Sequence record: NC_019501.1 | DNA from: Enterobacteria phage IME10 | Length of the DNA: 39,646 bases | Strand: one strand, 5' to 3' | Shown here: positions 1 through 39,646 of the stretch, piece after piece | How positions within the stretch are numbered: position 1 is the stretch's first letter | How the letters are laid out: the number at the start of each line of letters is the position of its first letter | Translations under genes and position numbers: made by a program | Notes under the pieces: model-generated | The model's input: the letters and a program-made list of their open reading frames with translations, nothing else | Databases searched by the model: none | What the model was told of the DNA's origin: nothing

Positions 1-208
1 GAACAGTCTCGCTACGCTTTTTATCTTCTCTCTCATTTTTGATATCAACGAGGACATCAACGCAATTAAGGCAAATGTGGATTTTGTCCTTACATTCAAT
101 CATGGCGGCTTTACCATGATTTCCGCCACACAGTGAGCATAAATCTTCAGGGTCTGGCTGGTATTTCTGTAACGTTAGAGGGTTGAATGTTGAACAGACC
201 ATAATCAT
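1..208 (-). CDS. Partial ORF running off the window start; small Cys-rich protein (CSLCGG...CLNC), hypothetical
   Basis: Hand translation of the minus strand from ATG at about 208/202 (GGAG Shine-Dalgarno (SD) ribosome-binding site upstream) gives MIMVCSTFNPLTLQKYQPDPEDLCSLCGGNHGKAAMIECKDKIHICLNCVDVLV... with no stop before position 1. Absent from the ORF track, apparently because it is truncated by the window edge. Confidence 0.35.
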   Translation of the reverse strand, partial: MIMVCSTFNPLTLQKYQPDPEDLCSLCGGNHGKAAMIECKDKIHICLNCVDVLVDIKNEREDKKRSETV

Positions 209-359
209 CTCCATAAAACAAAACCCGCCGTAGCGAGTTCAGATAAAAGAAATCCCCGCGAGTGCGAGGATTGTTATTGTCTTTTCTTCGTGCATTTGTC
301 GCACTTTCGGCACCATCCAGATAGGCACATCCGTCCGCAATTAACACATATAGGCCACA

Positions 360-638
360 TCATTTTTCCTCTTTTGGTTTATGAATCTGAATGGTCATGC
401 CGCTTTGAGTGGTGACTACAATGACAGAACCAGGCTGAAGGCTGTTAAGATTGAATGCTTCGTAAAACGAATCCAATGCCAGTGCTTTTTTATTCTTTCT
501 GTTCCACCAACGCCACCCCTTGCTACAGGCTACACTGACAATCCACTGTCCACTCCTGTAAGCCATATAAAACCAGATGAGCAAAACCTGAAGGAAGGCA
601 ATCCAGTCAATAATCGTATATTTCGCGAAGGATTCCAT
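360..638 (-). CDS. Hypothetical small membrane protein
   Basis: Track ORF 360..689 trimmed to the ATG at 638..636, which is preceded by AGGAGGTG and overlaps the upstream stop (ATGA). Hydrophobic segment IIDWIAFLQVLLIWFYMAY. Confidence 0.45.
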   Translation of the reverse strand: MESFAKYTIIDWIAFLQVLLIWFYMAYRSGQWIVSVACSKGWRWWNRKNKKALALDSFYEAFNLNSLQPGSVIVVTTQSGMTIQIHKPKEEK

Positions 639-850
639 CACTTCACCTCCTGCGCCGTTTTGATGATTGCTGCCAGACAATTCTTGCAAGGAACAAGCAG
701 CGTTTCCTGCTCAATGCTCAATAGCGCATGCTGAGCATCCTGAAAAAGATATTCGAATGAACCAGGCCGATGACCGCACCATGTCTCAATCTCGTGCTTA
801 GGGAGTTTAACTCCCTCTCGATAGTCATATTTGATGATGTGCTTGCTCAC
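638..850 (-). CDS. Hypothetical early protein (70 aa)
   Basis: Track ORF. Start overlaps the upstream stop (GTGA) and follows a CAGGAGGTGAAGT motif. Confidence 0.45.
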   Translation of the reverse strand: MSKHIIKYDYREGVKLPKHEIETWCGHRPGSFEYLFQDAQHALLSIEQETLLVPCKNCLAAIIKTAQEVK

Positions 851-1032
851 GACTTCACCTCCTGTTGAGTAGAAACCTGATTTTTGAGTGATTCAGAAAT
901 ATTCCTGCAATACCTAGCGGATTCATCGTCGAAAATGCTTTCGAAATACTCAGCAATCCAGCCGAACACAACAACCTGCTCATTGCTTGGATTTGCACTT
1001 TGATTGAAGGCGGTTATTAGTGATGCACTCAT
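847..1032 (-). CDS. Hypothetical early protein (about 61 aa)
   Basis: Track ORF 847..1137 trimmed to the ATG at 1032..1030, which sits downstream of AGGAGGTG and of the stop of the upstream gene (1035-1037). Confidence 0.4.
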   Translation of the reverse strand: MSASLITAFNQSANPSNEQVVVFGWIAEYFESIFDDESARYCRNISESLKNQVSTQQEVKS

Positions 1033-1034
1033 AC

Positions 1035-1775
1035 TCACTTCACCTCCTGTTTTGGGGCTGCTGGAAGAGGCATCCAGTGGGTTATGATTACTTCGCGAGG
1101 ATTGCAGTCGTCCTCTACTGGCTGCCACTCCGTCCATCCATTGGTTTTATGGACAAAGAAATAAGCAGGAATGTAGTCTGGTTCATCTCCTTCAAAATAT
1201 GTTCCCCAGCAAAGATACAAGCAATTGCTATCAGGCATTCGCTCACTACAGCTTATCCAACTATCCGGAGTTCCCGGAGAGTTGCCATTCACAAGGTCAG
1301 CTCGAACATATAGCGTGTCATCATGGTGCTGATTGTGGCTGCACCACGTTAATTCGCTTAACTCGCCATCTTCTGGCCATACTCCAGCTGTTTGCAGCCA
1401 GATATGGGATGGCGCATCTTGGCAAGGTGTATTAACTGGCAACTTGCAAGTTTGGCTTACAGGTTCGGCTTCCAGTTCTGCTATGCGCTTTTTTGCTGTT
1501 TCCAGCTCGCCCAGCAGCGCCAGCACGGTAGCTGTATTGGCTGCGGCGATGAATTCAGCATTGGCCTGCTGTTCTATTTGGAAATCTTCATCGAAACCGC
1601 TTTCAGGATGCGCTCCTTCAATTCTGCAAATGGGAATATATCCAGCAACTTCACGATGAATTAGCGCATCATCACCATCAAATCGGCTCTCTCCATATTC
1701 GAGCGACCATACACCACACGTTGCTTTTTCTGCCTTTTCACGCAGTGCCTGATAGTCAATTTTCATACTCGCCAT
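1035..1775 (-). CDS. Ea22/Ead-like early protein with a DUF551-like C-terminal domain
   Basis: The N-terminal region (ANAEFIAAANTATVLALLGELE, coiled coil) and the Trp/Pro-rich C-terminus (HWMPLP) resemble lambdoid Ea22/Ead-family proteins. Assignment from memory. Confidence 0.5.
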   Translation of the reverse strand: MASMKIDYQALREKAEKATCGVWSLEYGESRFDGDDALIHREVAGYIPICRIEGAHPESGFDEDFQIEQQANAEFIAAANTATVLALLGELETAKKRIAELEAEPVSQTCKLPVNTPCQDAPSHIWLQTAGVWPEDGELSELTWCSHNQHHDDTLYVRADLVNGNSPGTPDSWISCSERMPDSNCLYLCWGTYFEGDEPDYIPAYFFVHKTNGWTEWQPVEDDCNPREVIITHWMPLPAAPKQEVK

Positions 1776-2407
1776 CCTTCACAGTTGTAATCACGACATC
1801 CTTCAAAATCATATGGGTTGTACTGCCAGGTAATTTTTCCGCAATGCGGACAATTCCAGCGCACCTTACCGCTTCGCGACTTTTTTCTTCTGTTTTGTTT
1901 TTTCAACCAGTCAGGTATGACCAAACCTGCGCCCTGAACCATTGTTCTGCGGTTAAAATTATTGATATTGAACGTCCGGCGCTTTGCTGCATCGGCAATG
2001 GAAAATGGCAACCAAACTATTCCTGGCTCGTTTTTGTTAGCGACGCTAAAGATGGTTGCTTTACTGAAGTCATCGGTTGGTAGCCCACCATGTTGAAGCC
2101 AGTAGACGTCGTTGCCGTTCCAGCTACCTTTTTTGTAGGCTACATACGCAGTGCAATCTGGCTCAATCAGGTTTTCTGTAGGGATGTACTGGCAATCAAC
2201 GTGCCACACTGCCATTGTATCCACACTATCGGCACAAACAGGCTGATCTATATCTCGCCCACAATTCCAGGCTTTTTGGGCTTCTTCCAGCGTGTAAACA
2301 TGAGCGCGATCGATATCAGAACTGTAACCATTGCCGTTATGGCAATGGAATGAAGCGTTATTACCCACAGTTTCACGCGAGCACATCATGTAAAAACGGT
2401 TACTCAC
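1763..2407 (-). CDS. Hypothetical protein with a C-terminal CxxC...CxxC zinc-ribbon-like motif
   Basis: Track ORF 1763..2500. A GTG at 2407..2405 follows AAGGAGG by 6 nt and lies just past the stop of the upstream gene; an ATG at 2389 is an alternative start. C-terminus reads NCPHCGK...CRDYNCEGW. Confidence 0.5.
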   Translation of the reverse strand: MSNRFYMMCSRETVGNNASFHCHNGNGYSSDIDRAHVYTLEEAQKAWNCGRDIDQPVCADSVDTMAVWHVDCQYIPTENLIEPDCTAYVAYKKGSWNGNDVYWLQHGGLPTDDFSKATIFSVANKNEPGIVWLPFSIADAAKRRTFNINNFNRRTMVQGAGLVIPDWLKKQNRRKKSRSGKVRWNCPHCGKITWQYNPYDFEGCRDYNCEGWRV

Positions 2408-2711
2408 TGGCTGCCTCCTTTGCTGGGCTTTCGAACTTCTGAGTGGTTGTATCAAACTCAAACAACTTAACCACGTCATCAAACAGGACATAATCGCCAT
2501 CAGAATCTTCAGTCATGTCAGCGCCACAATCCTGACCGAACGAGTCACAACCATCCATATCAAGCTCGTATCGCTTGAGTTTTGCGATATTTGATAAATT
2601 CAGCGCCAGTACAGCAAGGTCATAAACCTCTTCGACTGTATACCCTGCGCCATGCCCATACATTTCAATACGGGATATGATTTCTTCTACACGTTGCTTT
2701 GTTATTGCCAT
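2400..2711 (-). CDS. Hypothetical acidic protein
   Basis: Track ORF with a GGGAGGTGAGC ribosome-binding site; Asp/Glu-rich C-terminal half. Confidence 0.5.
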   Translation of the reverse strand: MAITKQRVEEIISRIEMYGHGAGYTVEEVYDLAVLALNLSNIAKLKRYELDMDGCDSFGQDCGADMTEDSDGDYVLFDDVVKLFEFDTTTQKFESPAKEAASE

Positions 2712-3073
2712 TTTTGCTCACCTCCCTGTTCTTCCAGAAAAATACGCATAGCCTCAAGCATCTCTTCGGTGTCATACGGTGATAACTTGTCACGCAGGAT
2801 GTGTTCAATGCTGTTAATGAACTTGCGGATTGCTTTGCGTTCAATTTCAGCCAGGACAGCGTCGGTGGTTGGAGTCCCTTCAACCTTCAGCCCTATAGGG
2901 GCCAGGTAATCCTTCAGCCCCGCATTCTCCGCAGCCAGCGCCGCGCATTTAGCTTCAAGTTCAGCAAATTTACGCACCAGATATTCAGTGTTTGTTTCGT
3001 TCACCTTTAAATCTCGTGGGATGCATTTACCTTTCAGAAATCCATCCATCTCAATTAGTGTCATTTGTTTCAT
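2702..3073 (-). CDS. Hypothetical early protein
   Basis: Track ORF, co-oriented with and overlapping its neighbour by a few nucleotides. Confidence 0.5.
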   Translation of the reverse strand: MKQMTLIEMDGFLKGKCIPRDLKVNETNTEYLVRKFAELEAKCAALAAENAGLKDYLAPIGLKVEGTPTTDAVLAEIERKAIRKFINSIEHILRDKLSPYDTEEMLEAMRIFLEEQGGEQKWQ

Positions 3074-3244
3074 TTCTTCCCACTCCGCAACATAGCATTC
3101 AGATATTTGTTTTGATTCACTGATGGAAAAGAATTTCTCTTAAGCAATTCCTCTCTCTATGGCATTGGCTTTACGCGTTGGCGAATAATCATTTCTGCCG
3201 GAAGAATGCCGGGATTGTATGCAAGTCCTCTCATGGTAAATTCC

Positions 3245-3541
3245 TCAGTCATTACTGATAGCGCCATAACGTGAGCGGTAATTACGCAGGCGCGGGTCGA
3301 TATATTCAGGGAAGTGGGTATATGTGGCTTTGCGGAATGGTCGGATTGATGTCTGGTAAATTCGCTCGCGTTCTTCTTTCTCTGCAAGCCATATACAATG
3401 GCGAAATTCCTTTTCCTCTTTCGTTTCCTGCGGTAGCGACATTATCCGATCGTAGTTTTTTCTGAATTTATCCAGCACCTCCGATACGGAATTGCCGGAA
3501 CAGCGGCGCGGGTCATCCGCACCATACAGAGGCGCTGGCAT
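3245..3541 (-). CDS. Hypothetical early protein
   Basis: Track ORF, co-oriented in the early-left operon. Confidence 0.45.
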
Positions 3542-3554
3542 GATTTTCTCCTGA

Positions 3555-4034
3555 TTAAATTGCGTGAATAGCGTGACGAGGGAAGGGGAGAGTTACTGGT
3601 TCCTCGTCTGGGTAGATAGGTTTGTTATGTTTGTGCCACTCGACATGACATGACTTGCAGAGCCACATCACATCGGTTGGTTTGCTGTAGTCGCAGTGGT
3701 GCGCCTGTGGTTTACATTCTGATCCGCAGCACTCACATTGTGGTGGTCGGATTAGCTTACCGTCGCGCAAAAAATTACCCACGATGATGTGGGCTTTTCT
3801 TTTCCATGGGTTGCTCTGAATGAACCGCTTTTTGGCTGCGTTACACCGTTCTCTGCCGCGTTCCGATGATTGATATTCTCTCCTTGCTGATACTCGATGT
3901 GGCAATCCCGCGCGCTCTTTGTCGTATTCAGCCAGGCAAGCCCGGCAAGCGGCAGTTAATCCATCTCTGGATGCTCTTCTGATTTGAAAGTCCATTTCTT
4001 CCTTCTGTTGATGGCATCTTGAGCAGATTTTCAT
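3555..4034 (-). CDS. HNH endonuclease
   Basis: Cys-rich protein with an HNH-like core (AHHCDYSKPTDVMWLCKSCHVEWH) and additional CxxC pairs. Confidence 0.75.
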   Translation of the reverse strand: MKICSRCHQQKEEMDFQIRRASRDGLTAACRACLAEYDKERAGLPHRVSARREYQSSERGRERCNAAKKRFIQSNPWKRKAHIIVGNFLRDGKLIRPPQCECCGSECKPQAHHCDYSKPTDVMWLCKSCHVEWHKHNKPIYPDEEPVTLPFPRHAIHAI

Positions 4035-4043
4035 ATTCAGCTC

Positions 4044-4517
4044 CTAGAACGGAATATCCGAATCGTCGAAGTTCATAGGTGGTTCGCTGTGATTTCCATG
4101 CTGCTGAGGTTGCTGTCTTTGTTGATGACCGTTATTTCGCTGAGGTGAAGACTGTTCATTGCCTCCTTGCTTGCCACCAAGCATTTGCATGGTTCCACCA
4201 ACGCCCACGATGACTTCGGTAGTGAACCTATCCTGTCCGCTTTGATCCTGCCATTTTCTTGTCCGCAATTTTCCTTCAAGATAAACCTCAGAGCCTTTTC
4301 GCAGATATTCGCTGGCAATTTCTGCCAGTTTCCCGCTCATTACCACGCGGTGCCACTCCGTCTGCTCCTTTTGCTCTCCAGTTTGCTTATCACGCCATTG
4401 TTCTGACGTAGCAACTGTAAGGTTTGCAAATGCCGTTCCTGATGGTGAATATCTGATTTCTGGATCATGCCCAAGGCGACCAATAATGATCACCTTATTT
4501 ACGCCTCTGCTTGCCAT
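4044..4517 (-). CDS. ssb: Single-stranded DNA-binding protein (SSB)
   Basis: N-terminal OB-fold signature ([17 protein letters not shown]...), Gly/Gln-rich linker and acidic tail ending DDSDIPF. Confidence 0.9.
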
Positions 4518-5225
4518 TTATGCCGCCTGTTTTAGCTCGTTAACTCTGATGTTCATTACCTGAACGCATTTAGCCTGCGCCTCCTCGTTGCCAGCCATTA
4601 ATTGCCAGTCACGCTGATAACGCTCGATGAGTTTTTTCTTGTCAGTTTCTGTTGACGCATAATCGCTGAAGTCTTTCAGGATTTGCTCGCAGTCAACCGA
4701 TGGAGATTTCTGGTTGGTATTTTCTGGTGATGGTTTGTTATCTGATGCTGGGATTGCCCATCCCGGCAGCGATGGAGGGAGCCAGTAAAATCCTGTTCCA
4801 TCCTTGAGTTTTGCCCTGTGCCATCCCTGCTTTTTATCGAGAGATGTTTGTGCGAAACCTTCCTCAATGTTATACAGATACCGACCGATTCCCCACTGAA
4901 CGGCAGCGCGCTTCATTGCACCGGAACGACCACCTTTGACGGCTTCTACCTGCGTGTTTTCAGCAGCATCCCATTTGGTTACCCATTCGGAATCAATCTT
5001 GATTGATATGCCGCATTCAACGCCGCCGTTGTTGGGAATATCGCGGTATTCATTGCGCCATCCTGCTTTGCCACAAACATCGTCAAGGCGTTTCATGATT
5101 GCCCGGTTCGTGACATAAGCCAGCACCATAGCCCACACTTTGCCATCGCGTGTTTTACCGCTTTGCTGTATTCGCCATTCGATATCTTCAGGGCTGAATG
5201 GCTCATCGAATTTGTTCAAATCCAT
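4518..5225 (-). CDS. Rad52-family single-strand annealing protein (phage recombinase)
   Basis: 235 aa, directly upstream of ssb in the recombination slot of the pL operon. N-terminal domain (AVQWGIGRYLY) recalled as Rad52/Sak-like; family assignment from memory. Confidence 0.55.
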   Translation of the reverse strand: MDLNKFDEPFSPEDIEWRIQQSGKTRDGKVWAMVLAYVTNRAIMKRLDDVCGKAGWRNEYRDIPNNGGVECGISIKIDSEWVTKWDAAENTQVEAVKGGRSGAMKRAAVQWGIGRYLYNIEEGFAQTSLDKKQGWHRAKLKDGTGFYWLPPSLPGWAIPASDNKPSPENTNQKSPSVDCEQILKDFSDYASTETDKKKLIERYQRDWQLMAGNEEAQAKCVQVMNIRVNELKQAA

Positions 5226-5233
5226 AATTCACC

Positions 5234-5404
5234 TCAGAATGGACACGGCCCAAGGAAATAACGCTGATTTAATACTTCGACTCGGGACAAATTAAGGCAT
5301 ACCCGCATTCCTTCGCGGTCACCATTATGGCGATACCAGAGAGCTTTCTGCGTGTACATGCGTCTCTGTAACTTGCTCTCCTTCACTGTGGTTGCAAGTG
5401 ACAT
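5234..5404 (-). CDS. Small hypothetical ORF (56 aa)
   Basis: Hand-translated. ATG at 5404..5402 is preceded by AAGGAG with a 6-nt spacer. An alternative overlapping ORF (5325..5483) begins at the kil stop (ATGA). Confidence 0.3.
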   Translation of the reverse strand: MSLATTVKESKLQRRMYTQKALWYRHNGDREGMRVCLNLSRVEVLNQRYFLGPCPF

Positions 5405-5479
5405 GAATATCTCCTTCGTTACCGATTAATTCTTTCATCTGACGAATGAATTCTTCGTCTGACCAGTTATCTGTAAAAC

Positions 5480-5632
5480 TCATTTCCTGCGATACCACGG
5501 AAGGTTGATAGCTGATTTCATCGCTTTATTTGCTTCAATCCACATTTTTGAATCACCAATAAATCTGGCTATTACTGCTTTGTTCTGTGCTGCACGAAGC
5601 ATCTGGTGATTGATGGCTATTTCATTGCGCAT
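5480..5632 (-). CDS. kil: Kil-like host-killing/cell-division inhibitor
   Basis: Hand-translated 50-aa ORF MRNEIAINHQMLRAAQNKAVIARFIGDSKMW..., overlapping the 3' end of cIII as kil does in lambda. Resemblance to lambda Kil is from memory. Confidence 0.45.
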   Translation of the reverse strand: MRNEIAINHQMLRAAQNKAVIARFIGDSKMWIEANKAMKSAINLPWYRRK

Positions 5633-5748
5633 AATAAGACCTCAACTCTTTTCCATCCGTCACGTAATTTACGGGTGATTCGTTCAAGTAAAGATTCATT
5701 TAGTTGGAAGGCACCCATGCGAGCGCCTCCCGCGATTGCGTAAATCAT
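5617..5748 (-). CDS. cIII: cIII (FtsH inhibitor that stabilises cII)
   Basis: Hand-translated ORF MIYAIAGGARMGAFQLNESLLERITRKLRDGWKR..., matching the conserved core of lambda cIII (ESLLERITRKLRDGWKR). AAGGA ribosome-binding site. Confidence 0.7.
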   Translation of the reverse strand: MIYAIAGGARMGAFQLNESLLERITRKLRDGWKRVEVLLCAMK

Positions 5749-5772
5749 GGGTGGTTCCTTATGTTGGTTTTA

Positions 5773-6741
5773 TTAGTAGGTTATTTTTGTTGCGAATACT
5801 TCGCCTTTTACGATGGCTGTTATGATATTTTTAGCAACATCTTCTGATGCGCCAACCTTGATAAGGTCAGCAAGTATTTTGTTATTTACTTCTTTCCGGT
5901 GAGCTTTATCCTTTGCTCTACGCTCTTCTTCGTCCTTGATTCTTTTTTCTTCTGCTATTCTGGCTTGCTCTTTTGCTTCAGCCTCGCGACGGATTCGTTC
6001 AGCCTCCTCCTGTGCTTTTCTGCGTTCTGCTTCAATTGCTGCCTGCTTTTCTCTTTCAGCTCGTTCTGCTGCCTCTTTTGCTTCGCGCTGTGCTCGTTGC
6101 TCGGCTTCAATGCGTTCACGCTCTGCACGTTCCGCTGCTGCCTTAGCTTCTGCTTCTCGCCTTGCCGCTGCTTCAATTTCGGCTTTTGCCTTTGCTTCGG
6201 CTTCTGCTCTGGCTTTCTCTTCAGCTTCTCTTTTTAAGCGTTCTTCATGCTCTCGCTTTTCCTGCTCCGCTTTGAGTCTTGCCTCTTCTCTTTGGCGGTC
6301 AAATTCGCGATCCATCAAAATCGCTATTTCATGGTCAGACTCAATTTGCTTTGCGAGAGCTTCAGCTGCTGCCTTAGCTTCTTCTTCGGCTTTAATCCGC
6401 GCCTGTTCTTCCTCATAATCAGTAAGAGGCTGGCGTGCCTTGGCTTTCAGCTCATCAAGGCGATCACGCACTGTCTTGCGGTTGGCATCAATGAGCTTTG
6501 GAATTTCCTTCAGTTCAGCAACAAGGTCTTTGCCAAGACCATCGAGATATGTTTTCGTCTGCGCAACTTTATACGCCAGAGAAGCGATCTCCTTTCTGCC
6601 CTTTGCCGTTGTGATATCAGGCACAAAGGACATAACTTCACGTTCAACCTTTTGAAGGATTTCTTCAATCTGGTCGGCAGACTGAAATACAGTCATTGCA
6701 TTTGCTTTTTCAATAACAACTAAATCTGTTACTTCACTCAT
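5773..6741 (-). CDS. Hypothetical coiled-coil protein with an E/A/R/K-rich low-complexity central region
   Basis: Track ORF of 322 aa with GGAGGA ribosome-binding site. Central 170 aa or so are charged repeats (AEAEAKAKAEIEAAARREAEAKAA...). Confidence 0.6.
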   Translation of the reverse strand: MSEVTDLVVIEKANAMTVFQSADQIEEILQKVEREVMSFVPDITTAKGRKEIASLAYKVAQTKTYLDGLGKDLVAELKEIPKLIDANRKTVRDRLDELKAKARQPLTDYEEEQARIKAEEEAKAAAEALAKQIESDHEIAILMDREFDRQREEARLKAEQEKREHEERLKREAEEKARAEAEAKAKAEIEAAARREAEAKAAAERAERERIEAEQRAQREAKEAAERAEREKQAAIEAERRKAQEEAERIRREAEAKEQARIAEEKRIKDEEERRAKDKAHRKEVNNKILADLIKVGASEDVAKNIITAIVKGEVFATKITY

Positions 6742-6752
6742 ATATCCTCCGT

Positions 6753-6779
6753 CAAAAAAATGCCCTCACACTGGAGGGC
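6753..6779 (-). terminator. Rho-independent terminator within the pL operon (tL1-like)
   Basis: On the minus strand, GCCCTC-CAGTGT-GAGGGC hairpin followed by a T7 run, just upstream of the 322-aa gene. Confidence 0.5.
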
Positions 6780-6928
6780 AAAGAAGATTTCAAATAATCA
6801 TAACAAGTCGGCTCCTGTTTAGTTACGAGCGACATTGCTCCGTGTATTCACTCGTTGGAATGAATACACAGTGCAGTGTTTATTCTGTTGTTTATGCCAA
6901 AAATAAAGGCCGACTATGCGGCCATCAC

Positions 6929-7117
6929 TTAAATTTCCTTCCATCCCCAATCAAGCGTTTCAAATGCTATATCACGCATGTTTTCGTCTTTTTCGTCCTG
7001 ATCCATTTCATTCCACTCATTCTCGGATAAGCCAAGATCACCGAGTGTTACAACTGTCTTTTTGCAAGAGTGAATGTTTGCGCCGGAATCCAACCAAATT
7101 TCAAATTTACGTTCCAT
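6929..7117 (-). CDS. Hypothetical small acidic protein (62 aa) immediately downstream of N
   Basis: Track ORF in the slot occupied by ral/ea10 in lambda; no homology recognised. Confidence 0.45.
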   Translation of the reverse strand: MERKFEIWLDSGANIHSCKKTVVTLGDLGLSENEWNEMDQDEKDENMRDIAFETLDWGWKEI

Positions 7118-7125
7118 ATATCACC

Positions 7126-7425
7126 TCAAATAAGTGGTTTGCTGCCTAATTTCATTTTCTGGCGACCAACACAAGTCACACCCATTTCACTGCGTGGCTT
7201 GCGGTAGTAAATACGGTTCTGTTTACGCTCGACTTCTTCTGCCTTCTTGCAGCGAAGGATTCCGAGTGATGCTGCTTTATCTGCTCTGACGCAACCAGAG
7301 AGCTTTAGCGCAATTTTTCGTGCCAATCGCTGTTCTTGCATTGCCTGTTCACGTTGAGCCTGTCTGCGTGCTCTGCGGCGATTTCTGGCGTTATCGTCAG
7401 CCAGATATGTAATGACTACTGTCAT
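7126..7425 (-). CDS. N: Antitermination protein N
   Basis: Arg-rich N-terminal motif (NARNRRRARRQAQREQ); C-terminus (RKPRSEMGVTCVGRQKMKLGSKPLI) matches the lambda N C-terminus as remembered. GGAGGT ribosome-binding site. Confidence 0.8.
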   Translation of the reverse strand: MTVVITYLADDNARNRRRARRQAQREQAMQEQRLARKIALKLSGCVRADKAASLGILRCKKAEEVERKQNRIYYRKPRSEMGVTCVGRQKMKLGSKPLI

Positions 7426-7619
7426 GTTGACCTCCGATGATTGACTTTGGTGATTGGATGGCCGGTGCTGAATTCCGGCTTACTGGTTAGAGCGCCCGCA
7501 CTACCAGTGACGCTGTCTTGAGGCGCAGATTGGTTACTGCTTGCCATGAGCGCTGTTTATACATTGGTCGAGCATCAGCCTGCTCATTCATCCAATCCCA
7601 AAGCCAACTACTCTTTGGT

Positions 7620-7660
7620 TCCCGCATTTCGGCGGGACAATCCCATCAATGTTAAAGAGC
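7620..7660 (-). promoter_or_regulatory. nutL (boxA GCTCTTTAAC plus boxB hairpin)
   Basis: Minus strand reads GCTCTTTAAC, a 13-nt spacer, then TCCCGC-CGAAAT-GCGGGA. The same boxA and boxB recur on the plus strand downstream of cro. Confidence 0.65.
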
Positions 7661-7699
7661 CTGCCAACCTGTTCCGTTTGGCTACCAGCGTCCTGCTGA

Positions 7700-7790
7700 T
7701 GGCTTAAATTTAAGATCTCTTTAATTAATGGTCAAGAGTATTTTTGAAGAAAACTTAAATTTTCTTTCGTAACTTAAGTTTGGCTTTGAT
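7700..7790 (-). promoter_or_regulatory. OL operators and pL promoter
   Basis: Minus-strand TTGACC at 7735..7730 and TAAATT at 7712..7707. Overlaps ATTTAAGATCTCTTTAAT-type imperfect palindromes resembling the OR sites. Confidence 0.45.
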
Positions 7791-7807
7791 TTTTAAAGGA
7801 AATAAAA

Positions 7808-7830
7808 AAAAGGGGCGAATGCCCCCTTAT
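7808..7830 (-). terminator. Rho-independent terminator downstream of c2
   Basis: Minus strand has GGGGGCATTCGCCCC hairpin followed by T8, abutting the c2 stop. Confidence 0.55.
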
Positions 7831-8477
7831 GGAAGGTTTGCTAGTTTTGCATCGACAACTACGCCGATGATTTTGCAGTTTCCGTTGATCTCGATCATCG
7901 GATATTGTGGGTTAAGTGGTTTTAGAAACTTCCTGCCTGCATCAATAACTAACTTCTTGAAAGTTGCCTCGTTTTCTCCTTCGAGCTTTGCAACTACCAG
8001 TTTCCCGTTACGCGGCTCTACTTCAGGATCGACGAGTATTATCATTCCTTCAGGGATACTGAGACCGGCCGGAGCCGTCATTGAGTCTCCCTTCACGTCC
8101 AACCAAAACGAATCTTCTGAACAGTCTACGGTTGTATCGTACCAGTTATCTATTGCACGCTTATGATATGGTTCTACAGCTTCCATCCAGCATCCTGCGC
8201 TCACCCAGCTAATCAGAGGGTATGACCCTCTTGGATCATGCCTACTGTGATAGGCAATGTTTGAAAGACTTTCCTCTCCTTTCATCAGATAGTCAGGGGA
8301 ACACTTCAACGCATTAGCCAGGGCGAGAAGATTCTCTCCATTTGGCTCTGTCTCAGAGCGTTCCCACTGAGATATGGCAACATTAGACACGCCGACCATC
8401 TTTCCAAGTGCGGCCTGCCTGATCTTGAGTTCTTTTCTCCGAGCGCGAATGCGCTCTCCCATCAATTGAGTTTTCAT
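7827..8477 (-). CDS. c2: Prophage repressor C2 (P22-type, LexA-like autocleavable)
   Basis: 216 aa, near-identical over its length to P22 C2 as remembered (MKTQLMGERIRARRK...GVVVDAKLANLP): N-terminal HTH and C-terminal S24 peptidase-like domain. Confidence 0.95.
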   Translation of the reverse strand: MKTQLMGERIRARRKELKIRQAALGKMVGVSNVAISQWERSETEPNGENLLALANALKCSPDYLMKGEESLSNIAYHSRHDPRGSYPLISWVSAGCWMEAVEPYHKRAIDNWYDTTVDCSEDSFWLDVKGDSMTAPAGLSIPEGMIILVDPEVEPRNGKLVVAKLEGENEATFKKLVIDAGRKFLKPLNPQYPMIEINGNCKIIGVVVDAKLANLP

Positions 8478-8548
8478 AGTTAAGACATCTTAAATAAACT
8501 TGACTTAAGATTCCTTTAGTGGATAATTTAAGTGTTCTTTAATTTCGG
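8478..8548. promoter_or_regulatory. OR operators with pR (and divergent pRM)
   Basis: pR has TTGACT (8500-8505), a 16-nt spacer and GATAAT (8522-8527), then GGAG and the cro ATG. Operator-like palindromes TTAAGACATCTTAA (8480-8493) and ATTTAAGTGTTCTTTAAT (about 8526-8543). Confidence 0.65.
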
Positions 8549-8557
8549 AGCGAGTCT

Positions 8558-8743
8558 ATGTACAAGAAAGATGTTATCGACCACTTCGGAACCCAGCGTG
8601 CTGTAGCTAAAGCGTTAGGCATTAGCGACGCAGCAGTCTCTCAGTGGAAGGAAGTCATCCCAGAGAAAGACGCCTATCGACTGGAAGTCGTTACAGCTGG
8701 CGCCCTGAAGTATCAAGAAAGCGCTTACCGCAAAGCGGCATAA
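8558..8743 (+). CDS. cro: Cro repressor (P22-type)
   Basis: 61 aa, MYKKDVIDHFGTQRAVAKALGISDAAVSQWKE..., matching P22 Cro as remembered. Confidence 0.95.
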   Translation: MYKKDVIDHFGTQRAVAKALGISDAAVSQWKEVIPEKDAYRLEVVTAGALKYQESAYRKAA

Positions 8744-8750
8744 GCAAATT

Positions 8751-8793
8751 GCTCTTTAACAGTCATGGTCCTCATTCCCGCCGAAATGCGGGA
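8751..8793 (+). promoter_or_regulatory. nutR (boxA GCTCTTTAAC plus boxB TCCCGCCGAAATGCGGGA)
   Basis: Same boxA and boxB as nutL, in the pR transcript between cro and cII. Confidence 0.65.
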
Positions 8794-8851
8794 ATACAAC
8801 GCGCATAAGTTGATGCGCATAACTTCTTATTTGTTAAGGAAATACTTACAT

Positions 8852-9130
8852 ATGGAACTTACAAGTACTCGCAAGAAAGCGAATGCAATTACAAGCAACA
8901 TCCTGAATCGAATTGCTGTACGTGGCCAGCGAAAGGTTGCCGACGCATTAGGGATCAATGAATCGCAAATTTCGCGATGGAAAGACAGCTTTATCCCAAA
9001 GATGGCCATGCTTCTGGCTGTTCTTGAATGGGGTGTTGAAGACGAGGAGTTGGCTGAACTGGCTAAGAAAGTAGCCAGAATGCTGGCAAAAGAAAAAGCC
9101 CCGAAGAACGGCGAATTCTTCGAGGCCTGA
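8852..9130 (+). CDS. cII: cII-type transcriptional activator (P22 c1 homologue)
   Basis: Track ORF 8765..9130 trimmed to the ATG at 8852 (AAGGA ribosome-binding site), because the longer reading would span nutR. ...GQRKVADALGINESQISRWK...MLLAVLEWGV resembles cII/C1. Confidence 0.85.
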   Translation: MELTSTRKKANAITSNILNRIAVRGQRKVADALGINESQISRWKDSFIPKMAMLLAVLEWGVEDEELAELAKKVARMLAKEKAPKNGEFFEA

Positions 9131-9164
9131 TGTAGAAAGACTGGATCAATCCACAGGAGTAATT

Positions 9165-9326
9165 ATGACAAAACGTCGTAAGAAATACCAGGAAAAAGAA
9201 GAGATTCGACACCCTGATTCACCTGAGGGATTAGTGGTAGCCGCAGCAAATAACAGGGCGTTCGCAGAGCGCCTTGTTGGTGTTTACAGACTAGCCAAAG
9301 CAGGAGTGAAACATGGGCGTCGTTAA
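9165..9326 (+). CDS. Small basic hypothetical ORF (53 aa) between cII and the replication gene
   Basis: Hand-translated MTKRRKKYQEKEEIRHPDSPEG...; AGGAG ribosome-binding site 5 nt upstream. Not in the track (under 60 aa). Confidence 0.35.
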   Translation: MTKRRKKYQEKEEIRHPDSPEGLVVAAANNRAFAERLVGVYRLAKAGVKHGRR

Positions 9327-9375
9327 GTTAGCTGATTACAGGCATAACCCTGTACAACATCAGGAGGCATCCAGT

Positions 9376-10203
9376 ATGGGGTATGTCTCTATACACCGCC
9401 AGTTTATGGACAGCAGGCTCTATAAGGACTCTCAGGCAGTACATCTTTGGCTTCACTTAATCCTCAAGGCTAATCACGAATCTACTGTCGTCAATACGGA
9501 TATCGGGCCGATAACTGTTGATCGCGGTCAGATGATAACTGGACGCCCGTCGCTGGTCAGAGAAACATTCATCCCCGACAACAAAGTTCGGAGCTTATTG
9601 CGGACTTTTGAGTCGAAAGGGATGCTTAATATTTGCTCGATGGGGAAGAAATTTAGCCTGTTTACAATCGTTAAATATGACGATTTTCAGGCAAAAAATT
9701 GTCCAACGGTTGTCCAACGGTTGTCCAACGCAAACACCAGTAATGGCGCGGCTCTCAGCGGAGATTGTCCAACGGTTGTCCAACGGTTGTCCATAAACAA
9801 TAATATAAATAATATCTCTAATACTGACGTATTAGAGAGTGCCACAGCAGACAAAAAGTCTGACAAGAAAAAACCTTCCGTTAGCTGTCAGGATGTTGTC
9901 GATGCTTACCACGAAATCCTTCCTGAAGCGCCAAAAATCCGCGCACTGAATGACAAGCGTAAAAACCAGATCCGAACGTTCTGGCGCAAAGCCGGAGTGA
10001 TAACCCGCCAGCTTGACGGGCATGGGTTCACGATGCAGGACTGGAGAAATTATTTGAGCTACGTAGGCGAAAATTGCCGATGGATGTTCGAAGAGCGTCC
10101 AAACCATCAACGCGGAACCGTCTGGCACAAAAAGGGATTTGATTTCCTGCTTAACGATAATACCTACCTGAAAGTTCGTGAGGGTGAACACGATGACCGA
10201 TAA
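9376..10203 (+). CDS. Replication initiator (O-like origin-binding protein)
   Basis: Track ORF 9313..10203 trimmed to the ATG at 9376 (AGGAGG with an 8-nt spacer). Origin iterons lie inside the coding region, and its stop overlaps the helicase start. Confidence 0.8.
   Translation: MGYVSIHRQFMDSRLYKDSQAVHLWLHLILKANHESTVVNTDIGPITVDRGQMITGRPSLVRETFIPDNKVRSLLRTFESKGMLNICSMGKKFSLFTIVKYDDFQAKNCPTVVQRLSNANTSNGAALSGDCPTVVQRLSINNNINNISNTDVLESATADKKSDKKKPSVSCQDVVDAYHEILPEAPKIRALNDKRKNQIRTFWRKAGVITRQLDGHGFTMQDWRNYLSYVGENCRWMFEERPNHQRGTVWHKKGFDFLLNDNTYLKVREGEHDDR
9699..9825. repeat. Replication origin: two sets of three TTGTCCAACGG iterons plus an AT-rich tract
   Basis: TTGTCCAACGG x3 at 9699-9731 and x3 at 9765-9797 (last copy degenerate), followed by AACAATAATATAAATAATATCTC. 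Confidence 0.75.
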
Positions 10204-11629
10204 TTTTTATGCGCCGCCCCATAGCATCGAGGCAGAGCAGGCGGTGATTGGTGGATTGCTTCTGGATGATGACAGCAGTGAGCGCGTCCGGAAAGTTCTG
10301 GCGATGCTGAAGCCTGATTCATTTTACAGCCGACCACACAAAATCCTTTTCGAAGAAATAACCAGAATGCACCGGGAGCAAAAGCCAGTAGATGGGCTGA
10401 CGCTTTTCGATGAACTGGAGCGCAAATCGTTAACGGCGTCTGTTGGCGGTTTTGCTTATATCGCTGAGATCGCAAAGAACACGCCAAGCGCAGCAAACAT
10501 CGTTGCCTATGCAATGCAGGTTCGTGAAACCGCAATGGAACGCTACGCCATCAACCGCATGACTGAAGCGACGGAATTGCTCTATTCCCGCAACGGAATG
10601 ACTGCAACGCAGAAGTACGAAGCTATTCAGGCAATTTTCACGCAACTGACAGACCATGCAAAAACCGGATCGCGTCGCGGCCTTCGCTCATTTGGTGAGG
10701 TCATGGAAGACTGGGTTAGCGACCTTGAGAAGCGTTTTGACCCGTCAGGCGAACAACGAGGAATGAGCACAGGGATCCCATCGCTGGACAGGATGCTGTC
10801 ACCGAAAGGTCTGGTGAAAGGCTCTCTGTTTGTCATTGGCGCTCGCCCTAAGATGGGGAAAACGACGCTATACAGCCAGATGGCAATCAACTGCGCAGTG
10901 CATGAGAAAAAGCCTGCTCTGATGTTCAGCCTTGAAATGCCAGGTGATCAGATACTGGAAAAACTGGTAGGGCAGAAGTCTGGTGTTAACCCGAATATTT
11001 TTTACCTTCCGGCGACAAATGACGCCGATGACGGCTATCAGGGTGATTACGATGGTGACTTCAACAGGGCGATCGAAACAGCAAATCGCTTGAGTGAAAT
11101 CGACCTGCTTTACATCGACGACACGCCGGGATTATCTCTGGCTCAAATCGTCAGCGAAAGCCGTCGAATCAAACGAGAAAAAGGATGCGTTGGCATGATT
11201 CTGGTCGATTACCTGACACTAATGACCGCTGAGAAGGCCGATCGCAACGACCTTGCTTACGGCATGATCACCAAAGGACTGAAGAACCTTGCCAAAGAGC
11301 TTGATTGCGTTGTTGTGCTTCTTACACAACTTAACCGCGCACTGGAAAGCCGAACCAATAAACGCCCATTACCAAGTGACTCACGAGATACAGGGCAGAT
11401 TGAACAGGATTGCGATTATTGGGTGGGGATCCATCGTGAAGGTGCTTTTGATGACAGTGTTCCACCTGGTGAAACCGAACTAATCCTTCGTCTCAATCGT
11501 CATGGCAATACCGGCACGGTGTATTGCATTCAGGCAAATGGAGCTATTTATGACACAGACCAACAGTCTGCTGAAATGCGCCGACGTGAACGCGAGGAAC
11601 CGCAGTCCAAGAAGAAAGGAGGATTCTGA
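10193..11629 (+). CDS. Replicative DNA helicase (DnaB family, P22 gene 12-like)
   Basis: Walker A GARPKMGKTTL and a DnaB-like N-terminal domain (HSIEAEQAVIGGLL). ATG at 10193 overlaps the stop of the O-like gene. Confidence 0.9.
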   Translation: MTDNFYAPPHSIEAEQAVIGGLLLDDDSSERVRKVLAMLKPDSFYSRPHKILFEEITRMHREQKPVDGLTLFDELERKSLTASVGGFAYIAEIAKNTPSAANIVAYAMQVRETAMERYAINRMTEATELLYSRNGMTATQKYEAIQAIFTQLTDHAKTGSRRGLRSFGEVMEDWVSDLEKRFDPSGEQRGMSTGIPSLDRMLSPKGLVKGSLFVIGARPKMGKTTLYSQMAINCAVHEKKPALMFSLEMPGDQILEKLVGQKSGVNPNIFYLPATNDADDGYQGDYDGDFNRAIETANRLSEIDLLYIDDTPGLSLAQIVSESRRIKREKGCVGMILVDYLTLMTAEKADRNDLAYGMITKGLKNLAKELDCVVVLLTQLNRALESRTNKRPLPSDSRDTGQIEQDCDYWVGIHREGAFDDSVPPGETELILRLNRHGNTGTVYCIQANGAIYDTDQQSAEMRRREREEPQSKKKGGF

Positions 11630-11658
11630 TGACCATCTACATCACTGAGCTAATAACA

Positions 11659-11688
11659 GGGGCTATTTACACAGTAGCCCTTTTTTAT
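11659..11688 (+). terminator. Rho-independent terminator after the helicase gene
   Basis: GGGGCTA...TAGCCC hairpin followed by TTTTTTATT. Confidence 0.5.
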
Positions 11689-11713
11689 TGGATTAAGAAC
11701 GAGGGGGATCCTG

Positions 11714-11926
11714 ATGGACACCGTTAACGGAATGTGTTCAGACGCACCGCGTGCCAAAAAATGTAAATGCGGAAAATTACCGACAATATTCGACATGGAG
11801 AACGGGTGCCAAATCTACTGCGCTAACCACGCTGCTGTGGCGGCCGCGAATTATCGCAGTGCGGTAACGGAGTGGAATAACCTGAAATCTGTTAGAGAGG
11901 GAAGTCATGAAAAAACTAACCTTTGA
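11714..11926 (+). CDS. Small Cys-rich hypothetical protein (nin region)
   Basis: Track ORF; GAGGGGGA ribosome-binding site. Reads CKCGK...CQIYC, zinc-ribbon-like. Confidence 0.4.
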   Translation: MDTVNGMCSDAPRAKKCKCGKLPTIFDMENGCQIYCANHAAVAAANYRSAVTEWNNLKSVREGSHEKTNL

Positions 11927-12347
11927 AATTCGATCTCCAGCACATCAGCAAAACGCTATTCACGCGGTACAGCAAATTCTTCCAGACCCAACCAAACCAA
12001 TCGTAGTAACCATTCAGGAACGCAACCGCAGCTTAGACCAAAATCGGAAGCTTTGGGCTTGCCTTGGTGACGTCTCTCGTCAGGTTGAATGGCATGGTCG
12101 CTGGCTGGATGCAGAAAGCTGGAAGTGTGTGTTTACCGCAGCATTAAAGCAGCAGGACGTTGTTCCTAACCTTGCCGGGAATGGCTTTGTGGTAATAGGC
12201 CAGTCAACCAGCAGGATGCGTGTAGGCGAATTTGCGGAGCTATTAGAGCTTATACAGGCATTCGGTACAGAGCGTGGCGTTAAGTGGTCAGACGAAGCGA
12301 GACTGGCTCTGGAGTGGAAAGCGAGATGGGGAGATCGGGCTGCATGA
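11907..12347 (+). CDS. ninB: NinB (Orf-family recombination mediator)
   Basis: 146 aa, matches lambda NinB as remembered (MKKLTFEIRSPAHQQNAIHAVQQILPDP...). Confidence 0.85.
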   Translation: MKKLTFEIRSPAHQQNAIHAVQQILPDPTKPIVVTIQERNRSLDQNRKLWACLGDVSRQVEWHGRWLDAESWKCVFTAALKQQDVVPNLAGNGFVVIGQSTSRMRVGEFAELLELIQAFGTERGVKWSDEARLALEWKARWGDRAA

Positions 12348-12871
12348 CTATCAAATCAAATACGCCAGCACACGACAAGGACTGCTGGCAAACGCCGCTT
12401 TGGCTTTTTGATGCACTGGATATTGAGTTTGGATTCTGGCTGGATTCGGCAGCGAGCGACAAAAATGCTCTGTGTGCTCACTGGCTAACTGAGGCCGACG
12501 ACGCGCTCAATTCTGAGTGGGTAAGCCACGGTGCAATCTGGAATAACCCACCGTACAGCAATATCAGGCCGTGGGTGGAAAAAGCCGCTGAGCAGTGCAT
12601 ACAACAGCGACAGACGGTAGTGATGCTTGTGCCAGAGGATATGTCTGTCGGATGGTTCAGCAAGGCTCTGGAGAGTGTTGACGAAGTTCGCATCATCACT
12701 GATGGACGGATTAATTTTATCGAACCATCGACGGGGTTGGAGAAGAAGGGAAACAGCAAAGGTTCCATACTGCTGATTTGGCGACCGTTCATCAGTCCTC
12801 GACGGATGTTTACTACCGTATCCAAAGCGGCATTGATGGCGATCGGGCAGGGCGTCAGGAGGGCGGAATGA
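12344..12871 (+). CDS. Phage N6-adenine DNA methyltransferase (Dam-like)
   Basis: Track ORF 12284..12871 trimmed to the ATG at 12344, which overlaps the ninB stop. Contains the NPPY catalytic motif (IWNNPPYS) and an N-terminal [15 protein letters not shown] signature. Confidence 0.7.
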
Positions 12872-13044
12872 GGCGACAGCAACGAAGTATCACCGACATA
12901 ATCTGCGAAAACTGCAAATACCTTCCAACGAAACGCTCCAGAAATAAACGCAAGCCAATCCCAAAAGAATCTGACGTAAAAACCTTCAACTACACGGCTC
13001 ACCTGTGGGATATCCGGTGGCTAAGACATCGTGCGAGGAAATGA
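12868..13044 (+). CDS. ninE: NinE
   Basis: ATG at 12868 overlaps the methyltransferase stop. [30 protein letters not shown]... resembles lambda NinE (from memory). Confidence 0.65.
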
Positions 13045-13406
13045 CAATGGATTATTCACAGTTAAGTGATTTTGAAATTAACGTGGCGGTATTCGAAGTC
13101 ATTCATAACGGATCACCGGATTACAAAGAAGGTGAGAATGGCGATATGGTGTTTATCTCATTTGAGGGAGACGTTGTAAACGGAGACGCAGTTGAAGTAG
13201 AAGTTGAGCGCGGATCATTTAACCCATGCGTAAACCCAGCAGACGCATGGCCGATTGTTGAAAAATACAGGATTAGCATTATCAATCTCGATGAAGACGA
13301 GTGGGGTGCACGCGGTGTGGCCTACTGTAAATCTAAGCGAGCTATACATGAAAATCCCCTCCGCGCCGCCATGATTGTCTTTCTCATGATGCAGAGAATC
13401 CAATAA
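13041..13406 (+). CDS. NinX-like hypothetical protein
   Basis: ATG at 13041 overlaps the ninE stop. Occupies the ninX position between ninE and ninF; family assignment tentative. Confidence 0.4.
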
Positions 13407-13582
13407 TGCTTAGCCCATCCCAATCCCTTCAATACCAGAAAGAAAGCGTCGAGCGGGCTTTAACGTGCGCTAACTGCGACCAGAAGCTGCATGTGCTGGA
13501 AGTTCACGTGTGTGAGCACTGCTGCGCAGAACTGATGAGCGATCCGAATAGCTCAATGTACGAGGAAGAAGACGATGGCTAA
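13406..13582 (+). CDS. ninF: NinF
   Basis: Hand-translated 58-aa [46 protein letters not shown]..., lambda NinF-like. Not in the track (under 60 aa). Confidence 0.65.
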
Positions 13583-14186
13583 ACCAGCGCGAAGACGATG
13601 TAAAAACGATGAATGTCGGGAATGGTTTCACCCTGCATTCGCTAATCAGTGGTGGTGCTCTCCAGAGTGTGGAGCCAAGATAGCACTCGAACGACGAAGC
13701 AAAGAACGCGAAAAAGCGGAAAAAGCAGCAGAGAAGAAACGACGACGAGAGGAGCAGAAACAGAAAGATAAACTTAAGATTCGAAAACTCGCCTTAAAGC
13801 CCCGCAGTTACTGGATTAAACAAGCCCAACAAGCCGTAAACGCCTTCATCAGAGAAAGAGACCGCGACTTACCATGTATCTCGTGCGGAACGCTCACGTC
13901 TGCTCAGTGGGATGCCGGACATTACCGGACAACTGCTGCGGCACCTCAACTCCGATTTGATGAACGCAATATTCACAAGCAATGCGTGGTGTGCAACCAG
14001 CACAAAAGCGGAAATCTCGTTCCGTATCGCGTCGAACTGATTAGCCGCATCGGGCAGGAAGCAGTAGACGAAATCGAATCAAACCATAACCGCCATCGCT
14101 GGACTATCGAAGAGTGCAAGGCGATCAAGGCAGAGTACCAACAGAAACTCAAAGACCTGCGAAATAGCAGAAGTGAGGCCGCATGA
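13575..14186 (+). CDS. ninG: NinG / Rap recombination-associated endonuclease
   Basis: 203 aa, Cys-rich N-terminus, matches lambda NinG as remembered. Confidence 0.85.
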
Positions 14187-14389
14187 CGTTCTCAGTAAAA
14201 ACCATTCCAGACATGCTCGTTGAAGCATACGGAAACCAGACAGAAGTAGCACGCAGACTGAAATGTAGTCGCGGTACGGTCAGAAAATACGTTGATGATA
14301 AAGACGGGAAAATGCACGCCATCGTCAACGACGTTCTCATGGTTCATCGCGGATGGAGTGAAAGAGATGCGCTATTACGAAAAAATTGA
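14183..14389 (+). CDS. ninH: NinH
   Basis: 68 aa, [37 protein letters not shown]..., HTH-containing, lambda NinH-like. Confidence 0.8.
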
Positions 14390-15032
14390 TGGCAGCAAAT
14401 ACCGAAATATTTGGGTAGTTGGCGATCTGCACGGATGCTACACGAACCTGATGAAAAAACTGGAGGCGATAGGATTCGACACCAAAAAAGACCTGCTTAT
14501 CTCGGTTGGCGATTTGGTCGATCGCGGTACAGAGAACGTCGAATGTATGGAATTAATCACATTCCCCTGGTTCAGAGCTGTACGTGGAAACCATGAGCAA
14601 ATGATGATTGATGGCTTATCAGAGCGTGGAAACGTTAATCACTGGCTGCTTAATGGCGGTGGCTGGTTCTTTAATCTCGATTACGACAAAGAAATTCTGG
14701 CTAAAGCTCTTGCCCATAAAGCAGATGAACTTCCGTTAATCATCGAACTGGTGAGTAAAGGGAAAAAATATGTCATCTGCCACGCCGATTATCCTTGTGA
14801 CGAATACGAGTTTGGAAAGCCAGTTGATCATCAGCAGGTAATCTGGAACCGCGAACGAATCAGCAACTCACAAGACGGGATCGTGAAAGAAATCAAAGGC
14901 GCGGACACGTTCATCTTTGGTCATACGCCAGCAGTGAAACCACTCAAATTTGCCAACCAGATGTATATCGATACCGGAGCAGTGTTCTGCGGAAACCTCA
15001 CATTGATTCAGGTACAGGGAGAAGGCGCATGA
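14367..15032 (+). CDS. ninI: Ser/Thr protein phosphatase (lambda PPase / NinI)
   Basis: Track ORF trimmed to the ATG at 14367. Metallophosphatase motifs GDLHGC, GDLVDRG and GNHE. Confidence 0.9.
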
Positions 15033-15652
15033 GACTCGAAAGCGTAGCTAAATTTCATTCGCCAAAAAGCCCGATGATGAGTGACTCACCACGGGCCACG
15101 GCTTCTGACTCTCTTTCCGGTACTGATGTGATGGCTGCTATGGGGATGGCGCAATCACAAGCCGGATTCGGAATGGCTGCATTCTGTGGTAAGCACGAAC
15201 TCAGCCAGAACGACAAACAAAAGGCTATCAACTATCTGATGCAATTTGCACACAAGGTATCGGGGAAATACCGTGGTGTGGCAAAGCTTGAAGGAAATAC
15301 TAAGGCAAAGGTACTGCAAGTGCTCGCAACATTCGCTTATGCGGATTATTGCCGTAGTGCCGCGACGCCGGGCGCAAGATGCAGAGATTGCCACGGTACA
15401 GGCCGTGCGGTTGATATAGCCAAAACGGAGCAGTGGGGGAGAGTTGTTGAGAAAGAGTGCGGAAGATGCAAAGGTGTCGGCTATTCAAGAATGCCAGCAA
15501 GCGCCGCATATCGCGCTGTAACGATGCTAATCCCAAACCTTACTCAACCCACCTGGTCACGCACTGTTAAGCCACTGTATGACGCTCTGGTGGTGCAATG
15601 CCACAAGGAAGAGTCAATCGCAGACAACATTTTGAATGCGGTCACACGTTAG
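15029..15652 (+). CDS. Q: Late-gene antiterminator Q (lambda type)
   Basis: 207 aa, matches lambda Q as remembered, including the zinc-binding CRDCHGTG...CGRCKG. Confidence 0.95.
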
Positions 15653-15694
15653 CAGCATGATTGCCACGGATGGCAACATATTAACGGCATGATA

Positions 15695-15730
15695 TTGACT
15701 TATTGAATAAAGTTGGGTAAATTTGACTCA
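15695..15730 (+). promoter_or_regulatory. Late promoter pR' with the Q-utilisation (qut) region
   Basis: TTGACT (15695-15700), 17-nt spacer, TAAATT (15718-15723), immediately downstream of Q as in lambda. Confidence 0.7.
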
Positions 15731-15922
15731 ACGATGGGTTAATTCGCTCGTTGTGGTAGTGAGATGAAAAGAGGCGGCGCTTACTACCGATTCCGCCTAG
15801 TTGGTCACTTCGACGCATCGTCTGGAACTCCAACCATCGCAGGCTGAGAGGTCAGTAAAATGCAATCCCGAAACAGTTCGCAGGTAATAGTTAGAGCCTG
15901 CATAACGGTTTCGGGATTTTTT
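15730..15922 (+). ncRNA. Short terminated late transcript (6S-like) ending at tR'
   Basis: About 190 nt between the pR' start and a strong terminator: ATCCCGAAAC...GGTTTCGGGAT hairpin plus T6 at about 15864-15922. Confidence 0.5.
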
Positions 15923-16461
15923 ATATCTGCACAACAGGTAAGAGCATTGAGCCGATAATCGTGAAGAGTCGGCGAGCCTGGTTAGCCAGTGCTCTTTCCG
16001 TTGTGGTGAATACGCAGGCTGATGCGTTAATCAGGTGAACGAGACACCCGCCGGTCCGTGATATGGCACACTGTGCCGGTCATATCTGCCGCGGTTAGGT
16101 TTACGAGGATTTCGTAAAGCTGGTCTAGGGTGAAGCCGTGAAAGCGGAGGAAGTAAAACGAGGCGTCGGTACACGCCTATCGTCATTAAGTCGGAGTTCA
16201 GCACCGACCGCCACAACCCAACCTGAGCCGTAGCCACTGGCTGTCCTGAATTCATCAGTGATAGTTATGCTGCGTCCTTCTACACATGACCTTCGTGAAA
16301 GCGGGTGGCAAGAGGCTGCGCTAACAACCTCCTGCCGTTTTGCCCGTGCATATCGGTCACGAACAAATCTGATTACTAAACACAGTAGCCTGGATTTGTT
16401 CTATCAGTAATCGACCTTATTCCTAATTAAATAGAGCAAATCCCCTTATTGGGGGTAAGAC

Positions 16462-16785
16462 ATGAAGATGCCAGAAAAACATGACCTGTTAGCCGCCATT
16501 CTCGCGGCAAAGGAACAAGGCATCGGGGCAATCCTTGCGTTTGCAATGGCGTACCTTCGCGGCAGATATAATGGCGGTGCGTTTACAAAAACAGTAATCG
16601 ACGCAACGATGTGCGCCATTATCGCCTGGTTCATTCGTGACCTTCTCGACTTCGCCGGACTAAGTAGCAATCTCGCTTATATAACGAGCGTGTTCATCGG
16701 CTACATCGGTACTGACTCGATTGGTTCGCTTATCAAACGCTTCGCTGCTAAAAAAGCCGGAGTAGAAGATGGTGGAAATCAATAA
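16462..16785 (+). CDS. S: Holin S (class I, lambda type; dual start MKM)
   Basis: 107 aa matching lambda S as remembered; the Met-Lys-Met dual start gives holin and antiholin. Confidence 0.95.
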
Positions 16786-17245
16786 TCAACGTAAGGCGTT
16801 CCTCGATATGCTGGCGTGGTCAGAGGGAACTGATAACGGACGACAGAAAACCAGAAATCATGGTTATGACGTCATTGTTGGCGGAGAGCTATTCACTGAT
16901 TACTCCGATCACCCTCGCAAACTTGTCACGCTAAACCCAAAACTCAAATCAACAGCCGCCGGACGTTACCAGCTTCTTTCCCGTTGGTGGGATGCCTATC
17001 GTAAGCAGCTTGGCCTGAAAGACTTCTCTCCCAAAAGCCAGGACGCTGTGGCACTGCAACAGATTAAAGAGCGTGGCGCTTTACCGATGATTGACCGCGG
17101 TGATATTCGTCAGGCAATCGACCGTTGCAGCAATATCTGGGCTTCACTTCCGGGGGCTGGTTATGGCCAGTTCGAGCATAAGGCTGACAGCCTGATTGCA
17201 AAATTCAAAGAAGCAGGCGGAACGGTCAGAGAGATTGATGTATGA
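16769..17245 (+). CDS. R: Endolysin R (lytic transglycosylase, lambda type)
   Basis: 158 aa matching lambda R as remembered ([24 protein letters not shown]...). Confidence 0.95.
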
Positions 17246-17679
17246 GCAGAGTCACCGCGATTATCTCCGCTCTGGTTATCTGCATCATCGTCTGCCTGTC
17301 ATGGGCTGTTAATCATTACCGTGATAACGCCATGACCTACAAAGAACAGCGCGACAAAGCCACATCCATCATCGCTGACATGCAGAAGCATCAACGTGAT
17401 GTAGCAGAACTCGACGCAAGATACACAAAGGAGCTTGCTGATGCTAACGCGACTATCGAAAGCCTCCGTGCTGATGTTTCTGCTGGTCGTAAGCGCCTGC
17501 AAGTCGCCGCCACCTGTGCAAAGTCAACGACCGGAGCCAGCGGCATGGGCCATGGAGAAAGCCCAAGACTTACAGCAGATGCTGAACTCAATTATTACCG
17601 TCTCCGAAGTGGAATCGACAGGATAACCGCGCAGGTTAACTACCTGCAGGAGTACATCAGGACGCAATGCCTGAAATAA
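17242..17679 (+). CDS. Rz: Rz inner-membrane spanin
   Basis: N-terminal transmembrane segment plus coiled coil; N-terminus identical to lambda Rz as remembered, C-terminal half divergent. Confidence 0.85.
17435..17626 (+). CDS. Rz1: Rz1 outer-membrane lipoprotein spanin, embedded in Rz in the +1 frame
   Basis: Lipobox LVVSAC followed by a Pro-rich stretch ([13 protein letters not shown]). True start may be an internal Met. Confidence 0.65.
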
Positions 17680-17710
17680 TTTTTTTGCAAATCACAAAGT
17701 CAATTTAATG

Positions 17711-17735
17711 AGCCTCGCGATGCGGGGCTTTTTAT
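17711..17735 (+). terminator. Rho-independent terminator after the lysis cassette
   Basis: AGCCTCGC-GAT-GCGGGGCT hairpin followed by TTTTTATT. Confidence 0.5.
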
Positions 17736-17757
17736 TCCCAACTCTATAGGTAATTTT

Positions 17758-18258
17758 ATGACCCAGCATATTGGCGTAAAACTGATTAACGCCTTTCCGA
17801 TGACGAGACAGGCATATAACGATTTTCGTGGCTGGCAGCTTCCTGCCGGAGAAAACGGCGAGGACGAAGGCTATCTGGTTGAATATCTGGATGGCGGAAA
17901 ACCTAACACCGATCGCTTTGATGGCTACGTTAGCTGGAGTCCAAAAGAAGTATTCGAAAAGGCTTATCGTCAGGTATCAGGGCTAAGTTTCGGCCTTGCC
18001 ATCGAAGCACTCAAACTGGGTAAGAAAGTTACCCGTGCTGGCTGGAATGGGAAAGGCATGTATCTGCAATTAGTTCAGCCACCGCAATCAGCCACTCCGA
18101 ATGATTGGCGCTATGACGTTACATGTGGTGACGAGTATACATTTGTTCCTGGTGTAAAACTTCTTCCCTGGATTGGGATGAAGACTGCTGATTGTAAATT
18201 TGTTCCGTGGTTGGCGAGTCAGACTGATGTTCTGGCTGAAGACTGGCAAATCATTTAA
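17758..18258 (+). CDS. Accessory protein with a C-terminal DUF2829-like domain (candidate anti-defence)
   Basis: 166 aa. C-terminal half carries [17 protein letters not shown] ... [14 protein letters not shown], which I associate from memory with the small phage DUF2829 family. Sits in the accessory slot between Rz and terS. Confidence 0.5.
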
Positions 18259-18549
18259 CCATGTAGGCATTACAAAGCCCATCTACGGGTGGGCTTGATA
18301 ATGAAACCGTGATTTACATCCCCACAATCCGGGTATGTAAAAGATAGTTCAGGCGAGAACAGATTTAACTAAATCTGTGCACCACCAGTTACGGAAGTAC
18401 AGCGACACAACCCAAGCCAGTAAGTGGGGAAATAACACTGGCAGCCACTGAAAGATGAACCTCCAGCCTTATGGCAAAAAAGATTCTTTGTGGTGGCGGA
18501 CTGATGGAAAGACATCCTAATCAAGCAACCACGCCACAGGGGCATAATT

Positions 18550-18930
18550 ATGAACGACCAGCAAATCGAAAAAGAAATCGTTGAGAAAGGCAAAACCGCT
18601 CCGCGAGTTACCCCGCAGCACATCGAAGACGTGATTAAAAGCGAGCATTACTTTACTGCTTATGATGGACGAAATGGTGCCATTTCCAGCAACGAATATT
18701 GTGGCAGGGAAAAACCAGAAGAAGGCGATCGTGATTTATCACCATTGAAGTTGCTCAATTTCTGCGTACTGGTGCTGAAGAATGGCTTCACCGTCACCGG
18801 AGAGAGTGCCTGTGCAAGTCCGGAAAATTTTGATGCAGAAATTGGTCGGAAGATTGCCAGACAGAATGCTGTAAACAAAATCTGGATGCTCGAAGGTTAC
18901 TTGCTGAAGCAGAAGCTAAGCGAACAGTAG
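18550..18930 (+). CDS. Hypothetical accessory protein (126 aa)
   Basis: Track ORF preceded by about 290 bp of non-coding DNA containing a 9-2-9 palindrome; no confident homology. Confidence 0.45.
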   Translation: MNDQQIEKEIVEKGKTAPRVTPQHIEDVIKSEHYFTAYDGRNGAISSNEYCGREKPEEGDRDLSPLKLLNFCVLVLKNGFTVTGESACASPENFDAEIGRKIARQNAVNKIWMLEGYLLKQKLSEQ

Positions 18931-19033
18931 TTATTACAAAAGCCATTCCCTACAGAGTGGCTTTGATAATGGCTTATACCCTACACGGGATAACTTAACT
19001 GATATCCCTTTTAACGGATAAACGGAGCCAACA

Positions 19034-19276
19034 ATGGCAGAGATTACCCCCATGACTGAAGAACAGAAATTCCAGTTAGAGATTTACAAGCTGGTCATGA
19101 ACCAGAACGCAGCCGCAGAAGAAGCATTTCAATTCATTGGCACTGACGAGCTGAAGCTTGAGCTATTCAAAATTCACTTCCAGTCAGGCGGCGCTAATTC
19201 AGATATCACGATCCGCACATTCGAAGCGGTGCGTAAATCTAAGGAAGCGTTAGACCTGTTCACTACCGGAGCATGA
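19034..19276 (+). CDS. Hypothetical small protein (80 aa)
   Basis: Track ORF just upstream of terS. Confidence 0.4.
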   Translation: MAEITPMTEEQKFQLEIYKLVMNQNAAAEEAFQFIGTDELKLELFKIHFQSGGANSDITIRTFEAVRKSKEALDLFTTGA

Positions 19277-19311
19277 TGCTCAACCTGAAATAACAACTAA
19301 GTGAGATGAAT

Positions 19312-19800
19312 ATGGCAGCACCAAAGGGCAACCGATTTTGGGAGGCCCGCAGTAGTCATGGGCGAAATCCTAAATTCGAATCGCCTGAGGCGCTGTGGGC
19401 TGCTTGTTGTGAATACTTCGAGTGGGCTGATGATAACCCGCTATGGGAGGGTAAGGTATTTTCATATCAGGGAGAAATAATTAAGGCTAATGTCCCTAAG
19501 ATGCGAGCCATGACTATTTCAGGATTGTGCACCTTCCTTGATATCACCAGGCAAACATGGGGAACCTTCCGGTCAATGGAAGGTTTTTCTGACGTCACAT
19601 CACGAGCGGAAGACATCATCTACGACCAGAAATTCTCTGGCGCAGCCGCTGACCTTCTCAACGCTAACATCATCGCCCGTGATTTGGGCCTCAAAGAGCA
19701 GTCGCAAGTTGAAGACGTGACACCTGATAAGGGAGATCGCGATAAGCGACGCTCTCGTATCAAGGAGCTATTCAACCGTGGAACTGGACGCGATTCTTGA
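19312..19800 (+). CDS. Terminase small subunit (P22 gp3-like)
   Basis: [47 protein letters not shown]... matches P22 gp3 as remembered. Start set at the second ATG (19312). Confidence 0.9.
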
Positions 19801-21277
19801 TAACCTGAGCGACGAAGAGCAAATCGAATTGCTCGAGCTACTCGAAGAAGAAGAGAACTACAGGAACACACACCTGCTATATGAATTTACGCCATACAGC
19901 AAACAGCGTGAGTTCATCGACGCCGGGCATGACTATCCAGAGCGCTGTTTTATGGCTGGTAACCAGCTTGGTAAGTCATTTACCGGTGCTGCCGAAGTCG
20001 CGTTTCACCTTACAGGGCGTTATCCGGGCACAAAAGGCTATCCTGCTGATGGTAAATATGGCGGTGAGTGGAAAGGTAAGCGTTTCTATGAGCCTGTTGT
20101 CTTCTGGATTGGCGGCGAGACAAACGAGACGGTAACCAAAACGACTCAACGCATCCTGTGCGGTCGTATCGAAGAGAATGACGAGCCAGGCTACGGTTCC
20201 ATACCGAAAGAAGACATCATTAGCTGGAAGAAGTCTCCTTTCTTTCCGAACCTTGTTGATCACCTTCTGGTTAAGCATCACACGGCTGATGGCGTTGAAG
20301 ATGGCATTTCAATCTGCTACTTCAAACCATACTCGCAAGGCCGTGCTCGATGGCAGGGTGACACAATCCACGGTGTGTGGTTTGACGAAGAACCACCATA
20401 CAGCATTTATGGTGAAGGCCTTACCCGTACCAACAAATACGGTCAATTCTCAATTCTGACGTTTACCCCGCTGATGGGGATGTCTGACGTTGTTACCAAG
20501 TTCCTGAAGAACCCCAGCAAGTCTCAGAAAGTGGTCAACATGACCATCTATGACGCTGAGCACTATACCGACGAGCAGAAAGAACAAATCATCGCATCCT
20601 ATCCAGAGCATGAGAGAGAGGCGCGTGCTCGAGGTATTCCTACGATGGGTAGCGGTCGAATCTTCCAGATACCGGAAGAGACGATTAAGTGTCAGCCGTT
20701 CGAGTGTCCTGATCACTTCTACGTAATTGGCGGGATGGATTTCGGATGGGATCACCCACAGGCGCAGGTTCAGCTTTGGTGGGATAAGGACGCAGACACA
20801 ATCTACGTTTCACGCGTGTGGAAGGCGAAAGAAAAAACAGCCGTTCAGGCGTGGGGAGCAGTTAAATCATGGGCGCATAAAGTGCCAACCGCATGGCCTC
20901 ATGACGGAAACCAGCACGAGAAGGGCGGCGGTGAGCAGCTTAAAGGGCAGTACGCGGAAGCTGGTTTTATGATGTTGCAGGAGCATGCGACATGGCCTGA
21001 TGGCGGTAATGCTGTTGAGCCTGGCATCACTGAATTGCGCGACATGATGCTTGATGGTCGCTTCAAAGTATTCAACACCTGTGAGCCATTCTTTGAGGAG
21101 TTCCGCCTCTATCACCGTGATGAAAACGGGAAAATCGTCAAGCTTAACGACGACGTGCTATCCGCCGTTCGCTATGCATACATGATGCGCCGCTTCGCAA
21201 AAATGATGCGCGACATCAAAAAACCAAAAGAGAAAAAGATACCAGCCCCAATCAGGCCCATCGCACGGAGAACTTAA
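19778..21277 (+). CDS. Terminase large subunit (P22 gp2-like)
   Basis: 499 aa, matching P22 gp2 length; ATPase N-terminal domain and nuclease C-terminal domain; overlaps the terS 3' end. Confidence 0.95.
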
Positions 21278-23443
21278 ATGGCCGACGAAAACAGACTCAA
21301 TTCCATTCTGTGTAAGTTTGACGCAGACTGGATGGCGAGCGATGAAGCCAGAACCGAGGCGACAAATGACCTGTATTTTAGCCGAGTGTCGCAATGGGAT
21401 GACTGGCTATCAAACTACACGACTCTGCAATATCGCGGACAATTCGATGTTGTTCGCCCGGTGGTCAGGAAACTGGTCGCAGAGATGCGCCGGAACCCTA
21501 TCGACGTTCTCTTCCGACCCAAAGACGGTGCTAATCCTGATGCAGCCGATGTGTTGATGGGGATGTATCGTACTGATATGCGCCATAACACGGCAAAGAT
21601 TGCCGTTAACGTTGGCGTTCGTGAGCAGATAGAGTCCGGCGTTGGTGCATGGCGTCTGGTCACGCAGTACGAAGACAACGACCCAACAAGCAACAATCAG
21701 GTAATCCGACGCCTGCCAATCCATGAAGCTTGCTCACACGTTATATGGGACGCCAACAGCAAGCAGATGGATAAGAGCGACGCTAAGCACTGCACGGTGA
21801 TTAACGCCTTGTCGCGCAATGGCTGGAAAGAGTTCGCAGAGGATTACGGTATTGACCCGGATACCTTGCCATCTTTCCAGAATCCTAACGATACATGGCT
21901 ATTCCCGTGGGTGTCGAATGATGTCGTCTACGTCGCTGAGTATTACGAGGTAGAAGAGAAGAAGGAGAAGGTCTTCATCTACCGCGACCCGCTGACAGGT
22001 GAGCCGGTCAGCTATTACCAGCAGGATATCAAAGACGTCATCGACGACCTGGCTAATCGTGGATTCATTAAGGTAGCAGAGCGCAAGTTGAAGCGTCGGC
22101 GTGTGTATAAGTCGATCATCACCTGCACGCAGATACTGAAAGACCGCGAGAAGATAGCCGGAGAGCATATTCCAATCGTTCCAGTGTATGGCGAATGGTC
22201 ATTCGCTGGTGACAAGGAGTGCTACGAAGGAGTGGTAAGGCTGACGAAAGACGGTCAACGCCTTCGTAACATGATCATGTCGTTCAACGCCGATATTGTT
22301 GCTCGTTCACCGAAGAAGAAACCGACCTTCTTCCCTGAGCAAATCGAAGGCTACGAATACATGTACGGTGGAAATGATGACTATCCGTACTATCTGCAGA
22401 ACAGGACCGATGAAAACGGTAACGACCTGCCGATTGGTCCAATCTCCTACATGGAAAACCCTGAAGTGCCGCAAGCCAACGCTTACATGCTTGAGGCTGC
22501 CACCAACGCAGTGAAAGAGGTGGCTAGTCTTGGTGTGGATGCGCAGGCAGCAAACTCTCAGGTCGCTTTCGATACCGTCAATCAACTGAACATGCGGGCA
22601 GACCTTGAGACATACGTGTTTCAGGATAACCTTGCTACCGCAATGCGACGTGATGGCGAGATTTATGCCTCAATGGTCAATGATATTTATGACGTTCCTC
22701 GTCATGTAACGCTGACACTTGAAGATGGTAGCGAGAAAGACGTTCAACTCTACGCGCAAGTTGTAGATTACCAGTCCGGTAATGTGGTCACACTCAACGA
22801 CATTCGCGGTCGCTATGAGTGCTATACCGACGTTGGACCATCCTTCCAGAGTATGAAGGAACAGAACCGCGCAGAGATTCAGGAGTTACTCACCAAGGTT
22901 CCGCAAGGTACTCCAGAGTTCCAGATGCTGATGTTGCAATATTTCACGCTGCTTGACGGTAAAGGCGTCGAGATGATGCGAGAGTACGCGAACAAGCAAC
23001 TGGTGATGATGGGGCTGAAGAAACCAGAAACACCTGAAGAGATGGAGATGGTGCAACAGGCGCAACAGCAGCCGCAGCAGCCATCAGCAGAGCAAATTCA
23101 GGCGCAGGGTATCCTTCTGCAAGGTCAGGCTGAATTGATCAAGGCAGAGAACCAACAGGCGCAGATTCAGGTTGAAGCCGCCAAGGTTGAAGCCCAAAAC
23201 CAACTCAACGCCGCGAAGATTGCAGAAATCTTCAACAATATGGACCTCGACAAGCAGGCAGAACTGCGTGAGTACCTCAAGCTCGTAGGTCAATTCCAGC
23301 AACAGCGCAGCAAAGATGCTCGTGCTAACGCTGAGCTGCTTCTTAAAGATGCAGACCAGACTCATTCACAACGCATGGATTTCGCGAATCTTATGCGTCA
23401 AGTTCAAATCCCCTCCGGCGGAGTAGCCGAGACACCTCAATAA
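21278..23443 (+). CDS. Portal protein (P22 gp1-like)
   Basis: 721 aa, P22 portal-like throughout, including the Gln-rich C-terminal barrel. Confidence 0.95.
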
Positions 23444-23456
23444 GAGAGAGTTAACC

Positions 23457-24368
23457 ATGGACCAAACCACCGACATTCAGGCTTCTGAAGAATTAACCCT
23501 GCCCGGCAATCATGCAGCGGCATCTGCTGATGGCTTAGTTGTCGATAATGCCAACGACAGCGCAGGTCAGGAAGAAGGCTTTGAGATTGTCCTGAAAGAC
23601 GATGAGAAACCAAAACAAGACCCGGCAACTAATGCTGAATTTGCCCGTCGCCGCATCGAACGCAAACGCCAGCGTGAGCTTGAGCAGCAGATGGAAGCGG
23701 TTAAGCGTGGAGAGTTGCCGGAGCACCTGCGGGTGAACCCTGAGTTACCAAAACAACCAGACCCTAACGATTATCTTTCCGAAGATGCACTGGCTAAGTA
23801 CGACTATGACCAGAGCCGCGCACTGGCTGCCTTCCAGCAGGCAAACAGTGAATGGCAGATCAAGGCCATGGACGCACGAAGCCAGGCTGTCGCCGAGCAG
23901 GGTCGCAAAACTCAGGAGTTCACCCAGCAATCAGCGCAATACGTCGAGGCAGCCCGTAAGCACTACGACGCAGCGGAAAAGCTCAATATCCCTGACTATC
24001 AGGAGAAAGAGGATGCATTCATGCAACTGGTGCCGCCAGCAGTCGGTGCCGACATCATGCGCCTCTTCCCGGAGAAATCCGCTGCTCTCATGTATCACCT
24101 TGGTGCTAATCCTGAGAAAACACGCCAGTTACTGGCGATGGACGGGCAATCCGCGCTGATTGAACTCACTCGACTGTCAGAACGTTTAACTCTCAAGCCT
24201 CGAGCCAAGTCTGTTTCAGAAGCCCCGTTACCTGATGAACCCATTCAGGGACACGCTGTTGCTGCAAATATCTCTGCGATTGAAAAGCAGATGGAAGCGG
24301 CAGCAAACAAAGGTGATGTAGAGACGTACCGCAAGCTTAAGGCGCAACTGAATAAAGGAATTCGATAA
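23457..24368 (+). CDS. Scaffolding protein (P22 gp8-like)
   Basis: 303 aa, acidic and helical; position and length match P22 gp8. Confidence 0.9.
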
Positions 24369-25663
24369 TGGCATTAAATGAAGGTCAACTGGTCACATAT
24401 GCTCTGGATGAAATCATCGAAACCGTCCAGAACCTGACGCCAATGGCGTCCAAAGTGACAAAATACACCCCTCCGGCAGAATCCATGCAACGTTCAAGCA
24501 ACACCGTGTGGATGCCTGTTGAGCAGGAAGCGCCAACTCAGACAGGCTGGAATTTAACTGGCAACGCAACCGGGATTCTGGAACTCTCCGTGAAATGCAA
24601 CATGGGCGATCCGGATAACGATTTCTTCGAGCTTCGTGCAGATGACCTGCGTGATGAGCGTTCTTACCGTCGCCGCATCCAGGCATCCGCCAAAAAACTG
24701 GCGAATAACATTGAGTCAGCAATTGCCAAACAGGCAACCGAAATGGGCTCACTTGTTGTTCACGATACCCGCGCAATTGGTCCATCTACTGGCCTGTCTG
24801 GCTGGGATTTTGTGTCTGATGCAGAGCGCCTGATGTTCTCCCGTGAGCTAAACCGCGATATGGGCATCAGTTACTTCCTGAACCCTGACGATTACCGCAA
24901 AGCAGGCCGCAACCTGGTAGATGGTGACATCTTCGGGCGCGTTACTGAAGACGCGTATCGCAACGGTACTATTCAGCGTCAGATTGCTGGCTTTGATGAA
25001 ATTCTTCGCTCACCGAAACTTCCGGCAGTTACCAAGTCAACCGCTACTGGTGTAACTGTTTCTGGTGCGCAGAAGTTTAAGCCGCAGGCATACACCCTTG
25101 ATACCGATGGTAACAAAGAGAACGTCGACAACCGTGTTGCAACGGTGACCGTATCCTCCACCACCGGATTTAAGCGCGGCGACAAAATCAGCTTCACTGG
25201 TGTGAAATTCCTGTCTCAGATGGCGAAGAACGTGCTGACTGATGATGCTACTTTCTCAATCACCCGAGTGATCGATAGTACTCACATCGAAATCACGCCG
25301 AAGCCGATTGCGCTGGATGACGCGTCACTGACAAAAGAAGAGAAGGCTTACGCTAACGTAAACACCTCTCTTGCTGATAACACTCCGGTAAACGTTCTGA
25401 ACGTGGCAACAACCACTGCTAACGTGTTCTGGGCTGATGACTCAATCCGCCTGCTGTCTCAGCCGATTCCGGTAACCCATGAACTGTTTGCTGGCATGAA
25501 AACTTCTTCCTTCAGCATTCCAGGTATTGGTGTTAACGGCATCTTCGCAACGCAGGGTGATATCAACACTCTGTCTGGTAAGTGCCGTATTGCTGTGTGG
25601 TATTCAGCATGTGCTGTACGACCAGAGGCAATTGGCGTTGGTCTGCCTAACCAGACTGCGTGA
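24368..25663 (+). CDS. Major capsid (coat) protein (P22 gp5-like)
   Basis: 431 aa, [21 protein letters not shown]..., P22 coat-like. Confidence 0.95.
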
Positions 25664-25670
25664 TAACCAG

Positions 25671-25694
25671 AGGGAGCTTCGGCTCCCTTTTTTA
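25671..25694 (+). terminator. Rho-independent terminator immediately after the coat gene
   Basis: GGGAGC-TTCG-GCTCCC hairpin followed by TTTTTTAT. Confidence 0.65.
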
Positions 25695-25707
25695 TCTGGA
25701 GACAAAC

Positions 25708-25951
<244 letters not shown>

Positions 25952-25974
<23 letters not shown>

Positions 25975-26452
25975 TTTAGTTCTTGCGGCATTACGTAAGC
26001 TCGGTGTGGCATCAAATGCCACGTTAACCGATGTCGAACCGCAGTCTATGGAAGACGGCGTCAACGACCTTGAAATGATGATGGCTGAATGGCTTGGCGG
26101 TGATGTGTCACCTGGTATCAACGTTGGCTACATTTTCGCTGATGCAGATGTCGCTCCGGATCCGGGCGATGAGCACGGTTTATCAAATAACGCTATCAAT
26201 GCTGTCATTTTCAACCTTGCCTGCCGCATTGCACCGGATTATGCGCTGGAAGCGTCTGCAAAACTTATAACCACTGCCAGATACGGGAAAGAGCGACTCG
26301 TCAAACTGTCTGCAATGGACAGAGCAAAAGCTGCTAAATGTAAGTCCGGTTATCCAAACCGTATGCCTGTTGGTAGCGGTAATCAGTTGGCGAAGTGGAA
26401 CGGTTGGAATTACTTCCACCGAAAGGAACCTTGCGATAACGGGAGCGAATAA
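25952..26452 (+). CDS. Head completion / portal-associated protein (P22 gp4-like)
   Basis: Track ORF 25847..26452 trimmed to the ATG at 25952. [33 protein letters not shown]... matches gp4 as remembered. Confidence 0.85.
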
Positions 26453-27871
26453 ATGCCGATTCAGCAACTTCCGCTTATGAAAGGTGTCGGCAAAGACTTT
26501 CGAAACGCTGACTATATCGACTATCTGCCAGTGAATATGTTGGCTACACCAAAAGAAATCCTTAACAGCAGCGGATATCTTCGCTCATTCCCGGGCATTG
26601 CCAAACGTTCTGATGTGAACGGCGTATCGCGCGGCGTCGATTACAACATGGCGCAGAATGCTGTTTATCGTGTGTGTGGTGGCAAGCTGTACAAAGGAGA
26701 AAGTGAAGTCGGTGACGTCGCCGGAAGTGGTCGCGTATCAATGGCGCATGGGCGGACATCACAGGCGGTAGGCGTTAATGGTCAACTGGTCGAACACCGC
26801 TATGATGGCACGGTTAAAACCGTCTCAAACTGGCCTACGGACAGCGGATTCACGCAGTATGAGTTAGGTTCTGTTCGTGACATTACGCGCTTACGTGGGC
26901 GTTATGCGTGGTCAAAAGACGGTACTGATTCATGGTTTATCACTGACCTTGAAGACGAATCACATCCTGACCGATACAGCGCACAATATCGTGCCGAGTC
27001 GCAGCCTGACGGCATCATCGGAATCGGAACATGGCGAGACTTCATCGTCTGCTTTGGTTCATCGACGATTGAGTATTTTTCCCTGACTGGCGCAACCACC
27101 GTTGGTGCCGCTTTGTATGTCGCACAGCCATCACTGATGGTGCAAAAAGGCATCGCCGGGACTTACTGCAAAACGCCATTCGCTGATTCTTATGCGTTCA
27201 TCAGCAATCCGGCAACAGGTGCTCCGTCTGTATACATCATCGGATCCGGTCAGGTTTCACCAATCGCCAGCGCGAGCATTGAGAAAATCCTCCGCTCCTA
27301 CACTGCTGATGAACTGGCTGATGGTGTGATGGAATCGCTGAGATTTGATGCTCATGAGTTGCTGATTATCCACCTTCCGCGCCATGTTCTCGTGTACGAC
27401 GCATCTTCAAGCGCCAATGGTCCGCAATGGTGTGTGTTGAAAACTGGCTTGTATGACGATGTGTACCGCGCTATCGACTTCATTTACGAAGGCAATCAGA
27501 TAACGTGCGGAGATAAGCTGGAATCGGTTACCGGCAAATTGCAGTTCGATATCAGCAGCCAGTACGACAAGCAGCAGGAACACCTGCTGTTTACTCCGTT
27601 GTTCAAAGCGGATAACGCCAGAGTTTTCGACCTTGAGGTTGAATCGTCAACTGGCGTTGCGCAGTACGCCGACCGCCTGTTCCTCTCTGCAACCACTGAC
27701 GGCATAAATTACGGTCGTGAGCAGATGATTGAGCAGAATGAACCGTTCGTTTACGACAAGCGTGTTTTGTGGAAGCGAGTCGGGCGCATCAGGAAAAATG
27801 TCGGCTTCAAATTGCGAGTTATCACGAAGTCACCTGTCACTCTGTCAGGCTGCCAGATAAGGATTGAGTAA
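26453..27871 (+). CDS. Tail accessory/hub protein (P22 gp10-like)
   Basis: 472 aa, same length and position as P22 gp10. Confidence 0.85.
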
Positions 27872-28572
27872 TGGTTGATTCATCACTGAATGATCCTGTT
27901 GTGGTTCAGGCTACGCGCCTTGATGCTTCAATTTTGCCACGCAATATATTCAGCCAGTCTTACCTACTATATGTCATAAATCAGGGAGCTGATGTCGGTG
28001 CAATTGCTGGGAAGGCAAATCAGGCTGGCCAGGGCGCTTACGATGCTCAGGTGAAAAACGATGAACAGGACGTCGAACTGGCAGATCACGATGCAAGAAT
28101 CACCGCAAACACAAAAGCGATAAATCTCCTTGAGGTCAGGTTAACAACTGCCGAAGGGAAGATAGTCGTACTGCGTAGCGATGTTGATTACTTGCTGGAT
28201 GAGGTTATCGATATTCAGGCGCATCTGGTCACTGTTGACCAAAGACTGGATGACGTAGAAAACGATGTCTCTGGCATTAAGAGTGATTACGTATCGAAAA
28301 CCGTAACAGAATCGCAGTCTCTTGCGTCACCGCTGGATGTAAAAACATCATATTCAGTTGATGGAATTCAGGTCGTTGGAGCAAGGCAGACCGGATGGAC
28401 AGCGGCCACAGGCACACCACTTCTTGGCTCATTCAACGCTAACCAGTCATACACGGTCGGCACTACGTACACACAATCCGAAGTCGCAGCTCTCGCTACA
28501 GGTTTGCAGCAGGCGCGGCAGCGTATTCTGGCGCTTGAAACAGCACTTAGATTACATGGGCTGATTGACTGA
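27871..28572 (+). CDS. Tail needle protein (P22 gp26-like)
   Basis: 233 aa with a coiled-coil trimer-like sequence; conserved N-terminus [25 protein letters not shown]. Confidence 0.85.
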
Positions 28573-29027
28573 TGATTACATTCAAACCAACGCGAAACAT
28601 CGACCTGATAGAAGCAGTCGGAAATCACCCTGACATTATTGCCGGGAGCAACAACGGTGATGGATACGACTACAAGCCTGAATGCCGTTACTTTGAGGTT
28701 AACGTGCACGGTCAGTTTGGCGGCATTGTTTACTATCAGGAGATTCAGCCGCTGACATTCGATTGCCACGCCATGTACCTGCCAGAGATTCGCGGCTTCA
28801 GCAAGGAAATCGGGCTGGCGTTCTGGCGATACATTCTGACTAACACCACCGTTCAGTGCGTCACATCGTTCGCTGCGCGCAAATTCCGCCACGGTCAGAT
28901 GTACTGCGCAATGATTGGCCTTAAGCGTGTAGGAACCATCAAGAAATACTTCAAAGGCGTGGATGACGTGACGTTTTACAGCGCCACACGCGAAGAACTA
29001 ATCGAATTCCTGAATCACGGGAGATAG
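28572..29027 (+). CDS. Virion assembly protein (P22 gp14-like)
   Basis: 151 aa in the gp14 position between the needle and the ejection proteins; assignment by synteny. Confidence 0.55.
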   Translation: MITFKPTRNIDLIEAVGNHPDIIAGSNNGDGYDYKPECRYFEVNVHGQFGGIVYYQEIQPLTFDCHAMYLPEIRGFSKEIGLAFWRYILTNTTVQCVTSFAARKFRHGQMYCAMIGLKRVGTIKKYFKGVDDVTFYSATREELIEFLNHGR

Positions 29028-29029
29028 CC

Positions 29030-29722
29030 ATGTTATATGCATTTAAGCTGGGCAGAAAACTGCGCGGCGAGGAACCTTATTGCCCTGAAAAAGGCGGGAA
29101 AGGTGGCAGCTCTGATAAAAGCGCAAAGTATGCAGCAGAAGCTCAGAAGTATGCCGCAGACCTGCAAAATCAGCAGTGGCAGACGATCATGAAAAACCTT
29201 GCTCCGTTCACGCCTCTTGCGGAGCAGTATGTTAACCAGCTTCAGAACCTTTCCAGTTTAGAAGGTCAGGGGCAGGCACTTAATCAGTATTACAACTCTC
29301 AGCAGTATAAAGACCTTGCAGGTCAGGCTCGTTACCAGAGTCTTGCTGCTGCGGAGGCGACGGGGGGACTTGGTTCGACAGCCACAAGCAATCAACTGGC
29401 TACGATCGCGCCGACTCTCGGTCAGTCTTGGTTATCAAACCAGATGAGCAATTACAACAATCTGGCAAACGTTGGTCTTGGTGCTCTGCAAGGTCAGGCA
29501 AACGCTGGGCAGACATACGCCAACAACATGAGCAGCATTGCACAGCAAAGTGCAGCACTTGCCGCTGCTAATGCCAATAAACCATCAAGTCTTCAGACTG
29601 CAATTAGCGGTGGCACGTCTGGTGCGATTGCCGGTGCAGGTCTTGCCAGTCTTTTGGGAACATCAACGCCTTGGGGCGCTGGCATTGGTGCTGGTATCGG
29701 ATTGCTTGGCTCGTTGTTTTAA
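29030..29722 (+). CDS. Ejection (internal virion) protein, gp7-like
   Basis: 230 aa, Gln/Ala/Gly-rich, C-terminal hydrophobic Gly-rich segment; synteny with P22 gene 7. Confidence 0.7.
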   Translation: MLYAFKLGRKLRGEEPYCPEKGGKGGSSDKSAKYAAEAQKYAADLQNQQWQTIMKNLAPFTPLAEQYVNQLQNLSSLEGQGQALNQYYNSQQYKDLAGQARYQSLAAAEATGGLGSTATSNQLATIAPTLGQSWLSNQMSNYNNLANVGLGALQGQANAGQTYANNMSSIAQQSAALAAANANKPSSLQTAISGGTSGAIAGAGLASLLGTSTPWGAGIGAGIGLLGSLF

Positions 29723-29731
29723 GGGGTAATC

Positions 29732-31063
29732 ATGGCTACTTGGCAAGGAACAAACGGCGGATTGTTGGCTGGTATCGGCGGCGTCAACTCAAACGCTCCG
29801 AGCGTAAATGACATCGGCAATACGCTTCAGCTTATCAGGCAGAACAATGATATTGAGCGTTCAGGCGCTAACAATGTTGGGCTGACTGCTTTGCAAGGCC
29901 TTTCAGGTATTGCGGGGGTGTTTCAGCAGGAAAAGCAGGCTCAGCGGCAGAAAGAATTTCAGCAGGCATACGCTAATGCTTATGCGTCTGGTGATCGCGG
30001 TGCTTTGCGTCAGTTGGCTACTCAATATCCAGACCAGATTGAATCCGTTCGTAAAGGCATGGGATTCATTGATGAAGAGCAGCGTAATTCTATCGGCACC
30101 TTAGCAGCTGGCGCACGCCTTGCGTCATCGTCTCCAGAAGCAATGCAATCATGGCTGCAAAACAACGCCGGTGAGTTAGATCGTGTTGGCGTTAATCCTC
30201 ATGACGTCGCTCAGATGTACCAACAGAACCCGCGGCAGTTCGGCGAATTTGTCGATCACCTGGGGATGAACAGTCTCGGGCCCGAAAAATACTTTGACCT
30301 ACAGGATAAAATGCAGGGTCGCCAGGTTACCATGCGCGGTCAGGATCTGGATTCGCAAACCGCCGCTCGGAATCAGGCAATCACAATGCGCGGACAAGAT
30401 ATCCAGGCGGATTTAGGTCAGCAGCGCATTAATCTGGACGCAGAAACAAACCGCATTAACAACGAAAATAAGCGCCTTGACCGGATGCTATCAGCAGAAA
30501 CTAACGACCTGAAGCGCCAGGAAATACAGAGCCGCATAGCAGCCAACAACCAGCAGTTGCAGCAGAAGCAGCAAGCGCTAAATGATGGCTACAAAGACGG
30601 CATCAACACCCTCACAACCAGCATGTTCACTCTGAACGATATCGTTAGTTCTCCTTCACTTAAGAGCATTACAGGCTTACGTGGAGTAATCCCCAACGTT
30701 CCAGGCTCACAGGCTGCAGACACTCAGGCACGACTTGATACCTTTAAATCACAAGCATACCTGACAGCGGTTCAGGCCATGCGAGGCATGGGCGCACTTT
30801 CTGATGCCGAGGGCAAAAAGCTCGACCAGGCTGTTGGTTCGCTGCAGAACTCGCAGAGCGAGGAGTCCTTTCGTCGCAACGCTGGCGTCATCCTGAACAC
30901 GCTCAACCAGAAGCGTAATGAGGCGGTTGGTAAGTACGTTCAGCAAAACGGTATCAAGCGAGTGGAAGCGCCTCAGGCTTCTATAGATTACCTGAAGCAG
31001 CACCCCGAGCTGTCAATCGACTTCATTAATCGCTACGGATATCTTCCATCTTTGGGGCAGTAA
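29732..31063 (+). CDS. Ejection protein, gp20-like
   Basis: 443 aa, Gln-rich; synteny with P22 gene 20. Confidence 0.7.
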   Translation: MATWQGTNGGLLAGIGGVNSNAPSVNDIGNTLQLIRQNNDIERSGANNVGLTALQGLSGIAGVFQQEKQAQRQKEFQQAYANAYASGDRGALRQLATQYPDQIESVRKGMGFIDEEQRNSIGTLAAGARLASSSPEAMQSWLQNNAGELDRVGVNPHDVAQMYQQNPRQFGEFVDHLGMNSLGPEKYFDLQDKMQGRQVTMRGQDLDSQTAARNQAITMRGQDIQADLGQQRINLDAETNRINNENKRLDRMLSAETNDLKRQEIQSRIAANNQQLQQKQQALNDGYKDGINTLTTSMFTLNDIVSSPSLKSITGLRGVIPNVPGSQAADTQARLDTFKSQAYLTAVQAMRGMGALSDAEGKKLDQAVGSLQNSQSEESFRRNAGVILNTLNQKRNEAVGKYVQQNGIKRVEAPQASIDYLKQHPELSIDFINRYGYLPSLGQ

Positions 31064-33457
31064 ATGGCTAATTACCGTGATTTGTTAGAGCAGGCTGGCG
31101 CACGTTACGGTGTGCCAGAAGGGTTGATGACTGCACTGGGTGCCAAGGAGTCTTCTTACAACCCTGCCGCAGTAAGCTCCGCCGGGGCTGTAGGATTGAC
31201 TCAGGTCATGCCTGGGACATGGCGTGATATGGGTTATACCGATGAGCAAATGCAAAACCCCGAATATCAGGCTGACGCTGGCGCGCGCTATCTGGCAAAG
31301 ATGTACCAGCAGTTTGGTAACTGGCGTGACGCTCTTCAGGCTTATCACGACGGTCCCGGCAACGTTATGAAGGCAAAGCGTGGTGAATATACGCCAGGAC
31401 CTGAAGGCCGCGGTTACGTTGATGATCGCTTTGCTCAATGGGCGGGTGACCCGGTGACAGACTCAACAGTCGAACAGCGCGCCACCTCTGCAAAGGTACA
31501 TCCTCAGCAAGACCCTAACAACCCGTTTGCACAACTGGAAGCACAGTCATCCGAACAAGTATCGGCATCAGGCGTGCAGTCAGACCCAAATAATCCATTT
31601 GCTCAGATTGAGCAGCAGGCAGCCAGTCAGCAGCCACCTCAACCCGTAAGTTCTGTCGCACCGAAACCTGTTCAGCAGCAAGGCGGAATAATGTCTGACC
31701 TTGGTAATGGACTTGCTGAAACCGGGCGCGGCTTACTACAGGCAGGAATCAACGTAGCGAACATACCTGCTGAACTCACTGATGCTGTAACAAGCGCGGC
31801 GGCTTGGGCTGGCGGTAAACTCGGCATTGGCGATGGTACATATCAACCAGCGCCACGAGTAACAACGCAGGGATTAGAGCAGGACTTTGGCCTTCAGCAA
31901 GGCGCGCTGACTCCACAAACGACAGAGGGCAGGGTGTTTGCTGAAGCATTGCCTTACCTCACTCCTGCTGGCGTTGAGAGAGCGGCAGCACAGGCACCAA
32001 CACTTGCTGGTCGAATTGCTCAGGGGGCAACTCGCCTTCTAGCAGAAAACGCAGTTGGATCACTTGCTGAAAATAGTGCGAAAGATGATGCGGAAGCACT
32101 CGCCACCGATTTAGGCGTTGGTGTGCTGGCTGGCGGTGCTATTAACGCTGCCGGACGTGGATTAGGTGCTGCTTATCGTGGCGTTCGTGGTGCTATTGCG
32201 CCAGAAGCGCAGCAGGCTATCAGATTTGCAGAGCGTGAAGGAGTTCCTCTGCACACCACAGACCTGTTACAGCCTACTTCCCGGGTCGGAAAAATGGCGC
32301 AGACTACAGCAGAAAATATCCCTCTGGCTGGCACAAGCGGAATGAGAGCAACGCAACAGGAAGCGAGAAGCCAGTTGGTGCAGAGATTTGCTGATAAATT
32401 CGGCGAGTACGATCCGGCAGTTGTTATTGACAGCCTTAAAGCGAAAACATCAGGAATTCGTCGTGCTGCAGGGAGCCGTCTTGAGCAGGTTCAGAATGCA
32501 ATGGCGGGAGTCAATATACAGCCTGCGCGAGCAATTCAGCAGATTGATACTGAGATATCTAATCTGCAGAAGCTTGGTAAGGTAGCTGATAACGAGACAA
32601 TTTCAAAACTTCAGTCATATCGTGATGAGCTTGTTCGCAATGCTGGCCCTGATGGTCCGGTAAATCTGGATTTGAAGCAATTAAGCGACCTGCGCAGCCA
32701 GTTCAGAATGGACGTGAAGGGTGAGCGACCAGTGTTACCAAACCGTTCCGATGCCGCCATTCAGCGCGTTTACAAGGCAATGACTGACGATATCAATGGT
32801 GCCATTGGTCAGAATCTTGGCAACGATACTCTCCGTAAATATCAGCAGGCCAATGCCGTCTATGCTGACGAAGCGGCGAAACTAAAGAATACCAGGCTGA
32901 AGAATGTTCTCATGAAAGGCGACCTGACGCCGGAAGTTGTCAACAACATGCTATTCAGCAAGAACAAATCGGAAATTAAGACGCTGTATAACTCAGTTGG
33001 TCGCGTTGGCAGGGCGCAAATGCGCAATGGCATCATTGGAAAGGCGATGGAGAAATCAGGTGGTTCCCCTGACCAGTTCCTTCGGCAGCTTAATATTCTG
33101 CAAAACCAGACTGGCATCACATTTAAGGGGCAGGACGCTGCTTATCTGAAAGGATTAAAAAACTACCTGCAATCCACGCAGCAGGCAGCAAAAGCGGCAG
33201 TAACAACACCAACAGGGCAGCAAACCATCCCGTTTATTATCGGGTATGGGACGGCAATGAACCCGGCGACAACTGGCGCAGCAGTAAGCTACGGACTTCT
33301 TACTCGCGCCTATGAGAGCGAGCCATTCAGAAATGCAATGCTCCGAATGGCAAACACCCCACGCGGTTCAACAGCGTTTGAGAAAGCCATGCAGCAGGCA
33401 CAAAAGGCAATTAACGCTATGACGCAGGGGGCTAAGTCTGATGCGTTGTCAGAATAG
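31064..33457 (+). CDS. Ejection protein (gp16 position) with an N-terminal lytic transglycosylase (SLT) domain
   Basis: 797 aa. N-terminal 100 aa carry the SLT signature (GAKESSYNPAAVSSAGAVGLTQVMPGTW); the remainder is Ala/Gln-rich. Confidence 0.75.
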   Translation: MANYRDLLEQAGARYGVPEGLMTALGAKESSYNPAAVSSAGAVGLTQVMPGTWRDMGYTDEQMQNPEYQADAGARYLAKMYQQFGNWRDALQAYHDGPGNVMKAKRGEYTPGPEGRGYVDDRFAQWAGDPVTDSTVEQRATSAKVHPQQDPNNPFAQLEAQSSEQVSASGVQSDPNNPFAQIEQQAASQQPPQPVSSVAPKPVQQQGGIMSDLGNGLAETGRGLLQAGINVANIPAELTDAVTSAAAWAGGKLGIGDGTYQPAPRVTTQGLEQDFGLQQGALTPQTTEGRVFAEALPYLTPAGVERAAAQAPTLAGRIAQGATRLLAENAVGSLAENSAKDDAEALATDLGVGVLAGGAINAAGRGLGAAYRGVRGAIAPEAQQAIRFAEREGVPLHTTDLLQPTSRVGKMAQTTAENIPLAGTSGMRATQQEARSQLVQRFADKFGEYDPAVVIDSLKAKTSGIRRAAGSRLEQVQNAMAGVNIQPARAIQQIDTEISNLQKLGKVADNETISKLQSYRDELVRNAGPDGPVNLDLKQLSDLRSQFRMDVKGERPVLPNRSDAAIQRVYKAMTDDINGAIGQNLGNDTLRKYQQANAVYADEAAKLKNTRLKNVLMKGDLTPEVVNNMLFSKNKSEIKTLYNSVGRVGRAQMRNGIIGKAMEKSGGSPDQFLRQLNILQNQTGITFKGQDAAYLKGLKNYLQSTQQAAKAAVTTPTGQQTIPFIIGYGTAMNPATTGAAVSYGLLTRAYESEPFRNAMLRMANTPRGSTAFEKAMQQAQKAINAMTQGAKSDALSE

Positions 33458-33546
33458 CTTTTCAAACACCAGGAACGTGCAAAAACCAAATATGTAGAAC
33501 GCAATATTCAGCATATCTCTTTGCATAAATCCTCCGTAACTGATGG

Positions 33547-33807
33547 TTAGCTACTGTCTTTTTTATATAGCTTCTTGAGCGTATCAAAGACAATTTTCTT
33601 AACCATATCAGATTGTTGTTCTGCCATACGCTCTGCATCGTCAATGTAAACTGATGCAGAGCTTTGTTTATCCAATGATTCTTCAATCGCTGCAATTATC
33701 TCTGAGTTCAGCGACCTGTTATTCATCTTCGCGCGCTGTTTAATTTTCGCGTGGAGTTCATGCGGAAGTCTCAAGTGAAACTGCGCCTCGTCGTATTTGC
33801 TGTACAT
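33547..33807 (-). CDS. mnt: Mnt-like ribbon-helix-helix repressor
   Basis: Track ORF 33547..33840 trimmed to the ATG at 33807. Matches P22 Mnt as remembered, especially the C-terminus (DAERMAEQQSDMVKKIVFDTLKKLYKK). Confidence 0.8.
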   Translation of the reverse strand: MYSKYDEAQFHLRLPHELHAKIKQRAKMNNRSLNSEIIAAIEESLDKQSSASVYIDDAERMAEQQSDMVKKIVFDTLKKLYKKDSS

Positions 33808-33880
33808 CCTTGATGCCTCACCAGTTGGGTGGAATGGCATCGTAACCTACTGGATAAATACTCAATAGTACCATTTCGGT

Positions 33881-33903
33881 ATGCAATCACATCATGATTG
33901 CAT
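33881..33903. promoter_or_regulatory. 9-5-9 inverted repeat ATGCAATCA-CATCA-TGATTGCAT between mnt and the tailspike
   Basis: Perfect 9-bp arms, 25 bp upstream of the tailspike ATG and divergent from mnt. Candidate operator. Confidence 0.4.
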
Positions 33904-33928
33904 CATATCATTCGTCTGGAGCAATGAA

Positions 33929-35749
33929 ATGTCAGATATCACCGCAAATGTTGTGGTAAGCATGCCTTCGCAACTATTCACTATGGCGCGTTCTTTTAAA
34001 GCCGTAGCCAATGGAAAAATTTATATCGGTAAAATTGACACTGACCCGGTAAATCCTGAAAACCAGATTCAGGTTTATGTGGAAAACGAAGACGGTTCTC
34101 ACGTTCCTGTTGCACAGCCAATCATCATTAACGCTGCTGGTTACCCTGTATATAATGGACAGATTGCCAAATTCGTAACTGTGCAAGGCCATTCGATGGC
34201 TGTATACGATGCGTATGGTGTGCAGCAGTTTTATTACCCGAATGTGCTGAAGTATGACCCTGATCAGTTGGAGCAACGATTGTCTTCACCTGGTGGCGCA
34301 GTGTATATAGGTGGCGTTGGTGGTGGAAATTTATCCCAAATAATAAATGCGGTATCTCCAGAACAGTTCGGAGCAGTAGGAGACGGATTCACTGATGATA
34401 TTGAAGCTCTCGATGCTTGCATGGCTTTTGCGAGAGAAAAACCATTAGACATTATATTTAGTAAGACATACGCAATTTCACGTCCTTATGTTATTTACAT
34501 GGGAAATAAAAAAAATCCTCGCCATATTGGTCAAGGGTCCATGGCGAAAATAATATTAACCACAACAACAAAATCTGGATTGGGTAGTGACTCATACGGT
34601 ACTGATTTGAATGTAAACGCAGCTGTTATTGTAGCCGCGATCACAGGTACAGGGCATAACCAACAACCCCAGAACTTTCGGTGGGAAAACATTGACCTTG
34701 ACACCACTGTAGATGCAGATTACGGCATGTACACGTCAAAAATGCAGTCCGCGGCAGTCAGTAATTTCAGGACGTATAATTTCAAGACAGGTATTCAGGA
34801 TAACGGTTCCTGGAATACGTTGTATGAAAACATTAAGATGTCTGCCCACTCCACCGTAGGTTTCCGTAAAAATGCTGGTACTAGTACTACTATCCGTAAC
34901 TGTTACGTAGAGAAATCGAAAGTTGGTTATCGTGTTTACAGCGGATACTCTCAGATTGAAGGGTGTGCATGCGACACTAGCACTGATGTCTCGTATTGGA
35001 TTGAAGGTAACCCAGTAGCTTTAAGTAGTGACAGCACGTTTTCTCTTGTGTCATGTGGCGCAGAGAATTCAGGGACGGCCGTGGTACGAATTACTGGGAC
35101 ACTAACAGCAAGTATTATCAACTTTCAATCATTTAATTGGTCACAACAGCAAGACCCGACACCAGATTGTTTCTTAGATATTCAGTCCAACACTGCTAGC
35201 ATTTCAGTTGAAGAGGTCAGATATCTTGGTGTTGCTCGCAGGATAAAAGACACTGGAACAAACAACACAGTTATCATAAGAAATATGACGACTCGTGGTA
35301 CAGATGTTAGAGATCAGGATACCTATCCAAATAGCACTAGAATTATTGAGCTTAATCATAACGGTGTGCGAGTAGCGACAGGTTACGATAAAAATGGGAT
35401 TTTGATCACTGAAGATAATATGACCGATTCAATCGGAAGTACTACATGGTCAAGGCTATTTAACAAACAAAAAATTTGGCGCTATAGGGGTATAGTAACA
35501 AGAACAAGCGGTCAGAGTTACGGAAGGTTACAGATCAATATTCCGTTCACTATGGCTGATAATAGTTATAGCGTTGCTATTACACCAGAAGTGTATCACA
35601 CCGATATGGCAACATATGGTTACCAATGTTCAGTAGGCCCAACTGATAAAACAACAACATCATTCTTCATCAACGTAAACTCTGGAACAGGTAACACGTC
35701 ATGGAACAGTATAGCTGTTGACGTAATTGTGATGGGGCTTTCTATCTAA
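33929..35749 (+). CDS. Tailspike protein with a conserved head-binding domain and a divergent receptor-binding domain
   Basis: Track ORF 33881..35749 trimmed to the ATG at 33929. N-terminal 110 aa or so match the P22/Sf6 tailspike head-binding domain as remembered; the rest is unrelated to P22 gp9. Confidence 0.9.
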
Positions 35750-35761
35750 TTAATGTGTTGC

Positions 35762-35797
35762 GATGGAATTGGCTAATGTGATATATGCAATTCCATC
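35762..35797. repeat. Stem-loop: 10-bp perfect inverted repeat GATGGAATTG / CAATTCCATC with a 16-nt spacer
   Basis: Lies 13 bp after the tailspike stop, at the edge of the AT-rich cargo region. Confidence 0.35.
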
Positions 35798-35993
35798 ACT
35801 TCATTGTATGCGGTTGATGACATGTGATATTTGTAATTAGATTAATAATAACTAAGTTTACTATACAGAAAGGAGGTTATATTGCTCTACTACATGGTAT
35901 GCCATGATATAAAATGTGATCTATATCTCAAGTTGCTTATTTATTATTTCCATGCTAAGATAAATTCCCGTTAATAATTATATTATATCTTCT

Positions 35994-37460
35994 ATGAGAA
36001 ATATGAAATTACTCTCAAAAAGACTAGTGGTAATTGTATGTTCTGTATTTATCCTTTCAATTATATTGTGCATACATTTAAGAAAGGGAAACTTTAACCT
36101 CAATAATATAAGTAGCGTACAAAATGCTAATGACATATCAACAACCAATAGTATATTGAATGATGATTTAGTGTTTTCCGAAAGATATGATTCCCTTTTT
36201 TATTACTTCGTGCATTCGTTTGTTAAATATTCTTCAGATGATTATGCTCTTGTTAATTATCCTGGGATGCTATCGACGAGTGGGAATAAGACAAACCAAG
36301 TTGAGGGTACGGCAAGGACGCTACCATTAATTGCTGCATGGGTTTATTCTGGAAGAGATTCAACCATTATCGTTAATGGTAATAAGTTAAATATAGTAGA
36401 TCTGATTAGGAGTAGTATATTGTCTGGAACTAATCCAAGTTCTGTAAACTATTGGGGGGATATACATGATTATGATCAGAGAATTTTAGAGGCCGCAGAT
36501 ATAGTAAGAGTCTTATGGCTTACAAAAAAAGAGATATGGAATCACTTAAAAGATAATGAAAAAAATCAGATAGCTTTGTGGCTGGAGCAAGCTGCATCGG
36601 CGAAAACTGTAAAAAACAATTGGCTACTAGCTCCATTCATAATTCAGAATTTTTTGCAGGATAATGGATATACAGTTAAGGTTAATTACAAAAATTACAC
36701 AGACTTTAAGAAAAACTATCTTGAACACGGATGGTTTAGAGATGGAAATGATGGAGAAGTAGATTTCTATAATACTTGGGGTATATCCTATGACTTATTC
36801 TGGATATCACTTATTACAGATTATGATAATGCTTTTATACTAAAAACACTATCTGAGTCGGCTGATTTCACTTCACATTTAATATCTAAAAATGGCATCC
36901 CGCTTGTTGGTAGAAGTATTTGCTACAGGACTGCAGCACCCACACCTGTTCTAATTGAAGGTCTATTAAAAAATGATGGATATCATCAAGGTTTAGCAAA
37001 ATCAGCATTAGACTATACGTGGAAATATTTTGCAAGCCACAATGCATTAGTATCAGATACATTATCAATGGGGTATTTTAATAATGACAAGCGCTTTGTT
37101 GATAATTATAGCGGGTCAGGAAGTTGCCTGTGGGGAATAAGGTCGTTAGTTGTCGCTTATATGAATGATAAAAAATCATATATCTGGAATGGGAAATATG
37201 AGAGATTGCCTATTGATAATTCTGATTTCATTATCAATGCAGATAAACTTGGTTGGATAGTTGAGGGTAATAAAGATAGTGGAGAGATAAGGGTTATTAT
37301 ACCTGCAAACGAAAAAAACTCACCAAAGATAAATGATACCAATAAACTTAAAGAAGTTATATGGAGAGTTCTTGGTAAAGCAGGAAGAACTAATCAACAT
37401 GACATTGAGTACCTAAAGCCATATTACTCATCACTAGAGCCTATATCTGACGTTGAGTGA
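35994..37460 (+). CDS. Hypothetical signal-anchored protein (488 aa), AT-rich cargo gene
   Basis: Track ORF (alternative start ATG 36003). N-terminal hydrophobic segment KRLVVIVCSVFILSIILCIHL, then an Asn/Lys/Tyr/Trp-rich domain. AT-rich codon usage unlike the rest of the window. Confidence 0.6.
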   Translation: MRNMKLLSKRLVVIVCSVFILSIILCIHLRKGNFNLNNISSVQNANDISTTNSILNDDLVFSERYDSLFYYFVHSFVKYSSDDYALVNYPGMLSTSGNKTNQVEGTARTLPLIAAWVYSGRDSTIIVNGNKLNIVDLIRSSILSGTNPSSVNYWGDIHDYDQRILEAADIVRVLWLTKKEIWNHLKDNEKNQIALWLEQAASAKTVKNNWLLAPFIIQNFLQDNGYTVKVNYKNYTDFKKNYLEHGWFRDGNDGEVDFYNTWGISYDLFWISLITDYDNAFILKTLSESADFTSHLISKNGIPLVGRSICYRTAAPTPVLIEGLLKNDGYHQGLAKSALDYTWKYFASHNALVSDTLSMGYFNNDKRFVDNYSGSGSCLWGIRSLVVAYMNDKKSYIWNGKYERLPIDNSDFIINADKLGWIVEGNKDSGEIRVIIPANEKNSPKINDTNKLKEVIWRVLGKAGRTNQHDIEYLKPYYSSLEPISDVE

Positions 37461-37493
37461 TAACTTTATATTAATTGTTATTTGACATATGTT

Positions 37494-37518
37494 TTAAGGT
37501 GGCATTATGCCACCTTTT
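37494..37518. terminator. Hairpin between the convergent cargo ORF and int (bidirectional terminator candidate)
   Basis: AAGGTGGCAT / ATGCCACCTT inverted repeat followed by TTTT; the int stop codon lies in the loop. Confidence 0.5.
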
Positions 37519-38662
37519 CATCAAGCCAGTCCGCCCACCACTGCATCATTTCTCTGCGCTTATCGAGATACTGAGCATGGTTGTAAATCCCACGCACAGA
37601 TCCGCCGTTGGCATGTGCCAGTTGCACTTCAATAGCGTCAGCAGGCCATTCGTGCTCGTTCATAATTGTGCTGAATTCATGCCTGAATCCGTGACCGCTT
37701 TCCAGACCCTCATAGCCGATTTGTTTGATCACAAGCAATACTGCGTTCTCGCAGATTGGCTTCTTCTTATCGTTGCGCCCGGCAAAAACAAACTCTGATA
37801 CTGGTTTAGTGATTGAGCTTAGTGTAGTGAGAAGTTCAACTACCTGGTCTGACATAGGAACCACATGAATTTTGCGTCCCTTCATCACACTGGCGTCAAT
37901 GGTGATAATCATGTTTTCAAAATCGACGTTCTTCCATTGCATGGAACGAAGCTCTTTTGTTCTGAGGGCTGTGTAGCGTAAAACTTTTGTCGCAATGAGC
38001 GATACGATACTTCCTGAAAATGTTGCAAGTGCTTTGTTGAATGCCGGGATCTGGTCGGCAGGAAGAAACGGGAAGTTCTTCTTGCGGTATCCCTTCATGG
38101 CGTCAGCAAGGTCAGGTGCCGGGTTATATTTAGCCCTGCCGGTGACAATAGCGTAACGGAAAACCTCGCCGCATCTTCTGCGTGCTTTGTTGGCTCGCTC
38201 CATTGCACCGCGATCTTCAAATCTGCGGATTACTTCCAGCAGTTGCATCGGCTCAATATCCAGAATCTCAAGGCCGCCGATGATAGGTAAAATGTCGTCA
38301 TCAAACATTTTTGCAAGTTCAGTCGCATACCCTACTGACCAGACTTGCTTCTTGTGCTCGTACCATTCCTTGTAAATCGCACTAAAGGAATTGTTGTTAG
38401 ACGAAGCCTTTTTCGCTTTTACCGGATCGATGCCAACCGAGATGTCTTTCCTCGCGGTCCATGCTTTATCTCTTGCCTCCTGCAAAGTCATTAGCGGATA
38501 TTTTCCTACGGTCAGGATTTTCTCCTTACCGTCAATCTTGTAGCGAAGCTGCCATACCTTTTTCCCTGACACAGGGACATAAAGGTACAGGCCATTACCA
38601 TCGAGTAGGCGGTATGGTTTTTCTTTCGGCTTTGCTGCTTCAATCTGCTTAACGGTGAGCAT
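37505..38662 (-). CDS. int: Tyrosine integrase (P4-type, with an N-terminal arm-binding domain)
   Basis: Track ORF 37505..38698 trimmed to the ATG at 38662 (MLTVKQIEAAKP...). Catalytic signatures HGFRHEF and GIYNHAQY. Confidence 0.9.
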   Translation of the reverse strand: MLTVKQIEAAKPKEKPYRLLDGNGLYLYVPVSGKKVWQLRYKIDGKEKILTVGKYPLMTLQEARDKAWTARKDISVGIDPVKAKKASSNNNSFSAIYKEWYEHKKQVWSVGYATELAKMFDDDILPIIGGLEILDIEPMQLLEVIRRFEDRGAMERANKARRRCGEVFRYAIVTGRAKYNPAPDLADAMKGYRKKNFPFLPADQIPAFNKALATFSGSIVSLIATKVLRYTALRTKELRSMQWKNVDFENMIITIDASVMKGRKIHVVPMSDQVVELLTTLSSITKPVSEFVFAGRNDKKKPICENAVLLVIKQIGYEGLESGHGFRHEFSTIMNEHEWPADAIEVQLAHANGGSVRGIYNHAQYLDKRREMMQWWADWLDEKVA

Positions 38663-38917
38663 GGGTAAAAATCCGGTGGGTAAAATTATTTTATCCACTT
38701 TTTACCCGTCATGGAGTGCGGCTGTCAACGATCTGAAGCGAACCATGACGAACTGTAAATCTACGGAAGGCTTGATATTCAGGGGATTTTGCGGACTGGT
38801 ACGGATGAGAGCGAACTGATAAATGGTGTCCCCTGCAGACATCTACTTGAAGCGGCAGGGGATTGATTGGAATGGTGTTTTTTAGATGTGAAAAAAATTT
38901 TACCCGCTATTTTACCC
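38663..38917. promoter_or_regulatory. Cluster of five GGGTAAAA / TTTTACCC repeats between xis and int (candidate integrase arm-type sites, attP region)
   Basis: Direct copies at 38663-38670 and 38678-38685; inverted copies at 38700-38707, 38898-38905 and 38910-38917. Also an 8-bp inverted repeat TCCCCTGC...GCAGGGGA at about 38829-38863. Confidence 0.4.
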
Positions 38918-39112
38918 ATTGGCGCGGCTTAAGAGCTTATTTTTGAATTCACAATGGTCACGATATAACCATCTTGCTCGCCCGTGGATAACTTTGGCTT
39001 TAGGCAGGTCCCCGGACTTAATCCGGTCATAGATGAAGGTTTTACCGAAGCCAGTATCGGCCATGATGAATTTCAAATCAACCAGTGAATCAGGCTGTAG
39101 TTCGTGTTGCAT
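38912..39112 (-). CDS. xis: Excisionase / AlpA-like small DNA-binding protein
   Basis: 66 aa basic protein upstream of and co-oriented with int, with a helix-turn-helix-like stretch (KFIMADTGFGKTFIYDRIKSGDLP) and GGAGA ribosome-binding site. Confidence 0.65.
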   Translation of the reverse strand: MQHELQPDSLVDLKFIMADTGFGKTFIYDRIKSGDLPKAKVIHGRARWLYRDHCEFKNKLLSRANG

Positions 39113-39156
39113 GAGTGCTATCTCCGAATAGGGAATCGAACCTGCAAATCAGGCAA

Positions 39157-39180
39157 TAAAAAAACCGCATTGATGCGGCG
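39157..39180 (-). terminator. Rho-independent terminator upstream of xis
   Basis: Minus strand has CCGCATCAATGCGG hairpin followed by T8. Confidence 0.45.
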
Positions 39181-39256
39181 ATGGTAGGTCTGGATATCTT
39201 GAGAAATGAACTGGCCTCATCGAGTGTGAGGCGGTGTGATTTCTTTATTTCCACTC

Positions 39257-39472
39257 TTAATGTTTGTCAGTGAATGGTTTCTCCATCTCCATTAATGCCT
39301 TATTCATCTCATTTCGTAACTCTATAGCCATCCTGACGGCTTCAACTTGTGCAGGATGTCGGTTAATTGCTGGAGAATATCGTCGGGAACGAAGGATTGA
39401 GAAAACAAAGATAATGCAAGCAACTATCTGAATTGCATTGCATGTTATTGATACAATGTGAATTGCAGCCAT
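39257..39472 (-). CDS. Hypothetical small membrane protein (71 aa)
   Basis: Track ORF with hydrophobic N-terminus (IVACIIFVFSIL); preceded on the minus strand by a terminator hairpin. Confidence 0.4.
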   Translation of the reverse strand: MAAIHIVSITCNAIQIVACIIFVFSILRSRRYSPAINRHPAQVEAVRMAIELRNEMNKALMEMEKPFTDKH

Positions 39473-39483
39473 CTACTACCCCC

Positions 39484-39506
39484 AAAAAAACCGCCATCAG
39501 GCGGCT
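39484..39506 (-). terminator. Rho-independent terminator upstream of the 71-aa ORF
   Basis: Minus strand has AAGCCGCC-TGAT-GGCGG hairpin followed by T7. Confidence 0.45.
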
Positions 39507-39547
39507 TGGTGTTCTTTCATTTCTTCAATTCGAATATTGGTTACGTC

Positions 39548-39646
39548 TTATTCGATGCGCAATCCTGGTATTTCGCCTTTTGATATTGCTAAGTCATAAA
39601 TTTGCGCAGCACTATACCCATCTCGCATCCATGAATCTAAGGCGCG
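39548..39646 (-). CDS. 3' end of a minus-strand gene entering from beyond the window end (partial)
   Basis: Hand translation gives ...RALDSWMRDGYSAAQIYDLAISKGEIPGLRIE and a stop at 39548-39550; open to the window edge. Confidence 0.3.
   Translation of the reverse strand, partial: RALDSWMRDGYSAAQIYDLAISKGEIPGLRIE

Follow-up and report, generated by a model that had tools for sequence, protein, structure and literature searches.

A conserved two-domain RNA cassette in the lambda-type late leader of Enterobacteria phage IME10

In the genome of Enterobacteria phage IME10 (NC_019501.1; the whole stretch of 39,646 nucleotides analysed is here called the window), the antiterminator gene Q and the holin gene S are separated by positions 15653 to 16461, an interval that in lambdoid phages is the classic slot for accessory cargo such as Shiga toxin genes, tRNA genes and small RNAs. 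A preliminary description of this interval had proposed a late promoter, a terminated transcript of 190 nt and about 540 bp of leader before S, with no toxin or tRNA gene and only GC-rich inverted repeats. The interval is framed by the following features.

15029-15652, + strand: Q antiterminator gene, an ORF of 207 aa whose flanks align with lambda Q; upstream edge of the interval
15695-15723, + strand: late promoter pR' (TTGACT-17-TAAATT; promoter scan), overlapped by the qut site at about 15701-15721
15730-15923, + strand: predicted terminated pR' transcript (lambda 6S-type RNA), 194 nt, placed by register with lambda in alignment A1
15764-15958, + strand: broken lambda 'orf-64', not a gene; fragments of 27 aa and 32 aa with a stop between them
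16442-16464, + strand: hairpin CCCC-UUAUU-GGGG, directly upstream of the dual S starts and identical in sequence to lambda
16462-16785, + strand: holin gene S, whose protein begins MKM; dual starts ATG at 16462 and 16468

The layout is as the preliminary description had it: Q ends at 15652, S starts at 16462, and pR' at 15695-15723 is the single sigma-70 site found by a promoter scan. This promoter differs from that of lambda by one substitution, and its register agrees with that of two features annotated in HK630, 'similar to lambda PR'' and 'Qut site'. The arms of the terminator tR' (15864-15878 and 15904-15918; inverted-repeat search) are 93% complementary and are followed by a T-run, and their position coincides with that of a terminator annotated in phage O276. 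The terminated transcript, placed from the ends of the lambda pR' transcript, measures 194 nt in the lambda register, close to the proposed length, and 538 nt (15924-16461) lie between tR' and S. The hairpin at 16442-16464 presumably corresponds to 'sdi', the structure that controls translation of S in lambda (Blasi et al. 1989). In alignment A1, identity to lambda 44510-45185 is about 97% over 15653-16007 and 16213-16461, and the last 160 nt before S are exactly the lambda sequence. With pR' and qut directly 3' of Q, a predicted terminated transcript extending to tR', and a dual-start S preceded by a hairpin, positions 15653-16461 are a lambda-type late leader. The whole 538 nt fold better than shuffled sequences (z -3.8, 0/100). 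In Stx phages the RNA corresponding to the terminated pR' transcript gives rise to StxS (PMC7547250). The STnc100, AgvB and AsxR models do not match the window.

Cargo of the Stx type, whether toxin ORF or tRNA, is absent between Q and S, where no ORF exceeds 74 aa. ARAGORN finds no tRNA or tmRNA in the whole window, and Rfam gives no match at E<=10 in 15900-16300 (the tRNA model RF00005 included) and none at gathering score in the whole window. The only protein-family matches in the interval are to PHROGs 23692 and 22751, both likely spurious. The ARAGORN, Rfam, ORF and PHROG searches detected no credible tRNA, toxin or small protein gene. Relatives do have tRNA genes at this place: the Q-S slot of mEp506 and Kapi1 (by annotation) and of HK446 holds tRNA-Asn and tRNA-Thr, and phages L and Sf6 have tRNA genes in the same late-operon slot (PMC8022706). 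The claim that failed is that inverted repeats are all there is. Positions 15930-16217 are a self-contained two-domain non-coding RNA cassette of about 290 bases, a discrete, widely conserved and covarying element that is in effect the non-tRNA cargo of the slot.

15930-16005, + strand: domain A, a long hairpin common to lambda (MFE -32.5 kcal/mol, z -3.9)
16000-16217, + strand: domain B, a cloverleaf-like RNA; the MFE fold of the isolated domain reproduces helices P1, H1 and H2

Domain A is built on a base helix of CACAAC (15930-15935) with GUUGUG (16000-16005) and an upper stem of AAGAGCAUUG (15941-15950) with CAGUGCUCUU (15988-15997), around a variable interior. In a set of 51 distinct stems, pairing holds in 84.9% of cells, and double changes occupy 59 cells compared to 23.8+/-3.8 in shuffles (0/500); in the base helix 303 of 306 cells pair, and wobble accounts for 25 of its 28 changes. 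Hairpin A, which shares the GUUGUG of its base with P1, is present in the window and in 128 of 165 distinct upstream contexts. GUUGUG can pair either with the 5' CACAAC at the base of A or with the 3' CACCACAAC in P1; the two pairings are mutually exclusive, which may order folding or processing.

Domain B is closed by P1, a helix of 9 bp in the window (16000-16008 with 16209-16217) and 7-9 bp in the family, which is followed by an AAU linker. Two 5-bp hairpins come next to it: the D-arm-like H1 (16012-16016 with 16023-16027), with the loop GGCUGA (16017-16022), and the T-arm-like H2 (16190-16194 with 16204-16208), with the loop AGUUCAGCA (16195-16203). The two loops are complementary, GCUGA:UCAGC, and would be able to pair within one molecule or between molecules. 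The variable interior (16028-16189; 29-162 nt in the family) sits where a tRNA has its anticodon arm, and CCA (16218-16220) directly follows the domain. An encoded CCA at the expected offset occurs in about a third of unique tails (29 of 90, the window's among them), and P1 and H2 abut with a junction of 0 nt in all 69 distinct cores, which would give 12-14 stacked base pairs; a four-way central junction is predicted in only 44 of 101 members. In a tRNA-like RNase P substrate, the terminal stem and a T-arm-like hairpin stack coaxially over about 12 bp and an NCCA follows at the 3' end. In the alignment of these cores, which is biased in that the search patterns fixed the 5' core, 94.8% of cells pair as compared to 26-53% in slid registers, and double changes occur at 11 pairs against 3.5+/-1.2 in shuffles (0/500). 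Multiply compensated helices of the P1/H1/H2 set are found in lambda, in the loci L260 and L263, and in a second copy in the window, B2. Wobble bias in the helices favours the + strand as the functional one, G.U outnumbering A.C by 146 to 38. The pattern GTGGTGAATN5GGCVGA retrieved mostly chance hits, the real ones being L200, L225 and L228 only; in both real variants found, L225 and L228, a U-to-C change in loop 1 is matched by an A-to-G change in loop 2, and the uncompensated loop variants GGAUGA, GGCUUA and GACUGA also exist. The covariance model R1 matches both halves of domain B in the window, and 16000-16217 carry every feature of the A-B family as defined in this analysis.

Relatives of domain B lie in at least 120 IMG/VR viral contigs among the matches listed, and in 71 GenBank phages of Klebsiella, Escherichia, Salmonella, Aeromonas, Hafnia and Erwinia. 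An exact 24-nt core occurs in the genomes of 56 bacterial species within and outside the Gamma- and Betaproteobacteria, ranging from Enterobacterales to Janthinobacterium, Massilia, Moraxellaceae and MAGs of other phyla. One variant was counted in 1783 of 5426 complete E. coli genomes, about one in three, O157:H7 included. E. coli H9Ecoli and ES5 match the window at 100% identity across the cassette. The AAU linker and loop sequences are almost invariant across phyla. Beyond the two leaders of IME10, the element lies beside unrelated genes such as those for terminase and capsid proteins and beside tRNA clusters, including those of lytic phages. Among the matches listed, E. coli genome records bear no annotation at the element, no Rfam family matches it in the window or in 8 related loci, and a sequence-string literature search of limited extent gave no relevant published description. 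K-12 offers no annotation for the element because its CPS-53 prophage lacks it.

The alignment with the lambda Q-S interval that had been proposed supports a mosaic. The window follows lambda to about 16007 and CUS-3 across 16008-16212, and all five phages of alignment A1 agree from about 16213 to S. The domain B stretch is absent from lambda, which has 65 unrelated bases in place of about 16008-16212, the 3' two-thirds of the cassette; this stretch is 98.7% identical to CUS-3 and phage Huey. In mEp506, tRNA-Asn and tRNA-Thr replace 15926-16215 in the same alignment. The late-operon tRNAs of lambdoid and P22-like phages (Sf6, L, mEp506, Kapi1 and HK446) and of Stx phages share with the cassette a place between the late terminator and the holin gene, an orientation, a similar length and closure by a terminal stem. 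Of 181 loci, 25 have tRNA genes near the element, 44 genes in all and every one co-oriented with it; ARAGORN never called A or B as a tRNA in these loci. In Massilia a tRNA-Gly abuts domain B, and two loci (L290 and L103) have tRNA-like inserts within the domain B interior. Unlike a tRNA, domain B has no anticodon arm, and its 6-nt 'D loop' and 9-nt 'T loop', which are able to pair over 4-5 bp, differ from real D and T loops.

A second member of the family occupies the early leader of IME10.

7452-7597, - strand: B2, second B-family element, matched full length by model R1 (49.5 bits, E 1.8e-8)
7126-7425, - strand: N-like ORF

B2 sits in the pL leader between nutL and N, as placed by aligning the annotated pL, nutL and N of HK620. 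Its P1 (GAUUGGAUG/CAUCCAAUC) and H1 (GAGCA/UGCUC) are fully compensated and its loops have the family consensus. Reduced versions also occur. That of lambda is an 85-nt mini-B without H1 or H2, its closing stem being GUUGUGCUG/CAGCACAAC; where IME10 has B2, HK620 has a mini-B of 59 nt with the closing stem GGUGACGUG/CGCGUCACC. Among phages with identical flanks the cassette is facultative in both the late and the pL leader; tRNA genes or a minimal stem-closed domain can replace it.

Other members of the family differ in their transcription context. In prophages of the L035 type a promoter, TTGACA-18-TACATT, ends 10 nt upstream of P1, and L276, L315 and L283 have their own -10 elements before domain B, a site with a chance rate of 0.5%. 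CPS-53-like prophages have domain B at the transcription start of a repressor-controlled promoter; elsewhere it comes right after tR' or boxB-like hairpins. A site resembling an intrinsic terminator follows within 250 nt of B in 50 of 117 contexts, as against a background of 9.7%, and none follows the late-leader copy of the window.

The reading that we somewhat favour is that the interval is a mosaic lambda-type leader with a cassette of a phage and prophage RNA family, perhaps a processed tRNA-like RNA. In IME10 the cassette would be transcribed only upon Q-mediated read-through of tR', within the late message. As for the tRNAs that sister phages carry in this slot, tRNA-processing nucleases would then cut domain B from the leader, RNase P acting at the 5' end of P1, and the excised domain would be a stable, tRNA-mimicking RNA whose host partner in lytic growth would be highly conserved. 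This sequence of excision and mimicry, suggested by the shape and neighbourhood of the element, is offered tentatively. Stated more broadly, A and B may be a previously undescribed class of phage RNA that is placed in antiterminated leaders (pL-nutL-N and pR'-tR'-S) or under a dedicated promoter and acts on a universally conserved host machine, a proposal to which we give nearly even credence; such an RNA would mimic tRNA or act as a decoy towards enzymes or nucleases that recognise tRNA, bind the polymerase, or form a self-assembling scaffold of the ROOL/GOLLD type.

Several known RNAs resemble the element in part. GOLLD and ROOL are phage and prophage RNAs that often lie near tRNA islands and whose function is not known; like domain B, they have conserved cores around a variable linker that can hold tRNAs, and they make kissing-loop contacts (PMC12286853). 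They differ from it in being far larger (about 580 to more than 800 nt) and in belonging to other bacterial groups, and their Rfam models match neither the window nor the 8 related loci. The C4 antisense RNA and IsrK (clan CL00128) and the P4 CI-type RNAs are likewise phage RNAs of small size and defined structure, which RNase P releases from leader transcripts. Prophages that carry domain B also contain C4 and isrK; an identity with them was rejected, as their models (RF01695 and RF01394) match another place in locus L010 and never A or B. The M3 RNA of phi80, considered as a phage RNase P substrate, was set aside as well: it is annotated in the phi80 record as the homologue of oop, close to cII, and neither the A nor the B motif occurs in phi80. 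A weak Rfam hit to isrJ covers only the terminator after B in L022 and L127. Pas sRNAs, which adjoin holin operons (bioRxiv 10.64898/2026.05.13.724894; PMC8550237), are described as 84-nt, Hfq-binding, terminator-bearing RNAs, a description that fits neither A nor B. Antisense control of S was considered on account of a 12-nt perfect complement between the B interior (16082-16093) and S codons (16558-16569), which is treated as chance; across 81 loci, B interiors show no enrichment for matches to their own downstream 1.5 kb (mean longest match 5.63 vs 5.34 for others).

The put RNA of HK022 suggests a different, and rather unlikely, explanation by analogy, namely that domain B is a cis-acting transcription element whose nascent RNA would bind RNA polymerase soon after its departure from pL or pR' and render the enzyme resistant to pausing or termination across a long operon. 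Like put, a leader RNA just downstream of lambdoid early promoters, B lies just downstream of such a promoter in CPS-53-like prophages, where it starts transcripts, and in the pL leader of the window, where it stands between nutL and N; putL is also just downstream of pL (PMC9378689). This siting beside antitermination sites, together with the copies after tR' or boxB-like hairpins, fits a role in transcription at least as well as tRNA mimicry, the frequent terminator-like site soon after B accords with it, and loops that barely vary across phyla suit a universally conserved partner such as RNA polymerase. However, the same leaders already hold complete N/nut and Q/qut systems, B is facultative among phages sharing identical flanks and lies also inside tRNA clusters of lytic phages, and the late-leader copy of the window lacks a following terminator. 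Identity with put itself was rejected: put is a V-shaped RNA of about 70 nt that binds the beta' zinc-binding domain and has two long stems, no closing helix and no sequence similarity to B, which has a closing stem and two short hairpins with complementary loops, and HK022 has no A or B motif anywhere in its genome.

It is similarly improbable that the cassette is a mere structural spacer or processing module with no function of its own, bringing nutL or tR' near the ribosome-binding region or supplying a nuclease site. In the lambda N leader an RNase III hairpin juxtaposes nutL and the N ribosome-binding site. B2 likewise lies between these two sites, which its closing stem would juxtapose, although its sequence and fold differ from those of the lambda hairpin. 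The constancy of the frame, a hairpin followed by a P1-closed domain, around variable content is what a spacer would predict, as are the mini-B domains of lambda (85 nt) and HK620 (59 nt) and the occupation of the same slot by tRNAs, themselves stem-closed. A spacer leaves unexplained, however, the near-invariant AAU linker and loops, the copies with their own promoter and terminator, and those beside terminase genes, capsid genes and tRNA clusters.

Descent from a pair of tRNA genes, now decayed to a functionless remnant, would account for the slot and the length shared with tRNA-Asn and tRNA-Thr, for the T-arm-like GGUUCGAnUCC motifs of some domain A copies, and for the resemblance of H2 followed by CGCCA to a T-arm and acceptor end. 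We regard it as very unlikely, because compensatory changes, and conservation that stays strong between distant hosts, point to selection, while the conserved loops are not tRNA-like and neither ARAGORN nor Rfam gives even a weak score. A DNA-level feature, whether a 'boundary sequence' or recombination site that serves mosaic exchange, or else the termini of a small mobile element, has as slim a chance: bsq3 and bsq4, annotated in CUS-3 as boundary sequences, cover parts of the interval, CACAAC / GTTGTG / CACAAC motifs flank the modules, an inserted copy in PDP46 is flanked by a 29-nt direct repeat, and two different leaders can have or lack the cassette, but the wobble-compatible changes are strand-specific, the element is always co-oriented with transcription and tRNA genes, and loop-loop covariation and dedicated promoters indicate RNA. 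Finally, a small protein is scarcely credible despite the matches to PHROGs 23692 and 22751 and the hypothetical proteins annotated here in several GenBank records, since orf-64, which PHROG 23692 matches as two fragments, is split in the window by a substitution creating TGA (seen against lambda in alignment A1), the 50-aa ORF at 16258-16410 lacks a conserved start, is disrupted in L041 and has within its frame all amino-acid differences among 11 translated near-identical variants (synonymous changes left uncounted), the 74-aa minus-strand ORF at 16031-16255 has no family match, and the length of domain B varies from 85 to 218 nt without triplet periodicity.

These observations show that a third kind of cargo, missed by annotation pipelines, is often present in the Q-S slot and in the N leader too. 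It is a tRNA-shaped RNA with covarying helices and a core that hardly changes between distant bacterial hosts. The element is open to study in standard systems, as half of it persists in lambda and roughly one complete E. coli genome in three, O157:H7 included, contains it. It could bear on why phages group tRNAs with large RNAs such as GOLLD and ROOL, on the processing of late and early leaders, and on whether RNA-only mechanisms like put extend beyond the single HK022 example. Were it only a structural spacer, the practical gain would be smaller yet real, since the covariance model accounts for many of the 'hypothetical protein' calls made in phage genomes.

Three further structures lie between the cassette and S.

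16227-16276, + strand: hairpin module C, GCCGUAGC-CACUG ... CAGUG-auaguua-GCUGCGUC (alignment A1; MFE of the leader)
16307-16342, + strand: hairpin D, GGCAAGAGG ... CCUCCUGCC then GUUUUG, weakly terminator-like in sequence
16361-16401, + strand: inverted repeat GAACAAAUC / GAUUUGUUC of the preliminary description (inverted-repeat search)

Module C is kept in lambda, CUS-3, E212 and the tRNA-bearing mEp506, and L099 has the compensated variant GCUGCAGC/GCUGCAGC, which lends modest support to a structural element. Hairpin D, which the terminator scan did not call, has one variable position that is G-C in lambda and mEp506, U-A in CUS-3 and E212, and mismatched in the window (A.C) and HK022. The repeat cited in the preliminary description near 16360-16410 is real and exact, its arms GAACAAATC (16361-16369) and GATTTGTTC (16393-16401) lying 23 nt apart, an arrangement with an estimated chance expectation of about 0.1 for the interval. 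It is not GC-rich: its G+C content is 37%, whereas the interval has 49% and the window 47.5%. The repeat is the same in the window, lambda, CUS-3, mEp506, E212 and HK022, and this invariance across the six phages leaves no covariation signal. Its 3' arm (16392-16404) can alternatively pair with 16431-16443, adjoining the start of S.

In its previously unexamined middle, the interval between Q and the holin gene S (15653-16461) carries an RNA that belongs to a widespread family.

Features of the late leader
End 15652: Q gene (207 amino acids)
15695-15723: pR' promoter, TTGACT-17-TAAATT, from a promoter scan, in the register of HK630 PR' and Qut features
15730-15923: short transcript, 194 nt
15864-15918: tR' hairpin and T-run, an inverted repeat; terminator annotated in O276
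15930-16005: domain A, a long hairpin; consensus CACAAC-AGG-U-AAGAGCAUUG, variable interior of 40-60 nt, CAGUGCUCUU-U-CC-GUUGUG
16000-16217: domain B, a predicted cloverleaf-like RNA; 5' consensus GUUGUGGUG-AAU-GCGCA[GGCUGA]UGCGC, then an interior of 29-162 nt; 3' consensus GCCGG[AGAUCAGCA]CCGGC-CACCACAAC
Start 16462: holin gene S

Lambda 44510-45185 is 97.2% identical to the Q-S interval over 75% of its length, in two pieces, and no phage record reaches 80% coverage. Alignment of the interval with lambda, CUS-3, mEp506 and E212 resolves three parts. From 15653 to ~16007, including pR', the short transcript and tR', the sequence is that of lambda; ~16008-16212 is foreign to lambda, which has 65 unrelated bases instead, and matches CUS-3 and phage Huey at 98.7% identity; and ~16213-16461, up to the start of S, is again lambda-like and common to all five phages. 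The lengths agree with the preliminary description, which had placed a terminated transcript of ~190 nt about 540 nt ahead of S. No promoter besides pR' was found by the scan in 15400-16800. An inverted repeat described earlier as GC-rich is exact (16361-69/16393-401) and is actually AT-rich. Its 3' arm (16392-16404) can pair either with 16361-16369 or with AUAGAGCAAAUCC at 16431-16443, which adjoins a hairpin preceding the start codons of S; the two pairings are mutually exclusive and could change S translation, and the region that they occupy (16361-16443) is invariant in all relatives seen.

That the interval lacks toxin and tRNA genes was upheld by ARAGORN, Rfam, ORF and family checks, and a lambda-like leader without either is ordinary. 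ARAGORN made no tRNA or tmRNA call in the whole window, and Rfam gave no match at gathering score over the window, none at E<=10 over 15900-16300, and at E<=1 over 15000-17000 only a chance-level match to snoU85; with no ARAGORN or Rfam match, we rejected the cassette formed by domains A and B as a tRNA, tmRNA or other Rfam family. Nor was a credible protein found. Lambda orf-64 is broken by a stop in the window (15764-15958) into fragments of 27 and 32 amino acids, and PHROG 23692 matches this region as two fragments; given the interrupting stop, we argue that both are annotation artefacts over the 6S RNA/tR' region. A 50-amino-acid ORF (16258-16410) matches PHROG 22751; it was rejected as a gene because its start is not conserved, 11 near-identical variants show several amino-acid differences, and the copy at locus L041 is disrupted, and a 74-amino-acid minus-strand ORF over domain B because it has no family match. 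Identity of domain B with C4 or IsrK was discarded because both models match elsewhere in locus L010, with HK022 put because the motif is absent from HK022 and put has a V-shaped fold of two stems, and with phi80 M3 RNA because M3 is an oop homologue.

The earlier view that the interval holds inverted repeats alone, and no cargo, does not stand, the middle being occupied by the A-B cassette. Copies set side by side comprise two domains, A then B. Domain B consists of a closing stem (P1), two hairpins (H1 and H2) and a variable interior between them. Among the joined 28-nt 5' and 3' cores of 69 distinct B copies, the gap between P1 and H2 is zero in 69 of 69 and the AAU linker between P1 and H1 is invariant. 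Folded alone, the window's domain B forms exactly P1, H1 and H2 (-78.4 kcal/mol); domain A has a folding z of -3.9. When a stem of its own closes the interior, which is the case in the window, domain B is predicted to adopt a cloverleaf fold, in which an acceptor-like P1 stacks on a T-arm-like H2, H1 resembles a D-arm, and the D-like and T-like loops are complementary. By constrained folding, 44 of 101 members are predicted to have a four-way junction and 40 to have one extra arm. CCA is encoded after P1 in roughly one copy in three (16218-20 in the window). The base of A and P1 both require GUUGUG, in mutually exclusive pairings, and whole-leader MFE and centroid structures differ in the partner chosen.

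In the 69 cores the stems of B pair in 94.8% of cells, falling to 26-53% when partners are slid out of register, and double-sided changes occur in 11 of 24 pairs versus 3.5+/-1.2 in shuffles (0/500), a control that ignores phylogeny; variation in the 5' core, which the search patterns specified, is under-sampled. All three stems are compensated: H2 changes from GCCGG/CCGGC to GUCGG/CCGAC in the window and to GCUGG/CCAGC, GCAGG/CCUGC or CCUUC/GAAGG elsewhere; H1 from GCGCA/UGCGC to ACGCA/UGCGU in the window and to GCACA/UGUGC, GUGCA/UGCAU or GAGCA/UGCUC elsewhere; and P1 to GUUGUGCUG/CAGCACAAC in lambda and GUGGUGGUG/CACCACCAC or GAUUGGAUG/CAUCCAAUC in other copies. The two loops are complementary (GCUGA:UCAGC), and scans that excluded the consensus base recovered two genuine copies with loop 1 GGCCGA, each with loop 2 UCGGC. 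Since these and wobble-compatible variants (GGUUGA; loop 2 CAGU) occur alongside uncompensated ones (GGAUGA, GGCUUA and many GACUGA), loop-loop pairing is supported by sequence comparison but not proven. Domain A pairs in 84.9% of cells across 51 distinct stems, some one base out of register, with 59 double-change cells versus 23.8+/-3.8 in shuffles (0/500; phylogeny again ignored); of 306 cells in its CACAAC/GUUGUG base helix 303 are paired, and wobbles account for 25 of the 28 changes there. The excess of G.U over A.C (146 vs 38) points to an RNA read from the plus strand.

A BLAST search with 15990-16230 matched 71 phage records, most over the first 37-65 bases only, at ~97% identity. The matches, which include Klebsiella and E. 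coli siphophages, Aeromonas phage 62AhydR11PP and Hafnia phage Meifeng, are intergenic, several lying immediately upstream of tRNA clusters. The core pattern GTTGTGGTGAATRCGCAGGCTGATGC occurs in at least 120 IMG/VR contigs, and a 24-nt version in 56 species-representative genomes spanning Enterobacterales, Aeromonas, Janthinobacterium, Massilia, Undibacterium, Moraxellaceae and Lysobacterales, as well as MAGs assigned to Geobacteraceae, Acidobacteriota and Desulfonatronovibrio. A CPS-53-like variant (the type of locus L035) is present in 1783 of 5426 complete E. coli genomes, O157:H7 among them, with no feature annotated at these copies among the E. coli records listed; K-12 CPS-53 itself lacks the element. 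The window's own version was found in 275 genomes and is full-length in seven, all E. coli. Rfam 15 has no matching family, and the searchable literature yielded no account of this RNA, although one under another name is possible.

Trained on 18 compact members, a covariance model matched the late-leader copy in two halves (31.2 and 25.7 bits), owing to its long interior, and gave a full-length match (49.5 bits, E 1.8e-8) at a second site, B2.

Features of the leftward leader, in order of transcription
8477-7827, leftward: cI-like repressor gene, followed by pL
~7622-7657: nutL, with boxA GGCUCUUUAACA and a boxB-like hairpin, followed by a 6-bp hairpin
7452-7597, minus strand: B2, fully compensated, followed by GGAGG
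7425-7126, minus strand: N-like gene with an arginine-rich N-terminus

Alignment to HK620, in which pL, OL1-3 and nutL are annotated, confirmed the pL and nutL assignments; this and the model match indicate that both antiterminated leaders of the phage carry a B-family RNA. In HK620, HK630 and mEpX2 the same flanks as in the window enclose a 59-nt stem-closed mini-domain instead of B2, closed in HK620 by GGUGACGUG/CGCGUCACC, and the full element is present in Stx2c phages and phage Gally. The late leader varies likewise: lambda (L001 1148-1232, lambda 44857-44941) has an intact A and an 85-nt mini-B whose P1 is compensated relative to the window and which lacks H1 and H2, and mEp506, HK446 and Kapi1 have the window's flanks but tRNA-Asn and tRNA-Thr instead of the cassette. 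The cassette is thus facultative, and both leaders have a constant frame of a hairpin and a stem-closed domain, which full B may or may not fill. A CPS-53-like prophage also encodes, at ~2.4 kb from domain B, a C4 antisense RNA and an isrK homologue (L010 2538-2726, minus strand), making at least three structured RNAs around the immunity region of such prophages.

Phages L and Sf6 carry tRNA genes at the corresponding position, and their excision from the late message has been asked about (PMC8022706). Of 181 loci, 25 have tRNA genes in the range -700 to +1300 nt relative to B, and 44 of 44 genes are co-oriented with B. In Massilia (L278 4484-4660) the end of tRNA-Gly abuts the start of B exactly, in the place of hairpin A, and two loci (L290, L103) have tRNA-like D-arm and T-arm segments inside the interior of B. 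ARAGORN also called tRNAs with four-base anticodons (ccat, aact, cact) ~115-250 nt downstream of B in one Acidobacteriota MAG and two Janthinobacterium genomes (L294, L304, L305). Upstream lie genes for Q proteins, which fall into at least two families (PF03589, PF06530), or for a cI-like S24 repressor; downstream lie genes for holins of three families or YfdP-like genes.

In CPS-53-like prophages a promoter, TTGACA-18-TACATT, within an operator-like palindrome replaces A and ends 10 nt before P1, and three other loci (L276, L315, L283) have their own -10 elements. Promoters at the right distance occur in 8 of 165 distinct contexts, six of the eight being variants of one promoter, against a chance rate of 0.5%. 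From these dedicated promoters, domain B can, in some copies, presumably be a separate transcription unit beginning at P1. Of 128 distinct contexts, 27 have a terminator T-run ahead of A and 38 a small boxB-like hairpin whose loop contains GAA and which ends 1-5 nt before CACAAC. Seen over L009-L128 and L277-L332 (1-45 nt upstream), hairpin A usually has ahead of it, within 1-5 nt, a small hairpin with covarying GC stems, for example CUCC-ACGAAAC-GGAG, CCUCG-GAAGAGA-CGAGG and GCCGG-GAAAGA-CCGGC; these hairpins may be boxB-type nut sites or an extra domain of a larger RNA. Of 117 contexts, 50 have an intrinsic-terminator-like site no more than 250 nt after B, versus a 9.7% background; none follows the window's late-leader copy within that distance. 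At two loci (L022 6563-6616, L127 5620-5671) the terminator directly after B is covered by a match to the isrJ model (RF01393) of 30 bits, under the cutoff of 37, and Salmonella IsrJ sRNA may derive from such a leader.

Both IME10 copies would be made only within antiterminated transcripts. The mechanism that we favour, tentatively, is that domain B is excised like the tRNAs whose slot it takes and then, as a stable RNA shaped like a tRNA, targets a conserved partner in the host. The shape of domain B, the tRNA genes around it, the copies beginning exactly at P1 and the invariance of its loops across phyla are consistent with this. Rather less probable is a put-like role in which B binds polymerase: B2 follows pL and nutL, the late copy follows tR', and terminators often lie downstream, but N and Q coexist with B, which is only facultatively present. 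We regard as similarly improbable a purely structural or processing module, which would explain why the frame is constant but not why the loops are invariant. A remnant, a DNA site and a coding sequence are each unlikely. What the analysis demonstrates is a conserved, strand-specific, covarying RNA fold, its cassette behaviour and its neighbourhood. GOLLD and ROOL RNAs (PMC12286853) resemble domain B in lifestyle only, being phage-borne, near tRNA islands, with a variable linker, kissing loops and unknown function.

The S coding stretch CGCGGCAGAUAUAA (16558-16571) has perfect complements at two places in the leader, AUAUCUGCCGCG within the interior of B (16082-16093) and UUAUAUCUGC just after tR' (15921-15930); such complementarity is not generally enriched across 81 loci, and it is therefore probably chance. 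Phage PDP46 (L007 2406-2600) has an inserted A and the 5' part of a window-type B between copies of a 29-nt direct repeat, GCCGGATAAACGTAACCGGCACATAACAG, an arrangement resembling the trace of recombination or of an insertion.

Follow-up and report, generated by a model that had tools for sequence, protein, structure and literature searches.

Phages counter nucleotide-based bacterial immunity with sponge proteins, and the described families closest to the genes reported here are Tad2, directed against Thoeris, and Acb4, directed against CBASS. In solved complexes of Tad2 proteins, a family represented by SPO1 Tad2, HgmTad2 (AcrIIA7) and ModTad2, GWNG and W-L-x-S-x-T-D pocket motifs bind gcADPR, and the W21A/N22A and S90A/T92A/D93A mutants of HgmTad2 lose binding (preprint 10.1101/2023.11.15.567273). 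Chang et al. assayed eight Acb4 homologues and found binding of 3'3'-cGAMP for every one of them; the members of the family vary in base specificity (preprint 10.1101/2024.12.30.630793). Tad2-Acb4 fusion proteins are common, and one of them blocks both Thoeris and CBASS (preprint 10.1101/2025.07.12.664507). Together with Tad2-Sequestin and Acb4-Sequestin fusions (Pasteurella phage Pm86; Pseudomonas phage Ab09 gp59), they combine the same domains to cover both systems. A pair of separate genes is found in Escherichia phage N4 (GenBank EF056009), where gp48 is a PF13876 protein and the adjoining gp49 consists of an N-terminal domain and Tad2. A further sponge, RyR Tad (Pectobacterium phage CB1 gp68), carries an N-terminal 'fold of unknown function' in front of a RyR Repeat12-like helical sponge domain, and its crystal structure shows the N-terminal domain as a domain-swapped dimer (preprint 10.64898/2026.06.04.730250).

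The DNA analysed here, called the window in the following, is the whole 39,646-nt record NC_019501.1 of Enterobacteria phage IME10. By its gene content it is the complete genome of a P22-like temperate E. coli phage, which encodes a cI-type repressor, DnaB, NinG, Q, S/R/Rz, the gp3 small terminase, terL, a portal protein and an integrase, as well as a tailspike with a P22 head-binding domain. Between the terminator behind Rz, which ends at 17679, and terS, which starts at 19306 (Pfam GP3_package, E 8.6e-31), a first-pass annotation made from the letters alone had proposed an island of three accessory genes on the plus strand. The three ORFs and the other features it named are present as described, and all features given below lie on the plus strand. 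ORF1 (17758..18258, 166 aa) comprises an unnamed N-terminal domain and a Tad2-like (DUF2829) domain, ORF2 (18550..18930, 126 aa) belongs by homology to the Acb4 family (Pfam Phage_gp49_66) as an orthologue of Sf6 gp66, and ORF3 (19034..19276, 80 aa) is a DUF2560 protein (P22 orf80 / Sf6 gp67) located 29 nt upstream of terS. Each ORF has a Shine-Dalgarno-like AGG, AGGGG or GGAG 6-7 nt 5' of its ATG. The same annotation had regarded the region between lysis and terminase genes as a hotspot, and related phages and prophages do carry differing genes at this place, namely Rha, KilA-N, Sf6 gene 65 or a DUF2829 gene.

The variable slot is bordered by RNA hairpins on both sides. Its upstream border, just 3' of Rz, is an intrinsic-terminator-like hairpin with a T-run (17710..17737), for which a consensus scan gave a 9-bp stem with 6 GC pairs (17710-17730) followed by TTTTATT, and folding gave -15.2 kcal/mol (z -3.0). 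The downstream border is hairpin 1 (18268..18303; -20.6 kcal/mol, z -4.1), directly 3' of the ORF1 stop codon; in Sf6, where the Tad2 gene is absent, it follows gene 65. Hairpin 1 is homologous to hairpin 2 (18929..18974), of which it is a direct-repeat relative. Hairpin 2 begins at the ORF2 stop codon, has no T-run, folds with -20.6 kcal/mol (z -4.8; none of 200 shuffles folds as well) and is kept in Huey, Sf6 and a prophage of E. coli EC21Z-014. In comparison with morons, which are autonomous units with a promoter and a terminator of their own, the locus shows strong hairpins after ORF1 and ORF2, both without T-runs, and no promoter above chance: the scan returned 4 promoter-like sites where 3.4 were expected, none of them upstream of the ORFs on the plus strand. 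An Rfam search across the window found nothing. The three ORF proteins had no matches in PADLOC or NCBIfam either, which was to be expected, as neither covers anti-defence proteins.

ORF1 matches PHROG 872 over its full length (E 1.1e-68), and it is 98% identical to CDS0064 of phage Huey. The first-pass annotation had recognised a DUF2829 signature in its C-terminal part and linked this family to Thoeris anti-defence. At family level the link is supported, as Pfam now names PF11195 'Thoeris anti-defense 2-like'. The signature itself was confirmed by the profile search, in which ORF1 lies well above the PF11195 threshold (86.5 bits against a cutoff of 25, E 1.8e-24), so the motif match is far beyond chance. 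The match covers profile positions 2-73 of 73 and defines a Tad2-like domain at aa 77-166 (17986..18255), with GWNGKG at aa 95-100 (18040-18057) and the 14-residue segment of the signature at aa 150-163 (18205-18246). DUF2829 is limited to these C-terminal 90 residues of ORF1, and residues 1-75 form a separate domain.

Sequence matches of ORF1 in the PDB are ModTad2, SPO1 Tad2, HgmTad2, SptTad2 and AcrIIA7, with E-values from 1e-12 to 1e-17. The AlphaFold2 model of ORF1 (pLDDT 85.9) superposes on solved Tad2 structures: 24 Tad2 chains were matched by Foldseek with E 4.5e-7 to 4.4e-5 and TM 0.64-0.84 normalised to the target, among them 8wje, 9eib and 8smf (E ~5e-7), and the next match has E 0.5. 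In the model, the C-terminal domain shows the Tad2 fold of an N-terminal helix and an antiparallel sheet with inserted loops. Taking the gcADPR pocket of HgmTad2 as reference (W21 N22 G23 M76 A78 T82 V84 W87 L88 S90 T92 D93), 10 of the 12 residues are identical in ORF1 (W96 N97 G98 M141 V149 W151 L152 S154 T156 D157), and two positions are changed (A78 to T143, T82 to K147). Profile, predicted fold and pocket residues together support the C-terminal domain of ORF1 as a member of the Tad2 family, with both pocket motifs in place. The ligand type is not separable by similarity, as ModTad2, a His-ADPR binder, scores slightly above the gcADPR binders and ModTad2 and SPO1 Tad2 are too close. There are also differences from the described proteins. 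R31 and N85 of the HgmTad2 cGG pocket are not kept in ORF1, where Q107 and a gap are found. A variable insertion at about aa 104-137 is an allele of its own compared with Tad2, and the confidence of the model is low in this part (pLDDT below 50 at 113-116 and 121-129). Finally, the characterised Tad2 proteins, with 88-104 aa, are without the 75-residue N-terminal domain of ORF1.

The matching PDB chains include some which are deposited as AcrIIA7 or as 'Inhibitor of Type II CRISPR-Cas system' (8kbi, E 1.6e-13; 9kzr, E 2e-12), and the records of phages Huey and Louie label the orthologues 'anti-CRISPR protein'. Read literally, these labels would make ORF1, and ORF2 as labelled in Huey, AcrIIA7-type anti-CRISPR proteins. 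The CRISPR systems of E. coli, however, are of type I-E/I-F and not of type II-A, and we found no literature or data linking PF13876 to CRISPR. Moreover, when AcrIIA7, which is identical to HgmTad2, was re-tested, SpyCas9 was uninhibited in vitro and in vivo and the protein acted as a gcADPR/cGG sponge instead (preprint 10.1101/2023.11.15.567273). An anti-CRISPR role of the two proteins therefore appears extremely improbable to us.

The N-terminal domain of ORF1 (aa 1-75; 17758..17982) is unnamed, small, beta-rich and highly conserved, and it is associated with sponge proteins. A Pfam search with residues 1-75 gave no match even at E 10, and there is no close solved structure for this part. 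At least 1,586 cluster representatives carry a domain of this type. Among the best 150 of them, 102 have it fused to Tad2, Sequestin, Acb4 or RyR-Tad, in either order; others appear stand-alone. Across these representatives, 28 of the 75 positions are at least 90% conserved, many of them aromatic or charged (K8 R17 Y20 R24 W26 E32 D36 E42 Y43 Y57 W60 F66 Y70). The domain is among the most conserved parts of these proteins, which include ORF1 and N4 gp49. The published search for fusions was built on Pfam families and missed it for this reason. Two known modules were considered as its identity and rejected: for Sequestin (PF21825, a helical domain) there is no Pfam match at E 10 and the model is mostly beta, and for a degenerate copy of Acb4 or Sequestin there is no profile match and the secondary structure differs.

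A distant homologue is offered by RyR Tad. Its N-terminal domain aligns to that of ORF1 by hhalign with a probability of 93% (E 2.8e-7, 67 columns), and a Foldseek search of BFVD matched the ORF1 domain to an RyR-domain protein of Yersinia phage TG1 (YenM_TG1; E 8.6e-5, TM 0.77). The sponge domains that follow differ, being RyR Repeat12-like in the one and Tad2 in the other, and the RyR Tad domain is without most of the residues that are invariant in the ORF1 type. By analogy with this protein, the most likely role of the N-terminal domain is that of a module shared by sponge proteins, either for dimerisation by domain swapping or as an accessory. Alternatively, it could itself be a ligand-binding sponge for a further immune signal, in which case ORF1 would have two specificities, as the Tad2-Acb4 and Acb4-Sequestin fusions do. 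Such a role is suggested by the fusions to four unrelated sponge families in either order and by the seemingly stand-alone copies, and Sequestin was itself discovered through guilt-by-fusion reasoning of this kind (preprint 10.1101/2025.07.12.664507). The conserved aromatic and charged positions are what a nucleotide pocket would predict, and the domain-swapped dimer of the RyR Tad relative makes pockets between protomers possible. The sole relative assayed, the N fragment of RyR Tad gp68, was without anti-Thoeris-I activity (preprint 10.64898/2026.06.04.730250), but this fragment is divergent and most of the conserved residues are missing from it. On balance we regard a sponge function of the domain as a doubtful, though reasonable, possibility. 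We hold as equally tentative the somewhat wider proposal of a new sponge or sponge-enhancing module, which might bind a further signal in the pockets of a domain-swapped dimer or might cross-link sponge oligomers. If true, either reading would define a new phage counter-defence domain family and provide a handle for finding more sponges by fusion, and the unnamed domain is a concrete lead open to test.

The second gene had been left unassigned in the first-pass annotation, together with the third. For ORF2 this does not hold, as a search with the gp49/gp66 family profile, a check which that annotation had itself proposed, assigned it clearly: the full 82-position profile of PF13876 is matched with 115.7 bits against a cutoff of 27 (E 1.4e-33), and ORF2 is 98% identical to Sf6 gp66, a name-giving member of this Pfam family. 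PF13876 now corresponds to the Acb4 anti-CBASS sponge family, and the 1,331 homologues which the Acb4 preprint gives in its Table S3 include Sf6 gp66 (10.1101/2024.12.30.630793). As a single sequence, ORF2 matches the solved family founder, SPO1 Acb4 (9E4W), with E 0.02, and with its family profile SPO1 Acb4 (9e4w, E 4.7e-5) is the only significant match in the PDB. Its core NGF-x-V-x-G...ENF-x-x-EIGR aligns with SPO1 Acb4, from which ORF2 differs by its length of 126 instead of 96 aa and by a longer N-terminal helical part. By profile and alignment, then, ORF2 is an Acb4-family protein. Eight ligand-contact residues are known from SPO1 Acb4 (F48 E49 V56 Y57 F62 N63 I66 T70), and ORF2 keeps F48, F62 and I66 as F80, F94 and I98. 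The other five differ (E49 to T81, V56 to C88, Y57 to A89, N63 to D95, which is a backbone contact, and T70 to I102), so that ORF2 may have another specificity than SPO1 Acb4.

The fold of Acb4 is that of a dsRBD (preprint 10.1101/2024.12.30.630793), and this raises the question of whether ORF2 acts as a double-stranded-RNA-binding protein and not as a cyclic-dinucleotide sponge. SPO1 Acb4 lost the [KR]-x(1-3)-[KR] dsRNA-binding motif, which some phage dsRBDs keep (preprint 10.64898/2026.07.21.739742). Unlike SPO1 Acb4, ORF2 still has a basic R-K-x-x-R motif where the equivalent helix begins (R100-K101-I-A-R104), and its subfamily shows hardly any variation at these residues. On the other hand, the eight assayed PF13876 members that all bound 3'3'-cGAMP were diverse and some came from Gram-negative phages (preprint 10.1101/2024.12.30.630793), and the pocket of Acb4 carries a strong positive charge anyway. 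In addition, relatives of ORF2 with ~70% identity are fused to Tad2 or Sequestin, which are other nucleotide sponges, and the ORF2 gene is itself paired with Tad2. RNA binding as the function of ORF2 is therefore very unlikely in our view, and membership in a sponge family remains the preferred description.

Assigned by homology in this way, the slot carries two adjacent sponge-family genes, Tad2 against Thoeris and Acb4 against CBASS. The pairing is recurrent: among 80 viral contigs that carry an ORF1-like gene, 34 have an Acb4-family ORF no more than 3 kb away from it. In most of these the two are immediate neighbours, and in one they are fused. The same two-gene pair is present in N4, which belongs to an unrelated phage family (Schitoviridae), and N4 gp49 shares the architecture of ORF1, with 47% identity along the whole protein. 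The gene order in N4 is reversed (Acb4, then Tad2), and its pair lies in a hotspot beside the virion RNA polymerase gene instead of between lysis and terminase genes. Compared with the fusion sponges, which are one polypeptide, the IME10 genes are separate, 291 nt apart and each followed by its own hairpin. A literature search for P22-like phages linked to Acb4 or Tad2 found none.

Family membership, fold, pocket-residue conservation, gene pairing and domain fusions lead us to propose, with a probability of roughly 0.8, that ORF1 and ORF2 are a tandem sponge pair which blunts nucleotide-based bacterial immunity; what we infer beyond these data concerns oligomeric state, ligands, expression timing and biological effect. 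The Tad2 domain of ORF1 would form a homo-oligomer, since Tad2 proteins are tetramers, and pockets between its protomers would sequester ADP-ribose-derived signals made by TIR proteins, such as 1''-3' gcADPR or, as in some Tad2 clades, His-ADPR or N7-cADPR. With the signal sequestered, the Thoeris effector would never be activated. ORF2 would assemble into a tetramer as Acb4 does and sequester cyclic dinucleotides of CBASS, namely those of the 3'3'-cGAMP type, for phages of Gram-negative hosts probably also 3'3'-c-di-AMP, and not c-di-GMP. Both genes lie inside what would be the Q-antiterminated late operon, and the proteins would be made alongside the structural proteins which commonly trigger these systems. 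Because no promoter above chance was detected, this timing is based on the known architecture of lambdoid late operons.

Whether ORF3 belongs to the same functional unit has to be considered separately. It matches PF10834 with 143.5 bits against a cutoff of 25 (E 2.3e-42) and corresponds by position to P22 orf80 and Sf6 gp67, the equivalent gene being annotated in both phages. PDB searches with the single sequence and with the family profile gave nothing significant, the best match being ribosomal protein L29 (E 0.17), and a literature search on DUF2560 found nothing useful. There is no functional lead for this gene. A single anti-defence island with ORF3 as a third inhibitor could be imagined, as the protein is small (80 aa) and predicted helical, its gene adjoins the two sponge genes at a place where the gene content differs from phage to phage, and known anti-defence genes do cluster. 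The DUF2560 family, however, comprises only 93 clusters, all from Enterobacterales and without fusions, whereas ~8,000 relatives were scored for ORF1 and as many for ORF2, extending to distant hosts. Furthermore, P22, Sf6, Huey and many prophages all have ORF3 just 5' of the small-terminase gene, separated from it by no more than one small ORF, irrespective of what fills the slot. No structural or family lead was found for ORF3. We consider a third inhibitor unlikely. ORF3 is best described as a separate lineage-specific small helical protein beside terS, and nothing connects it with defence. The proposed three-gene accessory island is accordingly upheld for the two sponge-family genes but not for ORF3, a lineage-restricted gene rather than a mobile accessory module.

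E. coli very often carries P22-like and lambdoid prophages. In 5,426 complete genomes, DNA matching the Acb4-type gene was detected in 525 and DNA matching the Tad2-type gene in 45. Paired sponges against Thoeris and CBASS in the slot between lysis and terminase genes, if they act as proposed, would show what means ordinary temperate coliphages have to counter signalling immunity, and Sf6, Huey and Kapi1 are tractable model phages for this question. The assignments also correct database labels, as both genes are annotated 'anti-CRISPR' in recent phage records. A naming problem of another kind was seen in the GenBank record of N4, in which gp48 carries the Pfam family that is named after N4 Gp49, and gp49 is the Tad2-type protein.

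Between the terminator after Rz and terS, the three plus-strand ORFs described in the first-pass annotation are present, and our analysis supports an island of two genes of sponge families, whose proteins soak up bacterial immune signals, and one unrelated small gene. By sequence, these genes add new members to known families that Pfam already names. Rz ends at 17679 and is followed by a terminator-like hairpin (17710-17730, plus strand, then TTTTATT; -15.2 kcal/mol, z -3.0); within the stretch scanned, no other good terminator-like site precedes the three ORFs on the plus strand. ORF1 (17758-18258, 166 aa), ORF2 (18550-18930, 126 aa) and ORF3 (19034-19276, 80 aa) each have a Shine-Dalgarno-like sequence 6-7 nt 5' of the ATG, and terS starts at 19306.

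The window is essentially the whole 39.6-kb genome of a P22-like (Lederbergvirus-type) temperate coliphage. Early and regulatory genes encode a cI-type repressor with an S24 peptidase domain, DnaB helicase, NinG, a NinI-type phosphatase and the antiterminator Q. The lysis genes S, R and Rz, with Rz1 embedded in Rz, come after Q and are followed by gp3-type small terminase, large terminase, portal, scaffold and coat, in this order; a tailspike with P22 head-binding domain, a DUF2264 gene and an integrase are distal. The nearest relatives in the phage collection, CurroJimenez_Bas106, HZ41, Sf6 and Huey, show about 97% identity over about half of the window, the usual mosaic pattern. In P22-like phages the interval between tailspike and integrase is the usual site of lysogenic-conversion (O-antigen modification) genes; here it holds the 488-aa DUF2264 protein (35994-37460, E 3e-63). 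A promoter scan found no above-chance promoter-like site upstream of the three ORFs. In lambdoid phages Q antiterminates the late transcript from PR', which then passes through terminators, so that all three should be late genes, co-expressed with the virion proteins.

The analysis supports the earlier assignment of ORF1 to the DUF2829/Tad2 family, made from motifs that we located at residues 95-100 and 150-163, and extends it by ORF2 as a second sponge-family gene. Residues 77-166 match PF11195 (Thoeris anti-defense 2-like domain, previously DUF2829) far above the cutoff, with 86.5 against 25 bits. PDB sequence matches of the C-terminal part are ModTad2, SPO1 Tad2, HgmTad2 (deposited under the name AcrIIA7), SptTad2 and another AcrIIA7 chain (E 8e-17 to 2e-12). 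The AlphaFold2 model (51 homologues, mean pLDDT 85.9) is unreliable only at a variable insertion around residues 113-129, and the structural comparison with Tad2 suggested in the first-pass annotation agrees with the profile match: the top 24 Foldseek hits in the PDB are all Tad2 chains (E 4.5e-7 to 4.4e-5; TM 0.64-0.84, normalised to the target), and the hit after those has an E of 0.5.

The gcADPR-contact residues of HgmTad2 (preprint 10.1101/2023.11.15.567273) were transferred to ORF1 via the HMMER alignment. W21/N22/G23 correspond to W96/N97/G98, and M76, V84, W87, L88, S90, T92 and D93 to M141, V149, W151, L152, S154, T156 and D157; only A78 (T143) and T82 (K147) are changed. Binding is lost in the HgmTad2 mutants W21A/N22A and S90A/T92A/D93A (preprint 10.1101/2023.11.15.567273). 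Tad2 tetramers sequester 1''-3' gcADPR and hence block type I Thoeris (preprint 10.1101/2023.05.01.538930), one clade binds the His-ADPR of type II Thoeris (preprint 10.1101/2024.01.03.573942), and inhibition of type IV Thoeris is reported for another (PMC13243611); the similarity scores of ORF1 to Tad2 proteins are too close to tell the preferred ligand. In ORF1 the contacts of HgmTad2's separate cGG pocket are not retained (R31 is Q107, N85 lies in a gap). Since c-di-GMP is a housekeeping messenger in E. coli, their absence would be sensible for an E. coli phage.

ORF2, left unassigned in the first-pass annotation, matches the whole profile of PF13876 (Phage_gp49_66; E 1.4e-33), one of the profiles proposed there for searching, and is 98% identical to Sf6 gp66. 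This family includes SPO1 Acb4, a tetrameric sponge of 3'3'-cGAMP and related CBASS signals (Chang et al., preprint 10.1101/2024.12.30.630793). In the same study all eight diverse homologues purified bound 3'3'-cGAMP and none bound cGG; homologues whose phages infect Gram-negative hosts bound 3'3'-cAA as well, and Sf6 gp66 (Q716B1) is among the 1,331 homologues listed. A profile of ORF2 relatives gave a single significant match in the PDB, the solved Acb4 9E4W (E 4.7e-5). Across the core alignment, ORF2 retains F48, F62 and I66 of SPO1 Acb4, and E49, V56, Y57, N63 and T70 are changed; membership of the Acb4 family is therefore firm by sequence comparison, but the ligand range is not. Residue 70 of ORF2 (18757-18759; LLTFCVLVL) is Asn, where at least 90% of the relatives, including Sf6 gp66, have Thr.

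A role of ORF2 in binding dsRNA is conceivable, as the Acb4 fold is a dsRBD (preprint 10.1101/2024.12.30.630793) and a basic R-K-I-A-R motif (R-K-x-x-R; residues 100-104, 18847-18861), kept in close relatives, opens the second dsRBD helix; SPO1 Acb4 has lost its KR motif for dsRNA binding at this site (preprint 10.64898/2026.07.21.739742). However, both the assay record of the Acb4 family and its fusion partners count against such a role; in relatives about 70% identical to ORF2, the fusion partner is a Tad2 (P0214) or a Sequestin domain (P0227).

Pairing of Tad2 and Acb4 sponge genes is also found elsewhere. In phage N4 (EF056009, 33632-34485), gp48 is a PF13876 protein (E 8.8e-35), and the adjoining gp49 has the architecture of ORF1, an N-terminal domain (residues 1-75 in ORF1; N-domain) followed by a Tad2-like domain (E 8e-24), with 47% identity over the full length. 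The Pfam family name says 'N4 Gp49', but PF13876 sits in gp48 of the GenBank record. Among 80 IMG/VR contigs with an ORF1-like gene, 34 carry an Acb4-family ORF in the same orientation no more than 3 kb away, a figure that does not count independent events, since several contigs are near-duplicates; the Acb4 ORF mostly lies immediately up- or downstream, and in one case it is fused. Tad2-Acb4 fusions are described as frequent, and one of them overcomes type I Thoeris as well as type I CBASS (preprint 10.1101/2025.07.12.664507). An 'anti-signalling hotspot' of N4-like phages comprises Tad2, Acb4 and Sequestin genes (preprint 10.64898/2026.06.04.730250); the island is its lambdoid/P22-like counterpart. 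Some viral contigs, such as L078 (IMG/VR 3300009692_000337) and L058, hold three consecutive sponge-type ORFs (Acb4, Sequestin, N-domain + Tad2) or two Acb4 ORFs 3' of the Tad2 gene, a hint that larger anti-signalling clusters exist elsewhere. The orthologues of ORF1 and ORF2 in Huey (PQ850609; CDS0064, CDS0066) and Louie are all labelled 'anti-CRISPR protein'. These labels probably derive from AcrIIA7 and are likely misleading; AcrIIA7 is a Tad2 sponge, and its Cas9 inhibition was not reproduced (preprint 10.1101/2023.11.15.567273).

The N-domain is the part of the island that merits follow-up. Neither Pfam, with a threshold as loose as E 10, nor a PDB sequence search gave a match to it; exhaustive HMMER against 1.84 billion cluster representatives returned at least 1,586 relatives at E <= 1e-3 (849 at E <= 1e-10), in which it stands N-terminally, C-terminally or apparently alone. 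Among the best 150 of these, Pfam recognised Tad2-like domains in 51, Sequestin (PF21825) in 37 and Acb4 (PF13876) in 20, and 28 positions, many aromatic or charged, are at least 90% conserved. By a local domain parse of the same best 150, the N-domain precedes Tad2 in 50, Sequestin in 25, Acb4 in 7 and RyR in 1; Acb4 + N-domain occurs in 5, Acb4 + N-domain + Sequestin in 7, other two- or three-domain orders in 7, and 48, many apparently truncated, have no recognised partner. A published fusion screen used Pfam families as queries (preprint 10.1101/2025.07.12.664507) and therefore could not have detected the N-domain. The N-terminal domain of RyR Tad (gp68 of Pectobacterium phage CB1, its RyR domain confirmed by Pfam) is a distant homologue (hhalign 93%, E 2.8e-7), and Foldseek against BFVD matched an RyR-domain protein of Yersinia phage TG1 (E 8.6e-5). 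In the RyR Tad crystal dimer this domain is domain-swapped, and anti-Thoeris-I activity was not seen with the N fragment alone (preprint 10.64898/2026.06.04.730250); our literature search found no further description. A dimerising or accessory module common to sponge proteins is the best reading, and ligand binding by the N-domain in its own right is less likely.

Two hairpins lie within the island: hairpin 1 (18268-18303; -20.6 kcal/mol, z -4.1) directly 3' of the ORF1 stop, and hairpin 2 (18929-18974; -20.6 kcal/mol, z -4.8), beginning at the ORF2 stop codon. They are homologous and extended, with common flanks ATTACAAAGCC ... GGCTTGATAAT, different stem cores and no T-run. Both recur, conserved, in Huey, Sf6 and an E. 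coli prophage; the P22 locus that we examined showed neither. Possible roles are those of module boundaries, of 3' structures that stabilise RNA, or of processing sites. In Sf6, which is without the Tad2 gene, hairpin 1 comes after gene 65, and ORF1 therefore fills a variable slot from the Rz terminator to hairpin 1. In other phages the slot is occupied by gene 65, Rha or KilA-N genes, which bears out the earlier view of a variable lysis-to-terminase slot. The block that runs from hairpin 1 over the 291-nt spacer, Acb4 and hairpin 2 to DUF2560 has a wider distribution. Prevalence fits this picture: among 5,426 complete E. coli genomes, ORF2 DNA has matches in 525 (115 nearly full length) and ORF1 DNA in only 45, over nt 1-309 only. 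In those prophages, another allele takes the place of the 3' half of ORF1 (18067-18258; variable insertion and end of the Tad2 domain); Huey carries the allele of the window (98% protein identity). As the insertion in HgmTad2 forms a cyclic-dinucleotide pocket, this mosaic may reflect a diversifying ligand range. The spacer (18259-18549), also present in Sf6, is unusually structured by prediction (-82.9 kcal/mol, z -2.8; 0/200 shuffles fold as well), holds further hairpins (e.g. 18313-18341), and shows neither an Rfam match nor a convincing ORF; a 37-aa ORF at 18471-18584, which the Huey record includes, looks spurious.

ORF3 is a DUF2560 protein (E 2.3e-42), the counterpart of P22 orf80 and Sf6 gp67. 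Only 93 clusters, all from Enterobacterales and none with a fusion, were found among 5.8 billion proteins; no solved relative was found, and a literature search on DUF2560 gave nothing useful. Its gene stays just 5' of the small-terminase gene, whatever occupies the variable slot. With low confidence, we consider ORF3 a lineage-specific late gene, more likely tied to the late/packaging module than to defence. One small ORF (orf59c / gene 68) separates DUF2560 from terS in P22, Sf6 and the EC21Z-014 prophage; it is absent from the window (19277-19305), where the gap is 29 nt only. Sf6 gene 65, which in Huey and the EC21Z-014 prophage lies between Rz and the DUF2829 gene, is likewise absent (17680-17757); the window carries a minimal form of the island.

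Follow-up and report, generated by a model that had tools for sequence, protein, structure and literature searches.

A lone mnt gene ahead of the tailspike gene of Enterobacteria phage IME10, with a candidate Mnt operator and a probable tailspike leader hairpin

RESULTS

mnt alone in the immI slot ahead of the tailspike gene

The sequence examined here, referred to as the window, is the whole 39,646-nucleotide stretch of Enterobacteria phage IME10 DNA (accession number NC_019501.1). Of the immI genes, the window has mnt alone in the interval separating its gene 16 and gene 9 homologues, and this mnt is divergent from the tailspike gene (Table 1). The gp16-like gene is the final late-operon gene ahead of the variable "ant moron" slot, and the last 150 amino acids of its product share 96 to 99% identity across 70 or more relatives. 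On the other side of the slot, the conserved head-binding domain of the tailspike is followed by a divergent receptor-binding part. Alignments of the window to the moron-less phages Sf6 and 683R2 stop at position 33527 (...CTCTTTGCATA) and restart at 33913 (CGTCTGGAGC...), which delimits the mnt cassette; the moron-less spacer in Sf6 is only 77 bp. Tailspike starts at 33881, as given in the open reading frame list, and at 33930 were both rejected, the former being an upstream in-frame ATG. A divergent region of about 120 bp had been proposed from the sequence alone, and this length held (121 bp, counted from the mnt ATG at 33807).

Table 1. Features of the mnt-tailspike region of the window
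Feature	Position	Strand	Description
gp16-like DNA-ejection gene	31064-33457	+	N-terminal SLT transglycosylase domain (Pfam SLT, E = 2.9e-25)
mnt cassette	33528-33912		385 bp; based on local alignments to Sf6 and 683R2
mnt coding sequence	33547-33807	-	86 aa plus stop; Pfam and PDB matches, PGAP start
N-terminal extension of longest ORF (M1 to R11)	33808-33840	-	11 codons; most likely 5' leader
Inverted repeat GATGCC-N18-GGCATC	33812-33841		In mnt leader; based on aligned intergenic sequences
Weak rightward promoter-like match	33834-33862	+	ATGGCA-17-AATACT, 8/12; roughly where P22 has its ant promoter
Predicted mnt promoter counterpart	33839-33865	-	-35 TTGAGT (33865-33860), 15-nt spacer, -10 TACGAT (33844-33839)
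Candidate Mnt operator AGTACCATTTCGGTATG	33867-33883		17 bp; cores GTACC and GGTA(T) flank a variable center
Palindrome ATGCAATCA-CATCA-TGATTGCAT	33881-33903	+	Perfect 9-5-9 inverted repeat
Rest of tailspike leader	33904-33931	+	Shine-Dalgarno GGAG 33918-33921, ATG 33929-33931
Tailspike gene	33929-35749	+	P22-type head-binding domain (Pfam Head_binding, E = 1.7e-66, residues 1-113)

The mnt product and its start codon

Judged by its domain and structure matches, the product is an ordinary Mnt, with a ribbon-helix-helix N-terminal domain and a C-terminal tetramerization helix. The DNA-binding domain matches Pfam Arc (PF03869, E = 1.1e-14) and the coiled-coil tetramerization domain matches Pfam Repressor_Mnt (PF11423, E = 8.7e-15), while the P22 Mnt structures 1mnt (E = 7.5e-19, residues 6 to 78 aligned) and 1qey (E = 4.4e-08) were also matched. 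Together with the SLT and Head_binding domains encoded on either side, these matches uphold the placement of an Mnt-like gene between the last ejection gene and the tailspike gene that the sequence-only reading had made. The protein is approximately 49% identical to P22 Mnt; both domains are shared and the C-terminal helix is nearly identical, whereas the DNA-contacting strand reads QFHLRLP in the window and HFNFRMP in P22.

The longest open reading frame of mnt has 97 codons (33547 to 33840, minus strand). Its first methionine (M1, 33840) was ruled out as the start, because the extension contains a stop codon in relative L007, in L009 M1 is not in frame with the coding sequence, and the PGAP annotation of Escherichia coli genomes begins the gene at the internal ATG, giving the 86-aa product. 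The annotations of VSe13, Gally, and JEP4 also begin mnt at the internal ATG, and the 33 nucleotides of the extension are most likely an untranslated, noncoding leader. An intact 86-aa open reading frame was found in 82 of the 90 relatives fetched, with premature stops making pseudogenes of 2 of the approximately 90. The dN/dS ratio was 0.24 when pooled and between 0.05 and 0.35 in four of the five pairwise comparisons. From the intact frames and the pooled ratio, mnt appears to be maintained under purifying selection.

Lone mnt genes in related phages

A lone mnt ahead of the tailspike gene was identified in 142 of 5,426 complete E. coli genomes and in phage Sf101 (KJ832078). In IMG/VR, mnt was present in all 80 loci kept, with the tailspike start directly next to it in most. 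Some relatives have a gap of 650 to 700 bp between the two genes; it was dismissed as a target of the regulator, as it contains a homing endonuclease. In 30 of 80 related loci, the tailspike-side mnt is still in place alongside another Mnt-like gene, which is divergent from an operon of arc-like, Rha, or KilA genes. The antirepressor operons of related prophages lie under other regulators with unrelated palindromes. Mnt-only "ant morons" have been published for ST64T, ST104, and Para1 (Villafane et al. 2008, PMC2629481) and for phage L (Zaworski et al. 2020, PMC8022706). A lone mnt is common among related phages, has been described before, and is not unusual.

The Salmonella phages L, ST64T, ST104, and SE1 resemble the window in having a divergent mnt between gene 16 and the tailspike gene and in lacking arc, ant, and sieA. 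The window holds mnt alone, whereas phage L has one additional small open reading frame (orf62) and SE1 has two. Under a definition made in this analysis rather than a published one, the leader that the window shares with L/ST64T-type phages comprises TGATGCC...GGCATC, a counterpart of the mnt promoter, an operator after CAATA, and a hairpin before the tailspike Shine-Dalgarno sequence. Within this layout the sequences differ: the Salmonella phages pair an Mnt with RDDPQFNLRLP and the operator AAGACCAC-N-GTGGTCT, the window pairs QFHLRLP with GTACC-N5-GGTA, and the leader hairpin of the phage L type is unlike that of the window. Phage Sf101 carries the same cassette directly before its tailspike gene (Sf101_0014, 97% nucleotide identity; not discussed in the Sf101 paper), with the common A-to-G variant of the palindrome, and the gene upstream is likewise of the ejection/transglycosylase kind, though with a C terminus unlike that in the window. 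Sf6 and 683R2 share the flank at the end of gene 16 with the window, and these two phages and g341c, all without a moron, share the ribosome-binding region of the tailspike gene.

Absence of arc, ant, and a strong ant promoter

The immI region of P22 (mnt, mnt promoter, ant promoter, mnt operator, arc operator, arc, sar, and ant) occupies the same genomic slot, and the window differs from it in having no arc, ant, sar, sieA, or orf59a. When the P22 immI proteins were used as tblastn queries, mnt was the sole match in the window (E = 7e-25). P22 Arc and Ant and the Rha-type and KilA-type antirepressors gave no match in the window, with a best E value of 2.0 among antirepressors and of 10 for Arc, and no antirepressor domain was detected when the early-region open reading frames were scanned against Pfam and PHROG. 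The earlier statement that the window has no arc or ant is thereby confirmed. No sar antisense RNA or other known RNA family was matched in Rfam at E ≤ 1 between 33300 and 34100. A complete immI, with ant divergent from mnt, arc, sar, and a strong ant promoter, is not present in the window.

At the position of the strong rightward ant promoter of P22 (TTGACA-17-TATATT, 11 of 12 consensus matches), the window has an inverted repeat and a weak match of 8 of 12 with a shifted -10. The repeat, GATGCC-N18-GGCATC, was found in the lone-mnt phages examined, with both operator types, and is missing from P22 and epsilon34, which carry the ant promoter -35 (TTGACA) in its place. A transcript from the weak match would begin inside the 17-bp site described below, and no rightward match of at least 7 of 12 was found in phage L or Gally. 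By comparison of these sequences, the strong ant promoter has been lost and the putative counterpart of the mnt promoter kept.

A candidate Mnt operator beside the mnt promoter counterpart

The counterpart of the mnt promoter was identified by its position, which corresponds to that of the mnt promoter annotated in P22 (TTGAGA-17-TATCAT). Its spacer, 17 nt in VSe13, Gally, and phage L, is shorter in the window, making it weak on paper. The tailspike leader contains two further promoter-like matches directed leftward, and because a generic scan returned 2 matches against 1.7 expected by chance, the promoter calls rely on positional homology to P22.

Adjoining the -35 of this putative promoter is the candidate operator AGTACCATTTCGGTATG, which occurs once in the window. 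Like the mnt operator of P22, it immediately follows CAATA and has the same placement relative to the -35. The cores were kept in approximately 279 of 283 fetched loci (duplicates included), with variation in the center rather than in the cores. The site is symmetric at only four of eight positions, in contrast to the near-perfect dyads of P22 and phage L, and its sequence is unlike that of P22. Natural domain swaps among the relatives link protein and site, as the type of the Mnt N-terminal domain predicts the type of site whatever the C-terminal domain: QFHLRLP occurs with GTACC-N5-GGTA, RDDPQFNLRLP with the phage L-type site, and RDDPHFNFRMP with AGGTCCACGGTGGACCT. Most likely, therefore, the Mnt of the window would bind this 17-bp site rather than the palindrome.

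Among the 118 IMG/VR matches listed with this operator, the tailspike gene follows in 112, and in three of the 118 the tailspike match starts 67 or 79 nt past the operator. An intact arc-ant operon follows the operator in none of the 118 matches listed, and one has only an ant fragment. In one relative (L155/L258), the C-terminal part of a P22-type ant (residues 191 to 300) and the ant terminator separate this operator from the tailspike gene.

No further copies of the operator or of the palindrome were found in the window at up to three mismatches. A second TACC-N5-GGTA core at 22769, in the portal gene, has different flanks and was treated as a chance occurrence. A second site in L035, TACCGAATTGGTA, lies among TTTACCGA-like repeats in a 167-aa open reading frame beside cI-like and Cro-like repressor genes; these motifs are read as replication-origin repeats irrelevant to the Mnt site.

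The palindrome and the tailspike leader

The perfect 9-5-9 repeat reported in the sequence-only reading is indeed present. Repeats of this kind are expected by chance approximately 0.003 times per 88 nt and 1.4 times in the whole window. The repeat ends 14 nt ahead of the tailspike Shine-Dalgarno sequence and 26 nt upstream of the ATG. Three nucleotides of its left arm also belong to the right end of the 17-bp site. The perfect form was seen in just 7 of 77 leaders of the window type. Most relatives carry A33897G, an 8/9 version that still forms a U·G wobble pair in the plus-sense RNA, while this pair is C-G in L083 and L085, and a G-C pair of the stem has become U-A by compensatory change in L007. 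A covariation score as high as that observed was reached by 28 of 500 shuffled controls for the window type and 10 of 500 for the P22 type, a modest support for the hairpin given how closely related the sequences are. The predicted fold of the leader is no more stable than that of shuffled sequence (z-score of -1.1, weak) and includes a second small hairpin in which CATATCATT pairs with AATGAAATG, so that the tailspike start codon is covered. No run of T residues marking an intrinsic terminator follows the palindrome or the mnt 3' flank.

A hairpin occupies the position of the palindrome in all P22-like tailspike leaders examined, including that of Sf6, which has no mnt. The hairpins end 13 to 16 nt before the Shine-Dalgarno sequence in P22, Sf6, HK620, CUS-3, epsilon34, phage L, and Gally, and 13 to 15 nt before GGAG in Sf6, 683R2, and g341c; the Sf6-type hairpin is longer, with an outer stem (TGCAAT...ATTGC) only loosely like the palindrome. 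The palindrome is probably the lineage version of this hairpin in the tailspike mRNA leader, acting at the RNA level, and probably a separate element from the Mnt operator.

The earlier suggestion that the palindrome is the Mnt site, with the lone repressor rewired for direct control of the tailspike gene, draws on its perfection, improbable by chance, its closeness to the tailspike ATG, and its overlap with the 17-bp site. However, the position holds unrelated sequence in six relatives whose Mnt is 95 to 99% identical (L012, L059, L060, L063, L089, and L091) and in VSe13 and JEP4, which have the same DNA-binding domain; in all of these the adjacent 17-bp site is kept, and another hairpin replaces the palindrome in the contigs. 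The repeat is imperfect in the other 70 of the 77 window-type leaders, its 23-bp layout is unlike the 17-bp dyads of Mnt operators, and 683R2 and g341c, like Sf6, have a hairpin at this spot despite having no mnt. We regard this suggestion as highly improbable.

DISCUSSION

Origin and role of the lone mnt

The account that we favor, and consider reasonably probable, is that the locus is the smallest version of the "ant moron" in the immI slot: a lone intact mnt with a putative promoter and operator of its own, lying antisense in the late operon. An ancestral mnt-arc-ant module would have lost arc and ant. The ant fragment and terminator between operator and tailspike in L155/L258 point to such an origin, and the comparative data agree with the remnant of an immI deletion that the sequence-only reading had offered as its alternative. 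On the 17-bp site, Mnt would abut the -35 of its own promoter and cover the start point of a residual rightward ant promoter, and in the lysogen it may thereby control its own promoter and silence any rightward transcription that still enters the tailspike gene, with the 9-5-9 repeat acting as a separate RNA hairpin in the tailspike leader. Mnt binding, promoter activity, and physiological role are read here from sequence comparison. Antirepressor genes are the normal control target of Mnt. Autoregulation is the likeliest remaining role, if unproven, and the functional account of a lone Mnt is incomplete in that a repressor acting only on itself has no obvious benefit.

Other roles can be set against this account. 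Mnt on the 17-bp site could shut off an ant promoter remnant or read-through, keeping the tailspike gene and a downstream conversion gene silent in the lysogen, or could tune read-through of the late operon, an effect that has been proposed for P22. The start of the weak rightward match within the site, the tailspike gene following the operator in nearly all of the IMG/VR matches listed, and the persistence of mnt beside it even in loci with a second Mnt-like gene all suit such a role, as does the report that the P22 moron may affect the tailspike level (PMC2629481). Yet phage L and Gally have the same architecture with no comparable rightward match, a lysogen has no known benefit from repressing a structural protein of the cytoplasm, and Sf6-type phages do without control of this kind, and we consider the proposal unlikely. 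Prophage Mnt might instead act in trans, silencing the ant promoter of incoming relatives with the same operator and so guarding against induction by antirepressor, which would account for selection on Mnt and on site specificity alike and fits what P22 Mnt does in the lysogen (PMC11016777). The lack of any intact arc-ant after the operator in the matches listed and the control of related prophages' antirepressor operons by other regulators make this very improbable.

A functionless relic, an immI part that has not yet decayed, was raised as a possibility for the mnt of phage L (PMC8022706), and it would be in keeping with the degraded ant promoter, the premature stops in two relatives, and the viability of related phages that have no moron. 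Against it stand the low dN/dS ratio and the intact reading frame in most relatives, as well as operator cores that are conserved while the center and flanks vary. Moreover, protein and site have co-diversified into at least two specificity types among lone-mnt phages, and the operators of L, SE1, and Gally remain near-perfect dyads, both of which require continued selection for binding. A relic is accordingly rated as quite unlikely. A more far-reaching possibility, which we hold only tentatively and think doubtful, is that the tailspike-side mnt forms a distinct, selectively maintained class of regulator rather than leftover immI. Its persistence with a matched operator of its own, its constant place against the tailspike leader, its occurrence in at least two specificity types, and its presence even in prophages with a separate Mnt-like gene and an arc-like/antirepressor operon would fit such a class. 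If so, it could control transcription passing from the late operon to the prophage end that holds the tailspike and lysogenic-conversion genes, or could serve in defense against superinfecting relatives, in place of controlling a resident antirepressor.

Implications

The gene is widely mislabeled as "partition protein ATPase" or "chromosome segregation ATPase" in Sf101 records, RefSeq phage records, and PHROG 795; the proper annotation is a repressor of the Mnt/Arc family that starts at the internal ATG. These findings leave the overall view of P22-like immunity regions as it was. They add what appears to be an intermediate of the deletion, and they cleanly separate the candidate operator from the tailspike leader hairpin. 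The domain-swap series predicts which residues of Mnt read which bases, and the published question of whether a lone mnt is a relic or has taken on a new job can now be tested with the 17-bp candidate operator.

Identity of the lone mnt gene and its prevalence

The window, a P22-like (Lederbergvirus) prophage, has the gene order cI/Cro/CII-type immunity region, nin, lysis, terminase, portal, coat, ejection, and then tailspike and integrase. The open reading frame (ORF) ahead of the tailspike gene matched the Pfam families Repressor_Mnt and Arc and the solved N- and C-terminal domains of P22 Mnt (PDB 1mnt and 1qey, respectively), and no arc, ant, Rha-type, or KilA-type antirepressor was detectable anywhere in the window. 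The sequence-only reading, that an mnt gene without arc and ant lies between the ejection and tailspike genes, is therefore confirmed; a search of the window for overlooked arc or ant homologues detected none. Mnt homologues are consistently mislabelled "partition protein ATPase" or "chromosome segregation ATPase" (window 33547-33807, Sf101_0014, RefSeq ST64T, SE1, ST160, epsilon34, and others), and PHROG 795, the best PHROG match of the window Mnt (E 7.5e-36), carries that ATPase name. The longest ORF starts at the ATG at 33840 (M1). Sequence comparison places the true start at the internal ATG at 33807, giving an 86-amino-acid product, as PGAP annotates mnt from this codon in E. coli genomes, a stop codon lies inside the 11-codon N-terminal extension of an Escherichia sp. 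relative (L007), and M1 is out of frame with the mnt coding sequence in a Citrobacter relative (L009).

Locations of features in the window and of inserts in relatives
Feature	Location	Strand	Size	Remark
gp16-like ejection gene	end at 33457			
mnt cassette	33528-33912		385 bp	Defined against moron-less Sf6 and 683R2
mnt ORF	33547-33840	minus		Sole ORF between gp16-like ejection gene and tailspike gene
GATGCC-N18-GGCATC arms	33812-33817 and 33836-33841			In mnt leader
Tailspike gene	ATG 33929			Head-binding domain, Pfam E 1.7e-66
Inserts between mnt leader and tailspike	L008, L022, L025, L034, L087		~695 bp	
Inserts between mnt leader and tailspike	L018, L019, L057, L061, L070, L081		621 bp	
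Insert between mnt leader and tailspike	L059		627 bp	

The same slot is the hypervariable "ant moron" of the literature, in which ST64T, ST104, and Para1 carry only mnt and one unknown gene (PMC2629481). In phage L, SE1, Gally, VSe13, and JEP4, mnt is directly divergent from the tailspike gene, and phage Sf101 has the same cassette at 97% identity, where mnt bears the name "chromosome segregation ATPase." The first scan of IMG/VR gave 80 retained loci, each with mnt, and in most of them the tailspike start is 88 nt from M1; in 142 of 5426 complete E. coli genomes, at least 80% of the 801-bp query was covered at a single place. The lone-mnt arrangement is thus ordinary for the P22-like phage group and already published, and given the ant-moron literature and the five phages with a directly divergent mnt, the window is one more example of it. 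Having mnt alone, it is the smallest version; Sf6, which has no moron, possesses a 77-bp spacer where the window has the mnt cassette.

Two other genes of the window were of note. A Tad2-like domain (Thoeris anti-defence 2; Pfam E 1.8e-24) was identified in a 166-amino-acid protein encoded just past the lysis genes (17758-18258, plus strand), whose late-region gene may serve in anti-defence. A 488-amino-acid DUF2264 protein (35994-37460, plus strand; Pfam E 3e-63) with no PHROG match is encoded in a strongly AT-rich segment (GC 0.27 to 0.38) that separates tailspike from integrase; as Sf6 and Sf101 have O-antigen acetyltransferases in this slot, the gene is probably lysogenic-conversion cargo.

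The inverted repeat as a probable RNA hairpin in the tailspike leader

The repeat ATGCAATCA-CATCA-TGATTGCAT at 33881-33903 is perfect, as had been noted, with about 0.003 such repeats expected by chance per 88 nt. Its proposed role as an Mnt site is, however, unsupported. Six contigs (L012, L059, L060, L063, L089, and L091) encode an Mnt 95 to 99% identical to that of the window, yet the sequence past the 17-bp site at 33867-33883 is entirely different, being a P22-type leader with the hairpin CCGTAGCCATGCTGCGG; the palindrome therefore does not travel with the Mnt protein. It is perfect in only 7 of 77 window-type leaders. In the commonest form (47/77), A33897G produces a U·G pair in the plus-sense RNA; L083 and L085 have C-G at this pair, L007 has a double change from G-C to U-A, and three more single changes each yield G·U pairs. 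Mismatches occur in L046 and L007, and L086 and L093 have them at the loop-closing and terminal pairs. A hairpin ends 13 to 16 nt ahead of the Shine-Dalgarno GGAG in all P22-like tailspike leaders examined, including those of the mnt-less Sf6, 683R2, and g341c. Across 20 distinct variants of the P22-type hairpin, 94% of cells were paired, numerous changes were compatible with G·U pairing, and one pair was compensatory; the observed covariation score was reached by 10 of 500 shuffles.

The decoupling from Mnt, the pairing-compatible variants, and the hairpins in mnt-less leaders suggest that the tailspike message has a conserved RNA hairpin, of which 33881-33903 is the form in this lineage. Support is no more than moderate, because the window-type leaders differ little from one another (28 of 500 shuffles reached the observed score) and no unusual fold stability of this hairpin was found. 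Possible roles include message stability, processing, translation, or a recombination boundary like that annotated as "bsq1" in CUS-3. P22 itself has two copies of the hairpin sequence CACCGTAGCCAYGCT... in the interval from the ant terminator to gene 9, a hint that it acts as a recombination boundary. A second small hairpin, weakly stable, is predicted at 33904-33931 (plus strand; CATATCATT pairs with AATGAAATG), with the tailspike start codon in the stem and the Shine-Dalgarno sequence in the loop.

Approximately 12 relatives have an opposite-strand HNH endonuclease gene inserted directly after the fifth tailspike codon (ATGTCAGATATCACC|...), with the tailspike restarting downstream. Three different endonucleases were found among the inserts, two also with an AP2 domain (Pfam HNH_3, E 2e-20 to 4e-15), and the tailspike 5' end looks like a homing-endonuclease hotspot.

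A candidate operator left of the palindrome and the promoters around it

A better operator candidate lies immediately left of the palindrome. The P22 operator annotated for mnt, AGGTCCACGGTGGACCT, comes after CTCAATA and lies immediately upstream of the mnt promoter -35, and the homologous position in the window holds AGTACCATTTCGGTATG (33867-33883), in single copy within the window. Natural domain swaps occur among the relatives. Mnt proteins with the N-terminal strand QFHLRLP (for example, those of the window, VSe13, L153, L156, L158, L160, and L172) have at least five different C-terminal domains, and their site is always (A/C)GTACC(A/G)TTTNGGTA(T/C)G. Similarly, the strand RDDPQFNLRLP pairs with AAGACCAC-N-GTGGTCT whether the C-terminal domain is P22-like (Gally and SE1), L-like (phage L), or VSe13-like (L169 and L171), and RDDPHFNFRMP (P22 and epsilon34) pairs with AGGTCCACGGTGGACC. 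Across all fetched loci, duplicates included, the cores GTACC and GGTA of the 17-bp site are nearly invariant and the central bases variable, and its symmetry is only partial. Nearly invariant cores with a variable centre are the pattern expected of a dyad-binding protein, and it is mainly this pattern that places the candidate operator at 33867-33883, where Mnt would most likely bind. The window has two TACC-N5-GGTA matches against 0.14 expected; the further one, TACCAGTCCGGTA (22769-22781, plus strand), is inside the portal gene, has flanks unlike those of the operator, and is probably a chance match.

P22 and epsilon34, both with arc and ant, have a strong rightward ant promoter (TTGACA-17-TATATT, 11/12) and a leftward mnt promoter (TTGAGA-17-TATCAT). 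The counterpart of the latter is retained in VSe13, JEP4, Gally, and phage L (TTGnnn-17-TAnGAT) and in the window (TTGAGT-15-TACGAT). No good rightward promoter was found in the lone-mnt phage leaders compared; the best match in the window is only 8/12, and its transcript start would fall inside the 17-bp site. At the ant promoter -35 position, the lone-mnt leaders examined, of both operator types, have the inverted repeat GATGCC-N18-GGCATC, which is absent from P22 and epsilon34, differs in its inner sequence among lone-mnt phages, and could be a 5'-UTR hairpin or the binding site of another protein. Most economically, Mnt expressed from the prophage would bind 33867-33883, where it would regulate its own promoter and hold residual rightward initiation off.

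Origin and maintenance of the lone gene

The sequence-only reading had offered, as an alternative, that the gene is left from a deletion in immI, and descent from the full immI module is supported by one IMG/VR contig, L155 (= L258), with the same Mnt type and operator as the window. Past its operator lie a hairpin, the C-terminal 110 codons of ant, the ant terminator, and the tailspike gene; the ant fragment is P22-type (residues 191 to 300, 93% identical) and lies approximately 110 to 470 nt past the mnt start in the tailspike orientation. L155 thus appears to be an intermediate from the deletion of arc and ant. Among the matches listed, none of the 118 sampled loci with this operator had an intact arc-ant operon.

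Among 90 fetched loci in which mnt was matched, the 86-amino-acid ORF is intact in 82 and prematurely terminated in two (L082, codon 32; L009, codon 5). When each was compared with the window, pairwise dN/dS was 0.05 to 0.35 for four of the five comparisons; the remaining one (L008, 0.95) derives from just five differences. The pooled ratio of nonsynonymous to synonymous segregating variants per site was 0.24. These values indicate purifying selection on mnt, with the caveat that the sequences are closely related and the counts low.

A second Mnt-like gene, divergent from an arc-like/Rha/KilA operon, was present in 30 of 80 VSe13/JEP4-type IMG/VR loci (drawn from L105 to L152; e.g., L121 5293-5613 and L112 5316-5567), and has its own, unrelated palindromic sites (e.g., GGTTCTAGAACC and ATGACATCACCATGATGTCAT). 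The 96-amino-acid "antirepressor protein" of VSe13 (vse13_015) corresponds to the C-terminal third of a 266-amino-acid Serratia marcescens protein (L011 1072-1872), the gene for which is convergent with mnt in the Serratia prophage. In the two-Mnt loci, the mnt gene studied here adjoins the tailspike gene, at the far end of the arc-like/Rha/KilA operon; that it is kept there even in such loci hints at a possible separate function for the tailspike-proximal mnt.

Follow-up and report, generated by a model that had tools for sequence, protein, structure and literature searches.

The window, by which we mean the whole stretch of 39,646 nucleotides (nt) that was analyzed, holds the complete genome of a P22-like temperate phage, arranged as in the excised form. 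Its gene order runs from gp7/gp20/gp16-like ORFs through mnt (33547-33840, minus strand), the tailspike gene, and a DUF2264 gene to intS (37505-38698, minus strand) and a torI/xis-like sequence. The tailspike gene has the position typical of P22-like phages, where it follows the ejection-protein genes and an immI remnant and precedes the accessory/integrase region. With the exception of the spike body, positions 15000-39646 of the window (24.6 kb) are 96.5% identical over 60% to Lederbergvirus APC_JM3.2, and phage Dewey is similarly close to this region. The features of the locus are listed in Table 1.

Table 1. Features of the tailspike locus, in window coordinates
Feature	Coordinates	Strand	Residues	Basis or remark
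Shine-Dalgarno-like GGAG	33918..33921	+		Read from the sequence; 7 nt 5' of ATG 33929
Tailspike gene	33929..35749	+	606 aa	From the ORF list; stop codon included
Head-binding (virion attachment) domain	33929..34270	+	1-114	Ends in ...NVLKYDPDQ; Pfam PF09008, Sf6/P22 matches, DNA identity
Linker	34271..34324	+	115-132	Common to only some prophage tailspikes
Spike body, N-terminal cap motif and predicted right-handed parallel beta-helix	34325..35290	+	~133-454	
Allelic mosaic patch within the predicted beta-helix	34739..34963	+	~271-345	Gene nt 811-1080; window versus FREC5
Asp349 codon, proposed catalytic carboxylate	34973..34975	+	349	In CACDTSTD; invariant in A2 and A3
Glu379 codon, proposed catalytic carboxylate	35063..35065	+	379	In CGAENSG; invariant in A2 and A3
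Predicted C-terminal beta-sandwich domain	35339..35746	+	~471-606	Model strands E357-E491 (body numbering), pLDDT mostly 70-92
10-bp inverted repeat, possible late-operon terminator (weak evidence)	35762..35797	+		Directly 3' of the stop codon

The tailspike ORF is uninterrupted and ends with TAA at 35747-35749. In the six-frame ORF list, the same frame opens at an upstream in-frame ATG at 33881 (33881-35749, plus strand). We favor the start at 33929 because of the spacing of the GGAG, because the N-terminus then fits the M-[ST]-D-I start of Sf6, P22, and HK620, and because the annotated copy in Escherichia coli FREC5, a "phage tailspike protein," is likewise 606 aa long. At the position equivalent to the inverted repeat that follows the stop codon, HK620 has an annotated late terminator. 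The repeat has a minimum free energy of -16.6 kcal/mol but a z-score of -1.5 against shuffles and no T-run, and is not significant. Promoter and terminator scans around the tailspike gene performed no better than shuffles.

A reading made from the sequence alone had assigned the first 110 or so residues to a P22/Sf6-type head-binding domain. This assignment was borne out: the alignment of residues 1-113 to Pfam PF09008 (Head_binding) spans all 113 positions of the profile, with an E value of 1.7e-66 (222 bits; cut-off, 24). In a phmmer search of the PDB, Sf6 gp14 (7sg7) was matched over residues 1-115 (E 3.9e-63) and several P22 gp9 entries over residues 1-114 (E about 1e-44 to 1e-50), and nothing significant was found in the P22 and Sf6 chains past the head-binding domain. 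For the DNA, a megablast search of 50,697 phage records showed 88-91% identity to HK620, Sf6, Sf101, CUS-3, N7, Gally, and APC_JM3.2, among others, up to a breakpoint. All matches stop at gene nt 339-344 and most of them at 339-341, corresponding to window positions 34267-34269. The breakpoint coincides with the "YDPDQ" hinge, and the anchor/body boundaries of Lederbergvirus tailspikes have been placed at residues 123-126, just past this hinge (Pas et al. 2023, PMC10408124, Table S1).

The claim that resemblance to P22 gp9 is lost past about position 34270 was likewise correct. When the protein was aligned by BLASTP with the whole HK620 spike, residues 1-128 matched at 87%, and nothing significant was found past residue ~128. 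No similarity to P22 gp9 (an endorhamnosidase), Sf6 gp14, or HK620 gp9 was detectable after this residue, and on this ground we do not place the protein in the body families of P22, HK620, and Sf6.

The same reading had described the DNA as more AT-rich beyond 34270. This is true, as GC falls from 0.433 (33929-34270) to 0.412 (34271-35749) and GC3 from 0.42 to 0.35, but the shift is small and the argument built on it weak. Both parts of the gene lie below the genome mean (0.475) and the late genes (0.509). The sharp drop in GC falls 3' of the tailspike gene, to 0.287 in the intergenic region. The adjoining DUF2264 gene is AT-rich (GC 0.335) and more unusual than the tailspike gene. Its product is membrane-anchored and is distant kin of GH154-type glucuronate-acting enzymes; a literature search on DUF2264 returned nothing.

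Tailspike bodies set the host range of phages and serve as serotype-specific reagents and depolymerases. To describe the body of this spike, we used AlphaFold. A full-length model built from a 13-sequence alignment was discarded (pLDDT 58, head-binding domain unusable). A body-only model built from a 20-sequence alignment that included relatives at 30-35% identity reached a mean pLDDT of 86.1 and a pTM of 0.75. The predicted fold has a short helical cap and a long stack of rungs, each with three strands; the C-terminal part is a beta-sandwich. Structure prediction for a beta-helix or other fold had been proposed from the sequence, and the model is a right-handed parallel beta-helix; such a C-terminal body is a feature of P22-like tailspikes. 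The C-terminal domain is conserved to the last residues in homologs at 67-71% identity and, by analogy with the P22, Sf6, and HK620 spikes, would stabilize the trimer.

The same body, with 67-71% amino acid identity over 96-100% of residues 115-606, stands behind at least five other N-terminal anchors. By tblastn, it was found at 68.5% identity in the tail protein EcG1_104 (XKC19817.1) of Phapecoctavirus vB_Ec-G1 (151 kb), whose gene sits within a block of baseplate and tail-fibre genes. In a collection of 5.8 billion proteins, copies at 67-71% identity occur in proteins of 497, 540, 588, 622, 655, 700, and 991 aa, some with PF18668 (Tail_spike_N) and some without a recognizable anchor. The body is also carried by an N4-like genome with an SU10-type portal and adaptor (contig P0006, 72.5 kb), by a T7-like genome (P0004), and by a phage that has baseplate wedge genes and a contractile tail (P0005). 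In an alignment of these proteins (A1), the common part opens near residue 133 of the window protein. Thus, EcG1_104 and the metagenomic homologs P0002-P0011 share the body with the window protein, but their anchors are absent or short, of the PF18668 type, or others, and their virions are of the large myovirus, N4-like, T7-like, or baseplate-bearing kind.

DNA of the head-binding domain was detected in 1,079 of 5,426 complete E. coli genomes (~20%), where it is joined to other bodies. The body was present in three of the 5,426, with one copy intact, and low-stringency blastn with the body returned the same three genomes again. Because the body occurs behind other anchors, the anchor occurs with other bodies, and the breakpoint lies at the YDPDQ hinge, module exchange is shown directly and not only as a loss of similarity. 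The sequence-only reading, which had seen in this gene the signature of host-range module exchange, was therefore right. Earlier work had already shown anchors and bodies to be modular across phage genera (Pas et al. 2023, PMC10408124; Sorensen et al. 2021, PMC8432352). Exchange at the YDPDQ hinge is textbook knowledge and would come as no surprise to a specialist; what the tailspike adds to the catalogue is a rare, uncharacterized body family.

Between the two modules lies the linker. In some prophage tailspikes with other bodies, such as that of the GPEC1405 prophage, DNA identity to the window gene extends to gene nt 385. At the protein level only, the linker resembles the motif L(R/x)xxLxSxxGxxLIG at the anchor end of virulent-phage spikes (P0003 and P0005-P0011 in alignment A1), to which it may be homologous. 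In virulent genera, conserved DNA motifs at anchor ends have been described that probably serve as recombination sites; no such motifs were found in Lederbergviruses (Pas et al. 2023, PMC10408124). We consider the linker a likely crossover site between the modules.

The exact window protein is present in the Logan assembly SRR3545460 (E. coli), in a prophage at argW. The closest end-to-end match is an uncharacterized prophage tailspike of E. coli FREC5 (WP_416045088.1; 606 aa, 95.7% amino acid identity, about 94.2-94.4% nucleotide identity). At 90% identity, the protein falls into a cluster of 74 members (for example WP_244582117.1 and WP_225115215.1) with P0001 as the representative, which is 91.7% identical to the window protein. 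The 15 members listed are all from E. coli. Several members are full-length 606-aa copies annotated as "phage tailspike protein," and many are shortened (154-575 aa). An end-to-end alignment with a characterized tailspike of known specificity would have spoken against a chimera; full-length matches were to uncharacterized prophage genes only.

FREC5 and the 90% cluster agree with the window in the end-to-end length of 606 aa and the argW integration site. FREC5 differs in the gene that follows, which encodes a hexapeptide-repeat (LbetaH) protein instead of the DUF2264 protein, and in one divergent patch of the tailspike gene (Table 1). Most of this patch is 70-80% identical at the nucleotide level, rising to 89% at its 3' edge, versus 97-100% in the flanks, and it carries 13 of the 26 amino acid differences between the two alleles. 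At gene nt ~721-900, both alleles are 80-91% identical to EcG1_104, versus roughly 60-70% elsewhere. The patchy divergence from FREC5 and the local closeness of both alleles to EcG1_104 indicate short exchange tracts between alleles of temperate and virulent phages. With exchange tracts inside the body, and with one body moving among the spikes of temperate P22-like, N4-like, T7-like, and large myovirus phages, this is an unusually clear case. Synonymous changes between the window and FREC5 alleles outnumber nonsynonymous ones (65 to 26 codons), which is consistent with purifying selection on the tailspike.

The body family is small and rare. An exhaustive HMMER search with residues 115-606 against 1.84 billion cluster representatives yielded 11 clusters (50% identity) at E < 1e-30, two of them close and nine at 31-35% identity; past these, the same search gave partial matches to the N-terminal half only. 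A profile re-search of a word-indexed protein database missed the relatives at 30-35%, which only the exhaustive search of representatives yielded. In IMG/VR, the only relatives were two at 32-33% identity plus a partial one at 24%, and the body was not found among GTDB species representatives. In Pfam, PF09008 was the sole match of the window protein at E <= 0.01; PF12708, the family of pectate-lyase-3 type beta-helices, is precomputed for the close homologs P0002, P0008, P0010, and P0011. A close solved structure of the body was not found.

To look for candidate catalytic residues, we used two alignments of 20 sequences each, reaching down to 30% identity (A2) and 17% (A3). They share just six invariant positions: T318, S319, Y340, D349, G377, and E379 (full-length numbering). 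In the model, the equivalent strand one helix rung (30 residues) past D349 ends with E379. That the two carboxylates are invariant and one rung apart suggests a glycosidase, in which D349 and E379 might form the acid/base pair of a hydrolase mechanism. Both residues are kept in EcG1_104 and in P0002-P0011. The pair is deduced in this way and not by alignment to the catalytic residues of the P22, Sf6, and HK620 spikes.

Among described receptor-binding proteins (RBPs), the nearest are those of subtype X2 of Pas et al., namely PGN829.1_RBP2 (AXY82585.1) with 34.4% and ECML-4_RBP3 (YP_009101512.1) with 32.1% identity over 96% of residues 115-606. The window body thereby lies above the 30% identity at which that study clustered receptor-binding parts into this subtype. 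Subtype X2 is also the best structural match in BFVD (TMq 0.72), but it is distant in sequence and its members have Gamaleyavirus and Kuttervirus anchors. Both are listed without a serogroup (Pas et al. 2023, PMC10408124, Table S1). In a study of Ackermannviridae TSP subtypes, ECML-4 TSP3 is not assigned a receptor (Sorensen et al. 2021, PMC8432352), and literature searches on PGN829.1 did not find functional data. Once the substrate of the window body is known, all phages carrying this body, and subtype X2 as well, could immediately be given a receptor. More remote is the tailspike depolymerase gp86 of Acinetobacter phage Belisarius (PDB 24qi), which shares 18-19% identity, is capsule-specific, belongs to a phage of another host genus, and offers no clue to the substrate. 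The Phi92 gp150 colanidase (PDB 6e0v) has the cap motif in common with the window protein (E 8e-9), but the rest of its body is dissimilar. Since only residues 117-184 align and the TM score is 0.27, we rejected membership in the gp150-type colanidases.

Taken together, the gene very probably encodes an intact, functional tailspike of a P22-like (Lederbergvirus-type) temperate E. coli podovirus, built from two modules by recombination. The first module (residues 1-114), a head-binding domain found genus-wide, would dock the spike trimer on the tail hub. The second (residues ~133-606), the predicted beta-helix and beta-sandwich, is of a small, rare family of putative depolymerase bodies found in unrelated E. 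coli phages. The two would be of separate ancestry, joined at the YDPDQ hinge via the short linker. P22-like tailspikes are homotrimers, six to a virion, that destroy their receptor by endoglycosidase activity on host polysaccharide. By analogy with the spikes of P22, Sf6, and HK620, a trimer of this protein may bind a host surface polysaccharide along the helix groove. It would cleave the polymer, with Asp349 and Glu379 forming the acid/base pair, and thereby allow the virion to descend to the outer membrane. The analysis itself shows the domain composition, the breakpoint, the fold, the presence of the body in several phage types, the mosaicism within the gene, and the conservation of the two carboxylates. 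From these we infer trimer formation, enzymatic activity, a hydrolase mechanism, and an O-antigen-type polysaccharide as the substrate.

The sequence-only reading had raised a new polysaccharide specificity, which the body may define. We compared the polysaccharide loci of the three complete E. coli genomes that carry the body. FREC5, with the intact copy, has O8-family wzm/wzt, a methyltransferase-only terminator, and a 1,213-aa glycosyltransferase adjoining hisIE. It has an additional unnamed Wzx/Wzy cluster between galF and gnd, which is distantly homologous to the O27 cluster (tblastx segments mostly 30-60%). KH_005 has an O9-family locus and a different Wzx/Wzy cluster, essentially unrelated to the FREC5 and O27 clusters (one weak 31% match). 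NCBIfam did not type the additional Wzx/Wzy clusters of these two strains. CUVM53 lacks a polymannan locus and, going by NCBI naming, is O27. The tailspike gene survives in CUVM53 and KH_005 as IS1-truncated 3' fragments only. Hosts that are O8-type, O9-type, and O27 fit poorly with a strictly O-serogroup-specific enzyme, although two of the three copies are relics truncated by IS1. Among possible receptors, an O-antigen-type polysaccharide leads our ranking, followed by a non-serogroup polymer; O8/O9 mannan is a specific guess with weak support.

That the body targets not the O-antigen proper but a non-serogroup capsule-like polymer or exopolysaccharide (colanic acid, a group 4 or K_LPS antigen, or another common polymer) appears unlikely to us. 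To our knowledge, all characterized Enterobacteria P22-like spikes of this architecture target the O-antigen, except K1 endosialidases (see also Pas et al. 2023, PMC10408124, Table S1). The inconsistent serogroups of the hosts argue for such a polymer, as does the second Wzx/Wzy cluster that FREC5 and KH_005 have besides their O8/O9 loci, and RBP subtypes with inconsistent serogroups have been read as probably not binding O-antigen (Pas et al. 2023, PMC10408124). For colanic acid in particular, CUVM53 and KH_005 carry colanic acid clusters, and the best PHROG, phrog_8280 (E 1.8e-117, residues 1-544), bears the label "tail spike protein with colonic acid degradation activity," but this label is an annotation and not a test. 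The weak match to the Phi92 colanidase over residues 117-184, which has a profile E value of 1.2e-12, is confined to the cap motif FGAxGDGxTDD, common to many unrelated beta-helix spikes, and in Foldseek the colanidase ranks 45th. Furthermore, vB_Ec-G1 has a separate "colanic acid degradation protein" gene besides its homolog of the body.

A narrower proposal, which we regard as distinctly unlikely, is that the body is an endomannosidase specific for O8/O9 polymannan, as in coliphage Omega8. Prehm and Jann are said to have reported endomannosidase activity of that phage on O8/O9 polymannan in 1976; we know of no sequenced gene for this enzyme. Two of the three body-bearing E. coli strains carry ABC-transporter polymannan loci (FREC5 of the O8 family, KH_005 of the O9 family), but CUVM53 does not, the O8 and O9 mannans are chemically different, and the sample consists of three strains and one distant cousin. 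This cousin is the 34%-identical body of PGN829.1, the host of which is recorded as "serotype 08." Against a mannan receptor, PGN829.1 is reported to lyse multiple uropathogenic strains, and O8 has been assigned to another subtype, G7C_RBP1, with no serogroup for PGN829.1_RBP2 (Pas et al. 2023, PMC10408124, Table S1). The tailspike could also be a decaying prophage relic without current function, which is hardly credible for the window copy. Many members of the 90% cluster are truncated, as are the CUVM53 and KH_005 copies, but the window copy is full length with a ribosome-binding site and a stop codon, other full-length 606-aa copies exist, and the changes relative to FREC5 are mostly synonymous. 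Moreover, it resides in a complete P22-like genome in which all virion genes are uninterrupted ORFs.

Finally, the spike body and the neighboring DUF2264 gene could be a matched pair. The spike would then recognize and cut an E. coli polysaccharide for which there is no known phage enzyme, either an O27-like antigen of common sugars or the O8/O9 polymannans, and the DUF2264 protein would be a new lysogenic-conversion enzyme that remodels the same receptor in the periplasm and blocks superinfection. We consider this pairing quite improbable and present it as a speculation.

The slot directly 3′ of the tailspike gene, between it and the integrase gene, is occupied by a gene for a 488-aa DUF2264 protein, which is very AT-rich (GC 0.335, GC3 0.27). 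In P22-like phages, this slot is the usual place of O-antigen conversion genes. The protein carries a hydrophobic, membrane-anchor-like segment at its N-terminus. When compared with solved structures, it showed weak sequence similarity to the glucuronate dehydratases 9o4u and 9nwf (E 1e-10) and to the β-galactosidase 8oi4. No match was found in PHROG or NCBIfam, and a literature search for DUF2264 found no paper naming it. We consider the gene a candidate for a new, putative type of receptor-modifying or exclusion gene.

Coordinates of the features at and around the tailspike locus and in the host strains
Feature	Location	Strand	Remark
P22 gp16-like ejection protein gene, 797 aa	window 31064-33457	+	
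Mnt/Arc-type ribbon-helix-helix repressor gene	window 33547-33840	-	just upstream of tailspike
DUF2264 (PF10022) gene, 488 aa	window 35994-37460	+	AT-rich
DUF2264 gene, further occurrences	L015 8001-9425; L003 6254-7711		L015, another argW prophage; L003, CUVM53
196-aa protein gene	L001 10843-11433 (FREC5); L004 8890-9480 (KH_005)	-	post-tailspike slot
IS1 element and 3′ tailspike fragment	L003 4614-6000 (CUVM53); L004 7184-8868 (KH_005)		
P22-type tailspike allele	L015 5807-7579; L017 3-2141		different body
Wzx/Wzy polysaccharide cluster	L008 1198-7216 (FREC5); L011 5610-11484 (KH_005)		between galF and gnd

In the E. coli genomes FREC5 and KH_005, a 196-aa protein takes the place of the DUF2264 protein after the tailspike; it is annotated as "hypothetical protein" in the former and as "LbetaH domain-containing protein" (hexapeptide-repeat, acyltransferase-like) in the latter. 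Thus, near-identical spikes are paired with two different accessory genes. A 65%-identical DUF2264 homolog sits 3′ of a P22-type tailspike with a wholly different body in another argW prophage. This other allele, which reads YDPDQ and then LKTVFYNTLNWVTPDQF..., is always followed by this 65%-identical homolog. In loci L017-L019, its C-terminal tail ends ...LQEAIDRIERLEETISILQNKIS and is coiled-coil-like, and a 65-aa ORF also follows it.

In CUVM53 and KH_005, a 3′ fragment of the tailspike gene adjoins an IS1 element. These prophages are mostly deleted otherwise, the accessory gene and intS remaining at argW. The 90% cluster of the tailspike protein contains many truncated members (154-575 aa), which suggests that relics of this kind are common.

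On the 5′ side, the ejection protein combines two domains: an SLT lytic transglycosylase domain at the N-terminus (PF01464, E 2.9e-25) and, fused to it, the gp16 domain (PF26808, from precomputed matches of the identical gene). Between the repressor gene and the tailspike gene, the window contains no ORF of at least 50 aa; therefore, the immI region appears reduced. At the equivalent place, FREC5 harbors arc-like genes and an antirepressor.

FREC5 (O8-type) and KH_005 (O9-type) each contain a complete-looking galF-gnd Wzx/Wzy cluster and, additionally, an ABC-transporter polymannan locus beside his. Because both loci are present, each strain may expose two different polymers linked to LPS on its surface. 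Between the FREC5 Wzx/Wzy cluster and the O27 cluster of CUVM53, there is distant homology.

What the first reader, a model, noticed from the sequence alone, without database searches (positions are those of the whole stretch)
35750..37520. AT-rich cargo gene in the tailspike-to-integrase slot encoding a signal-anchored 488-aa protein of unknown function
The ORF at 35994..37460 lies between the tailspike stop and the integrase 3' end, where P22-like phages typically carry lysogenic-conversion genes (O-antigen glucosylation or acetylation). Its composition is visibly AT-rich with weak translation signals, unlike the flanking modules, suggesting recent acquisition. The product has one N-terminal hydrophobic anchor and a large Asn/Tyr/Trp-rich domain. 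I cannot match it to GtrA/B/C or Oac, which are polytopic membrane proteins. It is bracketed by a 10-bp-stem hairpin (35762-35797) and a bidirectional terminator (37494-37518). Hypothesis: a periplasm-facing surface-polysaccharide-modifying or exclusion/defence protein expressed from the lysogen.
Basis: partly seen in the sequence, partly recalled or inferred. Interest (0 to 1): 0.7.

Follow-up and report, generated by a model that had tools for sequence, protein, structure and literature searches.

The report
Phage cargo gene: exported uronate dehydratase homolog
A P22-like E. coli phage carries, in the slot where its relatives keep O-antigen-modifying genes, a foreign AT-rich gene for a membrane-anchored, periplasm-facing relative of sugar-acid (glucuronate) dehydratases, which probably alters the host's surface polysaccharide by a chemistry not yet described for any phage.

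Summary
A 488-aa ORF (35994..37460, GC 33% against 49% for the rest of the phage) lies between the tailspike and the integrase of a complete P22-like E. coli phage.

Unlike the catabolic members, it has an N-in signal anchor and no GH88 partner. It belongs to an uncharacterised exported clade of about 500 aa. In other bacteria this clade often sits in Wzx/Wzy-type polysaccharide biosynthesis clusters.

A 65%-identical allele occupies the same slot beside an unrelated tailspike. A third allele rides a small Klebsiella-type plasmid.

Best reading: a lysogenic-conversion enzyme that performs beta-elimination at a uronic acid of a surface glycan on the periplasmic face. Family and fold are shown. 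Substrate, expression and phenotype are inferred. No catalogued phage carries a close homolog.

The parts
33881..35749 (+). Tailspike gene (context partner). The Head_binding domain starts at residue 17, so the real start is probably the ATG at 33929. The receptor-binding part is unlike any solved tailspike.
   Evidence: Pfam Head_binding E 1.7e-66 and phrog_8280 E 2e-117. PDB hits cover only the N-terminal ~115 residues. The best phage hit for the C-terminal part is the vB_Ec-G1 tail protein at 68%.
35762..35797 (+). Perfect 10-bp inverted repeat with a 16-nt loop, just after the tailspike stop. No U-tract follows, so it is not a canonical terminator and read-through from the late operon is possible.
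   Evidence: -16.2 kcal/mol, z -2.1
35750..35993 (+). AT-rich (GC 0.29) spacer upstream of the cargo gene. No convincing sigma-70 promoter on the + strand. Identical in three allele-1 contexts but not alignable with the allele-2 or allele-3 upstream regions.
35994..37460 (+). Cargo gene: 488-aa DUF2264/BcGDH-family protein. The alternative start at 36003 gives 485 aa.
36024..36080 (+). Codons for the single N-terminal hydrophobic helix (residues 11-29). Predicted signal anchor, N-in/C-out.
   Evidence: Hydropathy and charge bias. Model helix spans residues 2-31. Some homologs carry lipoboxes or cleavable signal peptides instead.
36195..37199 (+). DUF2264 catalytic (alpha/alpha)6 domain, residues 68-402. 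Contains E104, R108, N208, N209, W210, Y259, R307, Y311 and Y372, the equivalents of BcGDH E74, R78, N176, N177, W178, Y229, R285, Y289 and Y354.
37200..37457 (+). C-terminal extension of about 85 residues (small beta-rich subdomain). Conserved in the clade (W421, G425, R465 and Y473 are invariant). Also aligned up to residue 460 in the cytoplasmic pYE854 homolog.
37496..37520 (+). GC-rich hairpin (9 bp with a 3-nt loop) followed by TTTTC. Probable intrinsic terminator of the cargo gene. It overlaps the integrase stop codon.
   Evidence: z -3.8
37505..38698 (-). IntS-type tyrosine integrase, convergent with the cargo gene. Related prophages sit at tRNA argW. attP lies beyond its 5' end, so the cargo gene stays internal to the prophage.

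Best explanation
The gene is a horizontally acquired accessory gene ('moron') in the lysogenic-conversion slot of a P22-like E. coli phage.

What the product is: a catalytically intact member of the DUF2264/BcGDH family (ex-GH154). It is tethered to the inner membrane by an N-terminal signal anchor, with the enzyme domain in the periplasm.

Proposed activity: by analogy with BcGDH, a Tyr base (Y259) abstracts H5 of a uronic acid. An Arg (R307) stabilises the carboxylate/enolate. A Tyr acid (Y311) protonates the leaving group on C4. The result is a 4,5-unsaturated uronate.

Proposed target: in the periplasm the only polymeric substrates are Und-PP-linked repeat units and nascent chains of O-antigen, capsule, colanic acid or ECA. 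I therefore propose that the enzyme dehydrates an exposed (terminal or side-chain) beta-uronic acid. Less likely, it cleaves at a 4-linked one.

Proposed consequence: this changes or truncates the surface polysaccharide that the phage's own tailspike recognises. That would be serotype conversion or receptor masking, which blocks superinfection and changes antigenicity.

Shown: family, fold, active-site conservation, hydrophobic anchor, slot, foreign composition, purifying selection, and the context of relatives.

Inferred: topology, substrate, dehydratase versus lyase outcome, expression in lysogens, and phenotype.
For: Family and fold:
- Pfam PF10022: 214.5 bits against a cutoff of 25, covering 8-350 of 353 profile positions.
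- PDB sequence hits to BcGDH 9o4u/9nwf at E 1e-10 and to GH154 8oi4.
- AF2 model with pLDDT 95.2 and pTM 0.93.

Chemistry:
- BcGDH and BT3677 are beta-glucuronate 4,5-dehydratases, and ten active-site alanine mutants are inactive (PMC12269599).
- Nine of those ten residues are conserved here.
- R108, W210, Y259, R307, Y311 and Y372 are invariant across 47 clade members.

Export:
- One TM helix with K/R counts of 4 before and 2 after.
- Clade members carry TM anchors. Some carry lipoboxes (P0086, P0114...LTAC) or a cleavable ...ALA signal (P0095).
- The 32%-identical catabolic homolog on pYE854 lacks any hydrophobic N-terminus. It sits with PTS, GH88 and PL8 genes.

Context of clade members:
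- Rhizobium sp. 007: Wzy_C, Wzx, GT2 and acetyltransferase genes.
- L020: GT2, Wzx, WecG, GT4, acyltransferase, DUF2264, beta-helix, GT4 and exosortase.
- Among 95 immediate neighbours at 49 GTDB loci, the commonest family is Wzy_C (9). Next come NDP-sugar dehydratase/epimerase (6), GT2 (4), GT4 (4) and hexapeptide transferases (4). No GH88 or GH105 is in the top 25.
- 14 of 48 loci have at least 3 glycan-biosynthesis gene categories within 8 kb.

Phage logic:
- A 65%-identical allele lies in the same tailspike-DUF2264-int(argW) slot next to an unrelated tailspike receptor domain.
- Allele 1 is always found with the window's tailspike type.
- dN/dS between the two alleles is 0.13.
- Decayed prophages keep the gene intact.
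- A third allele is cargo on a small Rop-type plasmid typical of Klebsiella.

Precedent: a native 4-deoxy-threo-hex-4-enuronic acid residue is reported in the Klebsiella K38 capsule (review PMC6856556).
Against: - No activity, expression or phenotype data exist.
- The host's O/K antigen is unknown, so it is unknown whether any accessible beta-uronic acid exists.
- No convincing promoter was found upstream. The upstream hairpin is not a terminator, so the gene could be a late (lytic) gene rather than lysogen-expressed.
- Topology rests on the positive-inside rule and on homolog signals, not on a dedicated predictor or experiment.
- About a third of clade loci (16 of 48) show no glycan-biosynthesis neighbour. 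The neighbour census had no matched random control, and several Wzy_C cases are related Flavobacteriaceae.
- BcGDH F181 and Y175 are not conserved (A213, K207), so substrate specificity differs.
- Slot genes are not always the converting genes: Kapi1's slot gene hyp24 gave no LPS change.
Confidence: 0.55

Rival explanations
1. Same enzyme and location, but it acts as a periplasmic polysaccharide lyase. It would cleave at 4-linked uronic acids, trimming or destroying nascent capsule, colanic acid, ECA or O-antigen. This would resemble the hydrolase/lyase subunits of EPS machineries (AlgL-like). The lysogen would then display less or shorter receptor rather than a chemically modified one.
For: The BcGDH mechanism is the polysaccharide-lyase mechanism with OH as the leaving group. 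More distant fold neighbours are PL8, PL35, PL15 and heparinase-type lyases. The clade sits inside EPS clusters, where periplasmic glycanases are commonplace (general knowledge). The C-terminal extension and the changes at BcGDH Y175 and F181 could open a plus-side subsite.
Against: All characterised family members act on a terminal, saturated GlcA, and none has lyase activity. The residues that form the terminal-sugar pocket are conserved.
Confidence: 0.18
2. It is a lytic-cycle accessory gene, co-transcribed with the tailspike by read-through of the late operon. It would shut down or alter receptor polysaccharide synthesis in the infected cell, so that progeny are not trapped on debris or on neighbouring infected cells. 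It would not be a lysogen-expressed converting gene.
For: It has the same orientation as the tailspike. The intervening hairpin has no U-tract and only a modest z-score. No promoter above background lies upstream. The only good terminator lies after the cargo gene.
Against: Decayed prophages that have lost the late operon and most of the tailspike still keep an intact gene. So does a small plasmid. This argues for a benefit to the host independent of lytic growth. AT-rich foreign genes often carry unrecognisable promoters.
Confidence: 0.12
3. It is a nutritional moron. The periplasmic enzyme would prime host- or diet-derived GlcA-terminated oligosaccharides (glycosaminoglycan fragments) for use by the bacterium in the gut, as BcGDH does in Bacteroides.
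For: This is the only demonstrated function of the family. A 32%-identical enterobacterial homolog sits in exactly such a catabolic cluster on pYE854 and on E. coli and Citrobacter plasmids. The hosts are gut E. coli.
Against: There is no GH88/GH105, lyase or transporter partner here or next to clade relatives. The catabolic enterobacterial homolog is cytoplasmic, whereas this protein is anchored and exported. The gene co-varies with tailspike type.
Confidence: 0.08
4. It is a passenger with no current role: a recently captured foreign gene that is silent (for example H-NS-repressed) and selectively neutral.
For: Very low GC, weak translation signals and no recognisable promoter. It is rare: 1 of 5426 complete E. 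coli genomes and no other IMG/VR contig.
Against: dN/dS is 0.13 between alleles. The catalytic residues are invariant. The ORFs are intact in several independent decayed prophages and on a plasmid.
Confidence: 0.06

Closest known systems
BcGDH, the beta-D-glucuronate 4,5-dehydratase of Bacteroides caccae PUL25 (PDB 9O4U/9NWF), with BT3677 and the metagenomic 'beta-galactosidase' 8OI4 (Pfam PF10022 DUF2264, former CAZy GH154)
   Different: Only 17-19% identity in structural alignment. It has an uncleaved signal anchor rather than a Bacteroides signal peptide, and an extra C-terminal subdomain of about 85 residues. It has no GH88/GH105 partner and is not in a utilisation locus. BcGDH Y175 and F181 are replaced. 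It is encoded by a phage.
DUF2264 protein of Yersinia enterocolitica plasmid pYE854 (WP_012291309.1; the same gene is on E. coli and Citrobacter plasmids)
   Same: 488 aa, 32% identical over residues 56-460. The catalytic motifs are the same and the alignment runs into the C-terminal extension.
   Different: It has no hydrophobic N-terminus. It sits in a DeoR-PTS(GalNAc)-GH88-DUF2264-PL8 catabolic operon. It is therefore a cytoplasmic catabolic enzyme, not an exported one.
Seroconversion genes in the tailspike-integrase slot of P22-like phages: Sf6/Sf101 oac (O-acetyltransferase) and P22 gtrABC (glucosylation)
   Same: Same genomic slot, the same kind of phage and the same argW-type integration module. 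Low-GC moron character and a predicted action on surface polysaccharide at the periplasmic face.
   Different: No sequence or fold relationship. Those are polytopic membrane acyl- or glycosyl-transferases that add a group. This is a single-anchor enzyme predicted to remove water (or a glycosyl group) by beta-elimination.
Periplasmic glycanases/lyases encoded within EPS biosynthesis clusters (for example AlgL of alginate systems). Comparison from general knowledge.
   Same: An exported enzyme of lyase-type chemistry encoded among Wzx/Wzy/GT genes in many clade relatives.
   Different: Different families. No member of this DUF2264 clade has been characterised, and none of these analogues is known as phage cargo.

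Membership tests
DUF2264 / PF10022 (BcGDH family, former CAZy GH154) | Full-length match to the Pfam model above the gathering score | tested here: met
   214.5 bits against a cutoff of 25, E 3e-63, profile positions 8-350 of 353
DUF2264 / PF10022 (BcGDH family, former CAZy GH154) | (alpha/alpha)6 toroid fold of the solved members | tested here: met
DUF2264 / PF10022 (BcGDH family, former CAZy GH154) | Active-site residues shown by mutagenesis to be required in BcGDH (E74, R78, N176, N177, W178, F181, Y229, R285, Y289, Y354) | tested here: met
   E104, R108, N208, N209, W210, Y259, R307, Y311 and Y372 are conserved. Only F181 is changed (A213). Six of these are invariant in 47 clade members.
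DUF2264 / PF10022 (BcGDH family, former CAZy GH154) | Beta-D-glucuronate 4,5-dehydratase activity (rise in A232, -18 Da product) | not testable with these tools
   Needs purified protein and substrates
Catabolic BcGDH-type pathway (dehydratase that primes for an unsaturated uronyl hydrolase) | Co-localisation with GH88/GH105 and with lyase or transport genes | tested here: not met
   There is no such gene in the window slot or in the allele-2 and allele-3 loci. None is among the top neighbour families of 49 clade loci. The arrangement is present for the pYE854 homolog.
P22-like phage lysogenic-conversion (seroconversion) module | Position between the tailspike and the int/att region | tested here: met
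   The same slot is used in allele-2 prophages. Literature on the slot.
P22-like phage lysogenic-conversion (seroconversion) module | Homology to a known converting enzyme (GtrA/B/C, Oac/acyltransferase_3, Wzy-type polymerase or its inhibitor, PEtN transferase) | tested here: not met
   Only PF10022 was found. No PHROG or NCBIfam hit.
P22-like phage lysogenic-conversion (seroconversion) module | Moron hallmarks: deviant composition, own promoter and terminator | tested here: inconclusive
   Composition deviates strongly and a terminator-like hairpin follows the gene. No promoter above background was found.
P22-like phage lysogenic-conversion (seroconversion) module | Expressed in the lysogen and alters LPS/CPS and phage adsorption | not testable with these tools
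   Needs lysogens, RNA-seq, LPS/CPS analysis and adsorption assays
Known anti-phage defence systems (PADLOC) | Significant match to a defence-system protein model | tested here: not met
   The only hit was KwaA at E 0.024, 12.9 bits, over the hydrophobic N-terminus

The most novel reading that the evidence does not exclude
The anchored, exported DUF2264 clade would be a previously unrecognised class of biosynthetic 'polysaccharide uronate 4,5-dehydratases'. These would install native 4-deoxy-hex-4-enuronic acid residues on Wzy-pathway glycans. That sugar is reported in the Klebsiella K38 capsule, and as far as I know its enzymatic origin is unexplained. This phage would use such an enzyme for a new chemical type of serotype conversion: dehydration rather than acetylation, glucosylation or a change of linkage. 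The gene would spread among Enterobacteriaceae on prophages and small plasmids.
Probability: 0.2. Interest if true: 0.85.

Novelty: new variant of a known kind. Interest (0 to 1): 0.62.

Why it matters
Serotype-converting phages are known to acetylate, glucosylate or re-link O-antigens. A periplasmic beta-eliminating enzyme would add a new chemistry to that list. It would also give the first biological role to a widespread, uncharacterised exported clade of the newly redefined GH154/BcGDH family. That clade sits in polysaccharide biosynthesis clusters of Proteobacteria, Flavobacteriia, Cyanobacteria and Acidobacteria.

It would bear on three practical matters:
- phage host-range prediction;
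- antigenic variation in gut E. coli and Klebsiella, since the gene rides prophages and small plasmids;
- CAZy-based annotation, because 'GH154' hits in biosynthetic loci would need re-reading.

The hypothesis is directly testable with one recombinant protein and one pair of isogenic lysogens.

Tried and rejected
- NCBIfam and PHROGs gave no hit for the cargo protein. PADLOC gave only an insignificant hit, so the defence reading was dropped.
- Megablast and tblastn against 50,697 phage records found no close homolog. The three weak hits (24-30% identity) include a mislabelled Salmonella contig.
- An IMG/VR scan with clade peptide patterns returned only the window itself.
- Megablast of allele 2 against complete E. 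coli genomes found nothing.
- A literature search for 'DUF2264' returned zero papers. The link to function came only through the PDB names and 'GH154'.
- Searching for papers on native unsaturated uronate in O-antigens found nothing. Only the K38 capsule mention in a review was found. A 'KL38' search gave no paper describing the locus gene content, so I could not test whether KL38 encodes a DUF2264.
- The promoter scan was at background level (13 found, 12.1 expected), so no promoter claim is made.
- Upstream regions of the three alleles do not align, so there is no conserved regulatory element.
- I considered whether Kapi1's unexplained O-antigen modification is due to a homolog. It is not, because no INPHARED record has one.
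- I could not identify the tailspike's glycan target. The 'colanic acid degradation' label comes only from a PHROG family name. The one record labelled that way matches just 14% of the query.
Full report
**1. What is in the sequence**

The window is one complete 39,646-bp viral contig, IMGVR_UViG_2597489916_000001. It is a P22-like E. coli phage. About 50-70% of its structural and replication region matches Escherichia phages APC_JM3.2, HZ41 and Dewey at ~96-97% identity. It matches P22 itself at 83%.

- Upstream lies a tailspike gene (33881..35749). Its N-terminus is the P22-type head-binding domain (Pfam E 1.7e-66).
- Downstream, and convergent, lies an IntS-type tyrosine integrase (37505..38698).
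- Beyond the integrase is a small TorI-like ORF (the same position as annotated torI in CUVM53), with only a weak, sub-threshold HTH_17 match.
- In related prophages at tRNA-argW the att site lies on the 5' side of int. The cargo gene is therefore internal to the prophage, exactly where Sf6/Sf101 carry oac and P22 carries gtrABC (literature).

The composition claim is correct.

| Region | GC |
|---|---|
| Cargo gene | 0.335 (GC3 0.27) |
| 244-bp spacer upstream | 0.287 |
| Tailspike | 0.41-0.43 |
| First 33.9 kb of the window | 0.487 |

Translation signals are weak. Nothing purine-rich precedes 35994, and only GAGA precedes the ATG at 36003. NCBI's pipeline uses 36003 as the start in E. coli CUVM53.

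The two hairpins exist.
- The upstream one (-16.2 kcal/mol, z -2.1) has no U-tract.
- The downstream one (z -3.8) is followed by UUUUC on the + strand only, and it overlaps the integrase stop codon.
- It therefore looks like the cargo gene's terminator, not a bidirectional one.
- The promoter scan is at background level.

**2. What the protein is**

It is not an orphan. It matches Pfam PF10022 (DUF2264) end to end at E 3e-63. A sequence search of the PDB finds two entries for a Bacteroides caccae beta-D-glucuronate dehydratase (9o4u and 9nwf, E 1e-10). It also finds a 'GH154 beta-galactosidase' (8oi4).

The paper behind those structures (Alvarez et al., J Biol Chem 2025, PMC12269599) reports the following:
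- The GH154 family consists of dehydratases, not glycosidases.
- These enzymes convert a non-reducing-end beta-GlcA into a 4,5-unsaturated uronate.
- The product is then removed by a GH88 or GH105 hydrolase.
- The family genes usually sit next to GH88 or GH105 genes.
- The paper proposes Y229 as base, Y289 as acid and R285 as the charge-stabilising residue.
- Alanine substitutions at ten pocket residues abolish activity.

Using the HMMER alignment and residue positions computed, nine of the ten residues are conserved here.

| BcGDH residue | Residue here |
|---|---|
| E74 | E104 |
| R78 | R108 |
| N176 | N208 |
| N177 | N209 |
| W178 | W210 |
| Y229 | Y259 |
| R285 | R307 |
| Y289 | Y311 |
| Y354 | Y372 |
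| F181 | A213 (not conserved) |

The mobile-loop residue Y175 is K207.

**3. How it differs from the characterised members**

*An N-terminal anchor.* Residues 11-29 form the only hydrophobic segment. Four K/R residues precede it and two follow. There is no signal-peptidase or lipobox motif. The model makes residues 2-31 one helix.

Across 47 relatives nearly every full-length sequence has such a segment. A few instead carry lipoprotein boxes (…LTAC in P0086 and P0114) or a cleavable …ALA signal (P0095). This argues that the domain is exported.

The contrast case is a 32%-identical, equally long homolog on Yersinia plasmid pYE854, also found on E. coli and Citrobacter plasmids. It has no hydrophobic N-terminus. 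It lies in a DeoR-PTS(GalNAc)-GH88-DUF2264-PL8 operon, the textbook catabolic arrangement.

*No partner hydrolase.* There is none here or near its close relatives.

*A distinct clade.* Its relatives form a clade of ~470-530-aa proteins at 35-45% identity. They occur in Alpha-, Beta- and Gammaproteobacteria, Flavobacteriia, Cyanobacteria, Acidobacteria and others.

**4. What the clade's genomic contexts say**

Individual look-ups:
- The clade gene in Rhizobium sp. 007 sits among Wzy_C, hexapeptide acetyltransferase, GT2, Wzx and Alg13/14-like genes.
- A gammaproteobacterial gene sits in a GT2-Wzx-WecG-GT4-acyltransferase-DUF2264-beta-helix-GT4-exosortase cluster.
- A third gene lies two genes (~1.8 kb) downstream of a Wzx.
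- Three others have uninformative surroundings.

I then took 49 loci from one-genome-per-species GTDB contigs, called ORFs, and scanned the 95 immediate neighbours against Pfam.

| Family among 95 immediate neighbours | Count |
|---|---|
| Wzy_C | 9 |
| NDP-sugar dehydratase/epimerase | 6 |
| GT2 | 4 |
| GT4 | 4 |
| Hexapeptide transferases | 4 |

No GH88, GH105, SusC/D or sugar transporter reached the top-25 list.

In Flavobacteriaceae the order is Wzy_C-like, then DUF2264, then acetyltransferase or MBOAT. In Sphingobium a strong Wzy_C gene is the upstream neighbour.

A seed-based census within ±8 kb gave these counts out of 48 loci:
- at least one glycan-biosynthesis category in 32;
- at least three categories in 14;
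- none in 16.

Caveats: there was no matched random control, and the seven Flavobacteriaceae loci are not independent. The direction is nevertheless clear. This clade keeps company with polysaccharide assembly, not polysaccharide catabolism.

**5. What the enterobacterial copies say**

The exact protein occurs in a few dozen E. coli assemblies, always annotated only as 'DUF2264 domain-containing protein'. It occurs in just 1 of 5426 complete RefSeq E. coli genomes.

That genome is strain CUVM53 (pig faeces). There the prophage at argW is a wreck, with two IS1 copies, a truncated recT and only the last 215 codons of the tailspike. The cargo gene and the integrase are nevertheless intact. The cargo region is 99.9% identical to the window, while the adjoining tailspike fragment is only 92% identical at the protein level. 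This implies a recombination boundary at the tailspike stop.

A second allele (65% identity; about 90 E. coli/Escherichia contigs) lies in the same tailspike-DUF2264-int-argW arrangement, again including decayed prophages. Its tailspike has an unrelated receptor-binding part with a Peptidase_S74 chaperone domain. Allele 1 is found with the window's tailspike type in all three contexts seen.

So the cargo allele co-varies with the receptor-binding protein, as expected if both address the same surface glycan. Only two pairings are observed.

Other points:
- dN/dS between the alleles is 0.13.
- A third allele (62% identity) is the cargo of a ~6.8-kb Rop-type plasmid. Its 4.6-kb backbone, which encodes a site-specific integrase, is common in Klebsiella pneumoniae.
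- All three alleles have 33-35% GC.
- No record among 50,697 deposited phage genomes, and no other IMG/VR contig, carries a close homolog.

**6. Most likely mechanism**

*Shown.* The gene encodes a catalytically complete BcGDH-family domain with an N-terminal membrane anchor. It is under purifying selection. It sits in the conversion slot, is mobile among Enterobacteriaceae, and belongs to a clade linked to Wzx/Wzy clusters.

*Inferred.* The domain faces the periplasm. The uronic-acid-bearing substrates available there are Und-PP-linked repeat units and nascent chains of O-antigen, capsule, colanic acid or ECA.

By the BcGDH mechanism the steps would be:
1. Y259 abstracts H5 of the uronic acid.
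2. R307 stabilises the enolate.
3. Y311 protonates the O4 leaving group.

If O4 carries a hydrogen, the result is dehydration of an exposed beta-uronic acid to a 4,5-unsaturated residue. With no GH88 or GH105 gene in the slot, that residue might persist as a stable modification. It would alter the epitope. It would block polymerisation if O4 is the Wzy acceptor position. If O4 carries a sugar, the result is chain cleavage.

Either way the lysogen's receptor for the adjacent tailspike changes. This is the purpose of Gtr and Oac in sister phages.

A native hex-4-enuronic acid residue is reported in the Klebsiella K38 capsule (review PMC6856556). Such a residue is therefore not chemically implausible in an enterobacterial polymer.

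I put 0.55 on this overall reading. The probability that the product is specifically a dehydrated, non-cleaved residue is clearly lower.

**7. Rivals**

- A periplasmic lyase that trims the receptor (0.18).
- A late-expressed lytic accessory gene (0.12). This is favoured by the lack of a promoter and of a terminator upstream. It is disfavoured by retention of the gene in decayed prophages and on a plasmid.
- A nutritional gene for glycosaminoglycan fragments (0.08). This is the family's only proven role, but the protein here lacks the partner enzymes and is exported.
- A silent passenger (0.06).
- A defence-system role has no support.

**8. Novelty and verdict**

The family is known and the slot is known. 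The combination is not. An exported BcGDH-type enzyme as phage cargo, from an uncharacterised biosynthesis-associated clade, has no described counterpart in the collections and literature searched here.

I rate it a new variant of a known kind (a lysogenic-conversion moron with a new enzyme class), with interest 0.62.

Its interpretation is partly supported and substantially sharpened.

Noticed in passing
window 33881-35749: The tailspike's receptor-binding part (residues ~140-622) matches no solved structure. Its only close phage relative is a tail protein of the 151-kb phage vB_Ec-G1 (68%), followed by ~34% matches in several E. coli phages. Its PHROG family is labelled 'colanic acid degradation', but I could not verify that label. 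The ORF as listed has a 16-codon leader before the head-binding domain, so the real start is probably the ATG at 33929.
   Followed up: partly
window 35871-35972: A strong Shine-Dalgarno-like AAGGAGG (35871-35877) precedes a TTG-initiated ORF of ~29 codons in the spacer upstream of the cargo gene. In allele-2 prophages a 65-aa Cys-rich ORF with no Pfam match fills the equivalent position (L004:2138-2335). The two are not alignable.
   Followed up: partly
L001 (E. coli CUVM53, NZ_CP116976.1) 6227-14913; L002 5807-10768; L003 1-2914: Three independently decayed argW prophages (IS1 insertions, tailspike reduced to a fragment, or the csc sucrose genes abutting) all retain an intact DUF2264 gene plus integrase. 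This suggests host-level selection for the cargo gene.
   Followed up: partly
L001 11353-13771 versus window 35100-37520: There is a sharp change in divergence at the tailspike stop codon. The tailspike C-terminus is 92% identical at the protein level, but the spacer plus cargo gene is 99.9% identical at the DNA level. This points to a recombination junction there.
   Followed up: no
L013 (ENA k141_9540, 6786 bp) and Klebsiella plasmids such as NZ_CP050824.1: A 62%-identical allele is the cargo of a small Rop-type plasmid. Its 4.6-kb backbone encodes a site-specific integrase and is widespread in Klebsiella pneumoniae. The backbone seems to act as a platform for cargo genes.
   Followed up: partly
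L083 (Yersinia enterocolitica pYE854, NC_010377.1) 2227-11766: Conjugative plasmids of Yersinia, E. coli and Citrobacter carry a complete-looking glycosaminoglycan utilisation operon: DeoR, GalNAc-type PTS, GH88, DUF2264 and PL8. It would be a portable chondroitin/hyaluronan catabolic module using the newly described dehydratase route.
   Followed up: no
window 33547-33840 (-): A Mnt/Arc-type ribbon-helix-helix repressor gene (Pfam Repressor_Mnt 8.5e-15, Arc 1e-14) lies just upstream of the tailspike. This is the immI-like position of P22. No antirepressor was looked for.
   Followed up: partly
window 1-39646: ARAGORN finds no tRNA gene in the phage, unlike the related argW-integrating phage Kapi1, which is reported to carry two.
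   Followed up: no
L002 7986-8001 versus L004 2292-2361: Gene callers start allele 2 at an internal Met (474 aa). In L004 the frame is open upstream and encodes MNMKYKKTIFSLIFMGVLS…, a hydrophobic N-terminus like the window's. In L002 that extension is out of frame, so this copy may have lost its anchor.
   Followed up: partly

Follow-up and report, generated by a model that had tools for sequence, protein, structure and literature searches.

The window analyzed here is the 39,646-bp genome sequence of Enterobacteria phage IME10 at its full length. On the Sf6 map, window position 2 corresponds to 18596, and the end of the window falls at ~18594. That the two ends join shows the window to be a complete, circularly permuted genome, which by its sequence is that of an Sf6-like, P22-like phage (Lederbergvirus), and bears out the phage-form (attP-intact) permutation proposed in the initial annotation. 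The locus under study comprises the integrase gene int, the excisionase gene xis in the same orientation, and the interval between them (Table 1), and its DNA is 96% to 98% identical to that of phages HZ41, Sf6, HK620, HK633, N7, and others. The integrase, IntS, contains the Pfam domains Arm-DNA-bind_3, Phage_int_M, and Phage_integrase; it shares 381 of 384 amino acids with IntS of Escherichia coli K-12, residues 1–120 being identical, and belongs to the same integrase family as P4 Int (34.8% identity). The Xis protein is 100% identical to HK620 HkaC, Sf6 gp18, E. coli TorI, and the excisionases of other phages. The cargo gene located beside int in this genome is a DUF2264 gene.

Table 1. Genes and mapped, predicted, or candidate sites of the IME10 recombination module (window coordinates)
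Feature	Sequence or motif	Position	Strand	Remarks
int (IntS), heterobivalent tyrosine integrase		37505-38662	-	ATG at 38662
P'4	TTTTACCC/GGGTAAAA	38663-38670	+	abuts the int ATG (38660-38662)
P'3	TTTTACCC/GGGTAAAA	38678-38685	+	inverted relative to P'1 and P'2; int 5' leader
P'2, degenerate	GGATAAAA	38689-38696	-	one of the four P' sites P'1-P'4 in PMC2951348
PintS, int promoter	-35 TTGACA; -10 TAAAAA	38692-38728	-	-35 at 38723-38728; -10 at 38699-38704
PintS start sites		~38692/38693	-	coordinates transferred from K-12 by identical sequence
P'1	GGGTAAAA	38700-38707	-	overlaps the PintS -10 box
TorI (excisionase/RDF) sites, n=5	GTTCG/GTCCG/GATCG	38729-38816	-	same as K-12 attL; I1 38812-38816, I2 38792-38796, I3 38749-38753, I4 38739-38743, I5 38729-38733
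attP common core	CTGCAGGGGACACCAT	38823-38838	-	16 bp common to the window, K-12 attL, and K-12 attR
Candidate IHF-consensus-like site	AATCAATCCCCTG	38856-38868	-	between the P arm and the core
P-arm site, proximal (P-b, our label)	GGGTAAAA	38898-38905	-	12 bp from the distal site
P-arm site, distal (P-a, our label)	GGGTAAAA	38910-38917	-	identical in K-12 attR, HK620, and Sf6
xis (TorI/HkaC excisionase, recombination directionality factor)		38912-39112	-	66 aa; same orientation as int
T-loop-like element	TTGCAGGTTCGATTCC	39132-39147	-	exact 16-nt copy of argW nt 46-61; ends 19 nt upstream of the xis ATG

The initial annotation of this region had pointed to an 8-mer repeated 5 times between xis and int. 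Across the whole window, GGGTAAAA/TTTTACCC occurs exactly 5 times, and all copies fall within 255 bp (38663–38917), that is, within 0.6% of the window. Dinucleotide-preserving shuffles of the sequence (n = 100) contained 0.91 copies on average and 4 at most, with none reaching 5, so that the clustering exceeds chance, as had been claimed. The described arrangement needs partial correction. The 2 plus-strand copies are indeed near the int ATG, but they are located in the 5′ leader directly upstream of it rather than over the coding start (a longer open reading frame with a GTG at 38698 does not correspond to the annotated int start). As for the inverted copies said to extend into the 3′ end of xis, only the distal P-arm copy does so, overlapping the xis stop codon (38912–38914) as the sole copy touching xis, whereas the copy at P′1 lies between the core and int. 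A sixth copy with a single mismatch, GGATAAAA, lies inside the cluster and is retained in relatives. This degenerate site had been missed in the initial annotation, as had the 5 TorI (Xis) sites and the int promoter overlapping the repeats.

To locate the attachment site, we aligned the window with K-12 attL, K-12 attR, HK620, and Sf6. In this five-way alignment, the window is composed of the left half of K-12 attR (xis side), a 16-bp core, and the right half of K-12 attL (int side); the K-12 halves differ from the window at only 5 positions, all of them outside the arm, TorI, and core sites. The core, CTGCAGGGGACACCAT, corresponds to the 3′-terminal 15 nt of tRNA-Arg(CCU), argW (nt 61–75, exact match), plus 1 nt, and the same 16 bp are labeled “attP core” in the HK620 and Sf6 records. 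The crossover falls inside this core, and the sequence suggests TGCAGGG as the overlap region, between the imperfect inverted motifs GATGTC and GACACC. Bacterial genomes gave a consistent picture: the query matched in 2,164 of 5,426 E. coli genomes, and among the matches listed, those in prophage form cover window positions 38400–38838, adjoin tRNA-Arg, and end at 38838, whereas the prophage-form record vB_EcoP-683R2 from a phage collection carries the other half, from 38824 onward. The DUF2264 cargo gene was found in just 1 of the 5,426 complete E. coli genomes, that of strain CUVM53 (99.9% identity), in which the gene order is DUF2264 cargo, intS, tRNA-Arg, and yfdC. In CUVM53, cargo and int are contiguous, and the likeness to the window breaks directly after 38838, where the tRNA continues. 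The attL/attR junctions of lysogens and the 3′ tRNA fragment by which the initial annotation had proposed to locate attP are thus both identified, the target being argW, and they place attP in the repeat interval, one of the 2 positions that it had offered.

The K-12 sites have been characterized in the prophage KplE1, and at every P′, TorI, and PintS site, the window has the same sequence as K-12 attL; therefore, the KplE1 map can be transferred directly. In KplE1 attL, all IntS arm-type P′ sites contain TAAA, with P′1 overlapping the −10 box of PintS, the promoter of int, whose boxes and transcription start sites were mapped; constructs mutated in P′1, P′2, P′3, and P′4 were analyzed (PMC2951348). 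Five TorI sites (GTTCG/GATCG/GTCCG) are arranged in 2 blocks, int is repressed by both IntS and TorI, and single mutations in P′2–P′4 do not relieve this repression (PMC2951348). Because these mutations spare repression, the role of P′2–P′4 is presumably architectural, in recombination. Our site assignments rest on PMC2951348 and PMC3509656. The primers used to prepare attL and attR substrates in vitro match window positions 38640–38663 and 38917–38936, bracketing the repeat interval. The primary footprinting studies are reportedly those of Panis 2007 (JBC) and Panis 2010 (Virology). In the window, the TorI sites are located between the core and P′1. The “attP” repeat_region of the HK620 record (1441–1463) corresponds to window positions 38896–38918 and covers both P-arm copies, and the int-side repeat pairs are likewise labeled as attP repeats in that record. 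Judging from motif identity, the HK620 annotation, and conservation (see below), the 2 xis-side copies are predicted IntS sites. The candidate IHF site has 1 mismatch to WATCAANNNNTTR and coincides with a block conserved across modules, ATCAAnCCCCTGC; a window-wide scan with the IHF consensus revealed no enrichment over chance. A sigma-70 scan missed PintS, which has been mapped experimentally and has TAAAAA as its −10 box.

We then assessed the conservation of the sites in diverged modules. A scan of viral contigs with IntS yielded only copies 98% to 100% identical, which are too close for footprinting, and diverged modules were therefore gathered by tblastn searches of phage records and by a genome scan that used an alignment of xis. 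The resulting modules originate from Erwinia and Salmonella phages and from genomes of Enterobacter, Serratia, Citrobacter, Pantoea, Tatumella, Rouxiella, Edwardsiella, and others. Klebsiella phage Chronis, ~79% identical overall, retains 89% identity inside the sites and 65% elsewhere in the interval, with 24 of the 25 bases of the TorI sites conserved. In an alignment of 19 P-arm sequences, both arm sites occupy fixed positions, 12 bp apart, and 4 blocks stand out from diverged flanks, namely, the 2 arm sites, ATCAAnCCCCTGC, and TTCGATGTnTGCAGGGGAC. In phiEt88, Emek, and NM-3, GGGCATA replaces GGGTAAA at both P-arm sites, P′1, and P′4, and P′2 and P′3 carry the variants GGGCACA/CGGGCAT/GTGGTCA; at the P′2 position, relatives have GAGTAAA or GGGCA(T/C)A. 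The N-terminal domains of the integrases of phiEt88, Emek, and NM-3 form a separate clade, sharing 54% to 56% identity with that of the window, compared with 82% to 87% for the GGGTAAA group. The motif and the N-terminal domain thus co-vary, as integrase arm sites predict. Emek and NM-3, despite their GGGCATA arm motif, still have GTTC-like RDF-type sites. More distant P4-type modules (Yersinia YeP5, Stenotrophomonas S1, and Acinetobacter 5W) contain unrelated repeat words in the same layout, including an inverted arm repeat directly before the int ATG.

Collectively, the identity of the repeat motif with the KplE1 IntS sites (PMC2951348), the argW-derived core, and the covariation with the N-terminal domain support the view, already put forward as a candidate in the initial annotation and mirrored by the attP repeats annotated in HK620, that the repeats are very probably arm-type binding sites of the integrase IntS within attP. 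Xis and IHF sites likewise cluster in att arms, and 1 IHF-consensus-like match (38692–38704) overlaps P′1 and P′2, so the repeats might instead bind the excisionase (TorI/Xis) or IHF rather than the integrase. We consider this highly improbable: the TorI motif of KplE1 is different and located elsewhere, between the core and P′1, the IHF consensus is not enriched, and the repeat motif follows the integrase N-terminal domain, with the arm motif of Emek and NM-3 having changed separately from their RDF-type sites. Hardly more credible is the notion that the int-side repeats are nothing but autoregulatory operators of the int promoter with no part in recombination. Although P′1 shares bases with the −10 box and PintS of KplE1 is subject to repression by IntS, 2 copies are located beyond the core, 190 to 250 bp from the promoter, and come to lie at the other prophage end after integration; furthermore, single P′2–P′4 mutations have no effect on repression in KplE1, and distant P4-type modules, despite their unrelated repeat words, have retained a layout with two arms. 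Regulation and recombination are, moreover, compatible, both having been described in KplE1.

The second position that the initial annotation had offered for attP, the 44 bp downstream of the int stop (37461–37504), would leave the repeats unrelated to attachment. It recalls lambda and P22, in which attP is downstream of int, and a hairpin (37496–37516), whose loop contains the int stop codon, is present at this end of the gene. However, no prophage junction is found there, the junctions mapping instead to 38823–38838, and cargo and int are contiguous in the lysogen CUVM53; the K-12 attL/attR alignment and the CUVM53 junction rule out this position, to which we assign a probability close to nil. 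The stretch after the int stop also contains the mosaic boundary of the cargo slot, and it is because of this mosaicism that the likeness to Sf6 and HK620 begins only near 37494. Chance, or a low-complexity effect in what is an A/T-rich intergenic stretch, can be dismissed outright as the origin of the cluster, given the shuffling results, the confinement of the copies to a minute part of the window, and the conservation of their positions across genera with diverged flanks.

With the repeats read as IntS arm-type sites, the module may be expected to operate as follows. The small N-terminal arm-binding domain of IntS would bind the GGGTAAA words, 2 on the xis side and 4 on the int side, whereas the catalytic part of the protein would bind the core. 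Folded into an intasome, with probable bending by IHF, attP would then recombine with argW. After integration, attL, adjoining argW, would carry int, the 4 P′ sites, and the 5 TorI sites, and attR, at the other prophage end, would carry xis and the 2 P-arm sites. With the int promoter embedded in the P′ arm, int would in addition be repressed by IntS bound at P′1, over the −10 box, and by TorI bound at I4/I5, beside the −35 box. This scheme is modeled on the nearly identical KplE1, from which binding and repression at the IME10 sites are carried over by analogy. For KplE1, the literature describes arm binding by the N-terminal domain of IntS and core binding by its C-terminal part, cooperative binding of TorI to the 5 sites to direct excision, and participation of IHF in recombination; binding of IntS, TorI, and IHF and recombination have been reported for KplE1 and HK620 substrates. 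In IME10, both the contribution of IHF and the precise extent of the overlap are inferred.

Upstream of xis, the initial annotation had noted a T-loop-like motif near 39128–39140 that does not fold into a T-arm. The motif is real and represents an exact copy of argW nt 46–61, TTGCAGGTTCGATTCC; in 300 shuffles, the longest chance match to argW was mostly 10 to 12 nt and at most 15 nt, compared with the 16 nt observed. The element (nt 46–61) and the core (nt 61–75) abut in argW and are on the same strand, and the 293 bp that separate them in the window hold xis and the P arm; in attB, argW nt 46–61 abuts the common core on the “B” side. A genuine T-arm hairpin was rejected for E. coli, in which GCAGG does not pair with CCCTA, in agreement with the initial reading. 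ARAGORN identified no tRNA or tmRNA in the window and none at the element, and Rfam searches returned no family at the gathering score, with only noise-level matches around attP. No T-arm is conserved across modules; a stem is possible in some genera, including Serratia (CAGG/CCTG) and Edwardsiella, and the consensus RNA fold of the xis leader is weak (−2.85 kcal/mol), without covariation.

Across modules, the element takes the form (A/G)GTTCGATT(C/T)C and is located 15 to 18 nt upstream of the xis ATG (24 nt in Serratia). It is present in K-12, HK620, and Sf6, in Enterobacter, Serratia, Citrobacter, Pantoea, and Edwardsiella modules, and in phiEt88, Emek, and NM-3, with Midgardsormr38 possessing 2 tandem copies; Chronis, EhrS_49, Dryocola, Tatumella, Rouxiella, and some Pantoea modules lack it. 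No second T-loop copy was found at the equivalent position in 5 distant P4-type modules. The element is unchanged in the modules with an altered arm motif (phiEt88, Emek, and NM-3), and in phiEt88 the RDF-site motif is altered as well; therefore, it tracks the tRNA target rather than the arm specificity of IntS or the specificity of Xis. That phiEt88 keeps the element despite different RDF-type repeats in the int-side arm also disfavors its being a TorI operator. The HK620 record places a cII-dependent promoter at the element, as a prediction only, and our literature search found no reported function for an argW-derived element upstream of xis. Rather than a chance motif, the element might have a function in the module and serve IntS as a lone B-type core half-site, a proposal that we make tentatively and consider unlikely. 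IntS anchored at the 2 P-arm sites, ~215 to 250 bp away, could then capture the element, and this capture could control xis expression or intasome assembly. Alternatively, the element could form a leader hairpin that occludes the SD and limits translation of xis, or it could be the remnant of an ancestral attP in which 30 nt of the tRNA were present.

Raw sequence alone sufficed to place the attP of IME10 with its integrase arm sites and to identify its tRNA target correctly, which is of use for annotating this phage and for predicting its site of lysogenization, argW. With respect to mechanism, nothing new is added, the module having already been dissected biochemically in KplE1 and HK620. 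Two by-products are of some value: the replacement of GGGTAAA by GGGCATA together with the integrase N-terminal domain, a natural specificity switch that could guide re-targeting experiments, and the conserved tRNA-derived element upstream of xis.

The KplE1 (CPS-53) module of E. coli K-12, with IntS, TorI, and attL/attR at argW, was reportedly characterized by Panis, Mejean, Ansaldi, and co-workers. In all defining features that can be assessed from sequence, the IME10 module is the KplE1/HK620/Sf6 argW recombination module, with an arm-binding IntS, TorI upstream of attP, the argW core, 4 TAAA P′ sites, and 5 TorI sites. IME10 and KplE1 share nearly all residues of IntS, an identical TorI, and the same int promoter. 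However, KplE1 is a defective, integrated prophage with the sites split between attL and attR, whereas the complete phage genome of IME10 has them united in one attP; the cargo beside int also differs, comprising the gtrABS-like yfdGHI in K-12 KplE1 and the DUF2264 gene in IME10. Coliphage HK620 (AF335538) and Shigella phage Sf6 (AF547987) are, like IME10, P22-like, with int–attP–xis 97.4% to 97.9% identical and the attP core and repeats annotated at the same positions; they differ in a few substitutions outside the sites, in the receptor-binding part of the tailspike, and in the cargo (oac in Sf6 versus DUF2264 in IME10).

In principle, the module works in the manner of the lambda attP, and it shares with the lambda and P22 attP several elements of organization: arm-type sites on both sides of the core, which are read by the N-terminal domain of the integrase, an RDF cluster on one arm, and probable bending by IHF. 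As in the lambda paradigm, the arm repeats (2 + 4) flank the core and are distinct in sequence from core-type sites. By contrast, attP of IME10 is upstream of int, between xis and int, with the promoter in the P′ arm and int autoregulated; its RDF sites belong to the int-side arm (attL), and there are 2 P-arm sites and a P′ arm with 2 direct and 2 inverted sites. Such variation of intasome organization between phage families has been described (PMC2951348). Phage P4 and P4-type modules share with IME10 a target at the 3′ end of a tRNA, an attP upstream of int, and arm repeats flanking the core, annotated in the P4 record as “attP arm sequence repeat,” but have other repeat words, another target tRNA, and another RDF. 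The repeats and attP of IME10 are, accordingly, a correct rediscovery of a module that is already known, its differences from lambda having been published.

The region upstream of xis carries a second argW-derived sequence, an exact copy of the T stem and loop portion of the tRNA gene, whose tRNA coordinates directly adjoin those of the attP core, located 293 bp away in the window. Many diverged modules keep this element 15 to 18 nt (24 nt in Serratia) before the xis ATG; it is absent from other modules and present as a tandem duplicate in Erwinia phage Midgardsormr38. We searched the literature for a function of the argW-derived element upstream of xis and found no report.

Comparison of the xis–int intervals of phages phiEt88, Emek, and NM-3 with that of the window revealed replacement of the arm motif GGGTAAA by GGGCATA at both P-arm sites and at P'1 and P'4; P'2 and P'3 have variants related to GGGCATA. 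The N-terminal domains of the integrases of these three phages form a separate clade. The GGGTAAA and GGGCATA modules represent a predicted natural switch of arm specificity, with the core unchanged. The sequence of the element upstream of xis is likewise unchanged in the modules with the altered arm motif, including that of phiEt88, where the motif of the recombination directionality factor (RDF) sites is altered too.

Features of the phage IME10 genome in and around the integration module
Feature	Coordinates	Strand	Description
Tailspike	33881-35749	+	N-terminus is a P22-type head-binding domain
Cargo gene	35994-37460	+	Between tailspike and int; 488-aa DUF2264 protein with hydrophobic N-terminus
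Hairpin	37496-37516		AAGGTGGCA/TGCCACCTT; 9-bp stem, int stop codon in loop
46-aa ORF	38779-38919	-	hkaB in HK620 annotation; gene 17 in Sf6 annotation
Inverted repeat	38830-38861		CCCCTGC (38830-38836)/GCAGGGG (38855-38861); 18-bp spacer covers inferred C-side core site
argW-derived element	39132-39147	-	16 nt identical to the T stem and loop of argW (nt 46-61); upstream of xis

Two further features overlap the attP core. The inverted repeat is retained in most diverged modules, and the possibilities for it include core-type sites or a hairpin in either DNA or RNA. The 46-aa ORF covers the core, so that integration would split it; a Pfam search with this ORF yielded no match, and it is probably not a gene.

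The attP-type junction is intact in 17 E. coli genomes, several on small or plasmid-size records. The chromosomal cases have 3 or 4 query matches per record and include the chromosome of strain KSC207, in which the tailspike gene, intS, and torI are contiguous. Tandem prophages at argW would give this pattern, and so would phage-form DNA within the assembly.

Beyond the head-binding domain, nothing in the phage collection closely matches the tailspike at the DNA level, and hence its receptor specificity may be new; Sf6, HZ41, and N7 combined cover only about 36% to 37% of window positions 33800-39646. The neighboring DUF2264 cargo gene was not found in any of the phage records searched. Of 5,426 complete E. 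coli genomes, just one, that of strain CUVM53, carries the cargo gene, inside an argW prophage disrupted by IS1. The cargo gene may represent a new O-antigen-modifying or surface-modifying gene of lysogenic conversion. With TTTC after it on the + strand, the hairpin downstream probably serves as the cargo gene terminator. Similarity of Sf6 and HK620 to the window starts at ~37494, marking the cargo slot's mosaic boundary; this slot is occupied by the DUF2264 gene here, by oac in Sf6, and by gtrABS-like genes in K-12.
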